Notes under the pieces: generated by a model | The model's input: only the letters and a program-made list of their open reading frames with translations | The model's database searches: none | Told to the model about the DNA's origin: nothing | Program-made: the position numbers and the translations under genes | Assembly: GCA_964621525.1 (NCBI GenBank) | Contig: CAZUMS010000003.1 | Location: 37,129 to 101,128 of the forward strand | Direction of reading: 5' to 3' | Length of the DNA stretch: 64,000 nt | DNA from: an uncultured bacterium | GTDB taxonomy: Bacteria; JAGRBM01; JAHCIT01 | Shown here: positions 1 to 64,000 of the stretch, one piece after another | How the letters are laid out: the number at the start of each line of letters is the position of its first letter | How positions within the stretch are numbered: position 1 is the first letter of the stretch

Positions 1-336
1 CGTGCCTTCGAGGTAGGTTTTCCCGGCGGTGCCCGCGTAGGCAGGCTCGGTCGAGCCGGGGAGCGCCATGTAAGGCCCCTGCCCGATGGAAGCGATCACA
101 ACGAGGTCGTTCTCCCGGCGGTCCGACTGCTTGGTGATCGGGTTGTCGAGCAGGAGGGCGGCGCTCGCGCACGGCACGAACGCGACGGCGCGGGAGAGCA
201 CGTCCTCCAGCACCGAATCGACCGGGATTTCCGGCGGAATATCGAGCGCCTTCCGGCGGCGGTCCAGAAAGACCCGGAGCTTGATCCGCGGCAGCGAACC
301 TACGGTCGATCCGTCCGGCCGGCGGGTGATCGGCAT
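1..336 (-). CDS. GAF domain-containing protein (5' part only; continues beyond window start)
   Basis: Minus-strand translation from ATG near 334-336: MPITRRPDGS...VLEDVLSRAVAFVPCASAALLLDNP...LVVIASIGQG, a GAF-like N-terminus. The ORF track only shows the antisense artefact 86..1630. Confidence 0.45.
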   Translation of the reverse strand, partial: MPITRRPDGSTVGSLPRIKLRVFLDRRRKALDIPPEIPVDSVLEDVLSRAVAFVPCASAALLLDNPITKQSDRRENDLVVIASIGQGPYMALPGSTEPAYAGTAGKTYLEGT

Positions 337-343
337 GGCAGCC

Positions 344-688
344 TCAGTGAACGGTCCCGTCGGTCTTGATCATGGGGATGGGCGGCGCGTTCACCACTTC
401 CGTCTCGATGACGCCGAACCGGGCCTCGTAACGCTGCACCGATTCCTGGAGCGCCTTGAGGAACCGCTTGGCCTGACGGGGATTCACGATGATCCGGCTC
501 CGCACGGTGGCGCTGCTGATGCCCTCGGCGCCGGGCGCCTGCGGCGGCATGAAGCAGAAATCGAAGACGAACTCGTTTTCGGCCGCGTTGATGAGCGAGA
601 GATTGGCATAGTTGCCCTGAAGCAGCTCGTTCGGGCAGTGGATCTGGAGCCGGATACCGGGCGGGTTCTTGTCGGCGGGTTCGGACAT
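344..688 (-). CDS. DUF3467 family protein
   Basis: 114 aa; pattern NLSLINAAENEFVFDFCFMPP...VRSRIIVNPRQAKRFLKALQESVQRYEARFG matches the DUF3467 signature (NL..I.H...EF.LDF.F..P...SR....P..AKR.L.AL.E....YE..FG). Confidence 0.6.
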   Translation of the reverse strand: MSEPADKNPPGIRLQIHCPNELLQGNYANLSLINAAENEFVFDFCFMPPQAPGAEGISSATVRSRIIVNPRQAKRFLKALQESVQRYEARFGVIETEVVNAPPIPMIKTDGTVH

Positions 689-718
689 GGAATGAAGGCC
701 TCCGTCGGAACCGTCACC

Positions 719-1660
719 TTACGGAATGGAGACGCCCGAGGGCAACTGGGCGGGCTCCACATGAACGGTCACGTCCCGGATGCCTGCAATGGCCTGCCGG
801 ACGGCATCCGACACCTCGTGGCTGAGATCGTGGGCGCCTCCCACGCTCATGGCCGCATCCACCTGGATCGAGAGGTCCACGAACACCTTGCCTGGCGTCC
901 CCCGGGAACGGATGTCGGTGCAGCCCCGGACGCCCTTCACCCCGAGCACGGCCCGCCGGACCTCCTCCGGGTCGATCTGGGCCCGGTCGGCGAGATAATC
1001 GGCGTTCTCGAGAATGATCCGCACGCCGGTCCAGAAGATCCAGATCGCCACGAGACCGCCCGCCAGGGGGTCTACCCAGGAGATCCCGGCCCAGCCCAGT
1101 ACGACGGCGACCATCACGCCGCCCGTGACGGCAAGGTCGCTCGCCGTGTGGGCCGAATCGGAAAGAAGGAACGGACTGCCAAGTTCCCGGCCCCGGCGGC
1201 GCTCGTAGGAAGCGACGAAAAGATTCACGGCGAAGGTGACCGCCATGACTGCAAGGACGAGCTTTCCGGGCGCCTCCGCCGGGACCGCCGCACCGGTCAG
1301 CTTCTGGTAAACCTCCATCGAAACCGTACCGGCCGTCGCCAGCAGGAACAGCCCCACACCGCCTGCGGCGAAAATTTCGAGCTTCTGGTGCCCGTATGGG
1401 TGGTCTGCATCCGGCGGACGGGAGGCGAAGTAGAGGCTCACGAGACCGACGATGTTGGAGACACCGTCGGTCAAAGAATGCAGGCCGTCGGCATAGACGG
1501 CGACGAGCCCCGCCCAGTGACCCACGGCCATCTTGACGACCGCGATCCCCAGATTAAGGCCGAGGGTGATCCACAGGACCCGGGCGACCGCCCGGTCTGT
1601 CTCACCATCTTCAGGCCGGTTTCCCTCTGAAGTCATGCTCCTCTTTGTTGGCAGCAGCAC
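719..1660 (-). CDS. cation diffusion facilitator (CDF) family metal efflux transporter (CzcD/FieF-like)
   Basis: 313 aa, 6 TM; CDF signature motifs HSLTDGVSN and HPYGHQKLE; C-terminal cytoplasmic domain. Confidence 0.85.
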   Translation of the reverse strand: MLLPTKRSMTSEGNRPEDGETDRAVARVLWITLGLNLGIAVVKMAVGHWAGLVAVYADGLHSLTDGVSNIVGLVSLYFASRPPDADHPYGHQKLEIFAAGGVGLFLLATAGTVSMEVYQKLTGAAVPAEAPGKLVLAVMAVTFAVNLFVASYERRRGRELGSPFLLSDSAHTASDLAVTGGVMVAVVLGWAGISWVDPLAGGLVAIWIFWTGVRIILENADYLADRAQIDPEEVRRAVLGVKGVRGCTDIRSRGTPGKVFVDLSIQVDAAMSVGGAHDLSHEVSDAVRQAIAGIRDVTVHVEPAQLPSGVSIP

Positions 1661-1699
1661 CGGCGGACAGTCAACATGGGAGATCGGGAGATACTACCC

Positions 1700-2434
1700 A
1701 TGAACCGACAGGTCCTCGCGGCCGCCGCCTTCGTTTTCGCCAGCCTGTTCGCCGGTCCCCTCCGGGCGGACGAGATCGAGATCCGCTCCCCCGACGGGGT
1801 GCGCCTGCGGGCCACCTACCGGAAGGCGGTGGGAGAAGCGAAACGGGCCGCCCTCCTCCTTCACATGCTGGGCGGATCCCGCACGGACTGGAAACCGCTC
1901 GAACCCCTGCTGCTCGAGTCGGGAATCTCCACATTCGCCCTCGATTTCAGGGGGCACGGGGATTCGGGCACAAAAACCGATGGCTCCACGGTCGATCACA
2001 AGAGCTTCGACGACCGCACCCGGCCCCTGATCGCGAAAGACGTGGCTCCCGCGCTCCAGTTCCTGGAGGCGCAGGGCTTCAAGCGGCAGGAGATCACGCT
2101 CGTCGGGGCCTCCATCGGGGCGAACGTCGCCATCATCAGTGTGTCCAGAGAGGCCCAGCTCCGGAACGCCGTTCTGCTCTCCCCCGGCATGAACTACCGG
2201 CAACTCCGTATCGAGGACGCCGTGCGGGAGTGGAACTCGCGGCCCCTGCTGGTGATTGCCGCCGAAAACGACACCTACAGCGCCGAGACGGCGCGGAAAA
2301 TCCGCGAGATCCTCGCTTCGAAGGAAAGGGTGAAGGTGGAGGTCTATCCGGGCCACTCCGCCCACGGCACGAACATGCTGGACGTCATCCCCGGCGCAGC
2401 GGAGAAGATCGCCGGGTGGGTCGCCGGGAACTGA
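1700..2434 (+). CDS. secreted alpha/beta hydrolase (dienelactone hydrolase-like)
   Basis: Signal peptide MNRQVLAAAAFVFASLFAGPLRA; nucleophile elbow GASIG (GxSxG); HGDS. The track start 1676 is 8 codons upstream; 1700 chosen so the signal peptide is N-terminal. Confidence 0.7.
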   Translation: MNRQVLAAAAFVFASLFAGPLRADEIEIRSPDGVRLRATYRKAVGEAKRAALLLHMLGGSRTDWKPLEPLLLESGISTFALDFRGHGDSGTKTDGSTVDHKSFDDRTRPLIAKDVAPALQFLEAQGFKRQEITLVGASIGANVAIISVSREAQLRNAVLLSPGMNYRQLRIEDAVREWNSRPLLVIAAENDTYSAETARKIREILASKERVKVEVYPGHSAHGTNMLDVIPGAAEKIAGWVAGN

Positions 2435-2509
2435 AAAACCGTCCTTCCCCCGCCCCTTGCACTCGAACTTTCAAAAGTCTATGAAAGTTTTGAGAAGGAG
2501 GGCGGATTC

Positions 2510-3094
2510 ATGTCCAGCCCGCTACTGACCGGCCCCGACGCCCCGTTCCAGTTCCACCCTGCCCAGGCGGAAGTCACCCTCGGCAACGAGGCTTTCCACG
2601 AGCGGCTTGCCTACGAGATCCGGCGGGCAAAACGCGAAATCTGCGACTTCGTCCACCCCGAAACCGCCAAGGGCCACGAAGAGCACGACATGGAACTGTT
2701 CCGGGCCTATTCGGAGGCCATGGACCGCAACGTCTCCGTCCGGTTCACCATGCCCGACCTCATGTGGAAGATGCTGATCGCCATGTACAGTCACGAGAAA
2801 TACGGCAGCGTCCGGTTTCTTGCCGGCGACGGACACATCCGTACCGTCCCGCAGGTGTGGTCCCCCTACACCGTATTCGACCGCGAGCGCGTGCTGCTCT
2901 GTATCCGCGAACCGCGCAAGCAGCTTCTCTTCAACCAGACCGTGCTGATCCACGACCCCGTGCTCGCGGAGAGGCTGGCCCAGGATTACGACCGCATGTG
3001 GAACGAGAAAGCGAAGGTGGTGGACCGGACCGAAGTGCTCGGCTCCAACTGGCGCAAGAAGCTCGCCGCCGTCCCTGCCGCCCCCGCCGCCTGA
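2510..3094 (+). CDS. hypothetical protein (194 aa, cytoplasmic)
   Basis: Strong SD gaaggaggg 7 nt upstream of ATG; no recognisable motif; first gene of an apparent operon with ispB-like and menA-like genes. Confidence 0.55.
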   Translation: MSSPLLTGPDAPFQFHPAQAEVTLGNEAFHERLAYEIRRAKREICDFVHPETAKGHEEHDMELFRAYSEAMDRNVSVRFTMPDLMWKMLIAMYSHEKYGSVRFLAGDGHIRTVPQVWSPYTVFDRERVLLCIREPRKQLLFNQTVLIHDPVLAERLAQDYDRMWNEKAKVVDRTEVLGSNWRKKLAAVPAAPAA

Positions 3095-3137
3095 AACCCC
3101 GAGCCGCGCTCCTCCTGAAGCGTCCGGAGAACCGCCA

Positions 3138-4202
3138 ATGAGTCCGACCGCCTCTGCAGCCGTCCTCGCCACGATCGACGAGCCGCTCCCTCTGGAGAAC
3201 GCCGCCAGAAGGCCCCGGCCGTCCCCGCCGCTCTGGCAGCAGTTCGCCGTCGAGGCACTGCAGATGCTCCGCGCCGATCTGCTCGACGTGGAAGAGATCC
3301 TGAAAAGCCGGTGTGACGGTATCGCCGACCCGCTGCCGGGCGCGTGCCGCCACCTCGTTACCGCCGACGGCAAACGGCTCCGCCCGATTCTGGCTCTTCT
3401 CGGCTCGCGCATCGCCGGAGTGCCGCGGGACCGGGCCCTGCGCATCGCCGCCGCCTCCGAACTGGTCCACTCGGCCTCGCTCCTTCACGACGACGTGCTG
3501 GACGACGGCACCAAGCGCCGCGGCAAGGACGCAGCCCGGATACTGTATGGAAACCGCATCAGCGTGCTGGGCGGCAATCACCTGCTGGTGGGGGCACTGC
3601 TCGAACTGACCGCGACGAAGCCCGAGGACCTCGCCTCCGTGCTCGGCGTCCTGGACGAACTCGTGGAGGGCGAAGTGCTCCAGCACAACCTGCGCACGCG
3701 GCCGGTGATCCCATCTCCCGTTTACCAGCAGGTTGTGGCACGCAAGACCGCTTCCCTCATTGAATGGTCGGTCTCGGCGGCAGCCTCCGGAACGCCGCTT
3801 CACGGGCCGCTGTCCCACTACGGCTATCACCTCGGCGTGTCGTTCCAGATGGTGGACGACCTGCTGGATGTCACCGGCGATGCGGCAAAGGTCGGCAAGA
3901 ATCTTGCGAACGACGTCAAGGAGGGGAAACCCTCCCTCCCCCTCGTCGTTGCCTGCGAGCTGTTCCCCGAGGCCCGCGCCGAGGCCCGGCGCGTGTTCGC
4001 GCTGCCCGAGGCGGACCGCACGGGCGGCACGCTCACGGAACTGTTCGGCTACCTTACCCACGAGAAGACCCTCGACGTGGGCCGCCGGTGGATCCAGTCG
4101 ATCACGATGCAGGCGCTCACCGCGATCCGCTCCCTGCCGGCCTCCGCCGAGCGGGACCTGCTCGAGCGGGCGACGCTCGCCCTCGAAAACCGTCTAAACT
4201 GA
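3138..4202 (+). CDS. trans-polyprenyl diphosphate synthase (octaprenyl/heptaprenyl-PP synthase, IspB-like)
   Basis: 354 aa; first DDxxD (LLHDDVLDDG) and second DDxxD (QMVDDLLD) motifs; GKRLRP. Confidence 0.85.
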   Translation: MSPTASAAVLATIDEPLPLENAARRPRPSPPLWQQFAVEALQMLRADLLDVEEILKSRCDGIADPLPGACRHLVTADGKRLRPILALLGSRIAGVPRDRALRIAAASELVHSASLLHDDVLDDGTKRRGKDAARILYGNRISVLGGNHLLVGALLELTATKPEDLASVLGVLDELVEGEVLQHNLRTRPVIPSPVYQQVVARKTASLIEWSVSAAASGTPLHGPLSHYGYHLGVSFQMVDDLLDVTGDAAKVGKNLANDVKEGKPSLPLVVACELFPEARAEARRVFALPEADRTGGTLTELFGYLTHEKTLDVGRRWIQSITMQALTAIRSLPASAERDLLERATLALENRLN

Positions 4203-4206
4203 CCGG

Positions 4207-5139
4207 ATGACGGAAACTTCCGGCAAACGGCCGCCCTCCCGGACGGTGATCTGGCTGCGGGCGATGCGGCTCGTCTCGCTGCCCGCCGCCCTCGTGCCGC
4301 TGATGGTGGGCGGCGGCCTCGCCTCCCTTGCCGAAAGGCCCGTGGACTGGCTGCTCATCGTCTGGATGACCCTCTCGGCGTCGGCGATGCTGCTCGCCGT
4401 CAATATCCGCAACGATATCGACGACCACGACCGGGGTCTCGACAAACCCGGCCAGCCGTTCGGTGCGGCGGGTTCGGGCGTACTTCCGGACGGACTGCTC
4501 ACGCGGAAGGAAATGAAACGGGCGCTCTTCCTGCTCATGGGAATCGCGGCGGTTTCGTCGGTCCCGCTGATTTACGCCCGGGGTACCGCCGTGCTCGCGC
4601 TCGGGATTGCCGGTTTCTCGCTCGGGCTCCTCTACACGGCGAAACCGTTCGGCCTGAAATACCTGGGTCTCGGCGATCCGCTGGTGTTCCTGCTCATGGG
4701 GCCCCTGATGGTGAGCGGCGTGGACTGGATCCTGACCGGCGAACTTGTCCCGGCACGGATCCTCGCCGGATTGCCTGTGGGACTCGTGGCGGTACTGATC
4801 CTCCACTGCAACAACTGGCGCGATCTGGATTCGGACCGGGAGGCGGGGACCCTGACGGTCGCGATCCGTCTGGGTGAGCGTGGTTCATCGTTCTATGCAG
4901 CGGTCCTCGCCTACGGCGCAATTCTGATCGCCGCCGGGGCCGCTCTCGCGGGGGCCGTGCCGTACCTCTGCCTGCTCGTATTCTTGTGCCTTCCGAAAGC
5001 GTCCGCTATTCTGCGGCTTATCAGGGAAGGCCGTGAGGCGTACCGGCGGCGCGGACCCCGTGGTGATCCCACGTTCCATGCCGCCCAGCTGCACCTCCTG
5101 TTCGGCCTTCTCTACGCGGCGGGACTGTTCTTCGGCTGA
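4207..5139 (+). CDS. UbiA-family aromatic prenyltransferase, MenA-like (1,4-dihydroxy-2-naphthoate polyprenyltransferase)
   Basis: 310 aa, ~8 TM; Asp-rich motif NDIDDHDRGLD; directly downstream of the polyprenyl-PP synthase. Confidence 0.65.
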   Translation: MTETSGKRPPSRTVIWLRAMRLVSLPAALVPLMVGGGLASLAERPVDWLLIVWMTLSASAMLLAVNIRNDIDDHDRGLDKPGQPFGAAGSGVLPDGLLTRKEMKRALFLLMGIAAVSSVPLIYARGTAVLALGIAGFSLGLLYTAKPFGLKYLGLGDPLVFLLMGPLMVSGVDWILTGELVPARILAGLPVGLVAVLILHCNNWRDLDSDREAGTLTVAIRLGERGSSFYAAVLAYGAILIAAGAALAGAVPYLCLLVFLCLPKASAILRLIREGREAYRRRGPRGDPTFHAAQLHLLFGLLYAAGLFFG

Positions 5140-5142
5140 TAG

Positions 5143-5739
5143 ATGGCGGATGAAAAGCAGTCCGGCCCCGTACACGGTGCGGGGGACAAGTTGACCAAGG
5201 CGGCACAACCCAAACCGGCGCTTCGTGCGCCCAAGCTCATGGCCGACGCCATCGGCCAGCTCATGGAGTTCTGGAATTTCAAGAGCAACCTGGGCCGCAT
5301 CTGGACGCTCCTTTATCTCTCTCCGGACCCGGTCGCCGCCGCCGATATCGCCGACCACCTGAACCTCTCCTCTGGCGCCGTCAGCATGGCGACGAATGAG
5401 CTCCTCCGCTGGAAGGCGATCAAGAAGATCCACCAGCCAGGCGAGCGCAAGGACTTCTTCACGGCCGAAACCGACCTGTGGCGGCTCATTACGGGCGTCC
5501 TGTCGGACCGCGAGCGGCGCGAGATCGAATCGGCCCTGGAGGCCTTCAAGGAAGCGCTCTCGGCGCTCGATTCCGAGAAGGACCACTACGATCCGAAGGA
5601 CTTCAGGTTCAAGAAGGAACGGATCGAGCGGATGTTCCAGCTCGCGATGATGGGCAAGACAATGCTCGACACGCTCCTGAACCAGGCCCACCTCAACATG
5701 AAGCCGATCCGCGAGCATCTGGACAAGCTGAAGAGCTGA
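5143..5739 (+). CDS. GbsR/MarR-family HTH transcriptional regulator
   Basis: 198 aa; winged-helix region LGRIWTLLYLSPDPVAAADIADHLNLSSGAVSMATNELLRWKAI typical of GbsR-type regulators; start 4 nt after the menA-like stop. Confidence 0.6.
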   Translation: MADEKQSGPVHGAGDKLTKAAQPKPALRAPKLMADAIGQLMEFWNFKSNLGRIWTLLYLSPDPVAAADIADHLNLSSGAVSMATNELLRWKAIKKIHQPGERKDFFTAETDLWRLITGVLSDRERREIESALEAFKEALSALDSEKDHYDPKDFRFKKERIERMFQLAMMGKTMLDTLLNQAHLNMKPIREHLDKLKS

Positions 5740-5756
5740 AGCGGAATCCCAGCCCC

Positions 5757-5790
5757 TGAAAAGCCCTACGCCCGCGGCCTTTTCAGGCGG
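5757..5790 (+). terminator. weak hairpin plus T-run after the regulator gene
   Basis: gaaaagccctacgcccgcggccttttc: gaaaag/cttttc arms around the ccgcgg core; imperfect. Confidence 0.3.
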
Positions 5791-5811
5791 CGGACGTTCG
5801 GGTTAATAGGC

Positions 5812-6083
5812 GGAGGGCCGGAGCCCGATCAGGGATTGGGAAAAACCGGGTTCAGCATCGTTACTGGGAGTTGCCAGCCGTTCCGCTTGCGCGGTTCAGC
5901 GATCCCGTGGCAAACCCGGATGCCGGAACCCGATGGAGGAAACCCTCTGCCGGGCGCCGGCCTCTCCAAGGTTTTCTGCCCTGGCCGCCGGAGGGAAGAA
6001 GGCCTGCGCGGCTCGATGTCCAGGTTCCGTTGCGCATCGCAGGCCTCCTTTCATTCCCGTCCGGCTTCCCGGTACTTCCGCTC
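5812..6083. repeat. conserved ~270-nt noncoding element, copy A (immediately 3' of amt1)
   Basis: Shares long identical blocks with 8086..8349: cagggattgggaaaaaccgggt (22/22), gcgatcccgtg, gaggaaaccctctgccgggcgccggcct (28/28), ccaaggt, gtccggcttcc. Not consistently coding (see findings). Confidence 0.7.
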
Positions 6084-7583
6084 TCAGCCGCGGCTTCCGT
6101 GGAGCGTATCGCCCACGTAGCACTCGATGCCGAGTTCCTTGAGGTCGAGACCCTCGACTTCCTCTTCCTCGGACACGCGGACGCCCATCACGGCTTTCAC
6201 CGCATACCAGACCACCAGGCTCGCCGGGAACGCATAGGCTCCGACAGCGACGATGCCGATGATCTGATTGATGAGCTGGCCGGCGCCGCCTCCGTAGAAG
6301 AGGCCGAGGCCGGGCTGGGCTTCTCCGCCGGCAAAGGCCGGAGCGGCGAACAGGCCCACGCAGAGCGTGCCCCAGATCCCGTTGGCGAGGTGGACCGAGA
6401 GCGCGCCGACCGGGTCGTCGATCTTCAGCTTGTCCCAGAACAGCACGCTGTAGAAGCAGAGGATGCCGCCGACCGCGCCGATCACGAACGCGCCGCCTGC
6501 CGTTACCCAGGCGCACGGGGCGGTGATCGCCACGAGGCCCGCGAGGCAGCCGTTCAGCGACATGCCAAGGTCAGGCTTGCCGAACGTGATCCAGGCGATA
6601 GCCGTCGCGGTCGCCATGCCTGCCACTGCGGCGATATTCGTCGTCATGGCGATGTGGGCGATGGCGCCGCCGTCCCAGGTCATGGTCGAGCCGGGGTTGA
6701 ACCCGAACCAGCCGAGCCACAGGATCAGCGTGCCGAGCACGACGAGCGGAATTGAGTGGGCCGGAATCGCGTTGACCTTGCCGTCGGCCGAGTACTTGCC
6801 GATACGCGGCCCGATCACGAGGATGCCGGCGAGACCCGCCCAGCCGCCCACCGAGTGGACGACCGTGGAGCCCGCGAAGTCCCAGAATCCCTTGCCGGCG
6901 AGCCAGCCGGCACCCCAGATCCACTTGCCGGGGACCGGGTAAACCAGTGCTGTCAGCAGGAATGCGAAGACAACGAAGGAGAGATACTTGTTCCGCTCGT
7001 CCACGCAGCCGGAGACGATCGTCGCGGCCGTGCCGGCGAAGGCGAGCTGGAAGAAGAACTTGCCTTCCAGCGCCACGTTCGCCCAGCCGAGGGCGCCGGT
7101 GTAAAGTTCTTCAGGACCGATAAATGGCGTGAAAGAGCCCAGGAAGCCGCTTCCCTCGCCGAACATGAGCGAGAACCCGATCACCCAGTAGGCGAGCGTC
7201 GCCGCGCCGAACACGACGAAGTTCTTGCCGAGGATCGTGGCCGCGTTCTTCTTGCGGCAGAAACCGCTCTCCACAAGCGCGAAACCGGCGTTCATGAAGA
7301 ACACCAGGAAGCCGGCGATCATCGTCCAGACCGTATCGGCCGAAAACTTGATCGCATCGGTGCGGGCCTTCAGTTCTTCAAGCTGCTTGCTCAGCTCTTC
7401 CGTCGAAGGACCGGCCGGGGCTGCCGCGGCAGCCGGTGCCGCTTCGGCGGGCGGAGCGGCCTCAGCCGGTGCGGCCGCTGCTTCGGCCGGCGGCGGCGTG
7501 TCCTGCGCCGTGACGAGGGACGGACGCCAGAGCGCCGCCCCCAGCAGCATCAGTGCGAGAATTACTGTGGATTTCTTCAACAT
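6084..7583 (-). CDS. amt: ammonium transporter (Amt/MEP family), paralog 1
   Basis: 499 aa; signal peptide plus Ala/Pro-rich linker, then the Amt core (DTVWTMIAGFLVFFMNAGFALVESG ... 11 TM). Confidence 0.9.
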   Translation of the reverse strand: MLKKSTVILALMLLGAALWRPSLVTAQDTPPPAEAAAAPAEAAPPAEAAPAAAAAPAGPSTEELSKQLEELKARTDAIKFSADTVWTMIAGFLVFFMNAGFALVESGFCRKKNAATILGKNFVVFGAATLAYWVIGFSLMFGEGSGFLGSFTPFIGPEELYTGALGWANVALEGKFFFQLAFAGTAATIVSGCVDERNKYLSFVVFAFLLTALVYPVPGKWIWGAGWLAGKGFWDFAGSTVVHSVGGWAGLAGILVIGPRIGKYSADGKVNAIPAHSIPLVVLGTLILWLGWFGFNPGSTMTWDGGAIAHIAMTTNIAAVAGMATATAIAWITFGKPDLGMSLNGCLAGLVAITAPCAWVTAGGAFVIGAVGGILCFYSVLFWDKLKIDDPVGALSVHLANGIWGTLCVGLFAAPAFAGGEAQPGLGLFYGGGAGQLINQIIGIVAVGAYAFPASLVVWYAVKAVMGVRVSEEEEVEGLDLKELGIECYVGDTLHGSRG

Positions 7584-7800
7584 GGCTTTTCCTGCCTCTC
7601 CCGTTTTTCATCGTTCGGGAACGGAACCCTTGGAAGATCACCGGCGGACCTCCGGCCTTTACAACCTGTCCGTCTGCCGGATCCATTTCAGACCCGGCGG
7701 GGATCTCTTCGGGTTCCGGACCTCGTTTCAAATGGTTTTTGTCTCTCAGGCGAGACAGGCCGGGCCGGGTGGATCGGACGGCACGGCAGTCTTTCCCACC
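7584..7800 (-). promoter_or_regulatory. amt1 5' leader (~215 nt) with conserved 5' block
   Basis: Minus-strand block gggaaagac..gtgccg..gatccacccgg.ccgg..gtct.gcctgag (plus 7741-7800) is shared with the amt2 leader (plus 10196-10245); it lies immediately downstream of the predicted sigma54 promoter. Confidence 0.5.
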
Positions 7801-7809
7801 GGGGCGGAC

Positions 7810-7825
7810 TGCACTTGGCAGGCCA
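7810..7825 (-). promoter_or_regulatory. sigma54 (RpoN) -24/-12 promoter for amt1
   Basis: Minus strand TGGCCTGCCAAGTGCA: GG and GC in canonical positions (TGGCAC-N5-TTGCA spacing). Confidence 0.55.
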
Positions 7826-8085
7826 CGATGATCTGCAGCCGGACAAAAAGCGCCTGAAGGCAGGGTTGAATCCGCCGGAAGTTCAGGACGCGACAAACAA
7901 ACTCAAGCTACTGTAAGTATAAGCGAAATTAAGGAATCCTCCCCCGGCTGAAGGCACAGCTTTCGGGGTTCATTTTTTTGTCAAGGCTACAGGCTCCCGG
8001 CCCGGAACTAGTGTCTAAATATGTTGCAAGGATGCGGCTGAGAGCCGAGGCTTTGCCCGGAAATTGTGCATCCGGACGAAAATGG

Positions 8086-8349
8086 GGGCCGGTGCCCAGC
8101 CAGGGATTGGGAAAACCGGGTCCAGTACCGTTTTGCCGGAGCCCGTCAGCCGGATCATTTGCACGATCCGGCGATCCCGTGACGGTTCCGAGTACCGGAC
8201 CTCGGTCGAGGAAACCCTCTGCCGGGCGCCGGCCTGCCCAAGGTCGTTGCGAAGCGGCGGAACCCGAAGGAGAAGAGGCACCATTGGCTGCGCGGCGGTT
8301 GCGTTGCGGTTCATGTTGCCTCCCTCCTTCAGTGTCCGGCTTCCAGGCG
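8086..8349. repeat. conserved ~265-nt noncoding element, copy B (immediately 3' of amt2)
   Basis: See copy A. Contains SD gaaggagggagg plus ATG ~36 nt after the amt2 stop (track ORF 8015..8314). Confidence 0.7.
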
Positions 8350-10038
8350 TCAGCGGGCGTGCGGGGTCTCGGACGCCTTGTCCATCACGACACCCACATA
8401 CGCGGCGCAGCCCATTTCCGGGATATCAAGACCCTCAATCTCGGCTTCCACGGGTGTCCTGAGACCGACAGTCACATCGAGCAGCTTGAAGACCGCAAAA
8501 CCGATGGCGCCCACATAGACGAAGTTCGTGAGCACGCCGATCGACTGGGCGATGAACTGGCTCGCATCTCCGTAGAAGAGGCCCTTCACCGGACCGGCAA
8601 CGCCGTTCCAGCCATCGCCGTAGGAACCGTCGGCGAAAAGACCCAGGGCGAGGCAGCCCCAGGCGCCGTTCACGCCATGGACCGCCACCGCACCTACCGG
8701 GTCGTCGATCTTGAGGACGCGCTCGATGAAGAACACGGCCTCGACCACGATGATGCCGGAGACGAGCCCGATGATGCAGGAGGCCATGGAGTTCACGAAC
8801 GCACAGGGTGCCGTGATCGCCACAAGCCCGGCGAGCATACCGTTCGCCATCATGCTGGGATCCGGCTTACCCATCCGGAAAGCCCAGCAGTAGAGCGTGG
8901 CCGCGAGCGCGCCGGTCATGGATGCGAGCATCGTGTTCACGGCTACCACTGCCAGACGAAGATCCGTGCCAGCGAGTGTTGAACCGGGGTTAAACCCGAA
9001 CCAGCCGAAAGCGAGAATAAAGGTGCCGATGATTGCCATCGGAATGTTGTGGCCGGGGATCGGGTTCGGCGAGCCGTCCTTGTTGTATTTTCCGGCGCGG
9101 GGGCCAATCAGCCATCCGCCCACGAGCGCGAGCACGCCGCCCGTCATGTGCACGACCGAGGAGCCGGCGAAATCCACATGCCCGTGACCGAGGCCGTAAT
9201 ACTTGCCCAGCGTCGCCAGGAAGCCGCCGCCCCAGACCCAGCAGCCGTAGATCGGATAAATGATCGTGCCGACGGCGAGGCCATAGAGGAAGAACGACTT
9301 GTAGTTCCAGCGTTCGGCCATGGAACCGGTGGGAATCGTCGCCGTGGTGTCCATGAACACCATCTGGAAGAGGAACAGCGCGAAGATCGAGACATCGTAG
9401 ACGTCGGATCCGAGGAAGAAGCCCTTCGTACCGAACAGCACCCAGTCGTTACCGCCCACCTTGATCGAGAAGGCGGAGTTCAGCACATCCGTGCCGCCCA
9501 GCGTGCCCAGCGCCCCGAAGCCGCCGAACATGAAAGCGAAGCCGCACACGTAGAAACCGAGCATCCCGAGCGGATAGATCAGGAAGTTCATGGCCATTGT
9601 ATGCGACGCATTCTTGGCGCGGGTGAAGCCGGTCTCGACCATGGCGAATCCGGCCTGCATGAACATGACGAGGAAGCCGGCCAGCATGGTCCACACCATG
9701 TTGATCGAAACCTTGTTCTTGCCGACCTGGTTGGCGACGTCGCCCAGGGTCAACTTACCGGCTTCCGACTGAGGAACATCGGTCATGTTGCCCGTGGCGC
9801 CGCCACTGGGATCCGGCGCCCGCGGCGAGGCCGGCGCCTCGACCGTAATGCTCATCTCCACTGGCGCGGGCGGCGCTGCCGGCGGAGCGGGTGTGGCGGC
9901 GGCCTCTGCCGCCGGCGCAGAAGTCTCCGCCGGAGGTGGTACGGTTTCGTCGGCATTGGCCCAGTGGGGAACAATCAGTAGCGCGGCTGCGAACCAGACG
10001 ATCGCCGCAAAACTCATAATCTTTCTGGATTTACTCAT
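8350..10038 (-). CDS. amt: ammonium transporter (Amt/MEP family), paralog 2
   Basis: 562 aa; signal peptide MSKSRKIMSFAAIVWFAAALLIVPHWANA, Pro/Ala-rich linker, Amt core (NMVWTMLAGFLVMFMQAGFAMVETG). About 50% identity to paralog 1. Confidence 0.9.
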   Translation of the reverse strand: MSKSRKIMSFAAIVWFAAALLIVPHWANADETVPPPAETSAPAAEAAATPAPPAAPPAPVEMSITVEAPASPRAPDPSGGATGNMTDVPQSEAGKLTLGDVANQVGKNKVSINMVWTMLAGFLVMFMQAGFAMVETGFTRAKNASHTMAMNFLIYPLGMLGFYVCGFAFMFGGFGALGTLGGTDVLNSAFSIKVGGNDWVLFGTKGFFLGSDVYDVSIFALFLFQMVFMDTTATIPTGSMAERWNYKSFFLYGLAVGTIIYPIYGCWVWGGGFLATLGKYYGLGHGHVDFAGSSVVHMTGGVLALVGGWLIGPRAGKYNKDGSPNPIPGHNIPMAIIGTFILAFGWFGFNPGSTLAGTDLRLAVVAVNTMLASMTGALAATLYCWAFRMGKPDPSMMANGMLAGLVAITAPCAFVNSMASCIIGLVSGIIVVEAVFFIERVLKIDDPVGAVAVHGVNGAWGCLALGLFADGSYGDGWNGVAGPVKGLFYGDASQFIAQSIGVLTNFVYVGAIGFAVFKLLDVTVGLRTPVEAEIEGLDIPEMGCAAYVGVVMDKASETPHAR

Positions 10039-10248
10039 GATCGGTTTCCTGTCTCTCCATGAAATTCACTGCCGCCGTTTCACTTCATCCTGCGGGAGCC
10101 CGGCGCCGGAATCCGTCGTCGGCCCTTCTGGATGGAGCAGCCGACTCAAGCTCGTCGGCGGTTTCAGCAGTGCCGTTGTTGAGGCCTCAGGCAGACGGAC
10201 CGGTCCGGGTGGATCTGGCGGCACAGTCGTCTTTCCCGTCCGAGACGA

Positions 10249-10264
10249 AGCATCAGCTATGCCA
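10249..10264 (-). promoter_or_regulatory. sigma54 (RpoN) -24/-12 promoter for amt2
   Basis: Minus strand TGGCATAGCTGATGCT: TGGCAT-N5-ATGCT with GG/GC at canonical spacing; followed by a leader conserved with amt1. Confidence 0.55.
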
Positions 10265-10460
10265 TAAAAATGAACTAAAAATTTTAGTCTATTTCCGAGA
10301 TATATTCGGAAGAAATATCGGGAATAACGATGTCGAAATTTAATTCATAAGTATATGATATTATTTATATATTTTACCAATTACGGAGATAAATACAGCA
10401 CACCCGAAGGGACGTATTATCCTTCAAATAAATTGTACTAAAAATATGTGTTCATTCTTC
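10265..10460. promoter_or_regulatory. AT-rich island (~200 bp, roughly 25-30% GC) upstream of the amt2 sigma54 promoter
   Basis: Sequence aaaaatgaactaaaaattttagtctatttccgagatatattcgg...tatatgatattatttatatattttaccaatt in a ~67% GC genome; position fits an enhancer/IHF-bending region for a sigma54 promoter. Confidence 0.45.
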
Positions 10461-10967
10461 AAACACCGGTTGAGAACCGTGCGAGGATTTCCGTAATGCC
10501 TCAAAAATTGGCGATTCGAAGACCTGTCGCCCCATTTCTGGGCACATCTGTTCTTTCACCTCTGAATCCCGCTGCCGGAATGTCCAAAAACATGCTCTGT
10601 GGAAATCATTTTCTACCTTTTATTTCACATGGTTATAAAAGTCCTACGTATTCCGAAGCTCCCGGTGGAGTTCTTGGTTTCTGCCTTGCACATTGGGGAA
10701 ACGCTGAACCGGCCTGCCAGAGGATGGGGAACGTCCCGGTCGGGACCGGAAAGCCCGGTCCATACTGTTCTGTTAAGGACAGCTGGATCAGGAGAGCGGT
10801 CGGCAAGGTGGGACGGCGCCGGGTGAAAAACCGGCGCACCGGTGGATTCGGAACCCGTTAAACCCGGCACTCCAAAGAACAAGAAGCCGGTATCAGAGCC
10901 GTCCGGCGGGAGTGCGGAGGAAATCCGCCCCGCCCATGGCAACCCGGATTCCGGGTAGCTAGGTTAG

Positions 10968-11342
<375 letters not shown>

Positions 11343-11494
11343 TCCTGGAATAAAGAGTTCAAGATATCGGCAGGCGGCAGCAGGATCCCGTGCGGCAGCC
11401 GGCCGGAGGCGGGCAAGCGGCAACTGAAAAGGTGCAGGCTCCCGGTGGAAAACCAAAGCAGGGAAAAACAAACCCAAGGAGCACTGGTGTCATT

Positions 11495-12913
11495 ATGACG
11501 ACAGGCAAAGACGTTCTGAAAATGATCAAGGACCACGGCGTCGAGATGGTGGACCTCAAGTTCACCGACTTCCTCGGCTCGTGGCAGCACAAGAGTCACC
11601 CGATCAACATGATCGACGAGGATACGTTCACCGACGGCCTCGGTTTCGACGGCAGCTCGATCCGCGGCTGGGCCGACATCCAGGAATCGGACATGCTCTC
11701 GATCCCGGACCCCTCGACCGCCCGCATCGACCCGTTCATGCAGCATCCGACGCTGTCGCTCGTCTGCGACATCGTGGATCCCATCACCCGCCAGCCGTAT
11801 TCCCGCGACCCGCGCTATATCGCCAGGAAGGCCGAGGCCTACCTGAAGTCGACCGGTATCGGCGACACGGCCTATATCGGGCCGGAGCCGGAATTCTTCA
11901 TTTTTGACGACATCCGGTACGAGGTCGGCCAGCACAAGTCGTTCGTCTCGATCGACTCGGGCGAGGCCCACTGGAACTCGGGCCGCGACGAAGGCGGCAA
12001 CCAGGGCTACAAGATCCGCCCGAAGGAAGGCTACTTCCCGGTTTCCCCGTTCGACCAGCAGCAGGACATCCGCACGGAAATGTGCCTCGTCATGCAGAAG
12101 GTCGGCATCGCGGTCGAAACGCAGCACCACGAAGTCGCCACTGCCGGCCAGGCCGAGATCGACATGGTGTTCGACTCGCTGCTGAACATGGCCGACAAGG
12201 TGATGTGGTACAAGTACATCTGCCGCAACGTCGCCAAGCGCCACGGCAAGGTCGTGACGTTCATGCCGAAGCCCATGCCGGCCGACAACGGGTCGGGCAT
12301 GCACACCCACCAGTCGGTGTGGAAGGGCGGCAAGAACCTGTTCGCGGGCAGCGGCTACGGCGGACTGTCCGAGTTCGGCCTCTACTACATCGGCGGCATC
12401 CTGAAGCACGCCAAGGCTCTCAACGCCTTCACGAACCCGACGCTGAACAGCTACCGCCGTCTGGTTCCGGGCTTCGAGGCGCCGGTGTCCCTGGCCTACT
12501 CGTGCCGTAACCGCTCGGCCTCCTGCCGCATCCCGATGTACAGCAACAGCCCGAAGTCCAAGCGTGTGGAAGTCCGCTTCCCCGACGCGACCTGCAATCC
12601 GTACATCGCTTTCGCCGCCATGCTCATGGCCGGCCTCGACGGTGTTCAGAACAAGATCAACCCGGGCGATGCGCTGGACAAGAACCTGTACGATCTCTCG
12701 CCGGAAGAGCTCGCCAACGTGCCGCAGGCCTGCGGCTCGCTGGAAGAGGCGCTCGAGGCTCTGGAGAACGACCACAAGTTCCTCCTGAAGGGCGACGTCT
12801 TCACGAAGGACGTGATCGACACGCAGCTCGCCTGGAAGCGTCACCACGAAATCGACGTGGCCCGTTTCACGGTTCCGCCGATCGAGCACAAGCTCTACTT
12901 CGACGCCGGCTGA
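11495..12913 (+). CDS. glnA: glutamine synthetase type I
   Basis: 472 aa from [32 protein letters not shown]; SD aaggag 15 nt upstream; GS-I motifs ([25 protein letters not shown]). The track ORF begins 35 codons upstream at a GTG. Confidence 0.95.
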
Positions 12914-13034
12914 TCGCCAGCGCCCCGAAGCGGCCTGCAAGGCGCCGATGCGCTCCTTTCCTCTGGGAAAGGGGCGCATCGCGCTTTTACGGGTCCCGTT
13001 CCACCCGCGCTCCCCGTCCGCTACCCTAGCCCTC

Positions 13035-14063
13035 ATGCCGAAGGTGTCCGTGCTGATTCCGGTCTACAACGGCGCGCCGTTTCTCGGGGACGCGCTGGAG
13101 AGCGTGCTCGCGCAGGAGGGCGCGCCGGATTTCGAGATCGTTACGGCCGACGACGGATCTGCCGATGCCACCCCGGCCCTGCTGGAGCGCTTCGTCCGCC
13201 GGGACGCCCGCATCCGGGCGCTTCGCCTTCCGCACGGGGGAATCGCGAAAACCCTTTCGGCAGGACTTGAGGCGTGCCGGGCTCCTTATGTCTGCCGCCT
13301 CGATGCCGACGACCTGATGCCGCCCGGGCGCCTCGCCGCGCAGACCGCCTTTCTGGAGACGAACCCCGGCGTTACCGCCGTTTCCGGTATGGTCGTCCAC
13401 GAACCCCACCCGGAGATTCCCTCGGACGGCATGGCAAACTACGTTGCCTGGATGAACCGCCAGAAGACCCACGAGGAGATGCTTGCCGCCATCTGGACCG
13501 ATTCGCCGGTCGCCCACCCGTCGGTGATGTTCCGGCGGGATGCGGTCCTTGAAGCGGGCGGCTACGCCAGTGTCCCGTGGCCCGAGGACACGGACCTGTG
13601 GTTCCGGCTGCTGCTCCGGGGCCGGCGGTTCGCCAAGCTCGACACCGGGGTCCTCTGCTGGCGGGATCACGGCAGCCGTCTGACCCGGACCGACAATGGC
13701 CATTACGGCCCCGCCGCGCAGGCGGCGATGAAGGCTCATTACCTGCCGAGGTTTTTCCCCCGCGCGGCCCGCCACGGCGTCACCGTCATCGGCGCCGGCC
13801 CGTTCGGAAAACGGCTCGCGAAATCCCTCGCCGCCGGCGGCGTGCGTGTGAACCGGTTTGTGGATGTGGACCCGCGCAAGATCGGCAGCAGCCGCCTCGG
13901 CATTCCCGTTTTGTCCGCCAGGGACCTGCGCCCGGACGACGGCGACCTGCTCGTATCCGCCGTTGGAACGCCCGGAGCGCGCGAGCTGATCCGGAGCGAA
14001 CTTGCAGGACTCGGAATCCCGGCTAGCCACGGAGGAGACACCCGTGTCGTCTTCTGCCACTGA
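13035..14063 (+). CDS. family 2 glycosyltransferase with C-terminal Rossmann-like (GxGxxG) extension
   Basis: MPKVSVLIPVYNGAPFLGDALESVLAQ...DDGSAD... GT2 (GT-A) N-domain with DxD-like CRLDADD; C-terminal VTVIGAGPFGKRLAKSLAAGGVRV. Confidence 0.75.
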   Translation: MPKVSVLIPVYNGAPFLGDALESVLAQEGAPDFEIVTADDGSADATPALLERFVRRDARIRALRLPHGGIAKTLSAGLEACRAPYVCRLDADDLMPPGRLAAQTAFLETNPGVTAVSGMVVHEPHPEIPSDGMANYVAWMNRQKTHEEMLAAIWTDSPVAHPSVMFRRDAVLEAGGYASVPWPEDTDLWFRLLLRGRRFAKLDTGVLCWRDHGSRLTRTDNGHYGPAAQAAMKAHYLPRFFPRAARHGVTVIGAGPFGKRLAKSLAAGGVRVNRFVDVDPRKIGSSRLGIPVLSARDLRPDDGDLLVSAVGTPGARELIRSELAGLGIPASHGGDTRVVFCH

Positions 14064-14565
14064 CACGAAGGGAACACGCCGGGTACTGGACCGCTGGATC
14101 GTCGTCGAGGCGGGCGGGTTCCAGTTCGCTTTCCCGCTGGAGGAACTGGACGCCGTGGTCGACATCCACTCGTCGAGAATCCGGCGCACCCAGGGACGCC
14201 GGCGGCCGGGGTTCCTGGGCAACGCCGACTGGGCCGGGATGGAGCGGGAGATCCGCCTGCTCGCCGAACAGCTTGGGCTCCCCGCGCGGGTGATGGAGAC
14301 CTATCCGGCGGTGGTCACGCGGCTCGAAGACCCCGCGACCGGCGACTTCGAGCCGGTGTTCTGGGCCGTGGAACGGGTGACAGGCTCCTATGACCGCGAC
14401 CTCGTGGTTCCTGAGCCTGTGCCGCCCGAATGGTGGACATTGAGCCCGGTCCCCTTCAAGGCCGTCTGGTGGCAGGGCAACCGGCCCGTGTGGGTACTGG
14501 GTTCGGCGGAGCTGATCGCCCGGTGGAAGGCTGTGGAAGCCGCCGGACCGGAGACGGCCGCATGA
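14002..14565 (+). CDS. CheW-like domain protein (divergent, Trp-rich)
   Basis: Weak CheW pattern: RWIVVEAGGFQFAFPLEELDAVVDI...PGFLGNADWAGMEREIRLLAEQLGLP ... PVFWAVERVTGSYD..VPEPVPPE ... VWVLGSAELI. TTG start per track overlaps the GT2 end; start uncertain. Confidence 0.4.
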   Translation: MQDSESRLATEETPVSSSATDTKGTRRVLDRWIVVEAGGFQFAFPLEELDAVVDIHSSRIRRTQGRRRPGFLGNADWAGMEREIRLLAEQLGLPARVMETYPAVVTRLEDPATGDFEPVFWAVERVTGSYDRDLVVPEPVPPEWWTLSPVPFKAVWWQGNRPVWVLGSAELIARWKAVEAAGPETAA

Positions 14566-14987
14566 GCCTCTACAGCAATCCCGGACAGGCGATCGAAACC
14601 CTCACCGTGCAGGTGATGACAGGCAGCGTGCGGTGGGTGTTTCCGTTGTCGGGCGTAAAATCGTTCGTCGAGATCCAGGCGGTCTATCCGCTCCCGCCGC
14701 CAGCCGCCTGGGACGGTCTCGTCCGGATCGACGGAGCGGCCTACTGTATCAGGATATTGAGGGAGGCGGGTGGCGACCCCGTGCCCGCAGTTCCTTTCAA
14801 GGGCTGCCTGATCGAGCGCGGACGGATCCCGGTGGTTCTCGGCTTCGAGAAGTTCGTGACCGGGCGGGGCCCGGAGGAGTTCGAGCCGGTGCCCGAAGGC
14901 AGCGGGCCGTTTCCCGGCGTCACGGGCCGGACCGTCCTCCCCGGTGGACCCTGCTACCATATCGACACCGGTAAATTGATCGTTTAG
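14562..14987 (+). CDS. CheW-like domain protein
   Basis: From MSLYSNPGQAIETLTVQVMTGSVRWVFPLSGVKSFVEIQAVYPLPPPAAWDGLVRIDGAAYCIRIL...PVVLGFEKFV..EEFEPVPE; aligns with both CheW subdomains; ATGA overlap with the upstream gene. Confidence 0.5.
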   Translation: MSLYSNPGQAIETLTVQVMTGSVRWVFPLSGVKSFVEIQAVYPLPPPAAWDGLVRIDGAAYCIRILREAGGDPVPAVPFKGCLIERGRIPVVLGFEKFVTGRGPEEFEPVPEGSGPFPGVTGRTVLPGGPCYHIDTGKLIV

Positions 14988-15093
14988 AGTCCCCTCACTG
15001 ACGTCCCATGAGGTCCCTGCACCCGGAGGCCGCGAGGGTTTTTAGGCCCCCCAAAGCCCTGGTTGCGGGAACCGCCCGGAACAGGTGTAACGC

Positions 15094-16359
15094 ATGCCGA
15101 AGAAAATCCTGGTCGCCGACGATTCCGTCACCATCCAGCGGGCCGTCCAGATCACCTTTTCAAACCAGCCGGATTTCACCGTCGAGTTCGCCAGGGACGG
15201 GGACGAGGCGCTCGCGAAGTTCAAGGCATCGAAACCCGATGCCGTCGTCGCCGACGTCGTGATGCCGAAGAAGAACGGTTACGACGTCGCCGAGGCGCTC
15301 AAGGGCCAGGGCGTGCCGGTGGTGCTGCTCAAGGTCAACTCCGAACCCTACAACGATGCCCGTGCGGCCGCCGCCGGAGTTGTCGAGGCGGTGCCGAAGC
15401 CCTTCGAAACGACGGCCCTCGTAGACGCCGTGAAGAACGCCATCGCCAAAGGCGCGGGCAAGGGCGCACCCGCCCCTGCCGCCGCGAAGCCCGCTGCTGC
15501 CCCGGCGGCGCCCAAACCGGTGGCTCCGGCACCTGCGGCGGCGAAGCCTGCGCCCGCCAAGGCGCCGGTTTCCCTCGAAGAAGAGACCGATTCGTGGGAT
15601 CTCGGCGAACCCGAAGCAGCCCCCGCCCCCGTGGCGGCCAAGGCTCCGGCTCCCGCGAAACCCGCCGCTCCTGTTCTCAAAGCTCCGCCTCCCTCGCCGC
15701 CCAAGCCGGCGCCAAAAGCGGTCGAGGAAGACTCGTGGGATCTTGGCGAACCGGAGGCTCCGGCAGCAGCCGCATCCCTCGAAGCCGAAGTCGAAGTCTC
15801 CGTCGAGACGGCGGCGGAGTCCCCCGCCTGGGATCTCGGCGAGACGGAAGCCGTTCCGGCTGAGACCGAAGCCGAAGTCGAGGTCGAACTGGCGGCCAGC
15901 GGCGGCGACATGTGGGATCTAGGCGAAACTGAAGCCGCCCCGGCCGTTCCCCCCGCGTCGATTGCGCCGTCCTTCGGACGCCAGGCTCCGGCGGCCGAGG
16001 TGGAAGTCGAACTGGCCTCGGACGGCGGCGATACCTGGGATCTCGGCGAGCCAGAAGCTGCTCCGCCCGCTCCCGCGACGCCACAGAAAATTCCGGTGAC
16101 TCCGCCCCCCGCGCCGCCGCCAGCTGCCCGTGCGGCTCCGGTTGCTCCGGCGGCAAAATCTGCCCCCGCCGCCCCCGCCACCGCCGTTCAGGTCAATGCC
16201 GCCCAGATCGAAGCGGCCGTGCGACAGGCGATCGAGCTGGCGCTCAAGCCCATGATCGACGAATCCGTGAAGCGGATCTCGAAGGCGATTACCGACGAGT
16301 TCCCGAAGATCGCCGAACGGCTGATCCAGAACGAGATCGACCGGCTCAAGGAAGGCTGA
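15094..16359 (+). CDS. response regulator with Pro/Ala-rich repeat linker and conserved C-terminal helix (RomR-like architecture)
   Basis: N-terminal receiver (ILVADDS...DAVVADVVMPKKNGYD...LLKVNSEP); ~250-aa A/P/E-rich linker with 5 copies of xWDLGE(P/T)EA(A/V)P; C-terminal AVRQAIELALKPMIDESVKRISKAITDEFPKIAERLIQNEIDRLKEG. Confidence 0.6.
   Translation: MPKKILVADDSVTIQRAVQITFSNQPDFTVEFARDGDEALAKFKASKPDAVVADVVMPKKNGYDVAEALKGQGVPVVLLKVNSEPYNDARAAAAGVVEAVPKPFETTALVDAVKNAIAKGAGKGAPAPAAAKPAAAPAAPKPVAPAPAAAKPAPAKAPVSLEEETDSWDLGEPEAAPAPVAAKAPAPAKPAAPVLKAPPPSPPKPAPKAVEEDSWDLGEPEAPAAAASLEAEVEVSVETAAESPAWDLGETEAVPAETEAEVEVELAASGGDMWDLGETEAAPAVPPASIAPSFGRQAPAAEVEVELASDGGDTWDLGEPEAAPPAPATPQKIPVTPPPAPPPAARAAPVAPAAKSAPAAPATAVQVNAAQIEAAVRQAIELALKPMIDESVKRISKAITDEFPKIAERLIQNEIDRLKEG
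15590..16060 (+). repeat. five dispersed ~33-nt direct repeats (tgggatctcggcgaaccngaagc) encoding the WDLGE motifs
   Basis: gattcgtgggatctcggcgaacccgaagcagcc / gactcgtgggatcttggcgaaccggaggctccg / gcctgggatctcggcgagacggaagccgttccg / atgtgggatctaggcgaaactgaagccgccccg / acctgggatctcggcgagccagaagctgctccg. Confidence 0.7.
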
Positions 16360-16543
16360 GCCCTTCCCGGCGGCCTGGACATTCCGGCGACCGGCGGTTT
16401 CTTCACCCGGTCCGGCACCGGACGCGGGCTCCCGGGATCAACCTTCATTTTATTTCCAGTTGCCCCGGCTCCGATTGTCCGGCACAATCCCGACTGACGC
16501 GAGTGTCATTTTGTTAATGCGTTGACCAAACGGGAGATATCCG

Positions 16544-18043
16544 ATGGCAGGGAACGGTTCGGCGGGTACAGGCAACGGCGGGGAACTCCCCTTCCCGACA
16601 GTGGCCATCATCGGCACCGGCTTCGGCGGCCTGTGCATGGCGATCAAGCTGAAGGAGGCCGGTTACAACTCCTTCACCATTTTCGAGAGGGCCTCCCGCG
16701 TCGGCGGAACCTGGCGGGATAACAGTTACCCCGGCGCCGCCTGCGACATCCCTTCCCATCTCTATTCGTACTCGTTCGAGCCCAAGTCGGACTGGACCCG
16801 GGGATTCCCCGAGCAGAAGGAAATCCTCGAATACATAGAGCACTGCGTCCGCAAGTACGGCCTCGAACCGCACATCCAGTTCAATTCGGAGATCGAATCC
16901 TGTTCTTTCGACGAGCAGACGGGTCTCTGGACCGTGCGGACAAAGGGCGGCGAGATCCACAAGGCCCACGCGCTTGTGGCCGGTACAGGTCAGCTGAACC
17001 GTCCGGCGTATCCGAAGATCAAGGGGATCGACAGCTTCGAGGGTACCCAGTTTCACTCCGCCCGCTGGAACCACGAGCACAGGCTCCGTGGCCGGAGCGT
17101 CGCCGTCATCGGCACAGGTGCAAGCGCCATCCAGTTCATCCCGCCCGTCGCCGAACAGGCGAAACAGCTTTATGTGTTCCAGCGGACACCTCCCTATATC
17201 CTCGAAAAGCCGGACCGGGCGTTCATGGAGTTCGAGAAGTCGGTCTTCAGAAAGGTGCCGGCCGTGCGGGAATTCTACCGGCAGCGCATCTACTGGAGTC
17301 TCGAGACCCGGTTCTCGGCGCTCGCCCAGAAGAGCTTCCTGTCGGATCTCGTGACCCACGCCGCGATCCAGCATCTGGAAAACCAGGTGAAGCTCCCCGA
17401 ACTCCGGAAAAAACTCACGCCCGACTACCCGCTCGGCTGCAAGCGGATCCTGATCTCCAACGATTTCTATCCGGCGATGCAGCGGCCGAACGTGGAACTC
17501 GTGACCGATTCCATCGACCGGATCACGAAAAACTCGATCATCACGAAGGACGGCATCGAGCGAGAAGTGGATACGGTCATTTACGGCACCGGCTTCCAGA
17601 CGACCGGCTTCCTCGCGCCCATGAAGATCACCGGGCTCGGGGGCCGCGACCTGAACGACACCTGGAGGGATGGCGCGGAAGCCTACTACGGCGTGACCGT
17701 AACGGACTTCCCGAACCTGTTCATCCTCTACGGACCGAACACGAACCTCGGCCACAACTCGATCATCTTCATGATCGAGTGCCAGGTCCATTACACGATG
17801 CAGTGCCTCAAGCGCCTTGTCAGCCGCCGCCTCAAGTACCTGGATCCCTCGCCCGACGCCATGCGCCAGTACAACGAGTGGGTGCAGCGCCGCCACGGCA
17901 AGCTCGTCTGGAGCTCCGGCTGCGAGAGCTGGTACAAGAACGAGGCCGGCAAGGTGACGAACAACTGGCCGGGCTACACCGTGACCTACTGGCGGCGCAC
18001 CCGCCGCCCTGACTTCGGGAGCTACCGCGAAGTGCTCCAGTAA
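16544..18043 (+). CDS. flavin-containing (Baeyer-Villiger-type) monooxygenase
   Basis: 499 aa; FAD site IGTGFGG; BVMO fingerprint FEGTQFHSARW; second Rossmann VIGTGASA. Confidence 0.8.
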   Translation: MAGNGSAGTGNGGELPFPTVAIIGTGFGGLCMAIKLKEAGYNSFTIFERASRVGGTWRDNSYPGAACDIPSHLYSYSFEPKSDWTRGFPEQKEILEYIEHCVRKYGLEPHIQFNSEIESCSFDEQTGLWTVRTKGGEIHKAHALVAGTGQLNRPAYPKIKGIDSFEGTQFHSARWNHEHRLRGRSVAVIGTGASAIQFIPPVAEQAKQLYVFQRTPPYILEKPDRAFMEFEKSVFRKVPAVREFYRQRIYWSLETRFSALAQKSFLSDLVTHAAIQHLENQVKLPELRKKLTPDYPLGCKRILISNDFYPAMQRPNVELVTDSIDRITKNSIITKDGIEREVDTVIYGTGFQTTGFLAPMKITGLGGRDLNDTWRDGAEAYYGVTVTDFPNLFILYGPNTNLGHNSIIFMIECQVHYTMQCLKRLVSRRLKYLDPSPDAMRQYNEWVQRRHGKLVWSSGCESWYKNEAGKVTNNWPGYTVTYWRRTRRPDFGSYREVLQ

Positions 18044-18068
18044 AGTGACGTCCGGTTTGCCGCTTTAA

Positions 18069-18113
18069 AACACCCGGGGGCGGCGCCTTTTAATCGGCGC
18101 CGCCCCCGGTGTG
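18069..18113. terminator. bidirectional Rho-independent terminator (17-bp GC stem)
   Basis: cacccgggggcggcgcc-ttttaat-cggcgccgcccccggtg, flanked by tttaaaa and tgttctg; lies between the convergent BVMO and receiver genes. Confidence 0.75.
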
Positions 18114-18172
18114 TTCTGAGGAGGAGGGGAGAGAAGAGAAAGGACGTCAGGGACTCTTTGAAAATCTTCCGG

Positions 18173-18508
18173 TCAATGGACTGCGGCCAGCACGGTCCGG
18201 AGGCGGTCCGACAGGCGGGTCCCGCTTGGCAGCACGCCGGCGGCCCTGGACGGCGAAGCCTCGAATGCCTCGTCGTCCGCGCCCACTACAATCACATGGG
18301 TACGCTCGGCCAGCGCCTCGACCGTCTCCGAATCGATTCTGGCGTTCTCGACCATGACCCAGTCGTAGGTCCGCCGCCGCACGGCATCGAGCACTCCGCC
18401 GTCGTTCCCATCACGAAGCGAATCGATGCAGACCTGTCCGTAGAGCAGCACCTGGAGCGCCGCCACCACACTGGGATCCGAGCCCGCGATCAGCCCTCGT
18501 TTCATCAC
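18173..18508 (-). CDS. stand-alone receiver (CheY-like) domain protein, possibly degenerate
   Basis: 111 aa; LIAGSDPS...YDWVMVE...HVIVVGAD resembles a REC fold, but the acidic pocket is not clearly canonical. Confidence 0.35.
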   Translation of the reverse strand: MMKRGLIAGSDPSVVAALQVLLYGQVCIDSLRDGNDGGVLDAVRRRTYDWVMVENARIDSETVEALAERTHVIVVGADDEAFEASPSRAAGVLPSGTRLSDRLRTVLAAVH

Positions 18509-19049
18509 GACTGTCTCCTTGCCGGGACCGGCAGCGCGTTTCTATAACTGCTCCACTGCCGTTCTCTGCCCTAACAAATACACAACTCGTGCCAGAAAAC
18601 CGCCGCGCGGGTTAAATGTGGATAACGGAGAAAACCCTTCTGGTAACAGCCGCTTACCGGGCCTGCGTCAATACGCCTGTTTACCTGTATCTTTTTGGTG
18701 TGAGCGTTGCCCCGTGCCCGGATCACAGGGTGTAATCCTGCGCAGACACCTGTCTGCAAACGGCACGCAAGCGTTGCGGGGTCTTGTGAATCTCCGCTCA
18801 CAGTTGTTGACAAGGGTCCACCCCCTGCTGGGCGGCAAAACGTGCGTCAGGTCACATGTAACCTGTTGAAATCCAAGGCTTATCAGCCCCCAACAAACGT
18901 GACTTGCATCGCTTCACATGGGAATTTTGGAGTGGTATGGTATTTGGGCTTCCGGGGGGACGCCGATTCAACCGATATAGTGCGACCTGCCGGAACCGCT
19001 GGCTGCGGGCCAGTGGTGGACTTTTATGTTCACGGGAGAAGAAGCCGTC
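18509..19049. promoter_or_regulatory. 540-bp reduced-GC divergent intergenic region with inverted repeats
   Basis: TGTGAatctccgcTCACA (~18786-18804), gtcacatgtaac near-palindrome (~18851), GTGACttgcatcgctTCAC (~18903), tggtatggtat direct repeat; GC visibly below the window average. Confidence 0.4.
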
Positions 19050-21023
19050 ATGAAGATAAAGCACAGTCGCTCGATCTGGAAAACCGTCGCGCTTTCAGCC
19101 GCCGCCCTGCTTGTTGCGGCGGGCTGCGAATCTCCCCAGGAGTCCGGCACCGCCCAGGTTCCGATCAACGTCCTCCTGAAACCAGCGGGCATATCTGCCG
19201 CCGCGCTGTCGCCGACCGTGAATGATCTCTGTGAAAGCGCCGCACTTCCTGAATATGTGCGGTTCCGGTTCACCGACGTCAATGGCGAACAGGCGCTCGA
19301 GCGCTACTACGAAGGGCTCCTCACCGAAGAGGATCTGGCCAATACCGGCGGCTTCGTGAAAACTCCCGATGATCTCCCGTACCGCGAGATCGTCTATGTG
19401 AATCCCTATATTGACCCCCTCCCCTACGAAGGTAATGCCGAGGTGGTGGGCAGCCTTTTTGAGCAATCTTCTTCCGGCCTCTCGGGTGTCTTCCTGTTGC
19501 CCAAAACCCGCCTCCGTATCGAGTTCACCGCCTGGACCCGTCCGGCCATTGAGGACGGTATTTATTCCGTGACGCCGCAGTTCTGTCAGGGCGAGACCGA
19601 TATCGAGATTACCGGCGATGACGAAGTGACTATCGAGGGCAATCGCGCGGAAACCGCCGAGGTCGATGTGAGCGTCCGGATGAACGGCAACACCGATGGC
19701 CCGGCCCCGTTCGCCTATTTCGCCCTTGTGGATTTCGATACCGGTTACGGTTTCCCTGTTCGCACGATCGCCGACGACGAGTTCGTGGACCCCTACAGCA
19801 ATTTTTCGGTGGACAACGCGAACGTGATCCCGGAAGTCCCGGTGGGTCGCGACTATACATTCGTCGCCTGGCATCCGGGCCGCTATCCGTACGGCGGCAA
19901 CGGCGGCTTCATCACGGAGATCCAGAACACCGGCAAATACGAGGTGGATGAGATCGATGACCTGACCACCGAAGGCGGCAGCGCCTCGGTGAACATCAAC
20001 CTGTCGCAGGACCAGCCGCTCATTTTCTTCGGAATTGATGAAGATGCACCTAGAGGGATTCCAACAGTTGCAATTTCCGCCGATGATCGCTCGAAAAGCG
20101 CTTCGGACGAGGCCGAGAGGGCCGAAAAGTTCAAGGGTGCCCTCGATGTCATCGGCGCCATCAAGATCTGCAATCTCGCCGACGGTGACGAATACAACGC
20201 TGGCTACTCTATCAATGACTATGACTGTGCTACTGGCAATTTGGCAGAGCCCATGCTGACGCCGCCCGAAATGGCTTTTGTCAGCGGCGCTTACGGCTAT
20301 GAATATAGCTCCAATTCCGGGTTCGCCCTCGAACGGACCGAGGCGCTCGCCGATAAGGACTTCTTTATATCAGAAGAAGGACTGACCATTACGGCCAATG
20401 CAACCTATGGGTATGTGTCTATACCAGTGCCTGATCCCGACCGTTCCTCGGGCCGCGGCCTCGACACCAACGTCATTCAGCCGGACTGGGGTGTGGGCCT
20501 TGCACGGTCGTTCTGTGTCTATACCAAGTACGTTGCCGGCATTGAGGCGAAGTTCACCTCCGCCCGCCTGTTCGACGATCCTTCCAGCAAGATCTCCGAG
20601 GCGAACCTGTACCAGTCCCAGGATTCCGCCGTGAAGAACGGTCTCTGCCGCGCCGACAGCGAAAGCGCCACGATCCTGAACCCCGGCATCTCGCTCCGGA
20701 ACGGTGTCTTCTTCCAGACCCGCCGGAACCTGGCCCCGGCGAACTTCACCGGCACGTTCAATAACAACGATTCCAATAATTTCGGCTTCACTGTTCCGCC
20801 GGGCTTCGACGTCATCATCGTACCCGAGCCCGGCGACGGCCAGCGGCCACACTTCGACCCCCCCGCCATCTTCTGCGATGACGGGGCCTGCTTCGGCGAA
20901 GCCCTGTGTAGTTTTGCCGCTGGCCAGGAAATGCGCGCCTACAGCGTGGGCCCGAACGAGGTCCCATCGCTTGAGTTCCTTTCCCTGACAGTGGGCGTGG
21001 GCTCGGAAGACGCCTGTTTCTGA
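19050..21023 (+). CDS. acidic Cys-containing lipoprotein of unknown function (657 aa)
   Basis: MKIKHSRSIWKTVALSAAALLVAAGC lipobox; SD gggagaagaag; D/E/N/Y-rich; codon usage and GC (~55%) lower than neighbours. Confidence 0.7.
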   Translation: MKIKHSRSIWKTVALSAAALLVAAGCESPQESGTAQVPINVLLKPAGISAAALSPTVNDLCESAALPEYVRFRFTDVNGEQALERYYEGLLTEEDLANTGGFVKTPDDLPYREIVYVNPYIDPLPYEGNAEVVGSLFEQSSSGLSGVFLLPKTRLRIEFTAWTRPAIEDGIYSVTPQFCQGETDIEITGDDEVTIEGNRAETAEVDVSVRMNGNTDGPAPFAYFALVDFDTGYGFPVRTIADDEFVDPYSNFSVDNANVIPEVPVGRDYTFVAWHPGRYPYGGNGGFITEIQNTGKYEVDEIDDLTTEGGSASVNINLSQDQPLIFFGIDEDAPRGIPTVAISADDRSKSASDEAERAEKFKGALDVIGAIKICNLADGDEYNAGYSINDYDCATGNLAEPMLTPPEMAFVSGAYGYEYSSNSGFALERTEALADKDFFISEEGLTITANATYGYVSIPVPDPDRSSGRGLDTNVIQPDWGVGLARSFCVYTKYVAGIEAKFTSARLFDDPSSKISEANLYQSQDSAVKNGLCRADSESATILNPGISLRNGVFFQTRRNLAPANFTGTFNNNDSNNFGFTVPPGFDVIIVPEPGDGQRPHFDPPAIFCDDGACFGEALCSFAAGQEMRAYSVGPNEVPSLEFLSLTVGVGSEDACF

Positions 21024-21165
21024 CGCCGCCGTCCTGATTCAGCCGGAACGGGCTCCCAATGAGGAGCCCGTTCTGTTTCAGGGTCGGCTCCGCCGCGCTT
21101 GATTTCCCCGGTGCGGGCCGGAATCGTCACAGCCTCAGGGCCACAACGCCCGGCGGAGGATACCC

Positions 21166-21657
21166 ATGCCGTCGTTCGACATCGTCAGCGAGATCAACCT
21201 GCAGGAGCTGGACAACGCCCTCAATCAGGCGCGCAAGGAACTTCAGCAGCGGTTCGACCTCAAGGACTCAGGCAGCGAGATCGCCGACGATATGAAGGAA
21301 AAGGTCATCACCATTTCCTCGGGCAGCGATTTTACGCTGAAACAGGTGACCGGCATCCTGGAGAACAAGCTCGCCAAGCGGAGTGTGCCGATCCAGAACT
21401 TCGAGTACCTTCCGGTAGAGAAGGCGGCCGGCTCCAGCGTGCGCCAGAAGATCCGCGTGAAAACCGGTATCGACAAGGAGCCTGCCAAGGAGATCGTGAA
21501 GGCCGTGAAGGATTCGGGCCTCAAGCTGCAGGCCTCGATCATGGACAACCAGGTTCGCGTCACCGGGAAAAAGCGGGACGACCTGCAGGAATGCATCGCG
21601 CTGCTCAAGGGAAAGCCGTTCGGCCTTGCCCTCCAGTTCACGAACTTCAGGGAGTGA
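21166..21657 (+). CDS. yajQ: YajQ family nucleotide-binding protein (UPF0234)
   Basis: 163 aa MPSFDIVSEINLQELDNALNQARKELQQRFDLKD... typical YajQ. Confidence 0.85.
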   Translation: MPSFDIVSEINLQELDNALNQARKELQQRFDLKDSGSEIADDMKEKVITISSGSDFTLKQVTGILENKLAKRSVPIQNFEYLPVEKAAGSSVRQKIRVKTGIDKEPAKEIVKAVKDSGLKLQASIMDNQVRVTGKKRDDLQECIALLKGKPFGLALQFTNFRE

Positions 21658-21660
21658 TCC

Positions 21661-22890
21661 TTGCCGCTGTTCGCCACGGGCCAGCCCGCCCGAATCGTTA
21701 TCGCCGGGGGGGGCTACGCCGGACTCCATGCGGCGGCGGGGCTTGCTGCGCGCCTCGATCCCGGCCGGGCCCGGCTTACGGTCGTGCAGCCGGGTCTGCG
21801 CTTCGTGGACATCTGCCGCCTGCATGAGGCGGCCCTCGATCCTGTCAGCATTTCCTATTCTCTTCAGGATATCCTGGGCCGCCTGCCGGTGGACCTGATC
21901 GACGGCTCGGTTCAGGAAGTGGACCGGAGCCGCCATACGCTCACGCTGGATGCTTACGGGCACCCGGCCGACCTCCCGTGGGACTATCTGGTGCTGGCCG
22001 GGGGATCGGGGCCCGCCGATTTCGGAATCCCCGGCGTCCGCGAACACGCCCTCCCGCTGAAAACGGCCGACGACGCCGAACGGATCCGGGCGCAGCTCGC
22101 CGAGGTCCGCCGGCTCGGCCCGTCGGCCACCGCCGTTGTCGCGGGAGCAGGACTCACGGGCGTCGAAATGGCGTCGGAGATCGCCGCCCGCTGGAACCGG
22201 ATTCCGGTCCGCCGGAGACCCCAGGTAATCCTTGTGGATACCGCCGCGCGGCTTCTGCCCCTGAGCCATGAGGATGCGGCGGATTACTCGCACCAGTGGT
22301 TCCGCAGGAACGGTGTCCGGATCCGGCTTTCCTCGCCCATCGCGGCGGTGGAGAAAGACCGGCTCGTCTTCCGCGACGGCAGCGCCCAGCCGGCCGAAGC
22401 CATAATCTGGTGCGCGGGAATCCGGGTGCCGCCCATGACGGGCCTGGAAGATCTTTACACGGGACCTGGCGGCCGAATCCCAGTCTCGGAGACACTCGAA
22501 ACTGCTTCCCCCGGCATCTTCGCCATCGGCGATCAGGCGGCTCTCGCAGGCCGCGATGGAACGCCCGTCCCTCCGAGGGCCATGTACGCCTGCCAGATGG
22601 GAGACAGCCTCGCCGGAATCCTCTCAGCCCGGCTCCGGGGAAAATCCCCGCGTCCCTTCCGCCCGCAGGATCAGGGCGAGCTGCTCTCTCTTGGGCGGCT
22701 GGACGGAGCCGGTTACGTGCGGGCCGGATCGCGCCGGATTCCGGTTTACGGCAAGGCCGCTGCAGCGATGAAGGCGGCTTCGCTCCAGGCGCATCTCTTC
22801 CGTCTCATGGGCGAGCTCCGCCGCCCCATCCTGCCCGAGGGTTCGCTGATCGGCGATGTCCTCGGACGCCTGCGGGGCGGAACCCGCTGA
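21661..22890 (+). CDS. FAD/NAD(P)-binding oxidoreductase, type II NADH dehydrogenase (NDH-2)-like
   Basis: TTG start; IVIAGGGYAG and VVAGAGLTGVEMASEIA dinucleotide-binding motifs; 409 aa. Confidence 0.65.
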   Translation: MPLFATGQPARIVIAGGGYAGLHAAAGLAARLDPGRARLTVVQPGLRFVDICRLHEAALDPVSISYSLQDILGRLPVDLIDGSVQEVDRSRHTLTLDAYGHPADLPWDYLVLAGGSGPADFGIPGVREHALPLKTADDAERIRAQLAEVRRLGPSATAVVAGAGLTGVEMASEIAARWNRIPVRRRPQVILVDTAARLLPLSHEDAADYSHQWFRRNGVRIRLSSPIAAVEKDRLVFRDGSAQPAEAIIWCAGIRVPPMTGLEDLYTGPGGRIPVSETLETASPGIFAIGDQAALAGRDGTPVPPRAMYACQMGDSLAGILSARLRGKSPRPFRPQDQGELLSLGRLDGAGYVRAGSRRIPVYGKAAAAMKAASLQAHLFRLMGELRRPILPEGSLIGDVLGRLRGGTR

Positions 22891-23564
22891 TGGACCGGCC
22901 TTACACGAACGCGATTCTCGCTGTGAGCCTGGACGGCAAGATCACGACTGCCGAAGGCGGCCCGCCGCGCTTCGCCTCAAAAACCGACAAACGTCATCTC
23001 ATGGAGCAGCGGGCGCGGGCGGACGCGGTGCTCCTGGGCGGCGCGAGCGTCCGGAACGAAAATCCCCGGCTTGTCGTGGGAAAACGCTTCGAGACCGAAC
23101 GCCGACGCCGGGGCCAGTCCCTTCAGCCGATGGTGGCGGTGGTGAGCGCGAGCGGCAACCTCGGGCCGGACCCGAGGTTTCTCCAGACTCAAGGTGAAGT
23201 CCGCCTCTATACGTCCACGCAGAGCCGCGGCCCCCGCAACCATCTGCCCGGCCTGGAAGTGATCCGGATGCCCGCCGGAAAAGACGGGGAACTCCCGCTC
23301 GGCCGGATCGTCGCCGGCCTCTGGAACTCGGGCGTACGGAAACTCCAGTGCGAGGGCGGCGGGGAACTTGTCCAGCGGATGCTCCGCCTCGATCTCATCG
23401 ACGAGCTTTCGCTCACGATCTGCCCGGTAGTCATCGGCGGCCGCACGACGCCGTCGGCTGCCGGTGGTTCGGGTTTCAGCCTCGCGGAGATCGCGCGGTT
23501 CGGCCTCGTATCGGTCCGCCGGACGGGTAATGAGCTGTATACGGTTTACCGCCGGAACAGATGA
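22890..23564 (+). CDS. RibD C-terminal domain / dihydrofolate-reductase-like reductase
   Basis: 224 aa MDRPYTNAILAVSLDGKITTAEG...KTDKRHLMEQRARADAVLLGGASVRNENPRL...GGGELVQRMLRLDLIDELSLTICPVVIGG; TGATG overlap with the upstream gene. Confidence 0.75.
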   Translation: MDRPYTNAILAVSLDGKITTAEGGPPRFASKTDKRHLMEQRARADAVLLGGASVRNENPRLVVGKRFETERRRRGQSLQPMVAVVSASGNLGPDPRFLQTQGEVRLYTSTQSRGPRNHLPGLEVIRMPAGKDGELPLGRIVAGLWNSGVRKLQCEGGGELVQRMLRLDLIDELSLTICPVVIGGRTTPSAAGGSGFSLAEIARFGLVSVRRTGNELYTVYRRNR

Positions 23565-23577
23565 CGGACCGGGATGC

Positions 23578-24516
23578 TCAGTGGGCCCGTTCGACCACGT
23601 ACCGCGCCAGCGCCCTTAAAGGATCGGCGCGGCGGTCGAATTTTTTCAGCGAGGCTACCGCCCGTTCCGCCGTGTCACGGGCGGCTTTCCGGGAACCTTC
23701 GATGCCGAGCAGCGCCGGAAAAGTCATCTTCTTCTCGGCGAGGTCGCTCTTGGCGGTCTTGCCGAGCGTCTTCTCGTCGGCGGTGAGATCCAGCACATCG
23801 TCCTGGATCTGGAACGCGAGGCCGATCAGGCGTCCGTAGTTGGCGAGCGCCTTCCGCTGGGCGCTCGGCGCACCGCAGAGAATCGCCCCGCCCTCGACCG
23901 AGGCGGCGATCAGCGCGCCTGTTTTGCAGAGGTGCAGCCGCTCGAGCTCCGAACGGGTGAGGCGCTTGCCCTCGGCGGCGAGATCCAGGGCCTGCCCGCG
24001 GATCATTCCCTTGTAGCCGGCCGCTTCCGCCAGCACGTTGGTGAACTCCAGCACGAGAGCGGGCGGCACGCGGCGGCGGTTGCTCGAATTTGAGCAGATG
24101 GCAAAGGCGTCCGTCAGGAGTCCGTCGCCCGCGAGAATCGCCACGGCCTCGCCGAAAACGACGTGATTGGTCGGCCGTCCACGGCGCAGGTCGTCGTCGT
24201 CCATGGCGGGCAGGTCGTCGTGAACCAGCGAATAGGTATGAACAAGCTCGATGGCACAGGCGAACGGCAGCACGGCGTCGGAGCTCCCACCCACCGCTTC
24301 GGCGGCGGCCAGGGCGAGCACCGGCCGGAGCCGCTTGCCGCCGGCCAGCAGGCTGTAGCGCATGGCCTTGCCGATCTGGGCGTCGGCGGGCATCTCCCGG
24401 GGTGCATGACGCCGGAGTGCGGCTTCCACCCGGCGGGCCTGCCGCTTGAGGTATGCCTCGAACGTCTCACCGTTCAGAAACCCGCCGGAGGGCCGGCTAC
24501 CGGTTTTTCTGGTCAC
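23578..24516 (-). CDS. ispA: (2E,6E)-farnesyl diphosphate synthase / geranyltranstransferase
   Basis: 312 aa; GGKRLRP, first DDLPAMDDDDLRRG, second QIQDDVLD; classic xseB-ispA pairing. Confidence 0.9.
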   Translation of the reverse strand: MTRKTGSRPSGGFLNGETFEAYLKRQARRVEAALRRHAPREMPADAQIGKAMRYSLLAGGKRLRPVLALAAAEAVGGSSDAVLPFACAIELVHTYSLVHDDLPAMDDDDLRRGRPTNHVVFGEAVAILAGDGLLTDAFAICSNSSNRRRVPPALVLEFTNVLAEAAGYKGMIRGQALDLAAEGKRLTRSELERLHLCKTGALIAASVEGGAILCGAPSAQRKALANYGRLIGLAFQIQDDVLDLTADEKTLGKTAKSDLAEKKMTFPALLGIEGSRKAARDTAERAVASLKKFDRRADPLRALARYVVERAH

Positions 24517-24902
24517 TGCCGGTCATCCTCTTCTTCGTCGCCGTCACCGGCGTCGTCTCCAAAATCTTCATCATCGTCTTCGCCGCTGTCCCCGCGGATC
24601 GAGCCGCCGGACAGGATCTTTCCGGCATCGAGCGAGCGTTTCTCCACTTCCGTGCGGCTCTTGCGGACCAGCAGTTCCACGCGCTTTTCGGCCGTTTCCA
24701 GCCGGTCCAGCAGGGACTTGGAGAGTCCCATGCCTTCCTCGAACAGGCCGATCGCCTCTTCGAGCCGGAGGTCCTCGCCCTCCATCCGTTCGACCAGGAG
24801 TTCGAGCCGCCGGAGCTGGTCTTCGAACCCCTCGCTGCCGTCGCCGCTGGAAGCCCCGGCAGGGGATGTCCGGGCGTCTTTCTTGCGGCGGGATGAACTC
24901 AC
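24513..24902 (-). CDS. xseB: exodeoxyribonuclease VII small subunit with acidic C-terminal tail
   Basis: FEDQLRRLELLVERMEGEDLRLEEAIGLFEEGMGLSKSLLDRLETAEKRVELLV; GTG start inferred 58 codons into the track ORF; ATGA overlap with ispA. Confidence 0.7.
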   Translation of the reverse strand: MSSSRRKKDARTSPAGASSGDGSEGFEDQLRRLELLVERMEGEDLRLEEAIGLFEEGMGLSKSLLDRLETAEKRVELLVRKSRTEVEKRSLDAGKILSGGSIRGDSGEDDDEDFGDDAGDGDEEEDDRQ

Positions 24903-25322
24903 GAGAGGGGTACCACCTTGCGCGGAGACGCCATCTCTGAAGGCTGGGGCTTCCGCGAAAGCGCCCAAGCTATAGTCCCCCTCCCCGGCGGTCAAGATCG
25001 GATCCGGGCGCGGACAACGCCGGTTCCGCCCGAACCGGACCCGTGCTCTTTCACGGGAAAACGGCGCGATCTGCATACCACCTTCAGCCGATTTCCCGAT
25101 TAGTTACCGGGACTTGCAACGCACGCCCGGTTCCGGGTATTCTTCAAGCCGACTCGCAGTTCCAGATTGTTTTCTGTCCCACCTGCGAAACGAGGAGGCC
25201 GTGCGTGAATTCGCCCGGCCGGTCCGGCTGCATCCCGAATGCTGCGGACCCTCTGTAGCGGCCACGCAGGTCTCCCCGGCATACGCAGTCTTTCCGTTCT
25301 GGATGTACACAGGAGTTTTCCC

Positions 25323-28300
25323 GTGCCGAACCGCCGTCTTTCGATTCTGGCCCTCACCCTCGTTGCCGGCCTGCTGGGTTTTTCCCCGGCCCATGCCCTG
25401 AATGTCGAATGGGAGAACGCCTTCGGCAGCCGGGGCGAAGGTTCCGGCCAGTTCAGCACGCCCCTTCACGCCGCCGTCGACGAGAAGGGTAACTATCACG
25501 TCACCGATTCCCGGAACGGCCGGGTCCAGGTGTTCGATCCGAAGGGACTCTATCTGCGTTCCTACGGGCATCTCTCCTCGCCCCGGCTGTCGCGGCCCTC
25601 GGGCATCGCCATCAGCCCGGTCACGAAGCTGATCTTCGTCACCGACACGGACCAGCATCTTCTGTTTGTCTTCAACCCGGACGGAACGCTCAAGGAAACC
25701 CTTGGCGGCAGCGGTTCGGAGCCTGGCTACCTGAGCAGCCCGCAGGGCGTCTCCGTGGGCCGGGGCGGCCGGGTCTACGTCGCAGATACCGGCAACGGCC
25801 GCATTTCCGTGTTCGGCGAGGACGGCCTGTTCCTCGGCGTCTTCGGCCCCGAGACCCGGAACACGGTCGCCACGCTCAAGAAGCCCGTGGATGTCGCCAC
25901 AGACATCGAGGAAACGCTCTACGTCGCCGACGCGGGCCTGAGGGAAGTGGTCATTTTCAGCCGCGAGTGGCGGCGTCTCACCAAGATCGGGCGCGAGCGG
26001 GGGTTCGACACCCCCGCAGCGGTCGCCGCCGATCGCTACGGTAGCGTCGCCATGCTGGACGAGGGCAGCCAGCGGATCTTCCATTTCGCCGCCGGCCAGA
26101 AGCCGCTTCAGACCTTCGGTTCCGAGGGCACCGCGCAGGCCCAGTTCCAGGACGCAGGCGGCCTCCTGTTCGACGAAGTGAACAACCGGTTCGTGGTCGT
26201 GGACGGCGGCAACCAGCGGGTCCAGACCTTCCGGCACCGGAGCCGTGAGGAACAGCAGGAGCTGCCGCCTTACCAGCCCGGTTTCACGCTCGAATACGTT
26301 CGTTCGATCTCCGCCCGCGCTGATGATCTGGATGCGGCTGACGGACGGCTTTATGCCTTGAACCGCGAGGCGAAAGAAATCCGCATCTATTCGGCCGACG
26401 GAGCCGAGCAGGGCCGCATCCCGCTCAAGTGGGGTTCCAAGGACGATACCGACGATCCTTCGCGGATCCTGTTCGCCAGCGACACGGTCTATGTGACCGA
26501 CTCGGGCGCAGGCGACGTGAAGATGTTCGACCCCAAGGGAGTATTCCGCGGACGCATGGGCTCCAAGGGATCGGAACCGGGCAAGCTCCGGGATCCAAAG
26601 GGCATGTTTGCCGATGAACGGTTCATCTATGTGGTCGACCGGGGCAACGACCGGATCTCGCTGTTCAGTCCGAACGGCGGCTTCGTGACCGTGAATCAGG
26701 CGAAAGGATCGGGCGAACTGGATGAGCCCTGGGACGTCGTTACCGACCGTGAAGGGAATCTCTACGTGGCCGATGAAGGCCGCAATCAGGTCATGAAATA
26801 TTCACGAAACAGCCAGTTCCTCAATGCCCTCTGCAAGGAGGGTTACGGGCCGGGGTTTCTCCAAGGCCCCGTCTCCATCGAGATCGACAAGATGGAAGTG
26901 CTCTATGTGCTGGACGAGAACGGAGTTACGGTCGCCGACCGGGAGTGCAAGCCCATCGCCCGCTTCGGAGCCGGAAAGGGCAAGGGCAAGGGCCGCTTCC
27001 AGCTGCCCGGCGGTCTTGCCGTGGATGATTCCCGCGGCGTGCAGATCTACTTTTCGGACCCCGCCAACAATGTGATTCATGTGGTCGCCTACAAGCAGAC
27101 GCCTACGGCGGCCGTGAATTTCAAGGCGGCGCCCGGCAAGACCGGCGCCACCTTCAGCTGGGACGGCCCGCAGGAAGCATTCCGCGAAACCTGGGTGCTC
27201 GAAGGCGCCGTGAAGCCCGACGGCCCGTTCTCGAAGGTCGTCGAAGCGAAGGCATCGCCCGTCACCGTGAACTACCCCGTGGCCGGGGACCCGGTGTATT
27301 TCCGGGTCGTGGCGAGGAGTTTCTCGGGCGTCGAAAGTGCGCCCTCCCTCGTCGTTACGGACGTCTACCGCCAGGCGCAGCTCTATTTCGCGGCCCGGCA
27401 GTACGACGCGGCCCTGACCAAGGCGGACGAATATCTCTCGGGCGTTCCCGATCAGCCGGACGCCCTGCTGCTCAAGGCCCGTACGCTGACAGCCCTCACG
27501 CAGCCGCAACGGGCCGCGGAAATCTACCGTAAGCTGGCCGAAGTGGCGGGTTACGAGGAAACCGCCCTCGAGGAACTGGGCCGCATCCATGCCGCCGAGG
27601 GCAAGTACCGCGAGGCGACCGAGGCCGCGACGAGACTGCTCACAAAGAACGACAAGTCGGTGGCGGGATACAAGCTGCTGGCCGAGGTCGCCCTTGCCTC
27701 GGGCTCGCTCGACGATTCCATCTCACAGTCGGCGCGGGCGCTGGCCATCGCCCCCGACGACACGGGTGCCATGGATCTGCAGGCGAAGGCCTATATCAAG
27801 AAGGGTCTCGGCGACGAGGCGATCCGCATCTATTCAGCCGCGATCAAGATCAACAAGACCGATCCACGCCTCTACGCCGGCATCTCGGCGGCGCTTCTCG
27901 CCACAAACCGGCCCAGCCAGGCGGTTCCCTACCTCCAGTGGGTCGTGAAGACGCAGCCCAAGGAAGTTCCCGCCCGCGCCATGCTCGCCCGGGCGCTTCT
28001 GGCCTCCAAACAGCCAACCCCCGCCGCCGAACAGGCGGAGGAGATCAAGAAACTCGCGCCGGATTCGCCAGAAGGGTACGAACTCGCAGGCTTCGCGGCC
28101 CGTGATCTCGGCAATGCCGGAAAGGCGATCTTCGAGCTCGAGCAGGCGGCCCGCAAGGACCCGCAGAACCCCCGCTACCAGATCCAGCTCGGACTGCTCT
28201 ATCAGCAGAACAACCGTCCGGGAGACGCCAGCCAGGCGTTCCAGAAGGCTATCGCACTCACGCCGAATACGGCCAAGGAACGCCGCGTGCTGGCGGACCA

Positions 28301-29171
28301 GCTCTTCGAAGCCAAGCTCTACCCGCTGGCGGTCATCGAATACGACAATGTCTTCAAGCTGGATCCCAAACAGACGGATGCTCTCGTTCAGGGAGCCGAG
28401 TGCTATTTCCTCCTGAACCGGACCGAGCCGGCCCGCAATCTGTATTTAAAGGCCATCGACGCCAATCCGAACGCGTCGGTGGCACATTTCCGCCTCGGCA
28501 GCATGCATATGACGGCCAAGGAGTTCGACAAGGCGGTTCCCCGGCTCATGCTCGCCGCCCGGATCGACCCCCGCCAACCGCTCTACCCAGCGCTGCTCGG
28601 CGATTCGTTCTCGGCCCTGGGCGACTACCGCTCGGCGTCCGAATCCTACCAGCTTGCGACGCAGCTCGAACCCACGAATGCCCAGTACCAGGCGAAGTTC
28701 CGCGAGGCGAAAGGCAAATACGACGCCGCTCCGTATGAACTCACCGGCCCGCTGGAAGTCGTGGACCTCACGGTGCCCGATCTCGAGCAGTCGTCGTTCG
28801 AGTCCTACCGGCAGAACGGCGCCCTCACGGTGAAGTTCGCCAACAACGCGGCGAAGCCCGTCTACCGGATCCGGCTCAAGTTCAGCGTCGTGGGGATGCT
28901 CCAGTATCCGTTCGAGGACCAGATCTCGTCCGTCGAAACGAAGGAAACGAAATCCCTCGTCGTGAAGCCCCGCTTCAACCAGGCGGCCATGGATCTTCCC
29001 GCCGACACCTTCGGGATTGCTGCATTCGAGATCGAATATTTCTTCCAGAAGAAACAGTACAACTACACGCTCTACCGGTCGGTGCTCATGAAAGCCGACC
29101 TCGCAGCCAGGAACACCCCTGCCCCCATGCCGGCAGTTACGCCGCCGCCTCCCGGCTATCCGGGGCGGTAG
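25323..29171 (+). CDS. secreted NHL-repeat beta-propeller / TPR-repeat protein (~1280 aa)
   Basis: GTG start with SD aggag; signal peptide NRRLSILALTLVAGLLGFSPAHA; at least 10 NHL-like units (GxGxGQFxxPxGvAvDxxGnvYVaDxxNxRvqvF); central Fn3-like segment; C-terminal ~15 TPR units. Confidence 0.75.
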   Translation: MPNRRLSILALTLVAGLLGFSPAHALNVEWENAFGSRGEGSGQFSTPLHAAVDEKGNYHVTDSRNGRVQVFDPKGLYLRSYGHLSSPRLSRPSGIAISPVTKLIFVTDTDQHLLFVFNPDGTLKETLGGSGSEPGYLSSPQGVSVGRGGRVYVADTGNGRISVFGEDGLFLGVFGPETRNTVATLKKPVDVATDIEETLYVADAGLREVVIFSREWRRLTKIGRERGFDTPAAVAADRYGSVAMLDEGSQRIFHFAAGQKPLQTFGSEGTAQAQFQDAGGLLFDEVNNRFVVVDGGNQRVQTFRHRSREEQQELPPYQPGFTLEYVRSISARADDLDAADGRLYALNREAKEIRIYSADGAEQGRIPLKWGSKDDTDDPSRILFASDTVYVTDSGAGDVKMFDPKGVFRGRMGSKGSEPGKLRDPKGMFADERFIYVVDRGNDRISLFSPNGGFVTVNQAKGSGELDEPWDVVTDREGNLYVADEGRNQVMKYSRNSQFLNALCKEGYGPGFLQGPVSIEIDKMEVLYVLDENGVTVADRECKPIARFGAGKGKGKGRFQLPGGLAVDDSRGVQIYFSDPANNVIHVVAYKQTPTAAVNFKAAPGKTGATFSWDGPQEAFRETWVLEGAVKPDGPFSKVVEAKASPVTVNYPVAGDPVYFRVVARSFSGVESAPSLVVTDVYRQAQLYFAARQYDAALTKADEYLSGVPDQPDALLLKARTLTALTQPQRAAEIYRKLAEVAGYEETALEELGRIHAAEGKYREATEAATRLLTKNDKSVAGYKLLAEVALASGSLDDSISQSARALAIAPDDTGAMDLQAKAYIKKGLGDEAIRIYSAAIKINKTDPRLYAGISAALLATNRPSQAVPYLQWVVKTQPKEVPARAMLARALLASKQPTPAAEQAEEIKKLAPDSPEGYELAGFAARDLGNAGKAIFELEQAARKDPQNPRYQIQLGLLYQQNNRPGDASQAFQKAIALTPNTAKERRVLADQLFEAKLYPLAVIEYDNVFKLDPKQTDALVQGAECYFLLNRTEPARNLYLKAIDANPNASVAHFRLGSMHMTAKEFDKAVPRLMLAARIDPRQPLYPALLGDSFSALGDYRSASESYQLATQLEPTNAQYQAKFREAKGKYDAAPYELTGPLEVVDLTVPDLEQSSFESYRQNGALTVKFANNAAKPVYRIRLKFSVVGMLQYPFEDQISSVETKETKSLVVKPRFNQAAMDLPADTFGIAAFEIEYFFQKKQYNYTLYRSVLMKADLAARNTPAPMPAVTPPPPGYPGR

Positions 29172-29206
29172 ACGGCGGACCGGGTTTTACATCCCGGCCA
29201 CCAAGG

Positions 29207-29240
29207 AAAGAGGCGGGGCAAATCCCGCCTCTTTCTGCTT
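29207..29240. terminator. bidirectional Rho-independent terminator
   Basis: aagaggcggg-gcaaat-cccgcctctt (10-bp perfect stem) followed by tctgctt; lies between the convergent NHL and SDR genes. Confidence 0.75.
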
Positions 29241-29260
29241 CAGCCGCCCGGGTTTCGGAA

Positions 29261-30175
29261 TCAGACAAGCGGATCGTAGGGGAAGATATCGGCCGACACC
29301 TGGAGCGGCACGAAGTTCGTCTTGAGCGCTGCCGGAACGATTGCGGCGATGTCCTCGGCGGTCCAGCCGCCCGCGTGGTGCAGATGACGTACAGGGCGTG
29401 GCACCGAGAACAGCACGATCTCGCCGCCGCGGACGGCGAAGATCTGGCCCGTGACCTCCTTCGCCTGGTCGGAGGCGAGGAACACGCACAGCGGGGCGAT
29501 CTGCTCCGGCTTCATTTTCTTGAGATTCTCGACCCGGGCCTTCTGGGCCTCGGTCTCGCCCTCCGGGATCGTCGCCGTGAGGCGGGTCCAGGCGAAAGGC
29601 GCGATGGCATTCGCGCGGACATTGAAGCGGCTCATGTCGAGGGCGATGGAGCGGGTGAGCCCCACGATGCCCAGCTTCGCGGCGGCGTAATTCGCCTGCC
29701 CGAAATTGCCGATGAGGCCTGACGTCGAGGTGAAATTGATGATTGATCCCGACGACTGTTTGCGGAAATGCTCGGCAGCGGCGCGGCACATGTTGAAATT
29801 GCCCTTGAGGTGGACGGCGATGACGGCATCCCAGTCCTGCTCGGTCATCTTGTGGAAGATCACGTCCCGGAGATTACCGGCATTATTCACCACGAAGTCG
29901 ATCTTGCCGAACTCCTTGGCCGCCTGGGCGACCATGGCGTGAGCGTCGTCCCACGAAGCGACGGACCCGAAGTTCGCTGCAGCCTTGCCGCCGGCCTTCC
30001 TGATCTCGGTCACGACTTCTTCGGCCGGTCGTTCGGTGGTAGCACTCCCGTCGGGTGCCACGCCGAGGTCGTTGACGACCACCGCAGCACCGTGTTTCGC
30101 CATGAGCAGCGCGATCTCGCGGCCGATGCCGCGGCCCGCTCCCGTCACGATTCCAACTTTACCCTGAAGCATCAT
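29261..30175 (-). CDS. short-chain dehydrogenase/reductase (SDR) family oxidoreductase
   Basis: TGAGRGIGREIA glycine motif, NNAG, catalytic S...YAAAK; 304 aa. Confidence 0.85.
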   Translation of the reverse strand: MMLQGKVGIVTGAGRGIGREIALLMAKHGAAVVVNDLGVAPDGSATTERPAEEVVTEIRKAGGKAAANFGSVASWDDAHAMVAQAAKEFGKIDFVVNNAGNLRDVIFHKMTEQDWDAVIAVHLKGNFNMCRAAAEHFRKQSSGSIINFTSTSGLIGNFGQANYAAAKLGIVGLTRSIALDMSRFNVRANAIAPFAWTRLTATIPEGETEAQKARVENLKKMKPEQIAPLCVFLASDQAKEVTGQIFAVRGGEIVLFSVPRPVRHLHHAGGWTAEDIAAIVPAALKTNFVPLQVSADIFPYDPLV

Positions 30176-30199
30176 GTCTCTGTTTCTCCCTCCACCGGC

Positions 30200-31255
30200 T
30201 CATCCGCCGGCCTGTTTCAGTTTCTTGAGCGACCTGGAGTATGGCGGCCGGGCGATGCCGGCTTCCGTAATGATGGCCGCGATATTCGCCGCTGGCGACA
30301 CATCGAACGCTGGATGGCGGGCGGCGACGGCTTCCGGCGCGAGGTTCATTCCCCGGACCTGTTTCACCTCGTGGTGGCTTCTCTCCTCGATAGGGATCTC
30401 TTTGCCGGATTTCGTTCCGGGATCGATCGTGGAAAGCGGCGCCGCCACGTAAAACGGGATATCGTGCTCCTTGGCGAGGACCGAGAGCGTATAGGTTCCG
30501 ATCTTGTTCGCCGTGTCACCGTTGGCGGCGATCCGGTCGGCGCCGACAACGATGCAGTCCACGTCGCCCTGCTGCATGAAGTGCCCGGCCATGTTGTCGG
30601 TAATGAGCGTCGCGGGGATACCTTCCTTCACGCATTCCCAGGCGGTTAGCCGGGCGCCCTGCAGGAACGGCCGGGTCTCGTCCACCCAGACGCTGATTTT
30701 CCGGCCCAGTTCGTGCGCCCGCTTGATGACGCCGAGCGCGGTACCATAGCCGCCGCTCGTGGCGAGCGCACCGGCATTGCAATGGGTGAGGATGCGGGCG
30801 CCTTTCGGAATCAGCCTGGCGCCGTGCTCCGACAGGGCGCGGCTCGCAGCAAGGTCTTCCGCATGGATCCGGACCGCCTCGACGAGGATCTGCCGGGGGT
30901 AATCGGCCGAGGACACGCCCGTTTCGATCAGTTCGTAGGCTCGTGCCCGCATCCGTTCGAGGGCCCAGAAGAGGTTCACGGCGGTGGGCCTTGTCTTTGC
31001 CAGACGGGCGATATCCCGTTCTGTCCGGTCGAGCGCCTTTGCCGGGGAGAGCCGGCCGGCAGCTCTCGCCCCCATGGCAACGCCGTATGCGGCCGTGACG
31101 CCGATGGCGGGAGCGCCGCGGACGGCCATGTCCTCGATCGCCCGTGCCGTCTCCTCCGCCGTACGGCAGCGGACCCACAGCTCACGCGACGGAAGCTGGC
31201 GCTGGTCGATCAGCTCCAGCACTCCGTTACGCAGACGTACGGTCTCTACAGTCAC
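30200..31255 (-). CDS. mtnA: S-methyl-5-thioribose-1-phosphate isomerase (eIF-2B alpha/beta/delta family)
   Basis: 351 aa; LELIDQRQLP...ILTHCNAGALATSGGYGTALGVI...VWVDETRPFLQGARLTAWE...VVGADRIAANGDTANKIGTY. Confidence 0.85.
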   Translation of the reverse strand: MTVETVRLRNGVLELIDQRQLPSRELWVRCRTAEETARAIEDMAVRGAPAIGVTAAYGVAMGARAAGRLSPAKALDRTERDIARLAKTRPTAVNLFWALERMRARAYELIETGVSSADYPRQILVEAVRIHAEDLAASRALSEHGARLIPKGARILTHCNAGALATSGGYGTALGVIKRAHELGRKISVWVDETRPFLQGARLTAWECVKEGIPATLITDNMAGHFMQQGDVDCIVVGADRIAANGDTANKIGTYTLSVLAKEHDIPFYVAAPLSTIDPGTKSGKEIPIEERSHHEVKQVRGMNLAPEAVAARHPAFDVSPAANIAAIITEAGIARPPYSRSLKKLKQAGG

Positions 31256-31356
31256 GAAGGGGAACCTTCCGGATGAATTCGGTTCAGGCGGGAATACCGC
31301 CGGAGCCCATCGCAGATACCCGCCGTACCGCTGGCCGTCAACCGGGCGTCAGGCGG

Positions 31357-33000
31357 TCATTTCAGCGCGAGGGAAAGTTTCTCCAGGACCCGGCGGCGGG
31401 ATTCGAAATCGGCAAAATCGGGTTTTGGCGAGAAAAATTCGCCCCGGATAACGAGTTCCCCGTCCGGTGGGCGGGATGAAGAACCCGCACCAAGCCACAG
31501 TCCGAGCCGCCCGTCCGGAACGGGCTCCACCCGCACAGTCCCGGCGTCCAGCCACAAACGACGGTCCAATCGGTCCTTTTCCATGTCGAGTTCGAGCCTC
31601 ATGGAACGGACTTCCGATTCGAGCAGCGGAAACTTCCGGCCACCCGTGAACGAGGTGATCCCGAGTGCCGTAACCTCGGGCGCGACAAATTCAAGAAGCG
31701 GACGTCCGATCTTCCCGAAGGCGGTTCTGGCGGAGAGTTTTCCGGTCTTCCGGTCAAAACGGACGCCCAGGGAGAACTCCGAATGGCGAAACCGGTACAG
31801 GACGGGGATCATCTTGCCCGGTTCCTTCACCGTCGCCCGGTCCAGCCGGAAATCCCAATAACCATCACCGGTTTCCAGCGATGCCGAGGGGCCTTTGGCG
31901 GGCCCCTGAAAGCCGAAACGGTCCGGCTCCGAAACGTCCAGATCCGCGAATCTCAGCTCCGAGAAATTGACCGGAACGCCGGCCCATTTCAGCCCGATCA
32001 GGCGGCTCAGGTCGATCACGCCCGGTGATCCGTCCGGCGAAGGCCACCGGAACGAACTGCCCAATTCGACGGATGAGAGTTTTCCGCCGGAGAATATCCA
32101 ACGGACCGGTTCCGGACCCACCAGGAGTTCACCCTTACTTTCCTCCGGTGAGATGGAAAGATCGAGCGAGCCTTTCAGGCTTGCGCTGTTTTCAGAAGAC
32201 AGTTCCCAGTCCTTCAGCACCAGCCGGCGTTTCGAATCCTCAACCAATATCGAGGTTCCGGCCCCTGCCTTCAAGGTCCAGTCCGGCATAAAGAACGAGA
32301 ACATCAGCGAAAGATCCGCAGGGCCTTCAAGGAATATCCCGGATCCGGAAATTCGTACCGGTCCTACAGGACCTCCGAGGTCCGGCTGAACGGCCATGAG
32401 CCATCCTTCGCCGCCAGACGGCTGCCGGGTGAACATCCAGAGCAGTTCGTTCTGGTTCCGGAACAGCCGGAGGCTCCCCTTCCCTTCCTGCCAGCGCAGG
32501 GAGAAGTTCACGGTCCGGGAGCGTTTCCCGGCCTGGCCGTCAATCTCAACCACCAGAGGCAGGGACGGACTCACACCCTGCAGGCCGGTGAGGGCATCGA
32601 ACAGGGCACGTCCAGTTGCCGCTGGCCAGTCCGGCAGCGAGAGGTCAAGCGGCAGTTCGCCGGAGGGATCGAGCACGAGGCCGGCCCCCGTCATCGTGAC
32701 GCGCCGGGGACGGCCGCCTTTCAGGATGTCCAGCCAGGAGAGCCGGGCTTCAAACCGTCCGAGGGCGAGGATCAGCGTTCCGAGCTCCGTCCGGCGGGAG
32801 GCGCGAATGCCCGCTACCTGCCGGGAGACGCCGGCAAGGCCGATCCGGTAGCCTGCCCCCGAGGCGGACACTTCCGTCCAGCCCTCGCGCTCCAGCGCGG
32901 CCCTGAGTTCCTGCACGGAGCCGGTATCCGGGACCGAACAGCCCGCGACAAGGGCCAAAACCCCCAGAGCCGCGAGCCACGGTAAACGCCTTCTGCGCAT
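31357..33000 (-). CDS. hypothetical lipoprotein (547 aa)
   Basis: MRRRRLPWLAALGVLALVAGCS lipobox; no recognised domain; lies between gatB and mtnA. Confidence 0.6.
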   Translation of the reverse strand: MRRRRLPWLAALGVLALVAGCSVPDTGSVQELRAALEREGWTEVSASGAGYRIGLAGVSRQVAGIRASRRTELGTLILALGRFEARLSWLDILKGGRPRRVTMTGAGLVLDPSGELPLDLSLPDWPAATGRALFDALTGLQGVSPSLPLVVEIDGQAGKRSRTVNFSLRWQEGKGSLRLFRNQNELLWMFTRQPSGGEGWLMAVQPDLGGPVGPVRISGSGIFLEGPADLSLMFSFFMPDWTLKAGAGTSILVEDSKRRLVLKDWELSSENSASLKGSLDLSISPEESKGELLVGPEPVRWIFSGGKLSSVELGSSFRWPSPDGSPGVIDLSRLIGLKWAGVPVNFSELRFADLDVSEPDRFGFQGPAKGPSASLETGDGYWDFRLDRATVKEPGKMIPVLYRFRHSEFSLGVRFDRKTGKLSARTAFGKIGRPLLEFVAPEVTALGITSFTGGRKFPLLESEVRSMRLELDMEKDRLDRRLWLDAGTVRVEPVPDGRLGLWLGAGSSSRPPDGELVIRGEFFSPKPDFADFESRRRVLEKLSLALK

Positions 33001-33045
33001 CGATACCGGGAAGCCTAAACGATAAAAGAGCCAAACGGGACCCGC

Positions 33046-34500
<1,455 letters not shown>

Positions 34501-34513
34501 TGCGTCCGTCCTT

Positions 34514-35980
34514 TCAGAGTTTCGGGAACTGGCGGTGCCAGTCCGTGGCGCGCTCGTAGGCCCCGCCCGTCTGGATGAGCAGTTCCTCGGCGAAGTGCGG
34601 TGCGAGCACCTGGAGCCCGACGGGGAGCCCCTTGCCGGTGAACCCGCACGGCACGCTGAGCCCGCAGATGCCGGCGAGGTTGCACGAAATCGTGAAGATG
34701 TCGGAGAGGTACATCTGGATCGGATCGGCGGACTTTTCGCCGAACCGGAACGCCGCCGACGGCGTCACCGGCGAGGCGATCACATCGCACGATTTGAATG
34801 CGTCCAGGAAATCCTGCCGGATCAGCCACCGGAGCTGCTGGGCCTTCCGGTAGTAGGCGTCGTAATAGCCCGCCGAGAGGCAGAACGTCCCGAGCATGAT
34901 CCGGCGCTTCACCTCGGGGCCGAATCCCTCGCCGCGGCTCCGGATGTAGAGATCGGCGAGGTCCTTCGGGTCCTTCGCCCGGTATCCGAACCGCACGCCG
35001 TCATAACGGGCAAGGTTCGACGAGGCTTCGGCCGTCGCCACAAGGTAGTAGGTCGCCACGGCGTATTTCGTGTGCGGGAGCGACACAGGCACGGTCTTGG
35101 CGCCCTGCTTCTCCAGCTCGGAGATGGCGGCGCGGACCGCCTTCTCCACGTCCGCGTCCATGCCGTCGATGAAGTATTCCTTCGGGATGCCGATCCTGAG
35201 GCCCTTCACCCCGCGGTCATGGGCCGCGGCGTAGTCCGGAACCGGCCGGTCGACCGAAGTGGAATCCATCCCGTCGTAACCGCTCATGAACTGGAGGAGG
35301 TGCGCGGCATCCTTCACCGTCCGGCCGAAGGGGCCGAGCTGGTCGAGGCTCGAGGCGAAGGCGATGACGCCGAACCGGCTCACGCGGCCGTAGGTGGGCT
35401 TGAGGCCCGCAACGCCGCAGAAGGACGCCGGCTGGCGGATCGAGCCGCCCGTGTCGGAACCGATCGTGACCGGCGCAAACCCGGCTGCCACCGCCGCCGC
35501 GCTCCCGCCCGACGATCCCCCCGACACACAGCCCGTATCCCAGGGATTCGCCGTCTTTTTGAACGCCGAGTTCTCCGTCGAGGAGCCCATGGCGAATTCG
35601 TCCATGTTGAGTTTGCCGAACGGGACGGCGCCTGCGTGCTTCAGCTTCGTGACGACAGTTGCATCGAACGTGCCGTTGAACTTTTCCAGCATCCGGCTCG
35701 CCGCCGTGGAGGGAGTTCCCTCCATGACGATGACGTCCTTGATGCCGACTGGAATGCCTGTAAGCGCTGTGACACCCCGGCCGCCGTCCAGCAGCTCCTG
35801 CGCCTTCTTTGCCTGCGCGAGCGCCTGTTCGGCGTTCACGTGCAGGAACGCACCGATTTTCCCGTCGTGCTCCCCAACCCGTTTCAGATGAGCCTCGAGG
35901 ATCTCGGGTGCGGAAACCTTCTTCTCGCGGAGCAGCTTGCCCAGCTCGTCGACCGTTAGATGGCAGAGATCGGTACTCAC
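34514..35980 (-). CDS. gatA: Asp-tRNA(Asn)/Glu-tRNA(Gln) amidotransferase subunit A
   Basis: GTG start [21 protein letters not shown] (residue 178 of the track ORF); amidase signature [26 protein letters not shown]; 488 aa. Confidence 0.9.
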
Positions 35981-36267
35981 TATTCGATCACCTTCGGCAC
36001 GCGGAACATATTGAGCTCGGCAGCGGGGGCGTTTTCGAGTCCCCGAACCACGTCGAACGGCCGGTTCACCACGTCGTCGCGGAGCGGGGTATCCATCTCC
36101 ACCGCGTGTTCCAGCGTGGGCACCTTCGAGGTGTCCACCTCCGAGAGCTGGGCCACGTAATCCAGCATCCGGTTCATGTGGGTGACATACGCCTCCGCCT
36201 CGGCGTCCGTGACGGACAGCCGGGCGAGCGATGCGATCTTGCGCACGTTGCCGACGTCGAGTTTCAT
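35980..36267 (-). CDS. gatC: Asp-tRNA(Asn)/Glu-tRNA(Gln) amidotransferase subunit C
   Basis: [27 protein letters not shown]...; 95 aa; 1-nt overlap (TAGTG) with gatA. Confidence 0.85.
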
Positions 36268-36410
36268 TGGCGGTGACTCCAGCGGGAACCGTGCCGGGGA
36301 CCGGCCGGCAACCTCCGAAAGAAGGCTCCGCACGGCCCGAAGCGGGTTCCGGGAGGGCGAGCTTTACATGGCAAAACGGAGCTGGGCAACCGGGCGGGAG
36401 GGGCGTTTCC

Positions 36411-38441
36411 CTACCCCTTCGCCAGCGTGGTGAACCGGGCGACGAGGTCCCGGTTTTTCTGTTTCTGGCGTTCGTCGTGGATCTGCCGCATCTCGGCCCG
36501 GCGGTCGGCAAGGAGTTCCGGCGGGATGTCGGCGAGGAACCGGCTCGGCAACTGCGGCACGGCCTTGCCGTATTTTTCCCTGGTTCTCGCCCGCGAGAGC
36601 ACGAGACGCTCCTTGGCCCTCGTGACAGCGACGTAAAAGAGCCGCCGCTCCTCGGCCGTATCCACGTTCTGGTAGTCGGCCTTCACCCCCTCACGGATAT
36701 CGGTGGACTTGAAGTGCGGCAGCAGGCCGTCCTCGCAACCCGCAACGAACACCAGGCGAAACTCGAGCCCCTTGGCCGCATGTATCGACAGCAGCGTGAT
36801 CCGGTCGCCGGGGCCGTCGGAGGTGTCTTTCTTCTCGAGGGCGGACTCCTCCAGAAGCCGGGTGACGGCTTCCCGGGGATCGGTGACGTCGGCCGGAAGG
36901 GACCGGATCAGCTCGTTCAGGATGTTGTGCCGGACATCCCGCTGTACAGGGTCCTTGTACTCCCGGTCGATTTCGGCCCGGAGCCCCGAGCGGTCCACGA
37001 GCCGGTCGAGCACCGCCGACGCCTGGGATTTCTCGGCGAACATCCGGCGCCCTTCGTCGACGAGTTCGAGAAACCCCCTGAGACCTGCCGTCTGGGCCGG
37101 GGCGAGGGATCCGGATTCCACCAGATGGCGGGCGGTTTCCTCGTAGGGTTTTCCCGCCCCGGCCGATTTCTCCTTGATGAGATCCACCGTCGTCTTGCCG
37201 ACACCGCGGGCCGGATAGTTCACGACCCGCAGGAACGAGAGGTTGTCGCGCGGACGGACGACGCATTTCAGGTAGCCCAGCGCGTCCTTCACCTCCCGCC
37301 GCTCGAAGAAGCTCTCGCCCCCCAGGACCCGGTAAGGGAGCTTCGAGATACGGAGCGCCTGTTCCAGCGGCCTCGCCTGCTGGTTGGTCCGGTAGAGAAC
37401 GGCGATCTCCCCGAGCGGGACTCCGCGCGAGACGGCCGCCTGGATCTCGCTGGCGATCTGGTCGGCTTCCGATTCGGGGGTTTCGAACTCAAGCAGTTCC
37501 ACCGGTGCGCCGGGACCCTTCACCGTTCGGAGCTGCTTCTTGTGCCGGTCGGAGAGCTTCGCAATGACGGCGTTGGCTGCATCGAGAATGTTCTTCGAGG
37601 AGCGGTAGTTCGATTCGAGCCGGATCACCTTCGCACCGGGGAAATGGCGGTCGAAAGAGAGGATGTGCTTCACTTCGGCCCCGCGCCAGCCGTAGATCGA
37701 CTGATCGTCATCACCCACGACGCAGCAGTTACCGGTTCTCTCCACCAGCCCCTTGAGGAGACGGAATTGTCCGCCGTTCGTGTCCTGGTATTCGTCCACC
37801 AGCACGTAATCGTATTTCTCGCGAAGCTTGGCCCCGGCTTCCGGATCCGCGAGAAGCTTCAGGGGCAGGAGCAGAAGGTCCTCGAAATCGACCATGTCCT
37901 GCGAGCGGAGCGATTCCTCGTAGGGCTCCCACAGCTCGAACGCCGCCCGGTCGTAATCGGTAATGACGGACGGCACGGTCGAAGGCTCCAGCCCCGCACC
38001 CTTCCAGCGGGTGATGCGGCTCGCGATCTCAAAGACGTCCCATTTCCGATGATCGAGGCCGTGGGCGCGGATCTGCGCCCGCACGATGTCGCACTGGTCA
38101 CCCACGTCCGCGATGCCGAAATCGCGCCTGAGGCCGAGCGGTTTCCCGTGATCCCGGAGCAGCCTCGCCCCGAGGGCGTGGAACGTGGAGAGCGTGACCT
38201 TCTTCGCCCGGTCGTGACCTACGAGCTTCTCGAGCCGTTCGCGCATCTCGCGGGCCGCCTTGTTCGTGAACGTAACGCCGAGAATCCGTGCCGGGTTCAC
38301 ACCCTTGTCCAGCAGGTGCGCGACCCGGAACGTGATCACTCGGGTTTTTCCGGAGCCGGCGCCTGCGAGCACCAGCACAGGGCCCTCCGTCGTTTCGACG
38401 GCGAGGCGCTGTTCGGAGTTGAGCGTGGAGAGATCGAGCAT
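36411..38441 (-). CDS. pcrA: ATP-dependent DNA helicase, UvrD/PcrA/Rep family
   Basis: [38 protein letters not shown]; Walker A plus UvrD motifs; 676 aa. Confidence 0.9.
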
Positions 38442-38503
38442 GGGCGGCGGCCGTCAAAATAGAACGGCTGCCGCACGAGACAAGCGGAACGGAAAAATAA
38501 AAC

Positions 38504-38989
38504 CTAGAGCCGTTCGGTGGCGATCTTGAAATCGATGCCGCTGACGGGCGGGCTCACCGGATTACCGGGGTAAAAACCCTCGATGTCCCCCGGCGCACCG
38601 ATGGCGTCGCCCGACCGGGAGATACGGGCAAATATCCGCATTTCGCCAGCGAAAACCGCACCGGGCTGGCGGAGCATCATGTCCGACGCAGAGAGCTCGT
38701 ACCGGAGCGGAAACGAATATTGGCCGGGGATGTACCGCTTCACCGCCACGGGCGGACCGCCGTCGCCCTGCCGGGCGAAGATATAGAGTACGTCGGTAGA
38801 CGGCTGGAGTTTCGTCTTGAGCGCCTCGTCCACGTCGATGGTTCCGGAGACGGTTCCGCCTGTTACGGCGGCGGCTTTCGGGCGCCCTTCGCCATCCACT
38901 TCGCCGATGCGTTTCACCTCGGCCCTGTCGGAGCAGGCGGCGAGCAGAACGATAGCGGCGGCGAACAGAGCAGACTTCAGGCTGGACAT
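38504..38989 (-). CDS. small lipoprotein (161 aa), unknown function
   Basis: MSSLKSALFAAAIVLLAACS lipobox (residue 28 of the track ORF). Confidence 0.55.
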   Translation of the reverse strand: MSSLKSALFAAAIVLLAACSDRAEVKRIGEVDGEGRPKAAAVTGGTVSGTIDVDEALKTKLQPSTDVLYIFARQGDGGPPVAVKRYIPGQYSFPLRYELSASDMMLRQPGAVFAGEMRIFARISRSGDAIGAPGDIEGFYPGNPVSPPVSGIDFKIATERL

Positions 38990-39006
38990 GGACGTTTCTC
39001 CTCCGG

Positions 39007-40035
39007 TCAGAGTTCCCAGATCGTGCGATTGAACTTGCCCGTATCCGGCTCCCAGCGAAACTCGGCCCAAGGGGCGAATAGCTCCGACGGCAGGGGGCCC
39101 ACGATGACGAGCACGGGCGCCTTCGGGCGGCGGCGCTCCGGCAGCCGGGTCAGGAAGTCCCGGAACGCCTCAAACGCCTCGGGATATTTGGTGGACCGCT
39201 CGTACGTGCAGATCACAAACAGCCCGGCATCGATCTGGTTGAAATCGGCAATGGCACTGCGGAACATGCCGAACCGGTCCAGCTCGCCCATGACCACCGC
39301 CGTGCGGTCGGGGGCGCCGGGTTCTCCGGCCGGGGCCATCCAGCCCTGCGAAAAGCCGAACTTACGGGGCTCGACGCCGGGGAAGAACCGGCGGCCGATC
39401 TTTTCCCACAGGCCGCAGTCGCGGATGTGCTCATGAGAGAGATTGCCCACCATCACCTTGGTCCAGTTTTCGGGGCGCTTGTAGAGGTTCTTCCAGTTCT
39501 CGTACTCATGACGGAACCGGCGGATCTCGGCGAAGAATTCCCGCGAGACTTCTTCAGGTATCGGCATGGGCAGCGAGCTGCCCAGAAGCCTCAGCACCAG
39601 GGGGAGCGGCACGGCGGAGGTCCAGCCTTCTTCGGTGCCTTCTGAGATCCGGCGGACGAAGTCGAGCTTCACAGGCTCGCCCTTCGCATCCACAAGGCGC
39701 CCGGCCTCGAACGCCACATACTCGAGTGCATCCTTCCAGGCGATCAGCACCGGCTCCGAACGGAGTTCCTTGAGGAGCGGCCCCTCGCATTTCACCGGCT
39801 CGCCGGCGGTCAGCGGATCCCGGCTGTAGGCCATCGGCAGTCCCTGGAAGAACTCCATCGGCTTTTCGTGACGGCCGATCGTCCGCTCGCCGATCTCGAT
39901 GGGCCGGGACATGACGAGGATCGCATCCGCGAACGCCGTCCCGGTGACGTAGAAATCGCTTCCCTCTAGCAGCACGCGGAACAGCGGCGTCCGCTGGGCG
40001 CCGTCGAACCTGAAGAATGGAACCGCCTGAATCAT
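39007..40035 (-). CDS. hypothetical protein (342 aa, Trp-rich)
   Basis: No recognisable motifs; tightly packed between the lipoprotein and gluQ. Confidence 0.5.
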   Translation of the reverse strand: MIQAVPFFRFDGAQRTPLFRVLLEGSDFYVTGTAFADAILVMSRPIEIGERTIGRHEKPMEFFQGLPMAYSRDPLTAGEPVKCEGPLLKELRSEPVLIAWKDALEYVAFEAGRLVDAKGEPVKLDFVRRISEGTEEGWTSAVPLPLVLRLLGSSLPMPIPEEVSREFFAEIRRFRHEYENWKNLYKRPENWTKVMVGNLSHEHIRDCGLWEKIGRRFFPGVEPRKFGFSQGWMAPAGEPGAPDRTAVVMGELDRFGMFRSAIADFNQIDAGLFVICTYERSTKYPEAFEAFRDFLTRLPERRRPKAPVLVIVGPLPSELFAPWAEFRWEPDTGKFNRTIWEL

Positions 40036-40155
40036 GCCGTCCTTGCCGGAGGCGGGACTGGGGCCCGTACGGGCTCTCCCGCCTCAGCGGTGCGGGCACT
40101 ATGCGGATAAACAGGGGTGCTGGCAACCCCCGTGACCCGGAATTCCACCGGACTT

Positions 40156-41121
40156 TCAGGAGAATACTGCCGGGTCCAGCTCGAACGGTTCCCGGCGGAG
40201 TTTCCGGTGCGAATACACCGGGAGGAGTTCCGCCGGGCTGGCCGGAACGGGCGCAGGAATCAGCCCCGCCGAGAAGGCGAGAAACCCGGTCACCCGGTCC
40301 GGCGTCCAGCCGGCTCCGAGCAGCCGGTCCAGGGAAATATCCCGTTCCCGCTTGGCGAATTTGCGGCCGCCCGGAGCCACGATCAGCGGAACGTGGAGAT
40401 AGTCCGGCGTCCGCCAGCCCATCGCCTGTTGCAGGGCGATCTGCCGGGCTGTGGAAGCGAGGAGATCCGCACCCCGGACAACGCAGGTGATGCCCATCAG
40501 TTCATCGTCGGTCACGACCGCGAGTTGGTAGCTCGCCACGCCGTCCCTGCGGAACACCACGAAATCTCCCGATGCCGCCTGGACGTCCTGGGACAGGGTG
40601 CCATAGAAACTGTCGGAGAACCGGATCTCGCCGCCCCCGGTACGGAACCGCCAGGCACAGGACTCCCCGTTCCGGACACGGCGCTCCGCTTCGGACGGGT
40701 CCATATGGCGGCAGGTGCCGGGATAGACCGGGCCGTCGTCCCCCGGTGCGGGCGCCCCGGCAGCCGTTTCGATCTCCCGGCGGCTGCAAAAACAGGGGTA
40801 GACGAGATTCCTCGCCCGGAGCGATTCGAGCACCTGCCGGTACACTCCGCTCCGGCCGCTCTGGAGATAAGGGCCATGTCCCACCGGCCGGTCGGGACCC
40901 TCGTCCCAGTCGAGGCCGAGCAGGCGGTAGTCGTCGGCGATGGCGCCGGAAAACTCCGGCCGCGAGCGGTCCGGGTCCAGGTCCTCGATGCGCAGGACGA
41001 TCCGGCCGCCCCGGGAACGGGCGTCCAGCCACGCAATGAGCGCGGTTCTCAGGTTTCCGATGTGCTGGCGGGCGGTGGGCGACGGGGCGAACCGGCCCAC
41101 GTATGGGCGCTCAACACTCAC
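40156..41121 (-). CDS. gluQ: glutamyl-Q tRNA(Asp) synthetase (truncated GluRS paralog)
   Basis: RFAPSPTARQHIGNLRTALIAW; class I HIGH-like region; ~320 aa lacking the anticodon-binding domain. Confidence 0.75.
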   Translation of the reverse strand: MSVERPYVGRFAPSPTARQHIGNLRTALIAWLDARSRGGRIVLRIEDLDPDRSRPEFSGAIADDYRLLGLDWDEGPDRPVGHGPYLQSGRSGVYRQVLESLRARNLVYPCFCSRREIETAAGAPAPGDDGPVYPGTCRHMDPSEAERRVRNGESCAWRFRTGGGEIRFSDSFYGTLSQDVQAASGDFVVFRRDGVASYQLAVVTDDELMGITCVVRGADLLASTARQIALQQAMGWRTPDYLHVPLIVAPGGRKFAKRERDISLDRLLGAGWTPDRVTGFLAFSAGLIPAPVPASPAELLPVYSHRKLRREPFELDPAVFS

Positions 41122-42122
41122 GCGGCCTTCTTCAGAACCTCGTCCACCATCTGTCCGGTAGTGGCGCCGCCGCCCATGTCGGCGGTAACGGCCTTTTTCT
41201 CTGTGACAACGGCGTCGATGGCAGCCTCAAGCTTCATGGCCAGCTTCCGTTCGTTCACATGGTCGAGGAGCATGACCGCCGTGCGGAGCACGCCGATGGG
41301 GTTCGCCCAGCCGGTGCCGCTCTTGTGCGGACGGGCCCCGTGAAACAGCTCGAACACGGCTGTTCCCGCGTCGCCGTAGTTGGCGCTCGCCACCGTGCCG
41401 GGTCCGCCGACGAGGCCCGCGCCGAGATCCGACAGGAGATCGCCGTAAAGGTTCGTCGTCAGGATGATGTCGTATTTCTGCGGCCGCTGGACCATCTGGA
41501 GCGAGGCATTGTCCACGATGAAGTCGCTAAACCGGATAAAGGGGGAATCCCCGGCAATGCGGCGTGCGGTGTCGAGAAAAAGTCCGTCCGACTTTTTCAT
41601 GATGTTCGCCTTGTGCACGCAGACGACCGACTGCCGCCCGTACCGCTTGGCGTAGTCGAAGGCGAACCGGGAAATACGTTCGCACGCCTTCTGCGTCGCC
41701 AGCTTGATCGTGATGACGACGCCCTGGGCCGCTTTGTGCTCGATGCCGGCGTATATGTCCTCCGTGTTTTCGCGAACCACGACGGCATCGATGCCGCGGA
41801 ATGCCTCGCGCACGCCGGGCAGGCTCTTGAGCGGCCGGACGTTGGCATAGAGGTTCAGGGCCTTGCGGAGCTGCACGTTCGGCGAGACGTACTTGACCCC
41901 GACTGCCGATTCGACCGGGCCCTTGAGGCAGACACGGTTCCGGCTGATCGATTCAACGAGTTCGGGCGGTACCGGATTCCCGGTCCGGTCGAAGGCGGAG
42001 CGGCCCATGTCGTGCACTTCCCATGCTGTTCCGGGGAGCAGGGCGTCAATCACGCGCCGCGCATGGCCCAGAAGTTCGGGACCGAGACCTTCGCCGGGAA
42101 CGTAGGTGATGGTGAGTGCCAT
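41118..42122 (-). CDS. isocitrate/isopropylmalate/homoisocitrate dehydrogenase family protein (334 aa)
   Basis: NLYANVRP, DAVVVRENTEDIYAGIEH, TTNLYGDLLSDLGAGLVGGPG (GDILSD-like) motifs. Confidence 0.8.
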   Translation of the reverse strand: MALTITYVPGEGLGPELLGHARRVIDALLPGTAWEVHDMGRSAFDRTGNPVPPELVESISRNRVCLKGPVESAVGVKYVSPNVQLRKALNLYANVRPLKSLPGVREAFRGIDAVVVRENTEDIYAGIEHKAAQGVVITIKLATQKACERISRFAFDYAKRYGRQSVVCVHKANIMKKSDGLFLDTARRIAGDSPFIRFSDFIVDNASLQMVQRPQKYDIILTTNLYGDLLSDLGAGLVGGPGTVASANYGDAGTAVFELFHGARPHKSGTGWANPIGVLRTAVMLLDHVNERKLAMKLEAAIDAVVTEKKAVTADMGGGATTGQMVDEVLKKAA

Positions 42123-42175
42123 AATGGCCCATTTTTACCACACCGGCCGCCGGGCCGGTAGGCGCAGAAAGAGAG

Positions 42176-42206
42176 AGGGGTGCAGACCGGCTTCCGGCCT
42201 GCACCC
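42176..42206 (-). terminator. hairpin (9-bp GC stem) downstream of the small minus-strand ORF
   Basis: ggggtgcag-accggcttccggc-ctgcacccc, followed on the minus strand by the pyrimidine-rich tract tctctctttctg. Confidence 0.4.
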
Positions 42207-42341
42207 CGAGAGAAAGAGAAAAAAAGGAGTTATGGAACAGCCCCGGACCGTTCTGCGGTTTTGGGGCCCGCAGACCGCCCCGGGGGCACTTATGCCCGGG
42301 TCAGGATGGGGACGGACTCTGCCGGGTCCGGCCGCCGGGCA

Positions 42342-42449
42342 TCAGCCGAAAATGACGATGTAGACCACAACGCCGATCAGGAGCGCGAAGTAGACCTTGG
42401 CCGACCAGGGGGCCTTCCGGCTTCTTGCGATCACCGAATTCTCGAACAT
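42342..42449 (-). CDS. unannotated 35-aa single-TM small protein
   Basis: Minus strand ggaggag SD 8 nt before ATG; MFENSVIARSRKAPWSAKVYFALLIGVVVYIVIFG; candidate -10 TATACT ~95 nt upstream; not in the ORF track (under 60 aa). Confidence 0.5.
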   Translation of the reverse strand: MFENSVIARSRKAPWSAKVYFALLIGVVVYIVIFG

Positions 42450-42700
42450 GCGTTCCACTCCTCCAGTCAGTCCCACGTATGGGTCTCTCTGCGGCAGGCC
42501 ACCTGGGGCCTTAAACGATCGGGGGACAGACCGGAACCAGTTTCAACCAATGCCGCCAGTATAGCTACAAGAAGCGTACCCTGAACAGCACTCGGCAAAC
42601 GGCTCCTTTTCAGCCGGAGCAGGCGGTTTTGAAAATCCGTGCTCCGGACTGTCAACAATCGGCGACACCTGCACGCATTGGGCTACCCGGCTTGCGGCAA

Positions 42701-45748
<3,048 letters not shown>

Positions 45749-45752
<4 letters not shown>

Positions 45753-46393
45753 GGCGCATCCCCCTTCAGGACCACACTGCCGGTGGCGGTGGAAATGCCC
45801 GAGCTGTTCCACAGGCGCCAGACGAGCTCGGTTTCCGGTGCCGGATCTTCCTCGTAGAACAGCACCCCTGAAACCCGTTCCCCCGGCAGGAGCCGCCGGG
45901 CTTCCAGTGCGTGATTGCCGAAATCGGCGATCCGCTCCCGGTTCGGACCTCCCTGCATCGAGAGTGTAAGGCGTTCGGCTGGTGCCCAGAGGACAAGCAG
46001 AAGAAGGCGTATGAGACCGTAGCCGTCGTAGTTCACCGGCCGGTGCCTCCACGAAGTCATCATCGCCGCCCTGAGCGGCGGGAGCGGGTGCACCCCGATG
46101 CGGGTCGAAGACAGTGTGAAATCCCACGGCTCGAGATCGACGGGCTCTTCGAGTCCGTTCAGCACGGCGACGTGAACCGCAAGGACATGGTCGCTCGTGC
46201 CGGAGTCCCATTCGTTCTCGCCAAGTAGCCGGGCTTCAACCCTGACAGAACCGGCCGGGGGTTTTCCGGCCTCTGCCGCCGGGAGCCGGAGCGGCGCATA
46301 ACCGCACCCCGTCACGAGGCAGGCGGCAAATACCAGCGGAATCAGGAGACGTTTCACAAAGCCTATCGTTGCCGGAACGGTTCCGGCACGCAA
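45749..46393 (-). CDS. lipoprotein (~200 aa), unknown function
   Basis: VKRLLIPLVFAACLVTGCG lipobox; start ambiguous (TTG per track or internal GTG). Confidence 0.5.
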
Positions 46394-46412
46394 CTATTGA
46401 GATGGAAACCCG

Positions 46413-48242
46413 ATGGACCGACCTGTACCCGCCGCGCTGCCGGAATCCGTTCCGGCCCTGACCCGCCTCGACCGGCTGATCCTCCTTGCCGGGGCGGCAG
46501 TTTATCTCGCACTCCTGCCACTGGCGTTCGGCCGGGCCGGGGACGCTGTGGTCGATTCCTTTCACGATCTCGTGACCGTCATGCGGATCTCGCACGGCGA
46601 AGTCCTCTATCGGGATATCGCCTTCCTGTATGGCCCCATGGGGCCGCTTACGGTCTGGCTCTGGACGGCGCTGGCGGGGCTCACCGTGAAATCCTACCTC
46701 GTCCTGTGCGCCCTGCTCGCCGCGGCGGAGCTCTGGCTCGCCCTGAAAATAGCCCGGCGCTACCTCGCCCCCCTGGGTTGCCTGCTGCTTTTGCTCGCCC
46801 TCCTCTTCGGCTTCACGTTTCAAAGCGAACTGTTCTCCAGGCTCATGCCCTATTCGTTCTCGGCGTTTCTGGCCGCGACAGGTTTCCTGCTGTTTCTGGA
46901 CCGGCTTCTGGCCGCGCGTGAAGGCAGCCTGATCGCCGCCTTCACGGGGGGCCTCGTCGCCGGGCTCCTGCTCCATACGAAGCTCGAATTCGGCCTGGCG
47001 GCGCTCGGAACCGCCGGACTGGATCTCGCGACCGAACGTATTTTTTACCGCCGGCACGAACCGGTCACCCGCCACCAGCCGCACCTTTGGGCCGGAATTC
47101 TGCTGGGAGCTGGATTCGGCTTCATCGTCGTGAACTCCCTTGGAGCTTCACTTTCCGACTATGCCGTGAACGTCGACCCGAGACCGTTCCTTTCAAGTCC
47201 AGCCGGAAAGGCGCTTGCCCGGACCGCCGGCGGAATTTCCTCCTTTGCAGGTTTCCTGAATTTCCTCCGTCAGGCGGGGGTTTCCCTCGCCCTCGCCGTT
47301 ATGCCCGCCGCCTTCGTCTGGTGGGCGGGAACCCGAAACCACCGCTCCGCTCTCCTCTCCGCCGTTCTTGCCGGCGTCTTCCTTCTGGCGGCAGCAGGCG
47401 CGCCGGGGGGATTCGGCGCTGCACTGGAGATCGCCGCGGACTACACCATACTGGCCGGTGTGATCCCACTGCTGCTGCTTGCAGCAGCTGCACTCGCCCG
47501 GGACCGGCAGGATCTCGAGCCCGGAGGACGCACAAAATTTATTCTCGCCGCCGCCGGACTCGCCCTGCTCGCGAGAACCCCGAACGCGCTGTCCCCCGGC
47601 CTGTTCGGGGCATTCTACCTGCTGCCGGGCACGGTACTCGCCGTCAGCCTGTCGGGCTGGTGGGGATGCTGGTTCTCGGACTCCAGTCCTCGCCGGTCCG
47701 GCCAGGCCGTCGCCGCCGGGCTGCTGGTGTTCTGCCTGCCCGGATTCGTGCAGAACCTCGACCGGTTCCGGTTCAAGGAGTATGCGCCCGCCGAGGACCT
47801 GATGCCGTTCGCCACCGACGGACGGCGAGCCAAAGTGATCGGAGAGACCATTGCCTTCCTGCGAACACGGATGAAACCCGGCGACCCGTTTGCCGCCCTT
47901 CCGCAAGAACCGGTCCTCTACTTTGCCCTTGAGGCAAAACCCGTGTTCCCGGATCACAACTTCATCGCTCATGTGGTGCGAGGAGAACCGATGGAGCAGC
48001 TCGCCCGGCAGCTAGAGAGCACACTCCCCGCCTACGTGGCGGTGAGCAACCGCGCCTATCGCGAGGGTGGGCTTGGTGGGTTTGGAACCACTTACGCCCG
48101 GGAGATCCAGGAAGTTCTCAGCCGCCGTTACCGGGTGGCAAAAACCTTCGGCTCGCCGTCGATACCTCCCGGCCATGTCTCCACCGGCGGACTCGGGGAC
48201 CCGCTCTATGCAATTACGGTCTGGGAACTGAAGCCCGATTGA
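46413..48242 (+). CDS. polytopic membrane protein, possible GT-C-fold (ArnT/PMT-like) glycosyltransferase
   Basis: 609 aa; more than 10 predicted TM helices with aromatic-rich early loops (DAVVDSFHD...LYRDIAFLYGPMGP), then a ~150-aa soluble C-terminal domain. Confidence 0.35.
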   Translation: MDRPVPAALPESVPALTRLDRLILLAGAAVYLALLPLAFGRAGDAVVDSFHDLVTVMRISHGEVLYRDIAFLYGPMGPLTVWLWTALAGLTVKSYLVLCALLAAAELWLALKIARRYLAPLGCLLLLLALLFGFTFQSELFSRLMPYSFSAFLAATGFLLFLDRLLAAREGSLIAAFTGGLVAGLLLHTKLEFGLAALGTAGLDLATERIFYRRHEPVTRHQPHLWAGILLGAGFGFIVVNSLGASLSDYAVNVDPRPFLSSPAGKALARTAGGISSFAGFLNFLRQAGVSLALAVMPAAFVWWAGTRNHRSALLSAVLAGVFLLAAAGAPGGFGAALEIAADYTILAGVIPLLLLAAAALARDRQDLEPGGRTKFILAAAGLALLARTPNALSPGLFGAFYLLPGTVLAVSLSGWWGCWFSDSSPRRSGQAVAAGLLVFCLPGFVQNLDRFRFKEYAPAEDLMPFATDGRRAKVIGETIAFLRTRMKPGDPFAALPQEPVLYFALEAKPVFPDHNFIAHVVRGEPMEQLARQLESTLPAYVAVSNRAYREGGLGGFGTTYAREIQEVLSRRYRVAKTFGSPSIPPGHVSTGGLGDPLYAITVWELKPD

Positions 48243-48251
48243 CGGCCGGAA

Positions 48252-48764
48252 TCATTCTTCGGGGATGCCGTACTCAGCGAGCAGCTGGGTCAGCCGCTCG
48301 ATGTTCACGAACTCGATGGGCGAGCCTTCCACGATCTTGTGGACGTCGGCCGTGAAGTAGTCGGTCGTGATGAACACGCCCTTGAGGCCCCGCTCACCAC
48401 GGACCGAGCTTTTCAGCTCCTCGACCCGCTCGGCGGTCACAGGCTCGTCGCTCATGACACAATGGAAAATCACGAGTCCCGAGGCGAGCCCTGCCGGTAG
48501 CGAGGCGAACACCTCGAACTCGTTGTCGTCGGACCGCTCGATTTTCTGGACGTTCATCCCCTGCGCGAGAGCAAGCTGACGGACGGCCTCGGCGAAGGTT
48601 TCAAGCGACGAGAACCGGCGGAACCGGCCCTTGTCCGGAGGAGCGTCGGTGCCGCCGCCCTCGCCCCCATCCTCGCGGAGCACAGGTACAGGATGCCGCC
48701 CGGCAATGGCGATCAGGACAAACCCCAGCAGGAGTCCTCCGATCATCAGATACACAACGCTCAT
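48252..48764 (-). CDS. membrane-anchored restriction-endonuclease-like (Mrr_cat-like) domain protein
   Basis: N-terminal TM MSVVYLMIGGLLLGFVLIAIA; C-terminal DNEFEVFA...VIFHCVMSDEPVTAERVEELKSSVRGERGLKGVFITTDYFTADV resembles Mrr_cat, but the expected (Q/E)xK is HCV here. Confidence 0.4.
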   Translation of the reverse strand: MSVVYLMIGGLLLGFVLIAIAGRHPVPVLREDGGEGGGTDAPPDKGRFRRFSSLETFAEAVRQLALAQGMNVQKIERSDDNEFEVFASLPAGLASGLVIFHCVMSDEPVTAERVEELKSSVRGERGLKGVFITTDYFTADVHKIVEGSPIEFVNIERLTQLLAEYGIPEE

Positions 48765-48828
48765 CCCGAAACCTCGCTGTACCTAATTATATCCCACCGG
48801 CGGCGGCGACTTCTCCGGTCTGCCCCAT

Positions 48829-48858
48829 GAAAAAGGCCCGCTCGCTGCGGGCCTTTTC
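48829..48858 (-). terminator. Rho-independent terminator after the small membrane-protein gene
   Basis: aaaaggcccg-ctcgctg-cgggcctttt: perfect 9-10 bp stem with A/T runs on both sides. Confidence 0.7.
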
Positions 48859-48881
48859 CGGCGGTGCGGCCCGGTAACGGG

Positions 48882-49133
48882 TTATTCGCACATTTCCTTG
48901 TACATCTCGGCTCGGCGGCCCTCGCGAATCAGCTGATCCGCCCGGAAACCCTGCCGCAGGGAAGTCCAGATCGTGCCGTTCACGAGGAAAATCATGCCGA
49001 CGATCGGAATATTGTCGCCCTTCTTCACGATCAGGAGGAAGTTGTGGCTGTAAATACAGCCGGCAATGAGGCCGATCAGCAGGGCCACATTGAAGACGAT
49101 CATGGAAATATCGAGCGCTTTGATCCGGTCCAT
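48882..49133 (-). CDS. small 2-TM membrane protein (83 aa), unknown
   Basis: MDRIKALDISMIVFNVALLIGLIAGCIYSHNFLLIVKKGDNIPIVGMIFLVNGTIW...; reduced GC relative to neighbours. Confidence 0.5.
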   Translation of the reverse strand: MDRIKALDISMIVFNVALLIGLIAGCIYSHNFLLIVKKGDNIPIVGMIFLVNGTIWTSLRQGFRADQLIREGRRAEMYKEMCE

Positions 49134-49364
49134 CGTCTGTTTTCTCCCCGAAAGGGTCTCTGCCCGGCTTACTGAACCCTGAATAACGGGTCCGAGGGCC
49201 AGCGGGCGTTTTGTGATGTACCCACCGGGGCAAAATCAAGGGCATAAGGAAAGGGTTTCCAGGATGAAAAACCGGTGGAATCCGGCAGGGGTCCGGGGGT
49301 GGCCATACAGGCCAGGTAGCGGTTATAGGGGACGCGGGGCGCCAATAGGCCCCGGAGCACCGGT

Positions 49365-51452
49365 TTGTTCGAGCGAATCCTGGAAATCCTGCAGGCCCAG
49401 CCCCCCGAGGTCCTGATTGCCATCATGGTAGGCATCCTGCTCGCCTGCGGGCTGGGACTCCCGATGCCCGAGGACATCGTCCTCGTAACGACGGGCTACC
49501 TTGCCTACAACGGACTGCTCGATTTCCGGTGGGAGGTTGTCCCTGACGGCTATCACGAAGGATTGTTGATCGGCATAGCCGCGACGCTGCTGGGTGTTCT
49601 GGGCGGGGACCTGATCATTTTCTCCCTCGGCAGCCGGTACGGGACCCACATCCTCGACTTCAGGCCGGTCAAAAAGATCGCCACCCGGGAGCGGATCGAG
49701 GCCGCTGAATACTACTTCGAAAAATACGGGGCCAGGTTCATTTTCGTCGGCCGCTTCATGGCCGGAGTCCGGGCGCCGATGTTCCTGACAGCAGGCATGC
49801 TCAAGGTTCCGATGCGGACGTTTATCCTTTACGACGGAATCTCGGCACTCTTCAGCGTCCCGCTTCTCGTCTGGGTGGGATTCCACTTCGGCGAGGACAT
49901 CAACGATGCCTTCCGGGCAGCCAAGAAGGCGCAGAACACGATCCTCTACCTGTTCGCTGCCGTGGGACTCTATTTCCTCGTCCGCTATATCCTCCGGGTC
50001 ACGGGCGTCCTCAGGGAGAAACTGATCGTCGATCCGGCTGCGGAGAAATTCGAGCAGCAGCACCCCTCGGACGGCGAAAAACCCTTCATTCTGACCCCCG
50101 GTTTCGGGAAAGGCGCAAACCACATGAGCATTTTCAAGGCATACGACATCCGGGGCGTCGTTCCCGGCGAGCTGGACGAACGGCTCGCCCGGCGTATCGG
50201 GATGGCTGTGGTGGATTTTCTCAAGGTGGACCGGCTCTGCGTCTGCCGCGACGTGCGAGCAACGGGGGATGCGATCTTCGAAGCCTTCGCCGCGGGCTGC
50301 CGCCACCGGGGAGCGGATGTCTACGATATCGGCCGGGGGACGACCCCGCTGCTCAATTTCATGGTCGGCCGGCACGCCTTCCCCGCCGGAGTCATGATTA
50401 CCGCCAGCCATAATCCGCCCCAGTACAACGGCTTCAAGATCTGCCGCTCGGGCGCGGTGCCGGTTTATGATGCCGAAATCCGCACCATCGGCGAGATGGC
50501 CCTCGAACCGGCCGAACCCTCTGCAGCACCGGCCGCCGGGAAGATCGTACCGTTCCAGGACCGGGAGCCTTACTACGCGGCGATCCGGGCAAAGATCCGG
50601 AGCGGCGGCCGCCGGCTGAAAGTCGTCGTCGACATGTCGAATGGTGCAGCAACGACAGTGACACCCGCTCTCCTGCCGCTCCTTCCCCACGACATCGTCG
50701 TCATCAACGGCGAGCCGGACGGCACGTTCCCGAACCACGAACCCGATCCGCTCAAGGAAGAGAACCTCGAGCAGTGCCGCCGGAAAGTGATCGCCGAAAA
50801 GGCCGACCTTGGTGCCGTGTTCGATGGCGATGCGGACCGGCTGGTGTTCCTGGACGAGACGGGCCGGACCGTGACGGGCGATATCGCGACGCTCCTCATG
50901 GCGCTGAACCTGATCGGCGGCCGCGCGGGAGAAACCGTCCTCTACGACGTCCGTTCCTCGTGGACCGTCCGGGAGGAACTGCTCAAAGTGAAGGCTAAAC
51001 CCGACGTCTGCCGCGTGGGCCACGCCTTCATCAAGATGGCCATGCGCGAACGTGACGCCCTGTGCGCCGGAGAGCTGTCCGGGCACTACTACTTCCGGGA
51101 CAATTTCTACGCCGAAAATACCGACCTCGCCCTGCTCCTCATCCTGAACCAGCTCGCCTTCTCGGACGAGCCGCTCAGCCGGATTGCGGGCCGCTATCGC
51201 CGCTACCACGCCTCGGGGGAGATCAATTCGGAAGTGGCCGACAAAGCGGCTATGATCGCCGGCATCAAGGAGCGTTACGGGGCCAGGGGCCGGGTATCCG
51301 AAGTGGACGGTCTCACGGTCGAATTCGACGACTGGTGGTTCAACCTGAGGCCGTCGAACACCGAGCCGCTCCTGCGCCTGAACGTCGAGGCGAAGACGGC
51401 GGACCGGCTCAGGGAAAAGACGGACGAGCTCCTGAAGACCATCCGGGCTTGA
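49365..51452 (+). CDS. fusion ORF: N-terminal DedA/SNARE-associated (TVP38/TMEM64) membrane domain plus C-terminal phosphomannomutase/phosphoglucomutase
   Basis: Residues 1-215: DedA signature ACGLGLPMPEDIVLVTTGYLAYNG, FIFVGRFMAGVRAPMFLTAG. From residue 254 (nt 50124): MSIFKAYDIRGVVPGEL, active-site TASHNPPQYNGFK, DGDADR. No in-frame stop between the two parts. Confidence 0.7.
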   Translation: MFERILEILQAQPPEVLIAIMVGILLACGLGLPMPEDIVLVTTGYLAYNGLLDFRWEVVPDGYHEGLLIGIAATLLGVLGGDLIIFSLGSRYGTHILDFRPVKKIATRERIEAAEYYFEKYGARFIFVGRFMAGVRAPMFLTAGMLKVPMRTFILYDGISALFSVPLLVWVGFHFGEDINDAFRAAKKAQNTILYLFAAVGLYFLVRYILRVTGVLREKLIVDPAAEKFEQQHPSDGEKPFILTPGFGKGANHMSIFKAYDIRGVVPGELDERLARRIGMAVVDFLKVDRLCVCRDVRATGDAIFEAFAAGCRHRGADVYDIGRGTTPLLNFMVGRHAFPAGVMITASHNPPQYNGFKICRSGAVPVYDAEIRTIGEMALEPAEPSAAPAAGKIVPFQDREPYYAAIRAKIRSGGRRLKVVVDMSNGAATTVTPALLPLLPHDIVVINGEPDGTFPNHEPDPLKEENLEQCRRKVIAEKADLGAVFDGDADRLVFLDETGRTVTGDIATLLMALNLIGGRAGETVLYDVRSSWTVREELLKVKAKPDVCRVGHAFIKMAMRERDALCAGELSGHYYFRDNFYAENTDLALLLILNQLAFSDEPLSRIAGRYRRYHASGEINSEVADKAAMIAGIKERYGARGRVSEVDGLTVEFDDWWFNLRPSNTEPLLRLNVEAKTADRLREKTDELLKTIRA

Positions 51453-51498
51453 CGCCCCGGTCCGGGAGCGGCCCGGACTCCCGCACCGGGCGGAGCAT

Positions 51499-54150
51499 AT
51501 GAACGGGCAGCTGGAAACGCTGACAGTCGAGGAGATGCCGAAGTCGGCCACGAGGATATTCCTCGAAGGCACGGCCATCGCCGCCTTCTTTGCCCTGATG
51601 ACCGTCGTGGTCGGCGTCGTCTCGATGTTCCTGACCGGCGGGATGTACGACCCCGAAGCCCGCCAGTTCTTCGGCGGCTTCATGAGCTCGGACCGCTTCG
51701 GCCCTCTCGGCATTTTCGTATTCATCCTTGTGAACGTCTGGACCTGGTGGTTCTGGCGGATCATGGGCTGCGTCCGGGAGTTCAAAGCGCTTCCGCCGGA
51801 AGAATGGAAAGCGAGTCCCGAGCGCCTGACCGAGCTGTTCCGCCAGATTCACGACATCCCTTACCGGGCGGGGTTTTCCAGTTTCCTCATGTGGCTGGTG
51901 GGCGGGGTGATCGCCATCTGGTTTTTCCGGGACCTGCCGGGATTCATGCGGTGGCTTGTGCCGCTGATCGCCGTAAGTGCGGGGCTCTCGATCAACCTGC
52001 CGCAGATGTACACGCTGAAGTTCCTGGTGCGGCCTGTCGAGAACGAGATCCGCCGCCTGAATCCCGACATCAGCATCGCCGCGCTCGAACGGCGGAACAG
52101 CATCGGGCGCAAGCTCCGGGCGGGACTGATCGGCCTGCTGGCGCTTACACTGGGCGTATCGTTCCTGATCTCTTTCCTGCTCGTGGAACGCTACCGTCTG
52201 ATCGACCGCAAGGACCGGCTGACGAACCAGATGGTTCTCTACCAGGACTGGCTGTCCCGCATGAACATTTCCGATGCAACGCCGGAAGAAATGGACAGGT
52301 GGATGGGTCCCCTGAAGGAGTTCAGGACCAGTTCTCACGGAGGCGCGATTCTCTATGATCTGGATACCAGCCGCTTCCTCGTGAACGTGCCCGGAGCGCC
52401 GGAAACGAAGGAAACCATTGATCTCATGCTGGCATCCGACCAGCAGTTCACCGACGACTACATCAACGGATTCACCTACCGGTCACTGCCCCCGGACCTG
52501 TTCGACCGGTACGGCCTGAGCGGCCGCTACCGACTTGTTCTCGCGGAACATTACGTCCTCGGATCGGGCGGATTCCTGAGAAACTCGCTCCTCGTTTACG
52601 GCATATTCTTCGCCATGGCCCTGCTCATCTCCTACTACCTGAGCCGGGACATCATCGTCCCCCTGCGGGAGCTCCTCCGGTACACGAAGCGCATGGGCCA
52701 GGGCCGCCTGAACCGCCGCCGCCCGTTCGTCGCCGGCGACGAGCTGGGAGAACTTGCCGAAGAGACCGCCCAGACGGCCTCGAATATCGCCGCCATCGTG
52801 ACCGATATCCGCACCGTCGGCGGTTCGGTGAACGATGCAGCCCGTGCCGTCGCGGGCCGCAGCGTCTCGCTCTCTCAGGCAAGCCGTGACCAGCTCCATC
52901 AGGCCGAGAACACGGCCCGTTCCATCGACCTGCTGGCCAGCCGTCTCGAAGGCAGCAAGCAGGAGATCGACCGGCTGGAAGAAGCCGTTTCCGCCAGTTC
53001 GTCGGCAGCCATCGAGATGCATGCGAGCGCCCAGCAGGTGAACCAGACCACCACCCAGCTCGCCGTCGAGACGGAGAATATCAAGAACGCTTCCGGGAAG
53101 ATGGTCGAGGCGACCGAGCATGTGGCGAACCGCCTCGCCGACCTCGAGTCGTACACCGACCAGACGGTTTCGGCTGTCCAGCTCATCGAGGACCGCATCC
53201 GCGCGCTCCGCAAGGACGCAAGCCTGTCGGAACAGCTATCGAGCGACGCGCTGGCCAACAGCCAGGTCGGGCGCGACGCACTCGCCGCTACCGTCCAGTC
53301 CATCGCCTCGGGCCGTCAGCTCGTCATCGAAACAGCCCAGATCATCGTCTCGCTGCGGAACCGGAACCGCGCCATCAACGAGATCATCGAGACCATCCGT
53401 TCCGTGGCAAGCCGTACGACACTGCTCTCTCTGAACGCCTCCATCCTGGCGGCACAGGCCGGAGAACACGGGGCATCGTTCCAGGTGGTGGCCGAAGAGA
53501 TCCGCCAGCTCGCCACCGGTACCAACACCAAGGCCCGTGAGATCGCCGAACTCATCGAGACGATCCAGGTGGAGACCGAAAATGCGGCGCAGGCCATCGA
53601 GCAGGTGACTGTGCAGGCGGACGAGAATGTCTCGCTTGCCGAAGGCACTTCCCGGGTCCTCGATGAAATCACCCGCAAGGCGGAGAGTTCCCTTTCGGTG
53701 GTGGAGCGAACCACCCGCGCCATCGAGGACCAGAGCCGGTCGGCGGGGGAGATTACCGAGATCGTGAAACAGCTCGGCGAACTGGTCCGGGAGTTTTCCC
53801 AGCTCGGTGAATCCCAGCGGACCATGGGCGGCCGCATCGCCGCCGGCATCGAGCAGGTCCGCGAACACGTACTCCGGGTCAGCCGGGCAAGTTCCGAACA
53901 GGTGCGCGCCTCCGGGCAGGTGACGGATGGTGTCGAAACCGTGACCCACACTCTCCAGAACGTCCTCCGCACCCTGAACGAGGAAATCGGTTCCACGGGT
54001 GATATCCGTAAATCTTCCGGCCTGGTCCGTGACACGGCGACAAGCTCGTCCCACCAGAGCGAGGAACTGGTCCGAGTATCCCGTGAGCTGGAACGGTTCG
54101 CCGAGCTGCTCCAGAAGGATGTGGACCGGTTCCGGATCGAAGACTCCTGA
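51499..54150 (+). CDS. methyl-accepting chemotaxis protein
   Basis: 883 aa; N-terminal multi-TM sensor region, HAMP, long MCP signalling domain with conserved tip TLLSLNASILAAQAGEHGASFQVVAEEIRQLA. Confidence 0.9.
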   Translation: MNGQLETLTVEEMPKSATRIFLEGTAIAAFFALMTVVVGVVSMFLTGGMYDPEARQFFGGFMSSDRFGPLGIFVFILVNVWTWWFWRIMGCVREFKALPPEEWKASPERLTELFRQIHDIPYRAGFSSFLMWLVGGVIAIWFFRDLPGFMRWLVPLIAVSAGLSINLPQMYTLKFLVRPVENEIRRLNPDISIAALERRNSIGRKLRAGLIGLLALTLGVSFLISFLLVERYRLIDRKDRLTNQMVLYQDWLSRMNISDATPEEMDRWMGPLKEFRTSSHGGAILYDLDTSRFLVNVPGAPETKETIDLMLASDQQFTDDYINGFTYRSLPPDLFDRYGLSGRYRLVLAEHYVLGSGGFLRNSLLVYGIFFAMALLISYYLSRDIIVPLRELLRYTKRMGQGRLNRRRPFVAGDELGELAEETAQTASNIAAIVTDIRTVGGSVNDAARAVAGRSVSLSQASRDQLHQAENTARSIDLLASRLEGSKQEIDRLEEAVSASSSAAIEMHASAQQVNQTTTQLAVETENIKNASGKMVEATEHVANRLADLESYTDQTVSAVQLIEDRIRALRKDASLSEQLSSDALANSQVGRDALAATVQSIASGRQLVIETAQIIVSLRNRNRAINEIIETIRSVASRTTLLSLNASILAAQAGEHGASFQVVAEEIRQLATGTNTKAREIAELIETIQVETENAAQAIEQVTVQADENVSLAEGTSRVLDEITRKAESSLSVVERTTRAIEDQSRSAGEITEIVKQLGELVREFSQLGESQRTMGGRIAAGIEQVREHVLRVSRASSEQVRASGQVTDGVETVTHTLQNVLRTLNEEIGSTGDIRKSSGLVRDTATSSSHQSEELVRVSRELERFAELLQKDVDRFRIEDS

Positions 54151-54227
54151 CTGGAATATCTCCAAGTTGCTGTAATTAATGAATATTCCTGGATGCCGAG
54201 ACGCGCCGCGGCAGCCAGAACCTGACC

Positions 54228-54266
54228 AAAGTCAATTTGACTTTCGTTTTCAAAATCGGGGATACT
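54228..54266 (+). promoter_or_regulatory. 17-bp palindrome overlapping a predicted -35 (TTGACT) / -10 (GATACT) promoter of feoAB
   Basis: AAAGTCAA-T-TTGACTTT (8-1-8 inverted repeat) 80 nt upstream of the feoA ATG; an AT-rich tgtaattaatgaatatt stretch lies further upstream. Confidence 0.45.
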
Positions 54267-54322
54267 TCTCCTGACCGGGGTGTGGCGTGGACACCGCACT
54301 CCGCGGGTGGTGAAAACGTATC

Positions 54323-54568
54323 ATGGAGTGCTCCCCGGCAAACGGGCTGCTGACCCTGGCCGAACTGGGCCGTAACGAGGCGGGAATCGTCACGGCCGTC
54401 ACCGGCCGGTGCCGGGACTCGTTCCGTCTGATGGAGATCGGTCTCGTGCCGGGCACTCCGGTCCGTGTGCTGAATTCCGGCAAACTGCGACTCCTGGCGG
54501 TTCATGGTGGGCGCTTCGGCATCTCCCGCGATCTCGCCAGATCCGTACAGGTCCGCCGGGCCGCCTGA
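54323..54568 (+). CDS. feoA: ferrous iron transport protein A
   Basis: 81 aa; LTLAELGRNEAGIVTAV...RLMEIGLVPGTPVRVLNSGKLRLLAVHGGRFGISRDLARSVQV, the FeoA SH3-like pattern. Confidence 0.85.
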   Translation: MECSPANGLLTLAELGRNEAGIVTAVTGRCRDSFRLMEIGLVPGTPVRVLNSGKLRLLAVHGGRFGISRDLARSVQVRRAA

Positions 54569-54605
54569 TGCCGGAAAGTCCGGTTCTTTCCCGGCGGGAA
54601 ACCCG

Positions 54606-56855
<2,250 letters not shown>

Positions 56856-56873
56856 AAAAGGATCCCGGAGGAA

Positions 56874-57245
56874 TCAGGCGGCCGATTCGGTGTCGCCGGG
56901 AAGGTCGCTGGCGGCGGCATCCGCCGGAGCGTCTTCCTCGCGCCGCTTCTTCTGGGCGCGGCGTTCGAGCTGGAAGATAACCGGCGTCTTGATCTCCGAA
57001 CGCTCGATCTCGTCTACCACGATTCCACGGAACGTGGCCGGAGTCTCGCCTTCCTTCGTGCTGTTCAGGACCGGCTTGTGGACGATGGCGCGGATGGTGG
57101 TGCGGCGGTGCTTGCCCTTCACGTTAGTAAACACGAGGCGATCCCCGACGGCCAGCGGCTGGTCGGGCATCAGCCCGATCACAAGCACGCCCTTGTCGTC
57201 CAGGGTGTAGGCGTTCAGGCCTTCGAAGAAAATATCGCCGCTCAT
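56874..57245 (-). CDS. hypothetical protein (123 aa) with K/R/E-rich C-terminal tail
   Basis: MSGDIFFEGLNAYTLDDKGVLVIGLMPDQPLAVGDRLVFTNVKGKHRRTTIRAIVHK...; downstream of rsmG in the same orientation. Confidence 0.45.
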   Translation of the reverse strand: MSGDIFFEGLNAYTLDDKGVLVIGLMPDQPLAVGDRLVFTNVKGKHRRTTIRAIVHKPVLNSTKEGETPATFRGIVVDEIERSEIKTPVIFQLERRAQKKRREEDAPADAAASDLPGDTESAA

Positions 57246-57322
57246 GCTGCCGGTCGCTCCAGGGTTCGGAAATCGGTTATTCAATACTGCCCGTCCGCAC
57301 CACGGGCGTCAACGCGCAGGGA

Positions 57323-57997
57323 TCATTTCCGGCGTGCGCAAATCACGCGGACCGCCTGTTCGCGGAAGCGCCGGGGTTCGAGCGGAACCGCCGACTCGAC
57401 GGTCCAGCCGGGCTGGTTCAGGCCGAGTTCAGCCCGTTCCGATTCCTCAAACGACGGTCCGCGAATGAAGACAGCCCTGCCCGAAGGCGACAGGAGTCCG
57501 CCTGCAAGCCCCAGCACGAAGGCCGGAGTGCCGAGCGCCTGCGCCGTGAGCCAGTCATAGCTGCCGGGTTCGCCGAACGCTCCGGCGGCGATGGATGCCG
57601 GATCGACACGCACCTCGGCCGTCCGGTGGTTGGCCAGTGACAGCAGCCGGGCCGCATGTTCCTGGAACGTGACTTTCTTGCGCCGGGCCTCGATGCTCGT
57701 CACCTGAAGGTGCGGCCGGGCCCAGGCCAGAACGAGTCCCGGGAAACCCGCCCCCGAACCGGCATCGGCGAGACGCCCCCGGTCGGGTATCTCTGCCGCA
57801 AGCTCCAGCGCATCCAGACAGAGCGCCTCGACGAGGGCTTCTTCGTCCGGAAGGGCCGTGAGCCGTACGGCGCGGTTCCACTTCAGCACTTCCCGCGCAA
57901 GCTGGAACAGGGGGTACACGTCCGTGCGGGGCGATCCGGCCGCCTTCAGTTTCGCCCGCAGCCGGTTTTCCAGATCCCCGCTCATCGTCTCCGCCAC
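57323..57997 (-). CDS. rsmG: 16S rRNA (guanine527-N7)-methyltransferase
   Basis: 224 aa; SAM motif DAGSGAGFPGLVLAWARP; GidB-like. Confidence 0.85.
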   Translation of the reverse strand: MAETMSGDLENRLRAKLKAAGSPRTDVYPLFQLAREVLKWNRAVRLTALPDEEALVEALCLDALELAAEIPDRGRLADAGSGAGFPGLVLAWARPHLQVTSIEARRKKVTFQEHAARLLSLANHRTAEVRVDPASIAAGAFGEPGSYDWLTAQALGTPAFVLGLAGGLLSPSGRAVFIRGPSFEESERAELGLNQPGWTVESAVPLEPRRFREQAVRVICARRK

Positions 57998-58074
57998 AAT
58001 CCTGAAACGCGAAGGGGCGGCAGGTAAACACCGCCGCCCCCCCCCCGCGTCTGTCCGGCCTCCGAAACGCCGGC

Positions 58075-60126
58075 TCAGCTTCCGGCTTCTTCCTCGTCAC
58101 CCTTGATCAGGGTATCCGGCTCGATCTTGTACTCGATCTTCGTATCAGCCTTGATCTTCTCGAGGAGCTGCATCTGGACCTCGCTCCGCATGGAGCGGGT
58201 CAGGTCGTCGCGGACCTCATTCAGCTGGGACTCCCGCTGGGCAGGATCCGGATCGACCCGGCTCTTCAGGCGGATCACAAACAGCTTCTCGCCCACCTCA
58301 AACGGTCCGGCAACCTGTCCCGGCTTCGTGAGACCGAAGGAAGCCAGCTTGAGCTCGCTCGAACGGCCGATCTTGTTCACGACGTCACTGCCGCTCACGC
58401 CCTCGGCCGAGCCGGAGTCCGCCTTCGCGAACACGCCGGTCTCTCCTGAAGCGGCACCTTTCACGGCCTTCGCCGCCTTGTCGGGAGCCGTACCGGAGGC
58501 AAGGGCCTTCTTCACACCCTCGATTTCGGAGGCCAGCTTCTCGCGGGCAAGCCGCTTCTTCACACGCTCGGCGACCTGCTCTTTCACTTCCTCGAGCGGG
58601 CTCGGCGAGGGCTGGAGAATTTCCTTGAGCTGGTAGACAAGGGTCCGTCCGCCAACCTTGGCCAGCCGGGGCTCGTCACCGGGCTTCAGGGTGCCGAACA
58701 CGATATCCTCGTCTTCCTGCGGCAGGCGGCCCACACCGGCCAGCATCTCGCCGCGCGCGAACGGCGGCGAAACGACGATCTCGGGGGCCGTGCCGGACTC
58801 CGGAATGCCGGTCGCCTTGATCTTTGCGAGATACTGCTGCGACTCCGTGTCGGCCACGGCCTGGGCGCGCTCGTTGGCAAGCTTGCGGCGGATCGCTTCC
58901 TTCTGGTCGTCGAACGGCTTCTTGTCGCCCTTGGCGAACTTCTCCGTCACGGTGACAAACCGGTAGGAACCGAACGACTCGAAAACGGGGGAAATATCCT
59001 TGAGGGCCAGTTTCTTCGCCTGCTCGACCACGTCCTTGTTGAAGTATTTCTCACTGACGAGCCCTAGGTCGCCGCCCTTCTTGAGCAGCTTCTCGCGGCG
59101 ATCGGTGCTGACCTCGTTGGCGACCGCGGCGAAATCCTCACCGGCCTTGACGCGCTTCAGGGCCTCCTCGATGATTTCGCGGGCCTTTTTCTTCTTGTCG
59201 TCGTCGGAGAGCTTCTTGAGCGCTTCGCTCTCGGGATTGCCCAGATCGAACCCGACGACCATTTCGCGCACCCGGAAGTTCTCCTCCTGGAAGGTATATT
59301 CGTCCGGATTCTGGTCATAGTAGGCGCGGATGTCGGCATCGGAGATGTTCTTCACGTTTTCCCGGTCGCGGATTTCTTTGCCGTTCGGATTGAAGTCCGC
59401 ATAGCGCAGCACTCGCCGCTCGGGACGGAAGAACTCCATCTGGTTTTTCTCGTAATAGTCGCGGATCTGGGCATCCGACGGCTTCATCGAGCCCGACAGT
59501 TCCTGGATATCGACGCTCACGAACTCCAGCGCCACCTTGGTGTTGCGGTTCTGCCACTCTTCCTCGACCTGGGCTCGCGACGGGCGGACGCCGTCGTAGA
59601 ACAGGTTCGTGAGCTTCTGGCGGATCAGATCCTCGCGCAGGTCCCCCTCGAACTTCTCGGCCGTCATGCGGCGGCGCTGGAGGAACTGCTGATAGAGATT
59701 CACCCGGAACACGCCGGCTTCGTCGTGGAACGTGGGCGTTTCCTCGACGAGGCGGCGGACTTCCTCGTCACTAACACTGAGACCCAGTTCCTTCGCCTTG
59801 TCGCCCGCCCCATAGCGGAAGATGATCCGGTCGAGGGAGTTGGTTTTCACCTGCGGGCCGAAATAGCCCTTCAGCTGGTCCCACTGGTCGCCGTACTGCT
59901 CCTGATAGCGGTACTCCATCTGCCGGTAGGTCTCCATGAACTCCCGGACCGGGACCTTGTGCTTGTCATTCACGATCGCAAAGGTGTGCTCGGCCTGGGG
60001 GCCGCCCGAAAACCGGTGGAGGTTCGGCACCAGCAGGAAACCTGCAAAGAAGGAAAGTGCGAGCAGCCACAGGAGCGCCTTGGCCCCGATGGTCTTGAAA
60101 CGCTGGCTAGCGGTGACTTTCGCCAT
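58075..60126 (-). CDS. ppiD: periplasmic chaperone PpiD/SurA-like peptidyl-prolyl isomerase
   Basis: 683 aa; N-terminal membrane anchor KALLWLLALSFFAGFLLV; SurA_N-like domain and parvulin-type PPIase region. Confidence 0.7.
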   Translation of the reverse strand: MAKVTASQRFKTIGAKALLWLLALSFFAGFLLVPNLHRFSGGPQAEHTFAIVNDKHKVPVREFMETYRQMEYRYQEQYGDQWDQLKGYFGPQVKTNSLDRIIFRYGAGDKAKELGLSVSDEEVRRLVEETPTFHDEAGVFRVNLYQQFLQRRRMTAEKFEGDLREDLIRQKLTNLFYDGVRPSRAQVEEEWQNRNTKVALEFVSVDIQELSGSMKPSDAQIRDYYEKNQMEFFRPERRVLRYADFNPNGKEIRDRENVKNISDADIRAYYDQNPDEYTFQEENFRVREMVVGFDLGNPESEALKKLSDDDKKKKAREIIEEALKRVKAGEDFAAVANEVSTDRREKLLKKGGDLGLVSEKYFNKDVVEQAKKLALKDISPVFESFGSYRFVTVTEKFAKGDKKPFDDQKEAIRRKLANERAQAVADTESQQYLAKIKATGIPESGTAPEIVVSPPFARGEMLAGVGRLPQEDEDIVFGTLKPGDEPRLAKVGGRTLVYQLKEILQPSPSPLEEVKEQVAERVKKRLAREKLASEIEGVKKALASGTAPDKAAKAVKGAASGETGVFAKADSGSAEGVSGSDVVNKIGRSSELKLASFGLTKPGQVAGPFEVGEKLFVIRLKSRVDPDPAQRESQLNEVRDDLTRSMRSEVQMQLLEKIKADTKIEYKIEPDTLIKGDEEEAGS

Positions 60127-60450
60127 AATCGAATAAATCCCTGCCGGATCACGGCTTTCTGTGATTTTCCTGAGTCAGGAGGCTTACACCTACCCCGAGG
60201 GGAGACCCGATCTCAAGAGGGCTCTCTAGTGCCTTCCCGGAACGGCCTTGTCAAACCCCCTAGGCCACCGGCCCGAAACCGCCAATCCCCCGGCAATACT
60301 GGAGATTTCCGGCTAGGATAGTTACAAAGGCATCGGGGGCGGGGGTCCCGGCGTGTCCTCTTCCGAAGGGCCGCAGGGCTGATAACGGTCTTGCGGATTC
60401 CGGAGCTTTCCGGAATCGACCGGCGCGGAAAGGTTTGGCACCCCGGCGGC

Positions 60451-61374
60451 ATGTATTCCTTCTGGCAGAAACCGCTCTACCGGCTCGTGATTCTCACGGC
60501 CGCGTCGTTTTTCGTGTTTCTGAACAGCATCGCCCGGCAGAATCAGGTGGGCCCCGTACCTCGGCTCGTGCTGAACAGTGTGGCGGCCGTACATCAGGGG
60601 CTTGCGGGTTCGGCTTCATGGATAGCCAGCGTCGCGGGCCGCTATGTCTATCTCGTGGGGATCAAGGACCGGCTCGATCGGGCGGAGCAGGAGCGCGATT
60701 ATCTGCTGGCCGAACGGCACCGGCTGATCGAGCTGGCCCGGGAGAATGCGAGACTGCGCAGTCTCGCCGGTCTCCGGGAGACGCTTGGCGGCGACCTCCT
60801 GCCTGCCCACGTTATCGGCGTCTCGGACGACCCGACCGTCATTACCATCGACCAGGGGTCGTTCAGATCCGTCGTCCCCGGACAGGCTGTGATCTCGTCC
60901 GGCGGTGTCGTCGGCCAGATCTGGTACGCGGGGGAGTTCACCTCAACGGTGCTTCTCCTCTCGGACGCCCGGAGCCGTGTCCCCGCCTACGCCGAGCGTT
61001 CACGGGCCCGGGGCATCATCACCGGCTACGGAAACGATGAGCCCATCCAGGCGGCGCGAGTCCGCCGGACCGACGATGTGAAAACGGGCGACCTGTTCAT
61101 CTCGGCCGGCTCGGGGCTGATCTTCCCCAGGGGACTCCCCGTGGCCCGCGTCGTCTCCGTCGGCGACCCCGGCAACGAGCTCACCCTGCCCATCGTCGTG
61201 GAACCCGCCGTGGACGTGAACCTGCTGGACGAGGTGATGGTGGTCCGGCTGCGGGCCGACACGGGGACGGACCCCGCCGCGAGCGGCGCCGCCGGAACGC
61301 CTGCTCAACCTGAAACTGCCGCGATCCCGGTCCTTCAGTCCAGGGCTGCCGAAACACACGGGAGGAATCCATGA
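60451..61374 (+). CDS. mreC: rod shape-determining protein MreC
   Basis: From MYSFWQKPLYRLVILTAASFFVFL; coiled-coil then beta-rich domains (VIGVSDDPTVITIDQG..., GDLFISAG...GLPVARVVSV); upstream of mreD and mrdA. Confidence 0.85.
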   Translation: MYSFWQKPLYRLVILTAASFFVFLNSIARQNQVGPVPRLVLNSVAAVHQGLAGSASWIASVAGRYVYLVGIKDRLDRAEQERDYLLAERHRLIELARENARLRSLAGLRETLGGDLLPAHVIGVSDDPTVITIDQGSFRSVVPGQAVISSGGVVGQIWYAGEFTSTVLLLSDARSRVPAYAERSRARGIITGYGNDEPIQAARVRRTDDVKTGDLFISAGSGLIFPRGLPVARVVSVGDPGNELTLPIVVEPAVDVNLLDEVMVVRLRADTGTDPAASGAAGTPAQPETAAIPVLQSRAAETHGRNP

Positions 61375-61925
61375 TCGACCCGTCCCAGGATCCGGTCTGG
61401 CGCGGCTTCCTGCTCTATGTCGCCGTGGGCGCCCTGTGCCTCATGCTCCAGCAGACGCTGCTCACGCCGCTTGTCCCCTGGCTTTCTGTCCAGCCGCTCG
61501 TCGCCCTCTGCGTACACGCCGGATTCCGGCGCGGCCCCCGCGAGGCCATCTGGGCCGGGACGGCGCTCGGCATCCTGTGGGACGTGATGGGCTCCGGCCT
61601 GTTCGGGGCCGCCTGGTTCCGGCTGATGGCGGTGCTCGTCGTTGTGCATCTGGCCCGCCGGTTCTTCCGCGATTCGGTGGCGTTCCTTGTCTTCACCACG
61701 TTTATAGCCTCGGCCGCCGAACGCATCATCTACGTTGTCGAAACGGCGGGGTTCGCCGGATGGGAGATCGACACTGGCAGCGTGCTGGCCCGGATCCCCG
61801 TGGCCGGGCTTGCGAACGCCCTGCTGGCGCTCGGCTTCGTCTATTTCTTCGACCGGGTGTTCAGGACCCGGATGTTCCGCCTCGTTCAGACCGGCATCAA
61901 CATGGGCGGCTACGGAAGCAGCTGA
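61371..61925 (+). CDS. mreD: rod shape-determining protein MreD
   Basis: 184 aa polytopic; ATGA overlap with mreC; position in the mreCD-mrdA-rodA cluster. Confidence 0.7.
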   Translation: MIDPSQDPVWRGFLLYVAVGALCLMLQQTLLTPLVPWLSVQPLVALCVHAGFRRGPREAIWAGTALGILWDVMGSGLFGAAWFRLMAVLVVVHLARRFFRDSVAFLVFTTFIASAAERIIYVVETAGFAGWEIDTGSVLARIPVAGLANALLALGFVYFFDRVFRTRMFRLVQTGINMGGYGSS

Positions 61926-61934
61926 ACGGACGTC

Positions 61935-63899
61935 ATGGCGAACTATCTCGACACCGGCGCGATCCAGAAGTGGCTCCAGGGCCGCATCGCGCCGCTCGTG
62001 ATCCTGTTCACCGTGCCGCTTCTCGCCCTGATGATCCGGCTGTTCATCCTCCAGATCGTGCAGCACGAGCACTACGAGGTCCTCTCCCGGGACAACAAGC
62101 TGATCAGCGAACGGCTCGTGGGCTACCGGGGAATCATCTACGACCGCTACGGCACGATCCTCGCCGAGTCCCGCGCCGCCTTCTCGCTCATGCTGATGCC
62201 GGACCAGTTCCGGGTATCCCGTCATGACCGGCGGCGGCAGGATGACATCGACGCCCTGATCGGCCAGATCGCCCTGCTGCTCGAGGACGACCCGGCCAAT
62301 ATCCGGAAGTTCCTGAAATCCTGGAAAGGCCGGGACCAGTTTTTCTACCAGCCCTACCGCCGCGACCTCACCTGGGAACAGATGTCGCGGATCGAGGAAG
62401 CGCACCTGCCTCCGGCCTACGCCATGGTCATCACCGATCCGGTCCGCGACTATCCGTTCGGACGCAACCTCTCGCACGTCCTGGGTTATGTGGGCGAGAT
62501 CAGCGAGAGCGAGCTGCCGAAATTCCGCGAGAAATCCCCCGCCAAGGATTACCGGCAGGGCGACTGGATCGGAAAGGCCGGTATCGAACTCACCATGGAG
62601 CAGGAACTCCGGGGGGAAACCGGCTACCGGGAGCGGATCGCCAACGCCAAGGGCGAAATCCTGGACCCGGAAGACCTCGCCGAGTTCGGTATCCGCGGCG
62701 AGCATATCCCGGCGAAGTCGGGCAACTCGCTGATGCTCACCATCGACGCCGAGCTCCAGCAGTACGCCTGGAACCGGATGGAGCATGTGCTCGAGGGTTC
62801 GCTGGTGGCCCTCGACCCCGCAAGCGGCGAAGTGCTGGCCATGGTGGACAAGCCCGGCTTCGATCCGAACCTGTTTTCCACCGGTATCCGGCCCGAGATC
62901 TACCAGTCGCTGCTCTCCGACAAGCTCAGGCCGCTGTTCTCGCGCACCGTGCAGGGACGCTATCCGCCGGGTTCCACCTACAAGATCGCTGTCCAGGCGG
63001 CCGCCCTCGAGGAAGGCGTGGTCGGGCCGAACACCTCCTACCTCTGCACGGGCAAGAAGAAATTCGGTAACCGCGATTTCGCCTGCTGGAACAAGAAGGG
63101 GCACGGCAACGTCTCGGCCAAACGGGCCATGCAGGGAAGCTGTGACGTCTATTTCTACAGCGCCGGCGCGGCGCTCGGTATCGAGAAACTGGCCTACTGG
63201 TCGGATCATTTCGGCCTCGGAAAGCCCACGGGTATCGAGCTGCCGCATGAAACCGCCGGTGTAAACCCGAGCCCGGAATGGAAAAAGCGCGTCCTCAAGC
63301 AGCCCTGGTACTGGGGCGAGCTGATCAGCTCGTCCATCGGTCAGGGCTACACGCTCATGAGCCCGCTCCAGGTCGCCAAGATGACCTCCGTGATCGCCGC
63401 GGGCGGCAAGGTGTACCGGCCGCATCTCGTCAAAGCCGTCGTCCCCGGCGACGGTTCCCCGGTCCGCGAGATCCCCAAGGACCCGGAAGAAATCCTGAAG
63501 ATGGACAGGAGCGTGATCCAGACAGTGACGGAGGGCCTCCGGGCCGTGGTGAACGAACCCGGCGGCACGGCATTCATGAGCCGGGCGAAGGACATCCTGA
63601 TCGCGGGGAAAACCGGCACCGCGCAGGTGTCGGCCATGGAACTCCAGAAGAAATACAAGGACAAGGGCGAAGAACTGCCCTATGACCTCCAGGACCACGC
63701 CTGGTTCACGGCCTATGCACCGGCGGGAGAAGATGAGACGCCGGAGATCGTCGTGACGACGCTTGTGGAGCACGGCGGCCACGGCTCCAGCGCGGCGGCC
63801 CCGCTCGTCAGGGACGTGATTCTGGAGTGGCAGCGGCTGAAGGAAGCCCGCCGCCTCAAGGCGGAACTGAAGCCGCCCCGGGGGGAGGCCACGCCATGA
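61935..63899 (+). CDS. mrdA: penicillin-binding protein 2 (peptidoglycan D,D-transpeptidase)
   Basis: 654 aa; SxxK (GSTYKIA), SxN-like (SCD), KTGT (AGKTGTAQV). Confidence 0.9.
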   Translation: MANYLDTGAIQKWLQGRIAPLVILFTVPLLALMIRLFILQIVQHEHYEVLSRDNKLISERLVGYRGIIYDRYGTILAESRAAFSLMLMPDQFRVSRHDRRRQDDIDALIGQIALLLEDDPANIRKFLKSWKGRDQFFYQPYRRDLTWEQMSRIEEAHLPPAYAMVITDPVRDYPFGRNLSHVLGYVGEISESELPKFREKSPAKDYRQGDWIGKAGIELTMEQELRGETGYRERIANAKGEILDPEDLAEFGIRGEHIPAKSGNSLMLTIDAELQQYAWNRMEHVLEGSLVALDPASGEVLAMVDKPGFDPNLFSTGIRPEIYQSLLSDKLRPLFSRTVQGRYPPGSTYKIAVQAAALEEGVVGPNTSYLCTGKKKFGNRDFACWNKKGHGNVSAKRAMQGSCDVYFYSAGAALGIEKLAYWSDHFGLGKPTGIELPHETAGVNPSPEWKKRVLKQPWYWGELISSSIGQGYTLMSPLQVAKMTSVIAAGGKVYRPHLVKAVVPGDGSPVREIPKDPEEILKMDRSVIQTVTEGLRAVVNEPGGTAFMSRAKDILIAGKTGTAQVSAMELQKKYKDKGEELPYDLQDHAWFTAYAPAGEDETPEIVVTTLVEHGGHGSSAAAPLVRDVILEWQRLKEARRLKAELKPPRGEATP

Positions 63900-64000
63900 T
63901 GCGCCCCGGCGAAATGACCTCGAAGCTGGACCGGTGGCTTCTCTACACGCTGCTGTTCATCTGCACCTTCGCCGTCCTGAATCTGGCGAGTGCCGGACAG
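63896..64000 (+). CDS. rodA: peptidoglycan glycosyltransferase RodA (SEDS family), N-terminal fragment
   Basis: MMRPGEMTSKLDRWLLYTLLFICTFAVLNLASAGQ; ATGA overlap with the mrdA stop; truncated by the window end. Confidence 0.7.
   Translation, partial: MMRPGEMTSKLDRWLLYTLLFICTFAVLNLASAGQ

Follow-up and report, generated by a model that had tools for sequence, protein, structure and literature searches.

The disordered linker of a RomR-like response regulator, encoded in the 64-kb stretch of DNA analysed here (the window), carries five copies of the peptide W-D-L-G-E, and we consider it somewhat more probable than the alternatives taken together (a probability of about 0.55) that these peptides, set in a divergent RomR-family linker, act as short linear motifs whose array docks a folded partner in trans. 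The array is limited to a small clade, which has also lost the Trp of the C-terminal region RomR-C and gained two CheW-like neighbours; because four or five genomes of this clade are known, the statistics of the co-occurrence are thin. The features of the locus are collected in Table 1.

Table 1. Features of the regulator and of its upstream genes, in window positions; each motif copy begins at its Trp codon.
Feature	Position	Strand	Evidence
RomR-like response regulator gene, 421 aa (REC, disordered linker, C-terminal helix)	15094..16359	+	ORF, Pfam, AF2
Receiver domain (REC), aa 1-123	15094..15462	+	Pfam, alignment, AF2
Disordered linker rich in Ala, Pro and Glu (aa 124-368; pI about 4.1)	15463..16197	+	AF2, composition, charge
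Motif copy 1, WDLGEPEA, W168; extended form VSLEEETDS-WDLGE	15595..15618	+	ORF translation, pattern scan
Motif copy 2, WDLGEPEA, W215	15736..15759	+	ORF translation, pattern scan
Motif copy 3, WDLGETEA, W246; EVEVSVE before the motif	15829..15852	+	ORF translation, pattern scan
Motif copy 4, WDLGETEA, W274; EVEVEL-x6 before the motif; within 81-nt repeat 15871-15951	15913..15936	+	
Motif copy 5, WDLGEPEA, W315; EVEVEL-x6 before the motif; within 81-nt repeat 15994-16074	16036..16059	+	
KIPVTPPPAPP, second conserved linker island, aa 332-342	16087..16119	+	kept in 4/4 orthologues
RomR-C-like C-terminal helix, aa 369-421	16198..16356	+	AF2 helix 369-420; alignable to family RomR-C
RomR-C signature SKAITDEFPKIAE; counterpart in M. 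xanthus is E390-E402 (EKIAWEVVPQLAE)	16279..16317	+	alignment
CheW-like protein A, clade-specific, 173 aa, candidate partner	14044..14565	+	sub-threshold Pfam, Foldseek, alignments
CheW-like protein B, clade-specific, 141 aa; start overlaps stop of A (ATGA)	14562..14987	+	sub-threshold Pfam
GT2 glycosyltransferase that opens the conserved GT2-A-B-RR block; given for context	12948..14063	+	Pfam, gene order

The motif array and its conservation

The five peptides quoted in a preliminary description of this DNA were all found in the reading frame of the regulator and, as that description had proposed, they lie in its linker, which is predicted to be disordered. The dispersed direct repeats that it had reported at the nucleotide level were recovered as well, as one family of five copies with 69-83% identity, but the repeated unit measured about 36 nt and not 33 nt; for copies 4 and 5 the repeat stretches to 81 nt, with 77% identity. 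Likewise, the copies do recur along the linker, although at distances of 47, 31, 28 and 41 residues and not at the regular 30-45 residues that had been claimed. The extended consensus of the motif is [DE]-x-W-D-L-G-E-[PTE]-E-A-A-P, and EVEVELASDGGDTWDLGEPEAAPPA and VSLEEETDSWDLGEPEAAP are examples of motif-bearing peptides of 20-25 residues. The DNA pattern TGGGAYCTNGGNGAR occurred 5 times in the window, always inside the regulator gene, with 0.00 occurrences expected from 100 dinucleotide-preserving shuffles, and a six-frame scan of the window for WD[LIVM]G[ED] returned nothing beyond the five known copies.

For the receiver domain, the Pfam match to Response_reg (PF00072) covered aa 5-114 with an E-value of 1.3e-18, and the alignment showed the acidic pocket (D9 and D10), the phospho-acceptor D54 and the Lys K102 all present; the position of the Thr/Ser switch, at the end of beta4, is occupied by Lys80 (LLKV, vs LMLT in PhoP and LLTG in other RomR homologues). 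The AF2 model of the full protein consists of a confident REC and a single long C-terminal helix (pLDDT 88-93 as 10-residue block averages over aa 371-420), with an unstructured linker between them, for which no secondary structure was predicted and the mean pLDDT per 10-residue block ranged from 39 to 67. The linker is strongly acidic (38 D+E vs 13 K+R, net charge about -25); Pro, Ala and Glu make up about 59% of it, a figure that comes from the orthologue P0001, the composition of the window linker having been read directly. Trp occurs nowhere in the protein outside the five motifs, and the only other aromatic residue in the linker stretch that was counted (aa 126-361, about 235 aa) is one Phe. 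Three Logan contigs encode a protein identical to this regulator.

The orthologue set was represented by the window protein and three others, one from a metagenome contig and two from MAG contigs. The preliminary description had made its proposal depend on the motif being found in orthologues, and it was found there: each of the four has exactly five copies in identical order, and W-D-L-G-E is the same in 20/20 copies. This invariance holds despite synonymous variation (4 codons for Leu, 3 for Gly and 2 each for Glu and Asp over the 20 copies) and despite 3-7 different residues in each of the motif-flanking columns. The lineages of the orthologues are old, because the four-fold silent sites of REC are just 31-55% identical between them, which is near saturation. 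Flank identity was 0.57 for orthologous copies, 0.47 for copies within one genome and 0.46 for non-orthologous copies of different genomes, hence copies of the same genome are not more alike. Taken together, the invariant core, the variation of synonymous sites and flanks, and the lack of any excess likeness within genomes point to maintenance of the array by purifying selection on the peptide and not by concerted evolution, these being the two explanations that had been offered for the similarity of the repeats.

A scan of the genome collection with a 23-nt degenerate motif gave 15 loci, among which only L012 and L022 were true orthologues; each of the remaining 13 had one chance match, in an unrelated frame or protein. 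In metagenomes, a search for pairs of WDLGE codon strings separated by 54-84 nt returned only tandem-repeat or junk DNA, and a phmmer query with the linker and C-terminus against 1.84 billion cluster representatives had P0001 as its sole match. Another phmmer query, a 90-aa concatenate of the five motifs, came back empty, probably owing to composition filters, and is uninformative as to where the motif occurs. The full-text literature search for 'WDLGE' gave unrelated papers only.

A divergent RomR and its neighbours

Judged by its sequence, the window protein is a divergent and atypical member of the RomR family, so that the earlier assignment to RomR was largely right. After P0001, most of the top database matches combine a REC with a RomR-C end, and the C-terminal signature of these nearest homologues, E[KR]I[AV]WEV[VI]P[DEQ]LAE, is that of M. 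xanthus SREVIEKIAWEVVPQLA. In the C-terminal alignment, ...SKAITDEFPKIAERLIQNEIDRLKEG of the window protein stands against ...EKIAWEVVPDLAERIIREEIRKIKEG of P0015 and EKIAWEVVPQLAE of M. xanthus, the RomR-C sequence of the latter being taken from the mutagenic primers in Table S1 of PMC12719032. The REC, the long unstructured Pro-rich linker and the Glu-rich alpha-helical RomR-C by which Keilberg et al. 2012 defined RomR are all present, and the invariant Pro (Pro404, in DEFPKIAE) and Glu408 are kept. The otherwise invariant Trp of RomR-C (M. xanthus W394), which is essential for MglC binding (PMC12719032), is Thr400 in the window protein, the three other orthologues having Thr, Ser or Ala there, and the position of M. 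xanthus E390 is Ser. The PDB sequence set contained no RomR chain, and sequence and profile searches of the PDB with the C-terminal helix gave nothing meaningful.

The gene order of the family is RR-ValRS-(QRPTase)-BirA-CoaX. Two loci of the WDLGE clade lie at this position, L004 with RR-ValRS-BirA-CoaX and L022 with RR-ValRS, and are thus positional orthologues; the order RR-ValRS-BirA-CoaX was also seen at L005 and L007, which have a canonical RomR-C, and at L034 and L035, in which RomR-C lacks the Trp. At the sister locus L004, in addition, a gene for a Ras/Arf-like GTPase of 345 aa lies 8 kb downstream. At the window locus, genes other than ValRS-BirA-CoaX follow RR, and an 883-aa ORF (51499-54150) considered as a displaced ValRS was ruled out, as it encodes an MCP. 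Pfam scans of the ORFs showed no MglA-like GTPase or Roadblock/LC7 protein within the 64-kb window, and none of mglA, mglB, mglC and romX was seen there.

Upstream of the regulator, the order GT2-A-B-RR was present at 5/5 loci of the WDLGE clade and absent from five other family loci examined (canonical RomR and the group with Trp-less RomR-C). The preliminary description had called the neighbouring proteins CheW-like, a label that stands tentatively. CheW (PF01584) was the sole notable Pfam family for A and B, matching 5/7 orthologous sequences with E-values from 6.8e-5 to 0.017, yet with scores of 15-23 bits, below the gathering score of 23.5. The AF2 model of A was poor (pLDDT 49), and the best PDB match that Foldseek found for this low-confidence model was CheW 9a72_B (E 0.013, probability 0.93); TtCheW 2qdl came fourth. 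PDB sequence profile searches returned no CheW match, giving nothing for A and one chance-level ribosomal-protein match for B. Protein A has only 3 homologues among 5.8 billion clusters, and one of its loops, SSRI[RK]R[TS]QGRRRPG, is rich in Arg and invariant.

Proposed docking and its alternatives

Precisely, we propose that each motif would dock on a folded partner by placing its Trp into a pocket and its flanking acidic residues on a basic surface, a logic that would parallel that of Trp394 and Glu390/Glu402 of M. xanthus RomR-C in the basic cleft of MglC. With five copies per chain, recruitment or clustering would be multivalent and of high avidity, to which trimerisation through the C-terminal helix, possible by analogy with M. 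xanthus RomR, might add. The 3.5-4.5-fold enrichment of Trp flanked by Asp in linkers throughout the RomR family agrees with this proposal, as do the acidity of the present linker and the Arg-rich loop of A. The best candidates for the partner are the two CheW-like proteins of the clade, alone or together, which are encoded directly upstream; this is a tentative choice with the odds against it, gene adjacency on its own being weak evidence for physical interaction. With such a partner, a chemosensory-type scaffold would be tied to the RomR-like hub. Since a related single-copy motif, WDPDLxGDP, was found in a RomR subgroup that has no CheW-like neighbours, the partner could instead be an older, widely conserved protein.

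It is rather unlikely that the Trp residues serve as 'stickers', homotypic or heterotypic, spread evenly along an acidic Pro-rich spacer, and that they gather the scaffold into condensate-like clusters, such as one at a pole, with no specific folded receptor. Such clustering would agree with the confinement of Trp to the motifs and the single other aromatic residue of the counted linker stretch, with the dispersion of the Trp at intervals of 23-66 residues that differ among orthologues, and with the cooperative accumulation of M. xanthus RomR at the poles, where the linker is a reported targeting determinant (PMC3441718, PMC10329633). However, stickers normally tolerate variation of their context, and here five consecutive residues, Gly and Glu included, are invariant in every copy; the net negative charge of the linker disfavours self-association without a basic partner; and in M. 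xanthus the REC and disordered region showed no self-interaction, oligomerisation occurring through RomR-C (PMC10329633).

We hold it very doubtful that the motifs bind the REC or the C-terminal helix of the same protein, in cis or between subunits, with phosphorylation-controlled auto-inhibition or self-polymerisation as the outcome. The alpha4-beta5-alpha5 face of CheY-like domains does bind acidic amphipathic peptides (FliM, CheZ), and the REC of the clade is atypical, with Lys80 replacing the switch Thr. Nevertheless, the AF2 model of the full protein showed neither structure nor a rise of block-averaged (10-residue) pLDDT at any WDLGE motif, the Gly and Pro of the motif make a helix unlikely, and the receiver and disordered regions of M. 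xanthus RomR do not interact (PMC10329633).

A recent duplication or gene conversion of a low-complexity region, with no function behind the similarity of the copies, is highly improbable and already largely refuted. The 81-nt repeat shared by copies 4 and 5 is in its favour, as is the identity of core third positions, for which copies of one genome (0.62) lie slightly above orthologous copies (0.51), but all four orthologues share the five copies and their order, which indicates that the duplications predate divergence, and both the flank identities and the fixed amino-acid core over varying synonymous sites contradict it. Scarcely credible, finally, is a constraint on DNA or RNA, such as a protein-binding or methylation site with GATC in TGGGATCT: GATC is over-represented in the window and GAT encodes the Asp of 17/20 copies, where window genes prefer GAC (69% overall; GAT 39% before CTN), but GAC is used in three copies, codon choice within the motif is free for Leu, Gly, Glu, Pro and Ala, conservation is seen in the reading frame and the peptide, and no Rfam family was found in the window.

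Docking on a folded partner may also be put in a wider frame, in which Trp-acidic short linear motifs would serve RomR-family linkers as a general functional code, overlooked so far. In the present clade the array would have been amplified to five copies and the hub rewired: MglC-type docking by the C-terminal Trp would have been abandoned, and the WDLGE sites would recruit the two CheW-like proteins, fusing chemosensory and polarity scaffolds. We regard this extension as speculative and unlikely. The loss of the MglC-binding Trp, the gain of the WDLGE array and the presence of two CheW-like neighbours in one clade do suggest a natural rewiring of the polarity module.

In the best-studied switch of bacterial front-rear polarity, RomR acts as the central polar scaffold, and its linker had been regarded as non-conserved, though reported to determine pole targeting (PMC3441718, PMC10329633). 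The present protein is a natural RomR variant with an invariant five-fold peptide array in the linker, and other clades have Trp-acidic and other repeats of their own; these linker motifs are concrete, mutable handles on what RomR linkers bind. The impact is limited in that the clade is rare and uncultured and the partner is only a candidate.

Comparison with known systems

M. xanthus RomR (MXAN_4461; Leonardy 2007; Keilberg 2012, PMC3441718; Carreira 2023, PMC10329633; Kodesia 2025, PMC12719032) has the same architecture of a REC, a Pro/Ala-rich linker of about 245 aa and a C-terminal helix of about 50 aa, with 420 aa in total vs 421, and its C-terminal signature can be aligned to that of the window protein, the Pro and the last Glu being shared. 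The two differ at W394 (Thr400 here), at E390 (Ser) and at the switch Thr (Lys80), and the window locus differs from that of M. xanthus and of canonical RomR in its two CheW-like genes upstream. The five invariant WDLGE motifs of the window protein are a further difference, such motifs not being mentioned in PMC3441718, PMC10329633 or PMC12719032.

Trp-acidic motifs as such are not unique to the window protein. Other uncultured RomR homologues (source names Acidobacteria, Thermoanaerobaculia and NC10; P0007, P0021, P0027 and the subgroup from P0017 to P0053) have repeated or conserved Trp-acidic linker motifs too, namely SPWDEPA (three copies), DWxAQPA (three copies) and WDPDLxGDP, besides a further motif, F[SG]GETRAFxKMSFE[DE]LQ, in four copies. 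One of their subgroups has likewise lost the Trp of RomR-C, and the Pro with it, yet stands at the same ValRS locus. Unlike the window clade, these homologues have no WDLGE and, at the loci examined, no CheW-like neighbours; among the RomR homologues compared, the window clade has the most motif copies and the most regular motif sequences.

Among bacterial docking peptides, the NWETF-type pentapeptide of chemoreceptors tethers CheR and CheB, with its aromatic side chains inserted into the folded partner. It resembles WDLGE as a short peptide with Trp and an acidic residue on a flexible linker; in contrast, it is single-copy, strictly C-terminal and in need of a second aromatic residue, the two standing at positions 2 and 5, whereas WDLGE is internal (aa 168-322 of 421), five-fold and without a second aromatic, position 5 being Gly or Glu. 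The MCP of the window has no C-terminal pentapeptide of this type.

Multivalent Trp arrays are known from eukaryotes, in the W-motifs of GW182 (Argonaute, CNOT9), the DPW/DPF repeats of epsin and Eps15 (AP-2 appendage) and the W-acidic cargo motifs of kinesin-1 (KLC TPR). In these arrays the motifs are scattered through a disordered region, a folded domain takes up each Trp in a pocket, and the number of copies provides the avidity. They have no homology to the bacterial WDLGE array and the comparison is one of analogy only, but they share with it several dispersed, Trp-centred motifs with acidic or small residues, set in disorder.

The WDLGE array in the response regulator

The plus-strand ORF that we examined encodes a response regulator of 421 aa (RR), and all the five peptides listed in the preliminary description were found in its translation with an exact match, so that observation is confirmed. 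The motifs are separated by 47, 31, 28 and 41 residues, and their five Trp are the only ones of the whole protein. The linker is strongly acidic (38 D+E vs 13 K+R, pI 4.1), with only one other aromatic residue in the counted stretch. The degenerate codon string TGGGAYCTNGGNGAR occurred 5 times in the 64-kb window, every time inside the RR gene, versus none expected from 100 dinucleotide-preserving shuffles, and a six-frame scan of the window for WD[LIVM]G[ED] gave no occurrence elsewhere. The repeat search returned one family of five 36-nt copies with 69-83% identity; for copies 4 and 5 the repeat extends to 81 nt (77% identity). GAT encodes the motif Asp in all the five window copies and in 17/20 over the four full-length orthologues (in the window genes GAC represents 69% of the Asp codons, and GAT before CTN only 39%); therefore, a GATC is present in each window repeat (15598, 15739, 15832, 15916 and 16039). 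Over the whole window this tetranucleotide occurs 517 times, about 2.4 times the expected number (~212).

Features of the window and their coordinates
Feature	Coordinates	Strand	Remarks
Ammonium transporter	6084-7583	-
Ammonium transporter	8350-10038	-
P-II	11004-11342
Glutamine synthetase	11390-12913
ORF A, CheW-like	14044-14565		173 aa
ORF B, CheW-like	14562-14987		141 aa; start overlaps stop of A
Sigma-70-like site	14962-14990		weak; just upstream of the RR gene
RR gene	15094-16359	+	421 aa
Lys80 codon	15331-15333
Motif copy 1, WDLGE[PT]EA	15595-15618	+
Motif copy 2, WDLGE[PT]EA	15736-15759	+
Motif copy 3, WDLGE[PT]EA	15829-15852	+
Motif copy 4, WDLGE[PT]EA	15913-15936	+
Motif copy 5, WDLGE[PT]EA	16036-16059	+
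KIPVTPPPAPP island	16087-16119		just after motif 5; present in 4/4 orthologues
Pfam-less ORF	19026-21023		coding-like GC3
NHL/beta-propeller and TPR protein	25239-29171	+	1310 aa
Pfam-less ORF	31357-33000
Pfam-less ORF	45003-46211
Pfam-less ORF	46413-48242		coding-like GC3
Mrr-type restriction endonuclease domain protein	48252-48764	-	170 aa; stand-alone
MCP	51499-54150	+	883 aa

The single Pfam domain of RR is a receiver (REC, aa 5-114, E 1.3e-18). The acidic pocket is retained (residues D9, D10, the phospho-acceptor D54 and K102 are all present); Lys80 replaces the conserved switch Thr/Ser at the end of beta4 in 4/4 orthologues (LLKV in the alignment vs LLTG in other RomR homologues and LMLT in PhoP). 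An AlphaFold2 model, obtained from a 34-sequence family alignment, was confident for REC (aa 1-123, block-averaged pLDDT 93-98 over aa 1-120), did not contain any secondary structure in aa 124-368 (39 to 67) and ended in one continuous helix in aa 369-420 (88-93 over aa 371-420). Since 10-residue block averages did not rise at the WDLGE motifs, the model gives no sign of folding or docking in cis.

Assignment to the RomR family

Among the database proteins P0001 is the nearest (63% identity). All the other matches were limited to the REC domain (30-50% identity), included named RomR relatives from Acidobacteria, Thermoanaerobaculia and NC10, and most of them ended in ...E[KR]I[AV]WEV[VI]P[DEQ]LAE..EEI... 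RomR is defined by a REC domain, an unstructured linker and a helical, Glu-rich C-terminal region (RomR-C) with an invariant Trp and Pro (PMC3441718). In M. xanthus the interface with MglC, the binding partner of RomR-C, is formed by W394 together with E390, K391 and E402, and the mutagenic primers of Table S1 translate to SREVIEKIA[W394]EVVPQLA (PMC12719032). This is the signature of the database matches; therefore, the family is RomR.

Aligned to this signature, RR (SKAITDEFPKIAE) retains P404 and E408, which are the Pro and the final Glu of the signature, and has Thr400 in place of the invariant Trp and Ser in place of E390. Within the WDLGE clade, RR is followed by ValRS at L004 and L022, and at L004 also by BirA and CoaX. 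The RR-ValRS(-BirA-CoaX) order was also found at the canonical RomR-C loci L005 and L007, and at L034 and L035, from a second subgroup, without the RomR-C Trp. This shared gene position supports orthology to RomR rather than a chance resemblance. The genes downstream from the window RR differ (an FMO-like monooxygenase, YajQ and others), and neither an MglA-like GTPase nor a Roadblock protein is encoded within the 64-kb window. Architecture, homology and gene order place RR with RomR, but it lacks one defining feature, the invariant RomR-C Trp, and for this reason we considered it a divergent RomR-family variant and not a canonical RomR. The lost Trp is the one by which M. xanthus RomR docks MglC. 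At L004, 8 kb downstream from RR, a 345-aa protein (11568-12605 of that locus) has weak Arf/Ras/Gtr1 small-GTPase matches and may be a polarity GTPase; the genes before it encode a small TPR protein and a SPOR-domain protein.

Conservation of the motifs among orthologues

We considered three more full-length orthologues, P0001 at L004 (Logan assembly) and those of L012 and L022 (two MAGs); a fifth clade locus, L033, contains only the start of the RR gene, and a protein identical to the window RR was found on three Logan contigs. With linker and C-terminus as query, phmmer retrieved only P0001 from 1.84 billion cluster representatives. The DNA motif scan of the genome collection gave 15 loci, only two of which were true RR loci, and the metagenome scan for the motif gave no further clade member. 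Only a handful of uncultured genomes contain the array.

The orthologue alignment gave exactly five WDLGE in each full-length protein, in the same order, within an otherwise poorly conserved linker. The conserved parts were only the motifs, their acidic leaders (VSLEEETDS-, EVEVEL-x6-) and the KIPVTPPPAPP island, which may be another short linear motif. Inter-motif distances ranged from 23 to 66 residues, as is commonly the case with short linear motifs of disordered regions. W-D-L-G-E was invariant in 20/20 copies, encoded with four Leu, three Gly, two Glu and two Asp codons, and the flanking columns (-8 to -1 and +5 to +12) contained 3-7 different residues each; position -2 favours D/E, +5 favours P/T/E, +6 E, both +7 and +8 A, and +9 P.

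Between orthologues, identity at the four-fold silent sites of REC was only 31-55%, hence the divergence of these lineages is deep. Flank identity was 0.57 for orthologous motifs, 0.47 for motifs of the same genome and 0.46 for non-orthologous motifs of different genomes. As the within-genome value is close to the last one and lower than the first, the copies have not been homogenised, and their duplications are older than the divergence of the four genomes. The preliminary description had left a choice between selection on the peptide and concerted evolution: the former is borne out by an invariant core with varying codons, and the latter is contradicted by the same core and by the flank identities. 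A constraint at the DNA level, instead of on the peptide, is likewise contradicted by the codon usage over the 20 copies and by the copy comparison. Purifying selection maintains the pentapeptide. The array is a real, selected feature, that is, a five-fold array of Trp-centred acidic peptides in a predicted-disordered region of a RomR-family scaffold.

Candidate partners and comparison with known systems

In 5/5 clade loci RR is preceded by a GT2 glycosyltransferase gene and by two small ORFs, A and B. At default thresholds Pfam gave no match for either. With relaxed ones CheW (PF01584) was the sole notable family, in 5/7 orthologous A/B sequences, with scores slightly under the gathering threshold (E 6.8e-5 to 0.017). 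The AlphaFold2 model of A was poor (pLDDT 49); compared with the PDB by Foldseek, it gave as best match the CheW 9a72_B (E 0.013, probability 0.93), and the CheW of T. tengcongensis ranked fourth. A and B are likely, but not proven, to be divergent CheW-like proteins. Only three homologues of A were present among 5.8 billion clusters, which makes it as rare as the WDLGE regulator, and A/B-type genes were absent from five other RomR-family loci (three canonical, two with Trp-less RomR-C). A contains an invariant Arg-rich loop, SSRI[RK]R[TS]QGRRRPG (SSRIRRTQGRRRPG in the window); its C-terminal half is Trp-rich (PPEWW, VWW, VWV).

A nitrogen-assimilation cluster (6084-12913) lies upstream of the GT2-CheW-like-RR block, and the order in L022 is likewise GlnA-GT2-A-B-RR. 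The MCP of the window (HAMP and MCP signalling domain), 35 kb downstream, has no C-terminal pentapeptide and is solitary, as there are no che genes in its vicinity. Pfam recognised nothing at E <=0.001 in four large ORFs (402-665 aa), of which at least two have coding-like GC3.

Each WDLGE motif would dock in trans on a folded partner, its Trp entering a pocket and its acidic flanks contacting a basic surface. M. xanthus RomR-C forms dimers and trimers (PMC10329633); if the C-terminal helix of RR oligomerises in the same way, an oligomer would expose 10-15 sites, which would lead to avidity-driven recruitment or clustering. A rival reading is that the motif Trp drive sticker-type self-association. 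Binding to RR's own REC domain or helix has no support, neither from the model, without docking signs at the motifs, nor from the M. xanthus data (PMC10329633).

For docking in trans, we propose A and/or B as the best candidate partner, because they co-occur exclusively with the array, their genes adjoin RR in an operon-like manner and A has the Arg-rich loop, and we tentatively give this identification about one chance in four. Trp-acidic peptides are classically bound by TPR and propeller domains; a possible alternative partner is therefore the 1310-aa protein, which has NHL/beta-propeller repeats at its N-terminus and an extended array of TPRs.

Other RomR-family linkers contain motifs of their own: F[SG]GETRAFxKMSFE[DE]LQ (x4) and SPWDEPA (x3) in P0007 and P0021, DWxAQPA (x3) in P0027-type linkers, and single WDPDLxGDP, YFDRLDAAF and DAFAALLAAEQ in the subgroup P0017-P0053, where the RomR-C Trp and Pro are both absent (locus order MM-CoA-mutase/B12-RR-ValRS-QRPTase-BirA-CoaX). 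In 77 homologues, both positions next to a linker Trp are enriched in Asp, by 4.5-fold before it (-1) and by 3.5-fold after it (+1), and 18/77 proteins have a W-[DE]-[LVIMP] motif. Hence the WDLGE array is the most regular and most amplified case of a recurring theme. WDPDLxGDP resembles WDLGEP, a hint that an older, conserved protein might serve as receptor instead of the clade-specific CheW-like pair. Among the papers covered by a full-text search none mentions WDLGE in this context, and the RomR linker has been described as non-conserved (PMC3441718); with the array, there is now something concrete from which to approach what these linkers do, a function still unexplained.

The proposed docking logic is that of M. 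xanthus RomR-C, whose W394, E390 and E402 sit in a basic MglC cleft. The NWETF tether of chemoreceptors (CheR, CheB) is mechanistically similar, but does not match in position or in its second aromatic residue. The array also resembles, mechanistically, eukaryotic multivalent Trp arrays, such as the GW182 W-motifs, the DPW/DPF repeats and the W-acidic kinesin cargo motifs.

Follow-up and report, generated by a model that had tools for sequence, protein, structure and literature searches.

A predicted pseudo-receiver and an orphan acidic lipoprotein encoded divergently from a conserved, length-constrained control region

The divergent gene pair

The 64-kb stretch of DNA analysed here, from an uncultured bacterium and referred to as the window, contains two genes that diverge from a long intergenic region, one encoding a 657-residue acidic lipoprotein and the other a small receiver-like protein (Table 1). 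Assessed by eye, the N-terminus of the lipoprotein carries the features of a signal peptidase II substrate: a basic (K/R-rich) n-region, a hydrophobic stretch and, no more than ~35 residues in, a lipobox. It reads MKIKHSRSIWKTVALSAAALLVAAG followed by C26, with LVAAG directly preceding the cysteine, and the position of the AAGC motif (TGC in P0013) is invariant in six orthologues, in line with the lipobox protein described in the initial annotation. The mature part (632 aa) has a pI of 4.10, with 98 acidic (D+E) versus 39 basic (K+R) residues, and the lipoprotein contains 11 cysteines, seven of them invariant in the orthologues, rather than the ~14 initially counted. As also anticipated, no recognizable domain could be assigned, since searches against Pfam, NCBIfam, PADLOC and the PDB (by sequence profile) returned no match. 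Only four matches to the lipoprotein came from 5.8 billion proteins searched by word index, and five true members of the family from 1.84 billion representative proteins searched exhaustively by profile. Two other candidates, P0015 and P0016, were rejected as Flg_new repeat proteins matching a single beta-hairpin motif (GY.F.GW), and the invariant DTGYGFP motif was weighed as an Asp-protease signature, an idea dropped when no Asp-protease family scored. The AlphaFold2 model built from six sequences was set aside because of its pLDDT of 38; a Foldseek search of the PDB with this model returned nothing at E<=0.001, just generic Ig-like pilin and cadherin folds. The adhesin, Ca-binding and S-layer roles suggested initially are thus conjectural. 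The lipoprotein is predicted to be beta-rich, exported by Sec and lipid-modified at Cys26, and the Glu at position +2 suggests that it probably resides in the outer membrane or at the cell surface.

For the small protein, the AlphaFold2 model (pLDDT 76, pTM 0.71) reveals five strand-helix units in the order E-H-E-H-E-H-E-H-E-H, and the top Foldseek matches in the PDB are all receiver domains (TM 0.6-0.78), including FrzS and the CikA pseudo-receiver. At the sequence level, the window protein matches no Pfam or NCBIfam model at E<=0.1, and PF00072 matches none of six family members at E<=10. The residues of the phosphorylation site, placed by alignment position on the predicted strands of the model rather than by structural superposition, are substituted: an invariant Glu53 lies at the end of beta3 in place of the phospho-acceptor Asp, Leu92 follows beta5 in place of the conserved Lys, Gly or Ser75 follows beta4 in place of Thr (most members having no Thr/Ser), and after beta1 there is just Asp10 rather than an acidic pair. 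Given the Glu for the phospho-Asp and the missing Lys, the model identifies the small protein as a putative pseudo-receiver, not phosphorylatable in the canonical way, which presumably must act through protein contacts. This substantiates the stand-alone degenerate receiver gene noticed initially, although not its suggested role as the regulator of the lipoprotein gene, as a single domain without a DNA-binding part could act on that gene only indirectly. Its family is tiny and separate, comprising six clusters; six homologues are 60-83% identical.

At every locus with both sides visible, the lipoprotein gene and the gene for the small protein (105-115 aa) are divergent neighbours. These loci represent five lineages (the window; L001, L002 and L018; L006; L007 and L011; L008 to L010), between which the small protein retains 60-64% identity, versus only 38-51% for the lipoprotein; one of the metagenome-assembled genomes carries the lineage label 'Deltaproteobacteria'. 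In relatives, the small gene heads an operon with genes for a secreted, helical 327-aa protein, a Cdc48-like AAA+ ATPase and a PilZ protein. The partners at the distant loci (the 327-aa protein, AAA+, PilZ, DUF1425 and a 335-aa protein) have no tblastn match in the window, and the proteins of this genome in the database include no homologue of the 327-aa protein. When genomes and metagenomes were scanned with a profile of the small protein, no locus beyond those already known came up. That the two genes never part would fit a functional connection between them; a regulatory one is at most possible.

Table 1. Coordinates of the genes and sequence features of the locus (window numbering).
Feature	Position	Strand	Remarks
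Gene for single-domain pseudo-receiver (predicted), 110 aa	18173..18505 (18508 in the initial annotation)	-	CheY-like (beta-alpha)5 fold, AlphaFold2 and Foldseek
Intergenic region common to both divergent genes	18506..19049	.	~541 bp, GC 55.8%
Conserved, length-constrained core, blocks B1 to B9	18579..18944	.	Alignments of five lineages
B1, nearest the small gene	18579..18594	-	TGGCAY-N5-GTGWA on minus strand; sigma-54-like -24, without canonical -12 GC
B2	18645..18658	.	CAGGYAGTTAAG in relatives; degenerate in window
B3 (TGTTTACC) and B4 (TGTGA)	18678..18703	.	Start-to-start distance fixed at 21 nt, spacer sequence variable
B5	18742..18749	.	GCAGACAC in window; consensus GGCGACAC
B6, palindrome CGCAA-N3-TTGCG	18765..18779	.	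TGCAA-N3-TTGCA at locus L008, a symmetric change
TGTGA-N8-TCACA	18785..18802	.	Only right half kept in distant lineages (TCACAG, 18798-18803)
B7	18841..18862	.	CGTGCGTCAGGTCACATGTAAC; holds near-palindrome GTCACATGTAAC (18851-18862)
B8	18897..18919	+	ACGTGACTTGCATCGCTTCACAT; -35 hexamer TTCACA (18913-18918) and conserved upstream site
B9, extended -10	18932..18944	+	TG (18933-18934), then TATGGT (18936-18941)
Structured 5' leader of lipoprotein mRNA (predicted)	18947..19017	+	z -2.1; common to closest relative L006 only
Terminator-like hairpin in leader, then GGACTTTTAT	18995-19017	+	Only window and L006
Gene for acidic lipoprotein, orphan family, 657 aa	19050..21023	+	Signal peptide residues 1-25; seven Cys invariant
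Codon of Cys26, predicted to be lipid-modified	19125-19127	+	
13-bp G+C-rich hairpin directly 3' of lipoprotein stop codon	21044..21075	+	21024-21095: -41.4 kcal/mol, z -5.1

The shared control region

Alignment of the five lineages delimits a core (B1 through B9 with flank) of 380, 380, 379, 387 and 376 nt, outside of which the leaders vary (12-80 nt and ~52-125 nt). The core alignment contains 78 invariant columns versus 29 +/- 6 in shuffles, and some ten blocks keep a spacing constant to 1-2 nt over ~330 bp, between lineages whose synonymous (4-fold) sites are saturated. These conserved blocks and their spacing corroborate the view that the long intergenic region carries regulatory information. 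The intergenic region contains no conserved small ORF, a candidate that was rejected given short matches in all frames on both strands and block distances that differ by 1-2 nt between lineages. A replication origin was rejected as well, the perfect DnaA-box 9-mer at 18617-18625 not being kept in the distant lineages and the cumulative GC skew showing no turn. Blocks B8, B3-B4 and B1, searched elsewhere in the window for signs of a wider regulon, gave chance-level matches only.

A sigma-70-like scan of positions 18100-21300 returned a single site, TTCACA-17-TATGGT with an upstream TG, at 18913-18941. Its extended -10 geometry (TTCNNA-17-TAKGGT plus the upstream TG) is kept in all five lineages; the -35 equivalents are TTTCAA (L001), TTCCAA (L007) and TTCCAA (L008), each 17 bp from a -10 equivalent preceded by TG (TATGGT, TATGGT and TAGGTT, respectively). 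This site is the predicted sigma-70 promoter, with an extended -10 element, of the lipoprotein gene, which would place the transcription start near 18948. At the other end, the hairpin that follows the stop codon is the likely terminator, in which case the lipoprotein gene would be monocistronic. On the minus strand, inspection by eye found no conserved sigma-70 promoter for the small gene, and B1 may serve as its promoter or operator. With GG-N10-GC (TGGCAC-N5-TTGC) as the criterion, sigma-54 was rejected at B1, where the -24 element is present (TGGCAC, TGGCAT or TGGTAC) but positions -13/-12 are GT or GA in all lineages, and also at GGCAC...TTGC around B6, where the spacing is 12 rather than 10. 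The intergenic regions of the window contain no canonical sigma-54 site.

Ordinary operator arrays do not usually hold their spacing over ~330 bp of sequence that is otherwise free to vary, a feature more typical of structured RNAs. The core could be transcribed and act as RNA, either as an independent non-coding RNA or, on the minus strand, as a long structured 5' leader for the small gene, the fixed spacing then reflecting RNA architecture. Consistent with such a role, length is kept to within a few nucleotides over ~330-380 nt while the sequence between the blocks varies, the B6 stem changes symmetrically in L008 (CGCAA/TTGCG to TGCAA/TTGCA), and on the plus strand the alifold energy somewhat exceeds in stability that of column-shuffled alignments (z -2.1, with 2 of 60 equally good). 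However, the window has no Rfam match at the gathering threshold and just two chance-level matches at E<=10, so that no described family covers the core even at this lenient cutoff, and single-sequence folding (z from +0.4 to -2.0 over both strands) does not outperform shuffles in the window and, at -0.3 to -2.0 elsewhere, favours no consistent strand. The structure conservation index, 0.147 on the plus and 0.135 on the minus strand, is far below the values typical of structured RNA families, and the alifold covariation term is ~0 (+0.36), both being computed from five sequences with low covariation power. The only helices found able to form in each of the five sequences were 4-bp GU-rich stacks between conserved blocks, and no promoter was found reading into the core. 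We regard action as RNA as unlikely and infer that the core most likely acts at the DNA level.

Composition and inheritance

The initial annotation described 18509-21023 as a reduced-GC island with atypical codon usage and proposed its horizontal acquisition. The lower GC is real but modest: 58.4% for this region versus 64.0% for the whole window, or z ~ -2.6 relative to same-size sliding windows over the 64 kb (mean 0.639, sd 0.022), 3.4% of which are equally low in GC, all of them located in this region or in the amtB/glnB intergenic region. The deficit is split between the intergenic part (0.558) and the lipoprotein gene (0.591). Codon use is likewise somewhat atypical, with a Karlin codon bias of 0.284 for the lipoprotein gene that ranks third among the 17 genes of >=480 codons in the window; glnA and the gene at 31357-33000 deviate at least as much. 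At third positions, the GC3 of 0.73 falls in the low tail of the genes in the window (0.69-0.88, median ~0.81) without leaving it, within the 64 kb that these statistics cover.

A recently acquired genomic islet, in which the lipoprotein gene and its control region arrived by horizontal transfer, would account for the lower GC and for the third-highest codon bias among the long genes, and the neighbours of the pair do differ between the window lineage and the other lineages. Yet the GC3 of the lipoprotein gene, besides falling within the window's range, follows the host locus (0.59, 0.64, 0.73 and 0.80 in four lineages), and the orthologues everywhere carry the GC3 of their own lineage, just under the local median, which makes this a property of the gene rather than a sign of recent arrival. 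The lower GC of the region would then result from an AT-richer control region together with slightly relaxed GC3, the latter also seen in the orthologues. Moreover, each of the five lineages in which either gene occurs has the pair, so that the distribution in relatives is not patchy. The window contains no tRNA and no repeats bounding the region, just short chance repeats, and the neighbours scanned include no integrase, transposase or other mobility gene. Housekeeping genes flank the region (FMO, yajQ, an NADH-dehydrogenase-like ndh gene, ispA and glnA, with RibD_C also adjoining). Because the pair is syntenic in all lineages, the GC3 of the lipoprotein gene tracks the host and the hallmarks of mobility are missing, horizontal acquisition is unsupported and we consider a recent islet very unlikely. 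Setting this reading right avoids mislabelling a core, lineage-defining gene pair. Orphan genes are to be expected in this genome, since its PII, YajQ and FMO proteins are also singletons at 90% identity.

Interpretation and comparison with known systems

The inverted repeats had been proposed as operators of a CRP/FNR-family dimer controlling the lipoprotein gene. TGTGA-N8-TCACA is indeed present and unique in the window (once in 64 kb versus 0.01 expected by chance), GTGA/TCAC pentamers recur in B1, B4, B7 and B8, and the near-palindrome GTCACATGTAAC was confirmed within B7; a second repeat, given as GTGAC-N9-TCAC, is not present, the real spacer at 18899-18917 being 10 nt. Canonical sites are TGTGA-N6-TCACA for CRP and TTGAT-N4-ATCAA for FNR. 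With a spacer of 8 rather than 6 or 4 bp, a left half-site lost in the three distant lineages (GTGCC in L001, GTCAA in L007, GGATC in L008) next to a retained TCACA(G/C), a position ~150 bp upstream of the predicted start, and no cNMP-binding or CRP/FNR-family gene among the neighbours scanned, control by such a dimer is highly improbable.

Taken together, the data make it reasonably probable that the locus is a vertically inherited module, in which an acidic lipoprotein and a pseudo-receiver are encoded divergently from a conserved ~380-bp control region acting at the DNA level; as part of this joint explanation, the pair would be an old two-gene module of a single deep, rarely sampled bacterial lineage. 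Building on the gene models, the lipobox, the pairing, the footprints with their spacing and the promoter geometry observed here, and on the modelled fold of the small protein, a plausible mechanism can be outlined. The lipoprotein gene would be transcribed from the extended -10 sigma-70-type promoter (TTCACA-17-TGgTATGGT), and its transcript would end at the strong hairpin downstream of the stop codon. The product would be exported by Sec, lipidated at Cys26 and then probably delivered to the outer membrane or surface, and the pseudo-receiver would signal through protein contacts. The core would most likely constitute a series of sites at which regulators bind and thereby determine how strongly each of the divergent promoters fires.

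By itself, the lipoprotein is one more protein without functional annotation from an undersampled lineage. The small pseudo-receiver is better conserved than the lipoprotein and never apart from it, so that a receiver-like protein of the cytoplasm can be tested for a genetic connection with an exported lipoprotein. In addition, a control region with kept length and about ten motifs over randomized silent sites offers a clean natural footprinting data set. A more far-reaching reading, which we consider quite unlikely, is that the 380-bp core represents a new discrete regulatory element under length selection and that the pseudo-receiver and the orphan lipoprotein form an undescribed envelope-signalling core. 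If true, the 380-bp core could be a nucleoprotein scaffold coupling two divergent promoters, or a large RNA of low stability, and envelope signalling in the sister lineages would also draw in a helical secreted protein, an AAA+ unfoldase of the Cdc48 type and a PilZ protein that binds c-di-GMP.

The csgD-csgB intergenic region of E. coli is a large multi-input divergent control region of surface-structure genes. The present locus resembles it: 541 bp separate the divergent units, an exported protein of the cell envelope is the product of one of them, and many sites, each conserved on its own, precede a predicted sigma-70 promoter. It differs in that the spacing is fixed to 1-2 nt over ~330 bp despite saturated synonymous sites; we know of no description of such fixed spacing for control regions of the csgD-csgB type. 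The lipoprotein shares with known bacterial lipoproteins (signal peptidase II, PROSITE PS51257 type) the n-region, the h-region and the L-V-A-A-G-C lipobox, and its several conserved cysteines are consistent with an oxidizing compartment. In contrast to these proteins, its mature 632-aa part matches no family or solved structure, the similarity to Flg_new repeats being weak and confined to a single motif. Compared with PF00072-type receivers, the small protein differs in having no sequence-level match to any Pfam or NCBIfam model. Plant pseudo-response regulators carry Glu in place of the phospho-Asp. The closest likeness of the small protein is to the pseudo-receivers CikA (PDB 5jyu), the KaiA N-terminal domain (1r8j) and the FrzS receiver (2gkg/2i6f), which are among the Foldseek matches: it has the same CheY-like fold, canonical phospho-acceptor chemistry is absent (Glu53 for Asp, no Lys), and it is a stand-alone domain.

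Divergent lipoprotein and small-receiver genes

The region initially annotated as a reduced-GC island (18509-21023) is a real feature and part of an old gene pair confined to a single lineage. The pair encodes an acidic orphan lipoprotein and a predicted pseudo-receiver, and the control region that the two genes share is constrained to an unusual degree. Wherever both sides are visible, i.e., in the window, in its closest relative L006 and at the further loci L001/L002/L018, L007/L011 and L008-L010 (L001, L007 and L008 represent three distant lineages), the two genes are divergent neighbours separated by ~430-540 bp, measured between aligned start codons. Between lineages, the small protein retains 60-64% identity and the lipoprotein only 38-51%. 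The small protein is represented by six clusters, and scanning genomes and metagenomes brought no additional small-protein loci. Lipoprotein relatives comprise four clusters when 5.8 billion proteins are searched by word index, and five true members when a profile is run exhaustively against 1.84 billion representatives. Two Flg_new repeat proteins also retrieved by the profile search share just one hairpin motif and were not assigned to the family.

For the lipoprotein gene, the start ATG at 19050 is preferred over the in-frame ATG at 19026, as the orthologue N-termini align from MK.K/MKLS. A lipoprotein signal forms the N-terminus (MKIKHSRSIWKTVALSAAALLVAAG-C26), and AAGC is kept throughout the orthologues (as TGC in one of them), bearing out the annotated lipobox. 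The mature protein is acidic (pI 4.10; 98 acidic vs 39 basic residues) and its cysteines number 11 rather than the ~14 first counted; seven of them (C26, C61, C179, C374, C393, C489 and C533) are invariant in six sequences, a pattern that would fit an exported, disulfide-bonded lipoprotein. As anticipated, no domain was recognisable: Pfam, NCBIfam, PADLOC and PDB-sequence searches gave no match for any of the six family members at permissive thresholds. AlphaFold2 with the six sequences reached a pLDDT of 38, with values of 56-83 confined to portions of a beta-rich N-terminal segment (~residues 60-210), and Foldseek with this model returned nothing significant. Because a hairpin follows the stop codon, the gene looks monocistronic from its sequence.

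Profile searches with the 110-aa small protein gave no match. Its AlphaFold2 model (pLDDT 76, pTM 0.71) contains five strand-helix units, and Foldseek against the PDB returned almost exclusively receiver domains. Placing the invariant alignment residues on the predicted strands assigns Asp10 alone after beta1, an invariant Glu53 to the phospho-acceptor Asp position, Gly or Ser75 after beta4, and Leu92 in place of the beta5 Lys. On this model the protein is thus a pseudo-receiver, and its earlier description as a degenerate receiver was correct. Since it has no output domain, direct DNA binding by the small protein is not possible. Elsewhere in the window, the 421-aa response regulator encoded at 15094-16359(+) carries a canonical receiver (PF00072, E 1e-18), and next comes a lengthy Ala/Pro-rich stretch holding five copies of an acidic W-D-L-G-E-[PT]-E-A motif; the C-terminal segment had no profile match, and TRF detected no DNA-level tandem repeat in the gene.

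Features of the window and of the sister loci
Feature	Position	Strand	Remark
Nitrogen-assimilation cluster	6084-12913
Ammonium-transporter genes	6084-7583, 8350-10038	-
Intergenic region	10039-11003		965 bp; 51.5% GC, lowest-GC spot of the window
glnB (PII)	11004-11342
glnA	11390-12913
Small gene	18173-18505	-	110 aa; CheY-like fold by AlphaFold2/Foldseek
Predicted sigma-70-like promoter	18913-18941	+	blocks B8 and B9; TTCACA-17-TATGGT with upstream TG
Terminator-like hairpin in leader	18995-19017	+	from folding
Lipoprotein CDS	19050-21023	+	657 aa; upstream GGGAGAAG at 19034-19041
G+C-rich hairpin	21044-21075		13 bp; 3' of lipoprotein stop codon; z -5.1
NHL/beta-propeller protein	25239-29171	+	1310 aa; with long TPR array
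Sister operons	L008 10001-13404; L011 10001-13366; L018 10001-13325

Conserved blocks of the control region

Alignment of the five lineages resolves about ten conserved blocks over ~370 bp, B1-B9 and a TCACAG block within a motif of the initial annotation. Across four independent lineages 78 columns are invariant, vs 29 +/- 6 (maximum 42) in dinucleotide-type shuffles. At four-fold degenerate sites of the two flanking genes, pairwise identity is 30-42% and only 8-12% of sites are identical in all four lineages; neutral sites are saturated yet the blocks are conserved, and the blocks are therefore under selection. In the four lineages with locatable blocks, start-to-start distances are 66-68, 31, 21, 43-44, 23, 32-33, 43-44 (52 in one lineage), 56-57 and 35 nt, the evidence for L008 being the alignment and total length; an apparent spacing exception in L006 was a mislocated match and no real difference. 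From B1 through B9 the core measures 380, 380, 379, 387 and 376 nt, and the segments outside it vary freely in length, from 12 to 80 nt towards the small gene and from about 52 to 125 nt towards the lipoprotein gene.

B1 adjoins the small gene and reads TGGCAY-N5-GTGWA on that gene's strand. As a sigma-54 promoter it was rejected, the -24-like element being present and the -12 GC missing; the window's intergenic regions, 10039-11003 included, contain no canonical sigma-54 site. B6 is a palindrome, CGCAA-N3-TTGCG, changed symmetrically to TGCAA-N3-TTGCA in L008. Of the inverted repeats proposed as CRP/FNR-type operators, TGTGA-N8-TCACA occurs just once in the window, at 18785-18802, and GTCACATGTAAC lies at 18851-18862; GTGAC-N9-TCAC is not present, the actual spacer being 10 nt. 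The 8-bp spacer of the first repeat, of which distant lineages retain the right half alone, argues against a CRP/FNR operator. A perfect DnaA-box 9-mer, TGTGGATAA (reverse complement of TTATCCACA), occurs in the intergenic region at 18617-18625; the closest relative differs from it at one position, the three distant lineages lack it, and the cumulative GC skew has no turning point, which makes a chance match probable.

The B8/B9 site is the only sigma-70-like promoter predicted in 18100-21300, and its geometry is common to all five lineages; its position would put the lipoprotein transcription start near 18948. The leader 3' of it is structured in the window (z -2.1), its hairpin-bearing part being common only to the window and the closest relative.

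Constant length combined with free sequence between blocks raised the suspicion of a structured RNA, which was tested in several ways. Rfam gave no match at gathering thresholds or at E<=10; the window core folded no better than shuffles (z +0.4/+0.2 and -0.5/-0.3), and other lineages reached only -0.5 to -2.0, with inconsistent strand. The RNAalifold covariation term was near zero, the structure conservation index was 0.147 (plus) and 0.135 (minus), the consensus energy gained marginally over column shuffles (z -2.1 and -1.5), and the helices pairing in all five sequences are just 4-bp GU-rich stacks between conserved blocks. A structured RNA is accordingly improbable, but it keeps some probability because such a length constraint is unusual for operator arrays and five sequences give little power. 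With no conserved small ORF found in the intergenic region either, we favour a DNA-level array of candidate protein-binding sites.

Composition and ancestry

The reduced GC is real but modest. The stretch 18509-21023 has 58.4% GC vs 64.0% for the window overall, ~2.6 sd below same-length sliding windows (mean 63.9%, sd 2.2%); equally low windows make up 3.4%, all located at this stretch or in the 965-bp gap between amtB and glnB, the latter being the stronger compositional anomaly. The 541-bp intergenic part has 55.8% and the lipoprotein gene 59.1% GC. The atypical codon usage first reported is tempered by a GC3 of 0.73, inside the range of the 44 other long ORFs of the window (0.69-0.88, median near 0.81), and by a Karlin codon bias (0.284 vs pooled window genes) ranking third of 17 genes of at least 480 codons, behind glnA (0.322) and 31357-33000 (0.285).

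Lipoprotein-gene GC3 is 0.59 in L001, 0.64 in L008, 0.73 in the window and 0.80 in L011, following the neighbouring genes in each case, at or slightly under the local median; the slightly low value is a stable trait of the gene and not a sign of recent arrival. With GC3 tracking the host locus in this way, no tRNAs or bounding repeats in the window, and no mobility genes at the locus, whose neighbours are housekeeping genes, the horizontal acquisition initially suggested is, as a recent event, very unlikely.

The proteins encoded at 11004-11342, 16544-18043 and 21166-21657 (PII, the FMO-like monooxygenase and YajQ) are each the sole member of a 90%-identity cluster among ~15 billion proteins. 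The window thus derives from a deep lineage that has hardly been sampled, and orphan genes are to be expected there.

Sister-lineage operons

In each of the three distant lineages, an operon starts with the small gene and continues with three further genes, whose products are a 327-aa protein with what appears to be an N-terminal signal sequence, an AAA+ ATPase resembling Cdc48/p97, and a PilZ protein; the arrangement appears to be a module not described before. The first of these proteins (327-330 aa) has no known domain and only 4 clusters in 5.8 billion proteins, and the closest match of the ATPase (510-516 aa) is the D2 domain of Cdc48/p97. L020, a short Logan contig of 67% GC, carries P0020, a fifth homologue of the 327-aa protein, and the 127 nt upstream of it (1-127) hold no intact pseudo-receiver 3' end; one frame reads '...TTVH*' after stop codons, recalling the family C-terminal '..TVH', which may be a remnant or a coincidence.

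Directly downstream of the lipoprotein gene, two of the three distant lineages have a DUF1425 gene and one for a 335-aa protein; at L001 9606-11014 and L011 5960-7461, the DUF1425 (YcfL-like) gene and the domainless gene (332-335 aa) are convergent with the lipoprotein gene. L008 carries an LpoB-domain gene ~6 kb away, and these surroundings may represent an envelope-lipoprotein neighbourhood. None of the partners (327-aa, AAA+, PilZ, DUF1425, 335-aa) occurs in the window, and the database holds no 327-aa homologue from its genome, though other proteins of the 186-kb contig are present; the invariant unit is thus the gene pair with its intergenic region.

This invariant pairing, together with the AAA+/PilZ operon link, which hints at envelope or c-di-GMP-related signalling, is the most useful lead. 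The kinds of element involved are known ones, a lipoprotein, a pseudo-receiver and a multi-site divergent promoter region, and the structures matched by the small protein include the FrzS receiver and the CikA pseudo-receiver.

Follow-up and report, generated by a model that had tools for sequence, protein, structure and literature searches.

The window, a stretch of 64,000 nucleotides from an uncultured bacterium, contains a single gene in which a DedA-family membrane domain is joined in frame to a complete phosphomannomutase/phosphoglucomutase (PMM/PGM). This DedA-PMM/PGM fusion is real, conserved and previously undescribed. On balance, it would seem to encode one bifunctional inner-membrane protein, in which a DedA domain of the UptA type tethers the mutase near the site of lipid-carrier recycling.

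Structure and conservation of the fusion gene

The gene is one open reading frame of 695 codons, which starts with TTG and ends with TGA (Table 1). The TTG coincides with the N-termini of all orthologs in the alignment. The frame is continuous, with no stop codon between the two domains, and the GC content at the third (GC3 0.82) and second (GC2 0.42) codon positions is like that of the neighboring real genes. The product consists of a DedA/VTT domain (residues ~15-212), a linker of ~40 residues and a complete PMM/PGM (residues 254-695). The ORF listing, the Pfam matches and the orthologs thus agree with the earlier note, which had described a single reading frame fusing DedA to a complete mutase. 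The motifs quoted in that note are all found in the translation: GLGLPMPED at residues 29-37, GRFMAGVRAP at residues 129-138 and MSIFKAYDIRG from nucleotide 50124. The AlphaFold2 (AF2) model of the full-length protein (pTM 0.53) does not predict a fixed interface between the domains. An 820-residue antisense ORF (49323..51785, minus strand) that overlaps the fusion was rejected as the usual shadow ORF of high-GC DNA. A scan for promoters and terminators gave counts at chance level, and a search of the window against Rfam gave zero matches, hence no rRNA for taxonomy.

Table 1. Positions of the fusion gene, its parts and its neighbors in the window
Feature	Position	Strand	Basis
DedA::PMM/PGM fusion ORF, complete	49365..51452	+	ORF listing, Pfam, orthologs of like architecture
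Shine-Dalgarno-like GGAG, 7 nt upstream of the TTG	49354..49357	+	Read from the sequence
DedA/VTT membrane domain, residues 1-212	49365..50000	+	Pfam, NCBIfam, AF2 helices, hydropathy and charge, YqjA alignment
Predicted re-entrant hairpin 1 tip, GLPMPED, residues 31-37	49455..49475	+	Alignments including YqjA
Predicted re-entrant hairpin 2 tip, RFMAGVR, residues 130-136	49752..49772	+	Alignments including YqjA
Linker, predicted cytoplasmic, residues 213-253	50001..50123	+	Alignment; low-confidence AF2
In-frame internal ATG (Met254), where standalone PMMs start	50124..50126	+	Sequence, alignment, ortholog nucleotides
Alpha-D-phosphohexomutase (PMM/PGM), complete, four subdomains	50124..51449	+	Pfam, NCBIfam, PDB matches
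Catalytic phosphoserine loop TASHNP (Ser348)	50400..50417	+	Invariant in fused and standalone homologs
Metal-binding loop DGDADR, residues 487-492	50823..50840	+	Alignment
609-residue polytopic membrane protein of predicted GT-C fold	46413..48242	+	AF2, Foldseek, distant homologs
170-residue membrane-anchored Mrr_cat-domain protein	48252..48764	-	Pfam; neighbor in most loci of both clades
83-residue small membrane protein	48882..49133	-	Neighbor in most loci of both clades (62% identical between the clades)
883-residue methyl-accepting chemotaxis protein	51499..54150	+	Pfam; big N-terminal region outside Pfam coverage

The same in-frame architecture is present in eight protein clusters of 46-100% identity from independent assemblies, and all eight are in frame at the nucleotide level. 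The earlier note had allowed for a missed stop codon or frameshift, and for relatives that always encode the two proteins separately. A joining of two separate genes by an assembly or sequencing artefact is effectively refuted. Three assemblies of the same organism contain an identical protein, the frame is continuous in two independent Logan assemblies of that organism, and the seven further ortholog clusters, obtained from different samples with different assemblers, are without exception fused in frame with linkers that differ in length by whole codons. What might speak for an artefact is one locus, L011, of the same synteny, in which dedA and pmm lie in different frames and overlap as ATGA, so that the clade holds eight fused clusters and one split pair. 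The fused and split genes are one indel apart. The Met-Ser codons at the beginning of the mutase (ATG AGC) contain a TGA when read in the +1 frame, and a shift of frame within the linker therefore yields exactly such an ATGA-overlapping dedA-pmm pair.

L011 is nested in the fused clade as the sister of P0005, with a bootstrap value of 94 in the tree of the DedA part and 55 in the tree of the PMM part. Its interpretation as the ancestral unfused state was downgraded because of this nesting and because the overlap is what a 1-nt indel is expected to produce. The neighbor-joining trees of the two parts broadly agree in their groupings, with support of 87-90% in the close clade and only 20-50% in the distant one, and this fits co-inheritance of the pair. 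Apparent matches that reach into the linker in other loci (L013, L027 and others) are non-coding upstream sequence read through.

The DedA-PMM architecture occurs in 2 of 1.84 billion representatives clustered at 50% identity, and the adjacency of the two genes is confined to one small uncultured clade. No dedA lies beside the nearest standalone PMM. The earlier note knew of no described fusion of this kind. None was found in the searchable literature, where published lists of DedA fusions name only PAP2, rhodanese and Pyr_redox as partners.

The membrane domain

The Pfam family VTT_dom (PF09335) matches residues 35-172 with 57.1 bits (cutoff 33.9), which passes the threshold of the DedA/VTT superfamily. 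The domain is predicted to run from an N-terminal helix through re-entrant hairpin 1, a transmembrane (TM) helix, cytoplasmic amphipathic helices and re-entrant hairpin 2 to two further TM helices. The core DedA architecture of two re-entrant hairpins and TM helices is present in the AF2 prediction, where the GLPMPED loop lies between helices 14-29 and 36-48 and the RFMAGVR loop between helices ~108-129 and 136-145. AF2 and hydropathy together predict TM helices at residues 65-88, 153-175 and 191-212. A sequence search found no solved DedA structure.

At the tip of hairpin 1, E36 is invariant and the neighboring D37 aligns with D51 of YqjA, in an acidic column (Glu in P0006 and P0007). The column of YqjA E39 is not acidic and holds Cys, Ala or Asn. 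E36 probably corresponds, by offset, to E32 of UptA. At the tip of hairpin 2, every fused ortholog and every aligned relative has R130 and R136, in the columns that hold R130 and R136 in YqjA. By offset, they would be the counterparts of UptA R112 and R118, which affect binding of C55-P (PMC11474028). Two such arginines and an acidic hairpin tip are the hallmarks given for the undecaprenyl-phosphate (UndP) flippase subfamily (PMC9881974). The best NCBIfam DedA model is UptA (E = 4e-16), but the scores stay below both UptA equivalog cutoffs (59.5 bits against 250 for NF052604 and 20.9 against 300 for NF052605), so that by NCBI's rule the protein does not count as an UptA ortholog and UptA is only its nearest model. 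The DedA identity claimed in the earlier note is borne out by Pfam and NCBIfam, and the YqjA alignment shows the arginines that mark UndP flippases and, less clearly, the acidic tip. From the arginines and the acidic tip we infer that the domain is of the COG0586/UptA type and, with it, its lipid substrate.

The region 89-152 contains 12 lysines and arginines, and the loop 49-64 contains one. The predicted topology is N-out/C-in, which would place the mutase in the cytoplasm. YqjA has the same topology and tolerates a C-terminal GFP, and UptA has been purified with a C-terminal GFP (PMC11474028).

Among the nearest standalone DedA proteins, the loci of P0134 and P0122 have an uninformative context. 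In a single case, P0125, the gene is divergent to uppS-cdsA-dxr.

The mutase and the linker

PGM_PMM_I, II, III and IV all score above the Pfam cutoff within residues 256-689 of the 442-residue mutase domain. The loops TASHNP, DGDADR, GELSGH and RxSNTEP are present. In the metal-binding loop, D487, G488, D489, D491 and R492 are invariant and A490 is nearly so. The sugar-loop residues E570, S572, G573 and H574 and the phosphate-loop residues R662, S664, T666 and E667 are invariant in the fused and the standalone homologs. The top NCBIfam match is PMM/PGM with 395 bits, below the equivalog cutoff of 618, and the sequence matches in the PDB are XanA (293 bits), AlgC (221 bits) and GlmM (at most ~136 bits). 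By these scores the mutase is closer to the bifunctional XanA/AlgC enzymes than to GlmM or to enzymes with PGM activity only. XanA and AlgC feed envelope polysaccharides. Identity with GlmM, which would be a direct tie to peptidoglycan, was rejected because the GlmM scores are less than half of those of PMM/PGM. The sugar of the predicted mutase is presumably mannose and/or glucose, as in the dual-specificity PMM/PGM group. The enzyme is thus as complete as the earlier note had it, judging by the four Pfam subdomains, NCBIfam and the PDB matches. Its statement that the mutase supplies mannose-1-phosphate was too strong, as mannose and glucose are indistinguishable within this group.

The first half of the linker carries a conserved A-x-x-K/R-F-E-x-x-H-P motif, which is also found at the tail of the split DedA of L011. 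The second half is variable in length and sequence. The AF2 confidence is low throughout this part of the molecule (pLDDT <50 over residues 214-268).

The surroundings of the gene

The 609-residue protein encoded upstream of the fusion has no Pfam match even at E<10, so the Pfam threshold for GT-C is missed, and distant homologs (about 25% identity) carry PMT_2. Its AF2 model has a pTM of 0.86, and the top 12 Foldseek matches in the PDB are all GT-C proteins (ArnT 5f15 with E = 1.6e-6, STT3, DPY19 and PglB), with TM-scores of 0.40-0.50. These matches point to a GT-C fold made of a polytopic N-terminal module and a C-terminal periplasmic domain, and the GT-C-like character suggested for this neighbor in the earlier note is upheld at the level of the fold. 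The long N-termini of two other PMM fusions, P0183 and P0178, were considered as relatives of this protein and rejected, as BLASTP and hhalign gave nothing. P0183 has only a sub-threshold PTPS_related match.

The compact envelope glycosylation module proposed in the earlier note is not supported. Two genes on the opposite strand lie between the GT-C gene and the fusion, and the GT-C gene belongs to a separate transcription unit. Only loci of the close clade (73-100% identity) have it next to the fusion, and it is absent from the distant fused and split loci that were fetched, with an uneven coverage of ~2-8 kb upstream and 0.9-8 kb downstream. The other window genes that were scanned include no ManC, GT2/GtrA or flippase gene.

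Each of the four distant fused genes, and the split pair as well, has pgsA immediately upstream on the same strand (TIGR00560, 146-165 bits, cutoff 109). Neither the 64-kb window nor the close-clade loci contain this gene. The Mrr_cat protein and the 83-residue protein were not called in L009, and the latter matches no Pfam family. The chemotaxis protein gene follows the fusion directly, after a gap of 46 nt in which there is no terminator-like site, and it does so in all fused loci read except L007. None of these conserved neighbors (the chemotaxis protein, the Mrr_cat protein, the 83-residue protein and pgsA) is a glycan-synthesis gene. The organism encodes MreCD and PBP2 and therefore makes peptidoglycan, which by extension implies the use of UndP.

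Proposed function

By combining these observations, it is possible to describe how the fusion protein may work. The DedA domain, of the COG0586/UptA type, would reside in the inner membrane with its N-terminus out and its C-terminus in. The flexible cytoplasmic linker of ~40 residues would hold the catalytically complete PMM/PGM at the inner face of the membrane, where the tethered mutase could turn hexose-6-phosphate (mannose and/or glucose) into hexose-1-phosphate, from which the NDP-sugars that reload the carrier are made. The fusion would enforce expression at a ratio of 1:1 and set the supply of sugar precursors beside the recycling of the carrier. This co-localization may bring a selective benefit, although the distance between the two activities in the pathway speaks against an obvious one. 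The earlier note had suggested that the fusion links carrier recycling to sugar-phosphate supply. The conserved pairing hints at such a link. The two activities are at least two pathway steps apart and not consecutive, so that the fusion does not channel substrate.

A more far-reaching possibility, which is very improbable, is that one domain regulates the other, either the mutase as a metabolic sensor or gate of the flippase or the reverse, in which case the A..KFE..HP tail motif would be the coupling element. How readily the carrier returns to the cytoplasmic leaflet would then depend, through mechanical coupling, on how much hexose phosphate is available, and central sugar metabolism would have a direct regulatory link to the UndP cycle, for which we know of no precedent.

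DedA proteins have been tied to UndP recycling only in 2022-2023, and their substrates have been assigned mostly by genetics in a few model species and by arguments from fusions and gene neighborhoods, DedA-PAP2 among them. The conserved association of an UptA-like DedA with a hexose-1-phosphate enzyme would be an independent "Rosetta-stone" link from DedA to the supply of envelope-glycan precursors, and it hints at a tie between lipid-carrier recycling and the supply of sugar precursors for the cell envelope. Attachment to a cytoplasmic enzyme also speaks for the cytoplasmic placement, predicted from topology, of the DedA C-terminus in the UptA-like subfamily. For cryo-EM, a DedA protein that naturally bears a big soluble domain could be an easier target. 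The effect of these findings is modest, as the architecture is limited to one small uncultured lineage and the functions are predicted.

Alternative explanations

The earlier note had placed a possible Shine-Dalgarno (SD) site (gggaaagg) before the internal ATG. The single frame might accordingly give two products, with initiation at Met254 producing a soluble pool of the mutase as well and, at the extreme, nearly all of the enzyme as a separate protein; this is rather improbable. The ATG is kept in seven of the eight fused clusters, and four orthologs keep an SD-like site of -8.7 to -11.7 kcal/mol, in the top 0.4-5% of in-ORF positions and as strong as that of the genuine pmm start in the split locus L011 (-9.0 kcal/mol). 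The site in the window, however, is at background: its anti-SD duplex reaches only -4.9 kcal/mol, and 31% of in-frame ORF positions are equal or better. The site in L004 is likewise at background. L007 has TCC in place of the ATG and no SD-like site, so that its mutase can be made only as a fusion. Purine-rich codons of a linker rich in Gly, Glu and Lys can mimic an SD site, and the full-length product would persist despite internal initiation.

The fusion might also be neutral, which is an unlikely though credible explanation. Overlapping neighbors would have been joined by a 1-nt indel, the halves would function independently with a housekeeping PMM/PGM merely tethered to the membrane, and the product would be tolerated because the C-terminus of DedA is cytoplasmic. 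Such an origin agrees with the presence of both states in the clade, a single indel apart in the variable linker, with the lack of a predicted domain interface, and with the mostly housekeeping genes around the locus. It also agrees with the absence of dedA within 6 kb of the PMM gene in all of 80 diverse PMM loci and with the fusion of PMMs of the same group to unrelated partners (Usp, alpha/beta hydrolase). It is at odds with the persistence of the fusion down to 46% identity, the loss of the internal start in one lineage, the conservation of the tail motif ahead of a variable tether and the retention of the dedA-pmm pair across the clade while the flanking genes change. It is quite doubtful, finally, that the DedA domain acts on glycerophospholipids such as phosphatidylglycerol and takes part, with pgsA and a PGM that supplies glucose-1-phosphate, in membrane-lipid, glycolipid or periplasmic-glucan homeostasis. 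The bona fide pgsA upstream of four distant fused genes and the split pair is compatible with this role. Some DedA proteins move phospholipids, namely PetA with phosphatidylethanolamine and the eukaryotic TMEM41B and VMP1, as reported (PMC10193950), and anionic phospholipids compete with C55-P for binding to UptA (PMC11474028). However, pgsA is missing from the window and the close-clade loci, and its adjacency elsewhere may be no more than the synteny of a housekeeping gene. COG0398, the putative phospholipid-scramblase subfamily, lacks the acidic tip of hairpin 1 and one or both arginines (PMC9881974), whereas all of them are present here.

Comparison with known systems

The closest functional counterparts of the membrane domain are the UptA/COG0586 proteins (B. 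subtilis YngC, E. coli YqjA and YghB, P. aeruginosa PA4029), which are UndP flippases. The common VTT fold with two re-entrant hairpins, the hairpin-2 arginines and the N-out/C-in topology are found or predicted in the fusion as well, and the hairpin-1 tip is acidic at E36 and D37 although not in the column of YqjA E39. The DedA part of the fusion is only about 24% identical to YqjA, and to this type of protein the fusion adds the conserved cytoplasmic tail motif and the 442-residue C-terminal enzyme. Its transport activity is putative.

Roney & Rudner and Todor et al. have described fusions of DedA to PAP2 and to rhodanese, and the DedA-PAP2 fusions served as "Rosetta-stone" evidence for a role of DedA in the UndP cycle. 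In the present case, too, DedA is paired with an enzyme from the cycle of the lipid carrier or of glycans, and both fused and adjacent-gene versions exist. PAP2, however, works on the outer face of the membrane, in the step immediately before flipping, whereas PMM/PGM is soluble, acts in the cytoplasm and is several steps removed from flipping, and its fusion to DedA, with the two representatives counted above, is far rarer than DedA-PAP2.

X. citri XanA (PDB 5BMN, 6NN2) and P. aeruginosa AlgC (PDB 1K35) are the same four-domain mutase with the same loops and match over the full length. They are free and soluble, while the mutase of the fusion makes up the C-terminal portion of a protein with several membrane-spanning helices and has a predicted substrate preference only. 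A protein of the Acidimicrobiales, P0228, combines GtrA_DPMS_TM, GT2 and PMM, and thus also carries a PMM of the same subgroup on a membrane protein of polyprenyl-phosphate-sugar metabolism. The partner in P0228 is polyprenyl-phosphate glycosyltransferase-like and not DedA, and the fusion is an independent one in a different phylum.

Domain organization of the fused protein

The TTG start of the DedA::PMM gene matches the N-termini of all orthologs in the alignment, and the reading frame, with a GC3 of 0.82 and a GC2 of 0.42, resembles the genuine genes nearby. An 820-residue antisense ORF lying over the gene was rejected as the usual shadow ORF of high-GC DNA. In Pfam searches every domain scores above its curated cutoff: VTT_dom (DedA) at residues 35-172, and PGM_PMM_I to IV at residues 256-689. 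The motifs cited in the earlier note are all present at the positions it gave. In NCBIfam the N-terminal part comes closest to the undecaprenyl-phosphate transporter UptA (59.5 bits) and the C-terminal part to phosphomannomutase/phosphoglucomutase (395 bits); both scores are under the equivalog cutoff.

Among 5.8 billion protein clusters searched, eight have the VTT plus PGM_PMM_I-IV architecture, at 100, 78, 77, 73, 53, 51, 48 and 46% identity. They come from differing samples and assemblers; among them are MAGs in NCBI that bear the labels Deltaproteobacteria and Chrysiogenetes, along with several Logan assemblies. The nucleotide sequences of seven fused loci were examined, and in each of them the DedA and mutase parts share one reading frame. 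In one distant ortholog (P0005, locus L007) TCC (Ser) replaces the internal ATG, Met254, at which standalone mutases begin, and no SD-like sequence is present, so that its mutase can be made solely as part of the fusion. The linker differs by whole codons among orthologs, from roughly 40 to 65 residues. These observations rule out assembly error and bear out the fusion proposed from the sequence.

Published fusions join DedA domains to PAP2 (in about 1.3% of dedA genes), to rhodanese and to pyridine-nucleotide oxidoreductase domains (Roney & Rudner; Todor et al., PMC9881974), and a full-text literature search for a DedA-phosphomannomutase fusion gave unrelated papers only. DedA::PMM is therefore a new domain architecture made from two well-known families, in agreement with the earlier note, which knew of no such fusion. 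NCBI annotates the fused proteins merely as 'VTT domain-containing protein'.

Features of the fusion gene, its split relative and its surroundings
Feature	Position	Strand	Basis or remark
DedA::PMM fusion ORF, 695 aa, TTG start	49365..51452	+	ORF listing
GGAG, 7 nt 5' of TTG start	49354-49357	+	sequence reading
trans-polyprenyl diphosphate synthase (PF00348)	23578..24516	-	
Two co-oriented proteins between ligA and GT-C-fold gene	45749..46393 and about 45003..45680	-	no Pfam match
GT-C-fold protein, 609 aa	46413..48242	+	AF2 and PDB fold search
Membrane-anchored Mrr_cat (restriction-endonuclease-fold) protein	48252..48764	-	
Small membrane protein, 83 aa (83-85 aa across loci)	48882..49133	-	no Pfam family; 62% identical across clades
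Methyl-accepting chemotaxis protein (MCP), 883 aa, directly downstream of fusion	51499..54150	+	
MreC-MreD-PBP2 elongasome genes	60391..63899	+	
Split dedA/pmm junction with ATGA overlap	L011 7740..7765		GCA_040758475.1, JBFLVN010000073.1

The two halves

Nearly all residues of the phosphoserine (TASHNP, S348), metal (DGDADR), sugar (GELSGH) and phosphate (RPSNTEP) loops of the mutase are invariant in fused and standalone homologs. Of the solved structures, XanA of Xanthomonas citri (293 bits) and AlgC of P. aeruginosa (221 bits) match the domain best; both are dual-specificity enzymes supplying envelope polysaccharides. Phosphoglucosamine mutases reach 136 bits at most. Judged by sequence, the domain is a PMM/PGM, mannose and glucose being inseparable at this level. 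Independent support for linking this PMM group with polyprenyl-phosphate sugars is given by P0228, an Acidimicrobiales fusion of GtrA_DPMS_TM, GT2 and PMM (853 aa, 34 cluster members). Close homologs of the mutase are joined to other partners in other phyla (P0228, and P0183, P0178, P0171 and P0139/P0016, of 1284, 1358, 779 and 596 aa); these partners include large N-terminal regions that lack annotation, one of them matching PTPS_related below threshold, an alpha/beta hydrolase and, in Planctomycetota, a C-terminal universal stress protein domain.

Bacterial DedA proteins are split into three subfamilies, of which the putative phospholipid scramblases (COG0398) are without the hallmark residues of the UndP-flippase subfamily (PMC9881974). 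On alignment with E. coli YqjA (from NC_000913.3), the invariant R130 and R136 of the fusion line up with R130/R136 of YqjA, and D37 lines up with D51. The position of E39 is non-acidic, and an invariant E36 adjoins D37. The UptA residues R112, R118 and E32, to which the two arginines and, probably, E36 correspond by offset, contribute to C55-P binding (PMC11474028).

The 89-152 region has 12 Lys and Arg residues versus one in the 49-64 loop, and is followed, according to hydropathy, by two TM helices and the linker. The DedA half is thus predicted to be N-out/C-in, in agreement with the experimentally supported topology of YqjA; YqjA and UptA are functional with GFP at the C-terminus, which is consistent with that end being cytoplasmic. 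This topology would place the mutase in the cytoplasm, as its substrates require. In the AF2 model (pLDDT 69, pTM 0.53) both domains have moderate confidence, and linker residues 214-268 fall below 50, so that no fixed domain interface is predicted. The first half of the linker contains a conserved motif, A..K/R-F-E..HP, which is found also in the DedA of the split relative L011; it therefore belongs to this DedA lineage and did not arise from the fusion.

A 13-16-residue insertion, NGLLDFRWEVVPDGYH (window 49509..49556, residues 49-64), sets the close clade (window, P0002-P0004) apart: it lies in a predicted periplasmic loop after re-entrant hairpin 1 and is absent from the distant clade, L011 and YqjA.

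Origin and history of the fusion

With a profile of the eight fused proteins, HMMER was run exhaustively against 1.84 billion 50%-identity representatives and gave two full-length matches; the other top matches cover the mutase part alone. No dedA lies beside the nearest standalone PMM, nor within 6 kb of PMM in any of 80 diverse loci (781 kb), a scan that detected its three positive controls. The pairing is specific to the clade.

The nearest standalone DedA (P0121, 253 aa, 49% identical, Bdellovibrionota MAG) is that of L011, where a separate pmm follows, its ATG overlapping the dedA stop as ATGA. A second database member shares the 253-residue length, and L011 has the synteny of the distant fused orthologs. 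In every ATG-bearing locus the Met-Ser junction is ATG AGC, which contains a TGA when read in the +1 frame. The fused and split states would therefore convert into each other through a single indel in the variable linker, and the arrangement in L011 is exactly that expected of a single-base indel. Neighbour-joining trees place L011 within the fused clade, with P0005 as its sister (bootstrap 94 for the DedA part, 55 for the mutase part). The two trees show broadly the same groupings (support 87-90 in the close clade, a weak 20-50 in the distant one), so co-inheritance of the halves appears to predate the diversification of the clade. A single fusion followed by a single fission is the most parsimonious history of these sequences, although the split in L011 could also be a sequencing indel.

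Proposed function and alternatives

By a modest margin over even chances, we favor a bifunctional inner-membrane protein in which a predicted PMM/PGM is tethered to an UptA-like putative polyprenyl-phosphate flippase. The membrane tether would hold the mutase at the flippase, and the supply of sugar-1-phosphate would be co-expressed and co-localized with lipid-carrier recycling. DedA-PAP2 fusions follow an analogous logic; unlike them, DedA::PMM joins non-consecutive steps, on the cytoplasmic side. Judging from the polyprenyl diphosphate synthase and MreC-MreD-PBP2 encoded in the window, the organism makes peptidoglycan and must operate an undecaprenyl-phosphate cycle. The gene of the standalone DedA P0125 (37% identical to the fusion DedA domain; L012 5002..6696) is divergently oriented beside uppS-cdsA-dxr; uppS encodes undecaprenyl-diphosphate synthase, which makes this a single-case hint toward a polyprenyl-phosphate role.

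It is rather unlikely, though the least so of the alternatives, that overlapping neighbor genes became fused with neutral functional effect. That the DedA half is directed at phospholipids, linked to pgsA, seems improbable. In its favor, pgsA lies directly upstream on the same strand in the four distant fused loci and L011 (146-165 bits, cutoff 109); against it, pgsA is absent from the 64-kb window. Internal initiation at Met254, giving free mutase in addition, is compatible with the other readings and about equally improbable. The 17 nt that precede the internal ATG were scored for anti-SD duplex energy and compared with all in-frame positions of the same ORF. The duplex is strong in L003, L008, L009 and L010 (-8.7 to -11.7 kcal/mol, matched by 0.4-4.9% of positions), which makes a free second mutase product plausible in some lineages; such a product is not indicated in the window, where nearly a third of positions are as strong as the suggested internal SD, and it is impossible in L007.

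Anti-SD duplex energies at the internal site and at the true pmm start
Locus	Site	Energy (kcal/mol)	In-ORF positions as strong
Window	internal ATG	-4.9	31%
L003	internal ATG	-11.7	0.4%
L004	internal ATG	-5.4	31%
L007	internal site, no ATG	-2.4	70%
L008	internal ATG	-8.7	4.9%
L009	internal ATG	-11.7	1.5%
L010	internal ATG	-8.9	2.1%
L011	true pmm start	-9.0	3.6%

Gene neighborhood

Pfam gives nothing for the 609-residue protein, even with the threshold relaxed to E<10; PMT_2 is present in distant homologs that share about 25% identity with it. Its AF2 model (pTM 0.86) gives GT-C enzymes as the only top PDB fold matches, the best being ArnT with bound undecaprenyl phosphate (E = 1.6e-6), then STT3, DPY19 and PglB. 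The GT-C gene adjoins the fusion in the close clade only, with the opposite-strand genes of the Mrr_cat and 83-residue proteins between them; it was not called near the distant fused loci or L011 (uneven coverage, about 2-8 kb upstream and 0.9-8 kb downstream), where pgsA is found instead. The other window genes scanned are housekeeping (GatBC, UvrD, LigA, GidB, a SurA-like protein, MreCD, PBP2); ManC, GT2/GtrA and Wzx-type genes are missing from this set. A conserved glycosylation module is thus unsupported. Of the earlier note, the observation of the fusion and the GT-C label, correct at the fold level, stand; the 'compact envelope glycosylation module', as a conserved unit, and the internal SD in the window are not supported.

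The neighbors that recur in both clades, none in every locus, are the downstream MCP, the 83-85-residue protein and the Mrr_cat protein. L007 is the one fused locus read in which the MCP does not lie directly 3' of the fusion. In the window the gap of 46 nt contains no terminator-like site, so that the two genes may be co-transcribed, a surprising association for a gene of envelope-precursor supply. About 380 residues ahead of the HAMP domain of the MCP are without Pfam coverage. The 83-85-residue and Mrr_cat proteins are paired beside the fusion in the window, L003, L004, L007, L008 and L010, and were not called in L009. The two proteins between ligA and the GT-C-fold gene have hydrophobic, lipoprotein-like N-termini, and the same arrangement is found in L003 and L004.
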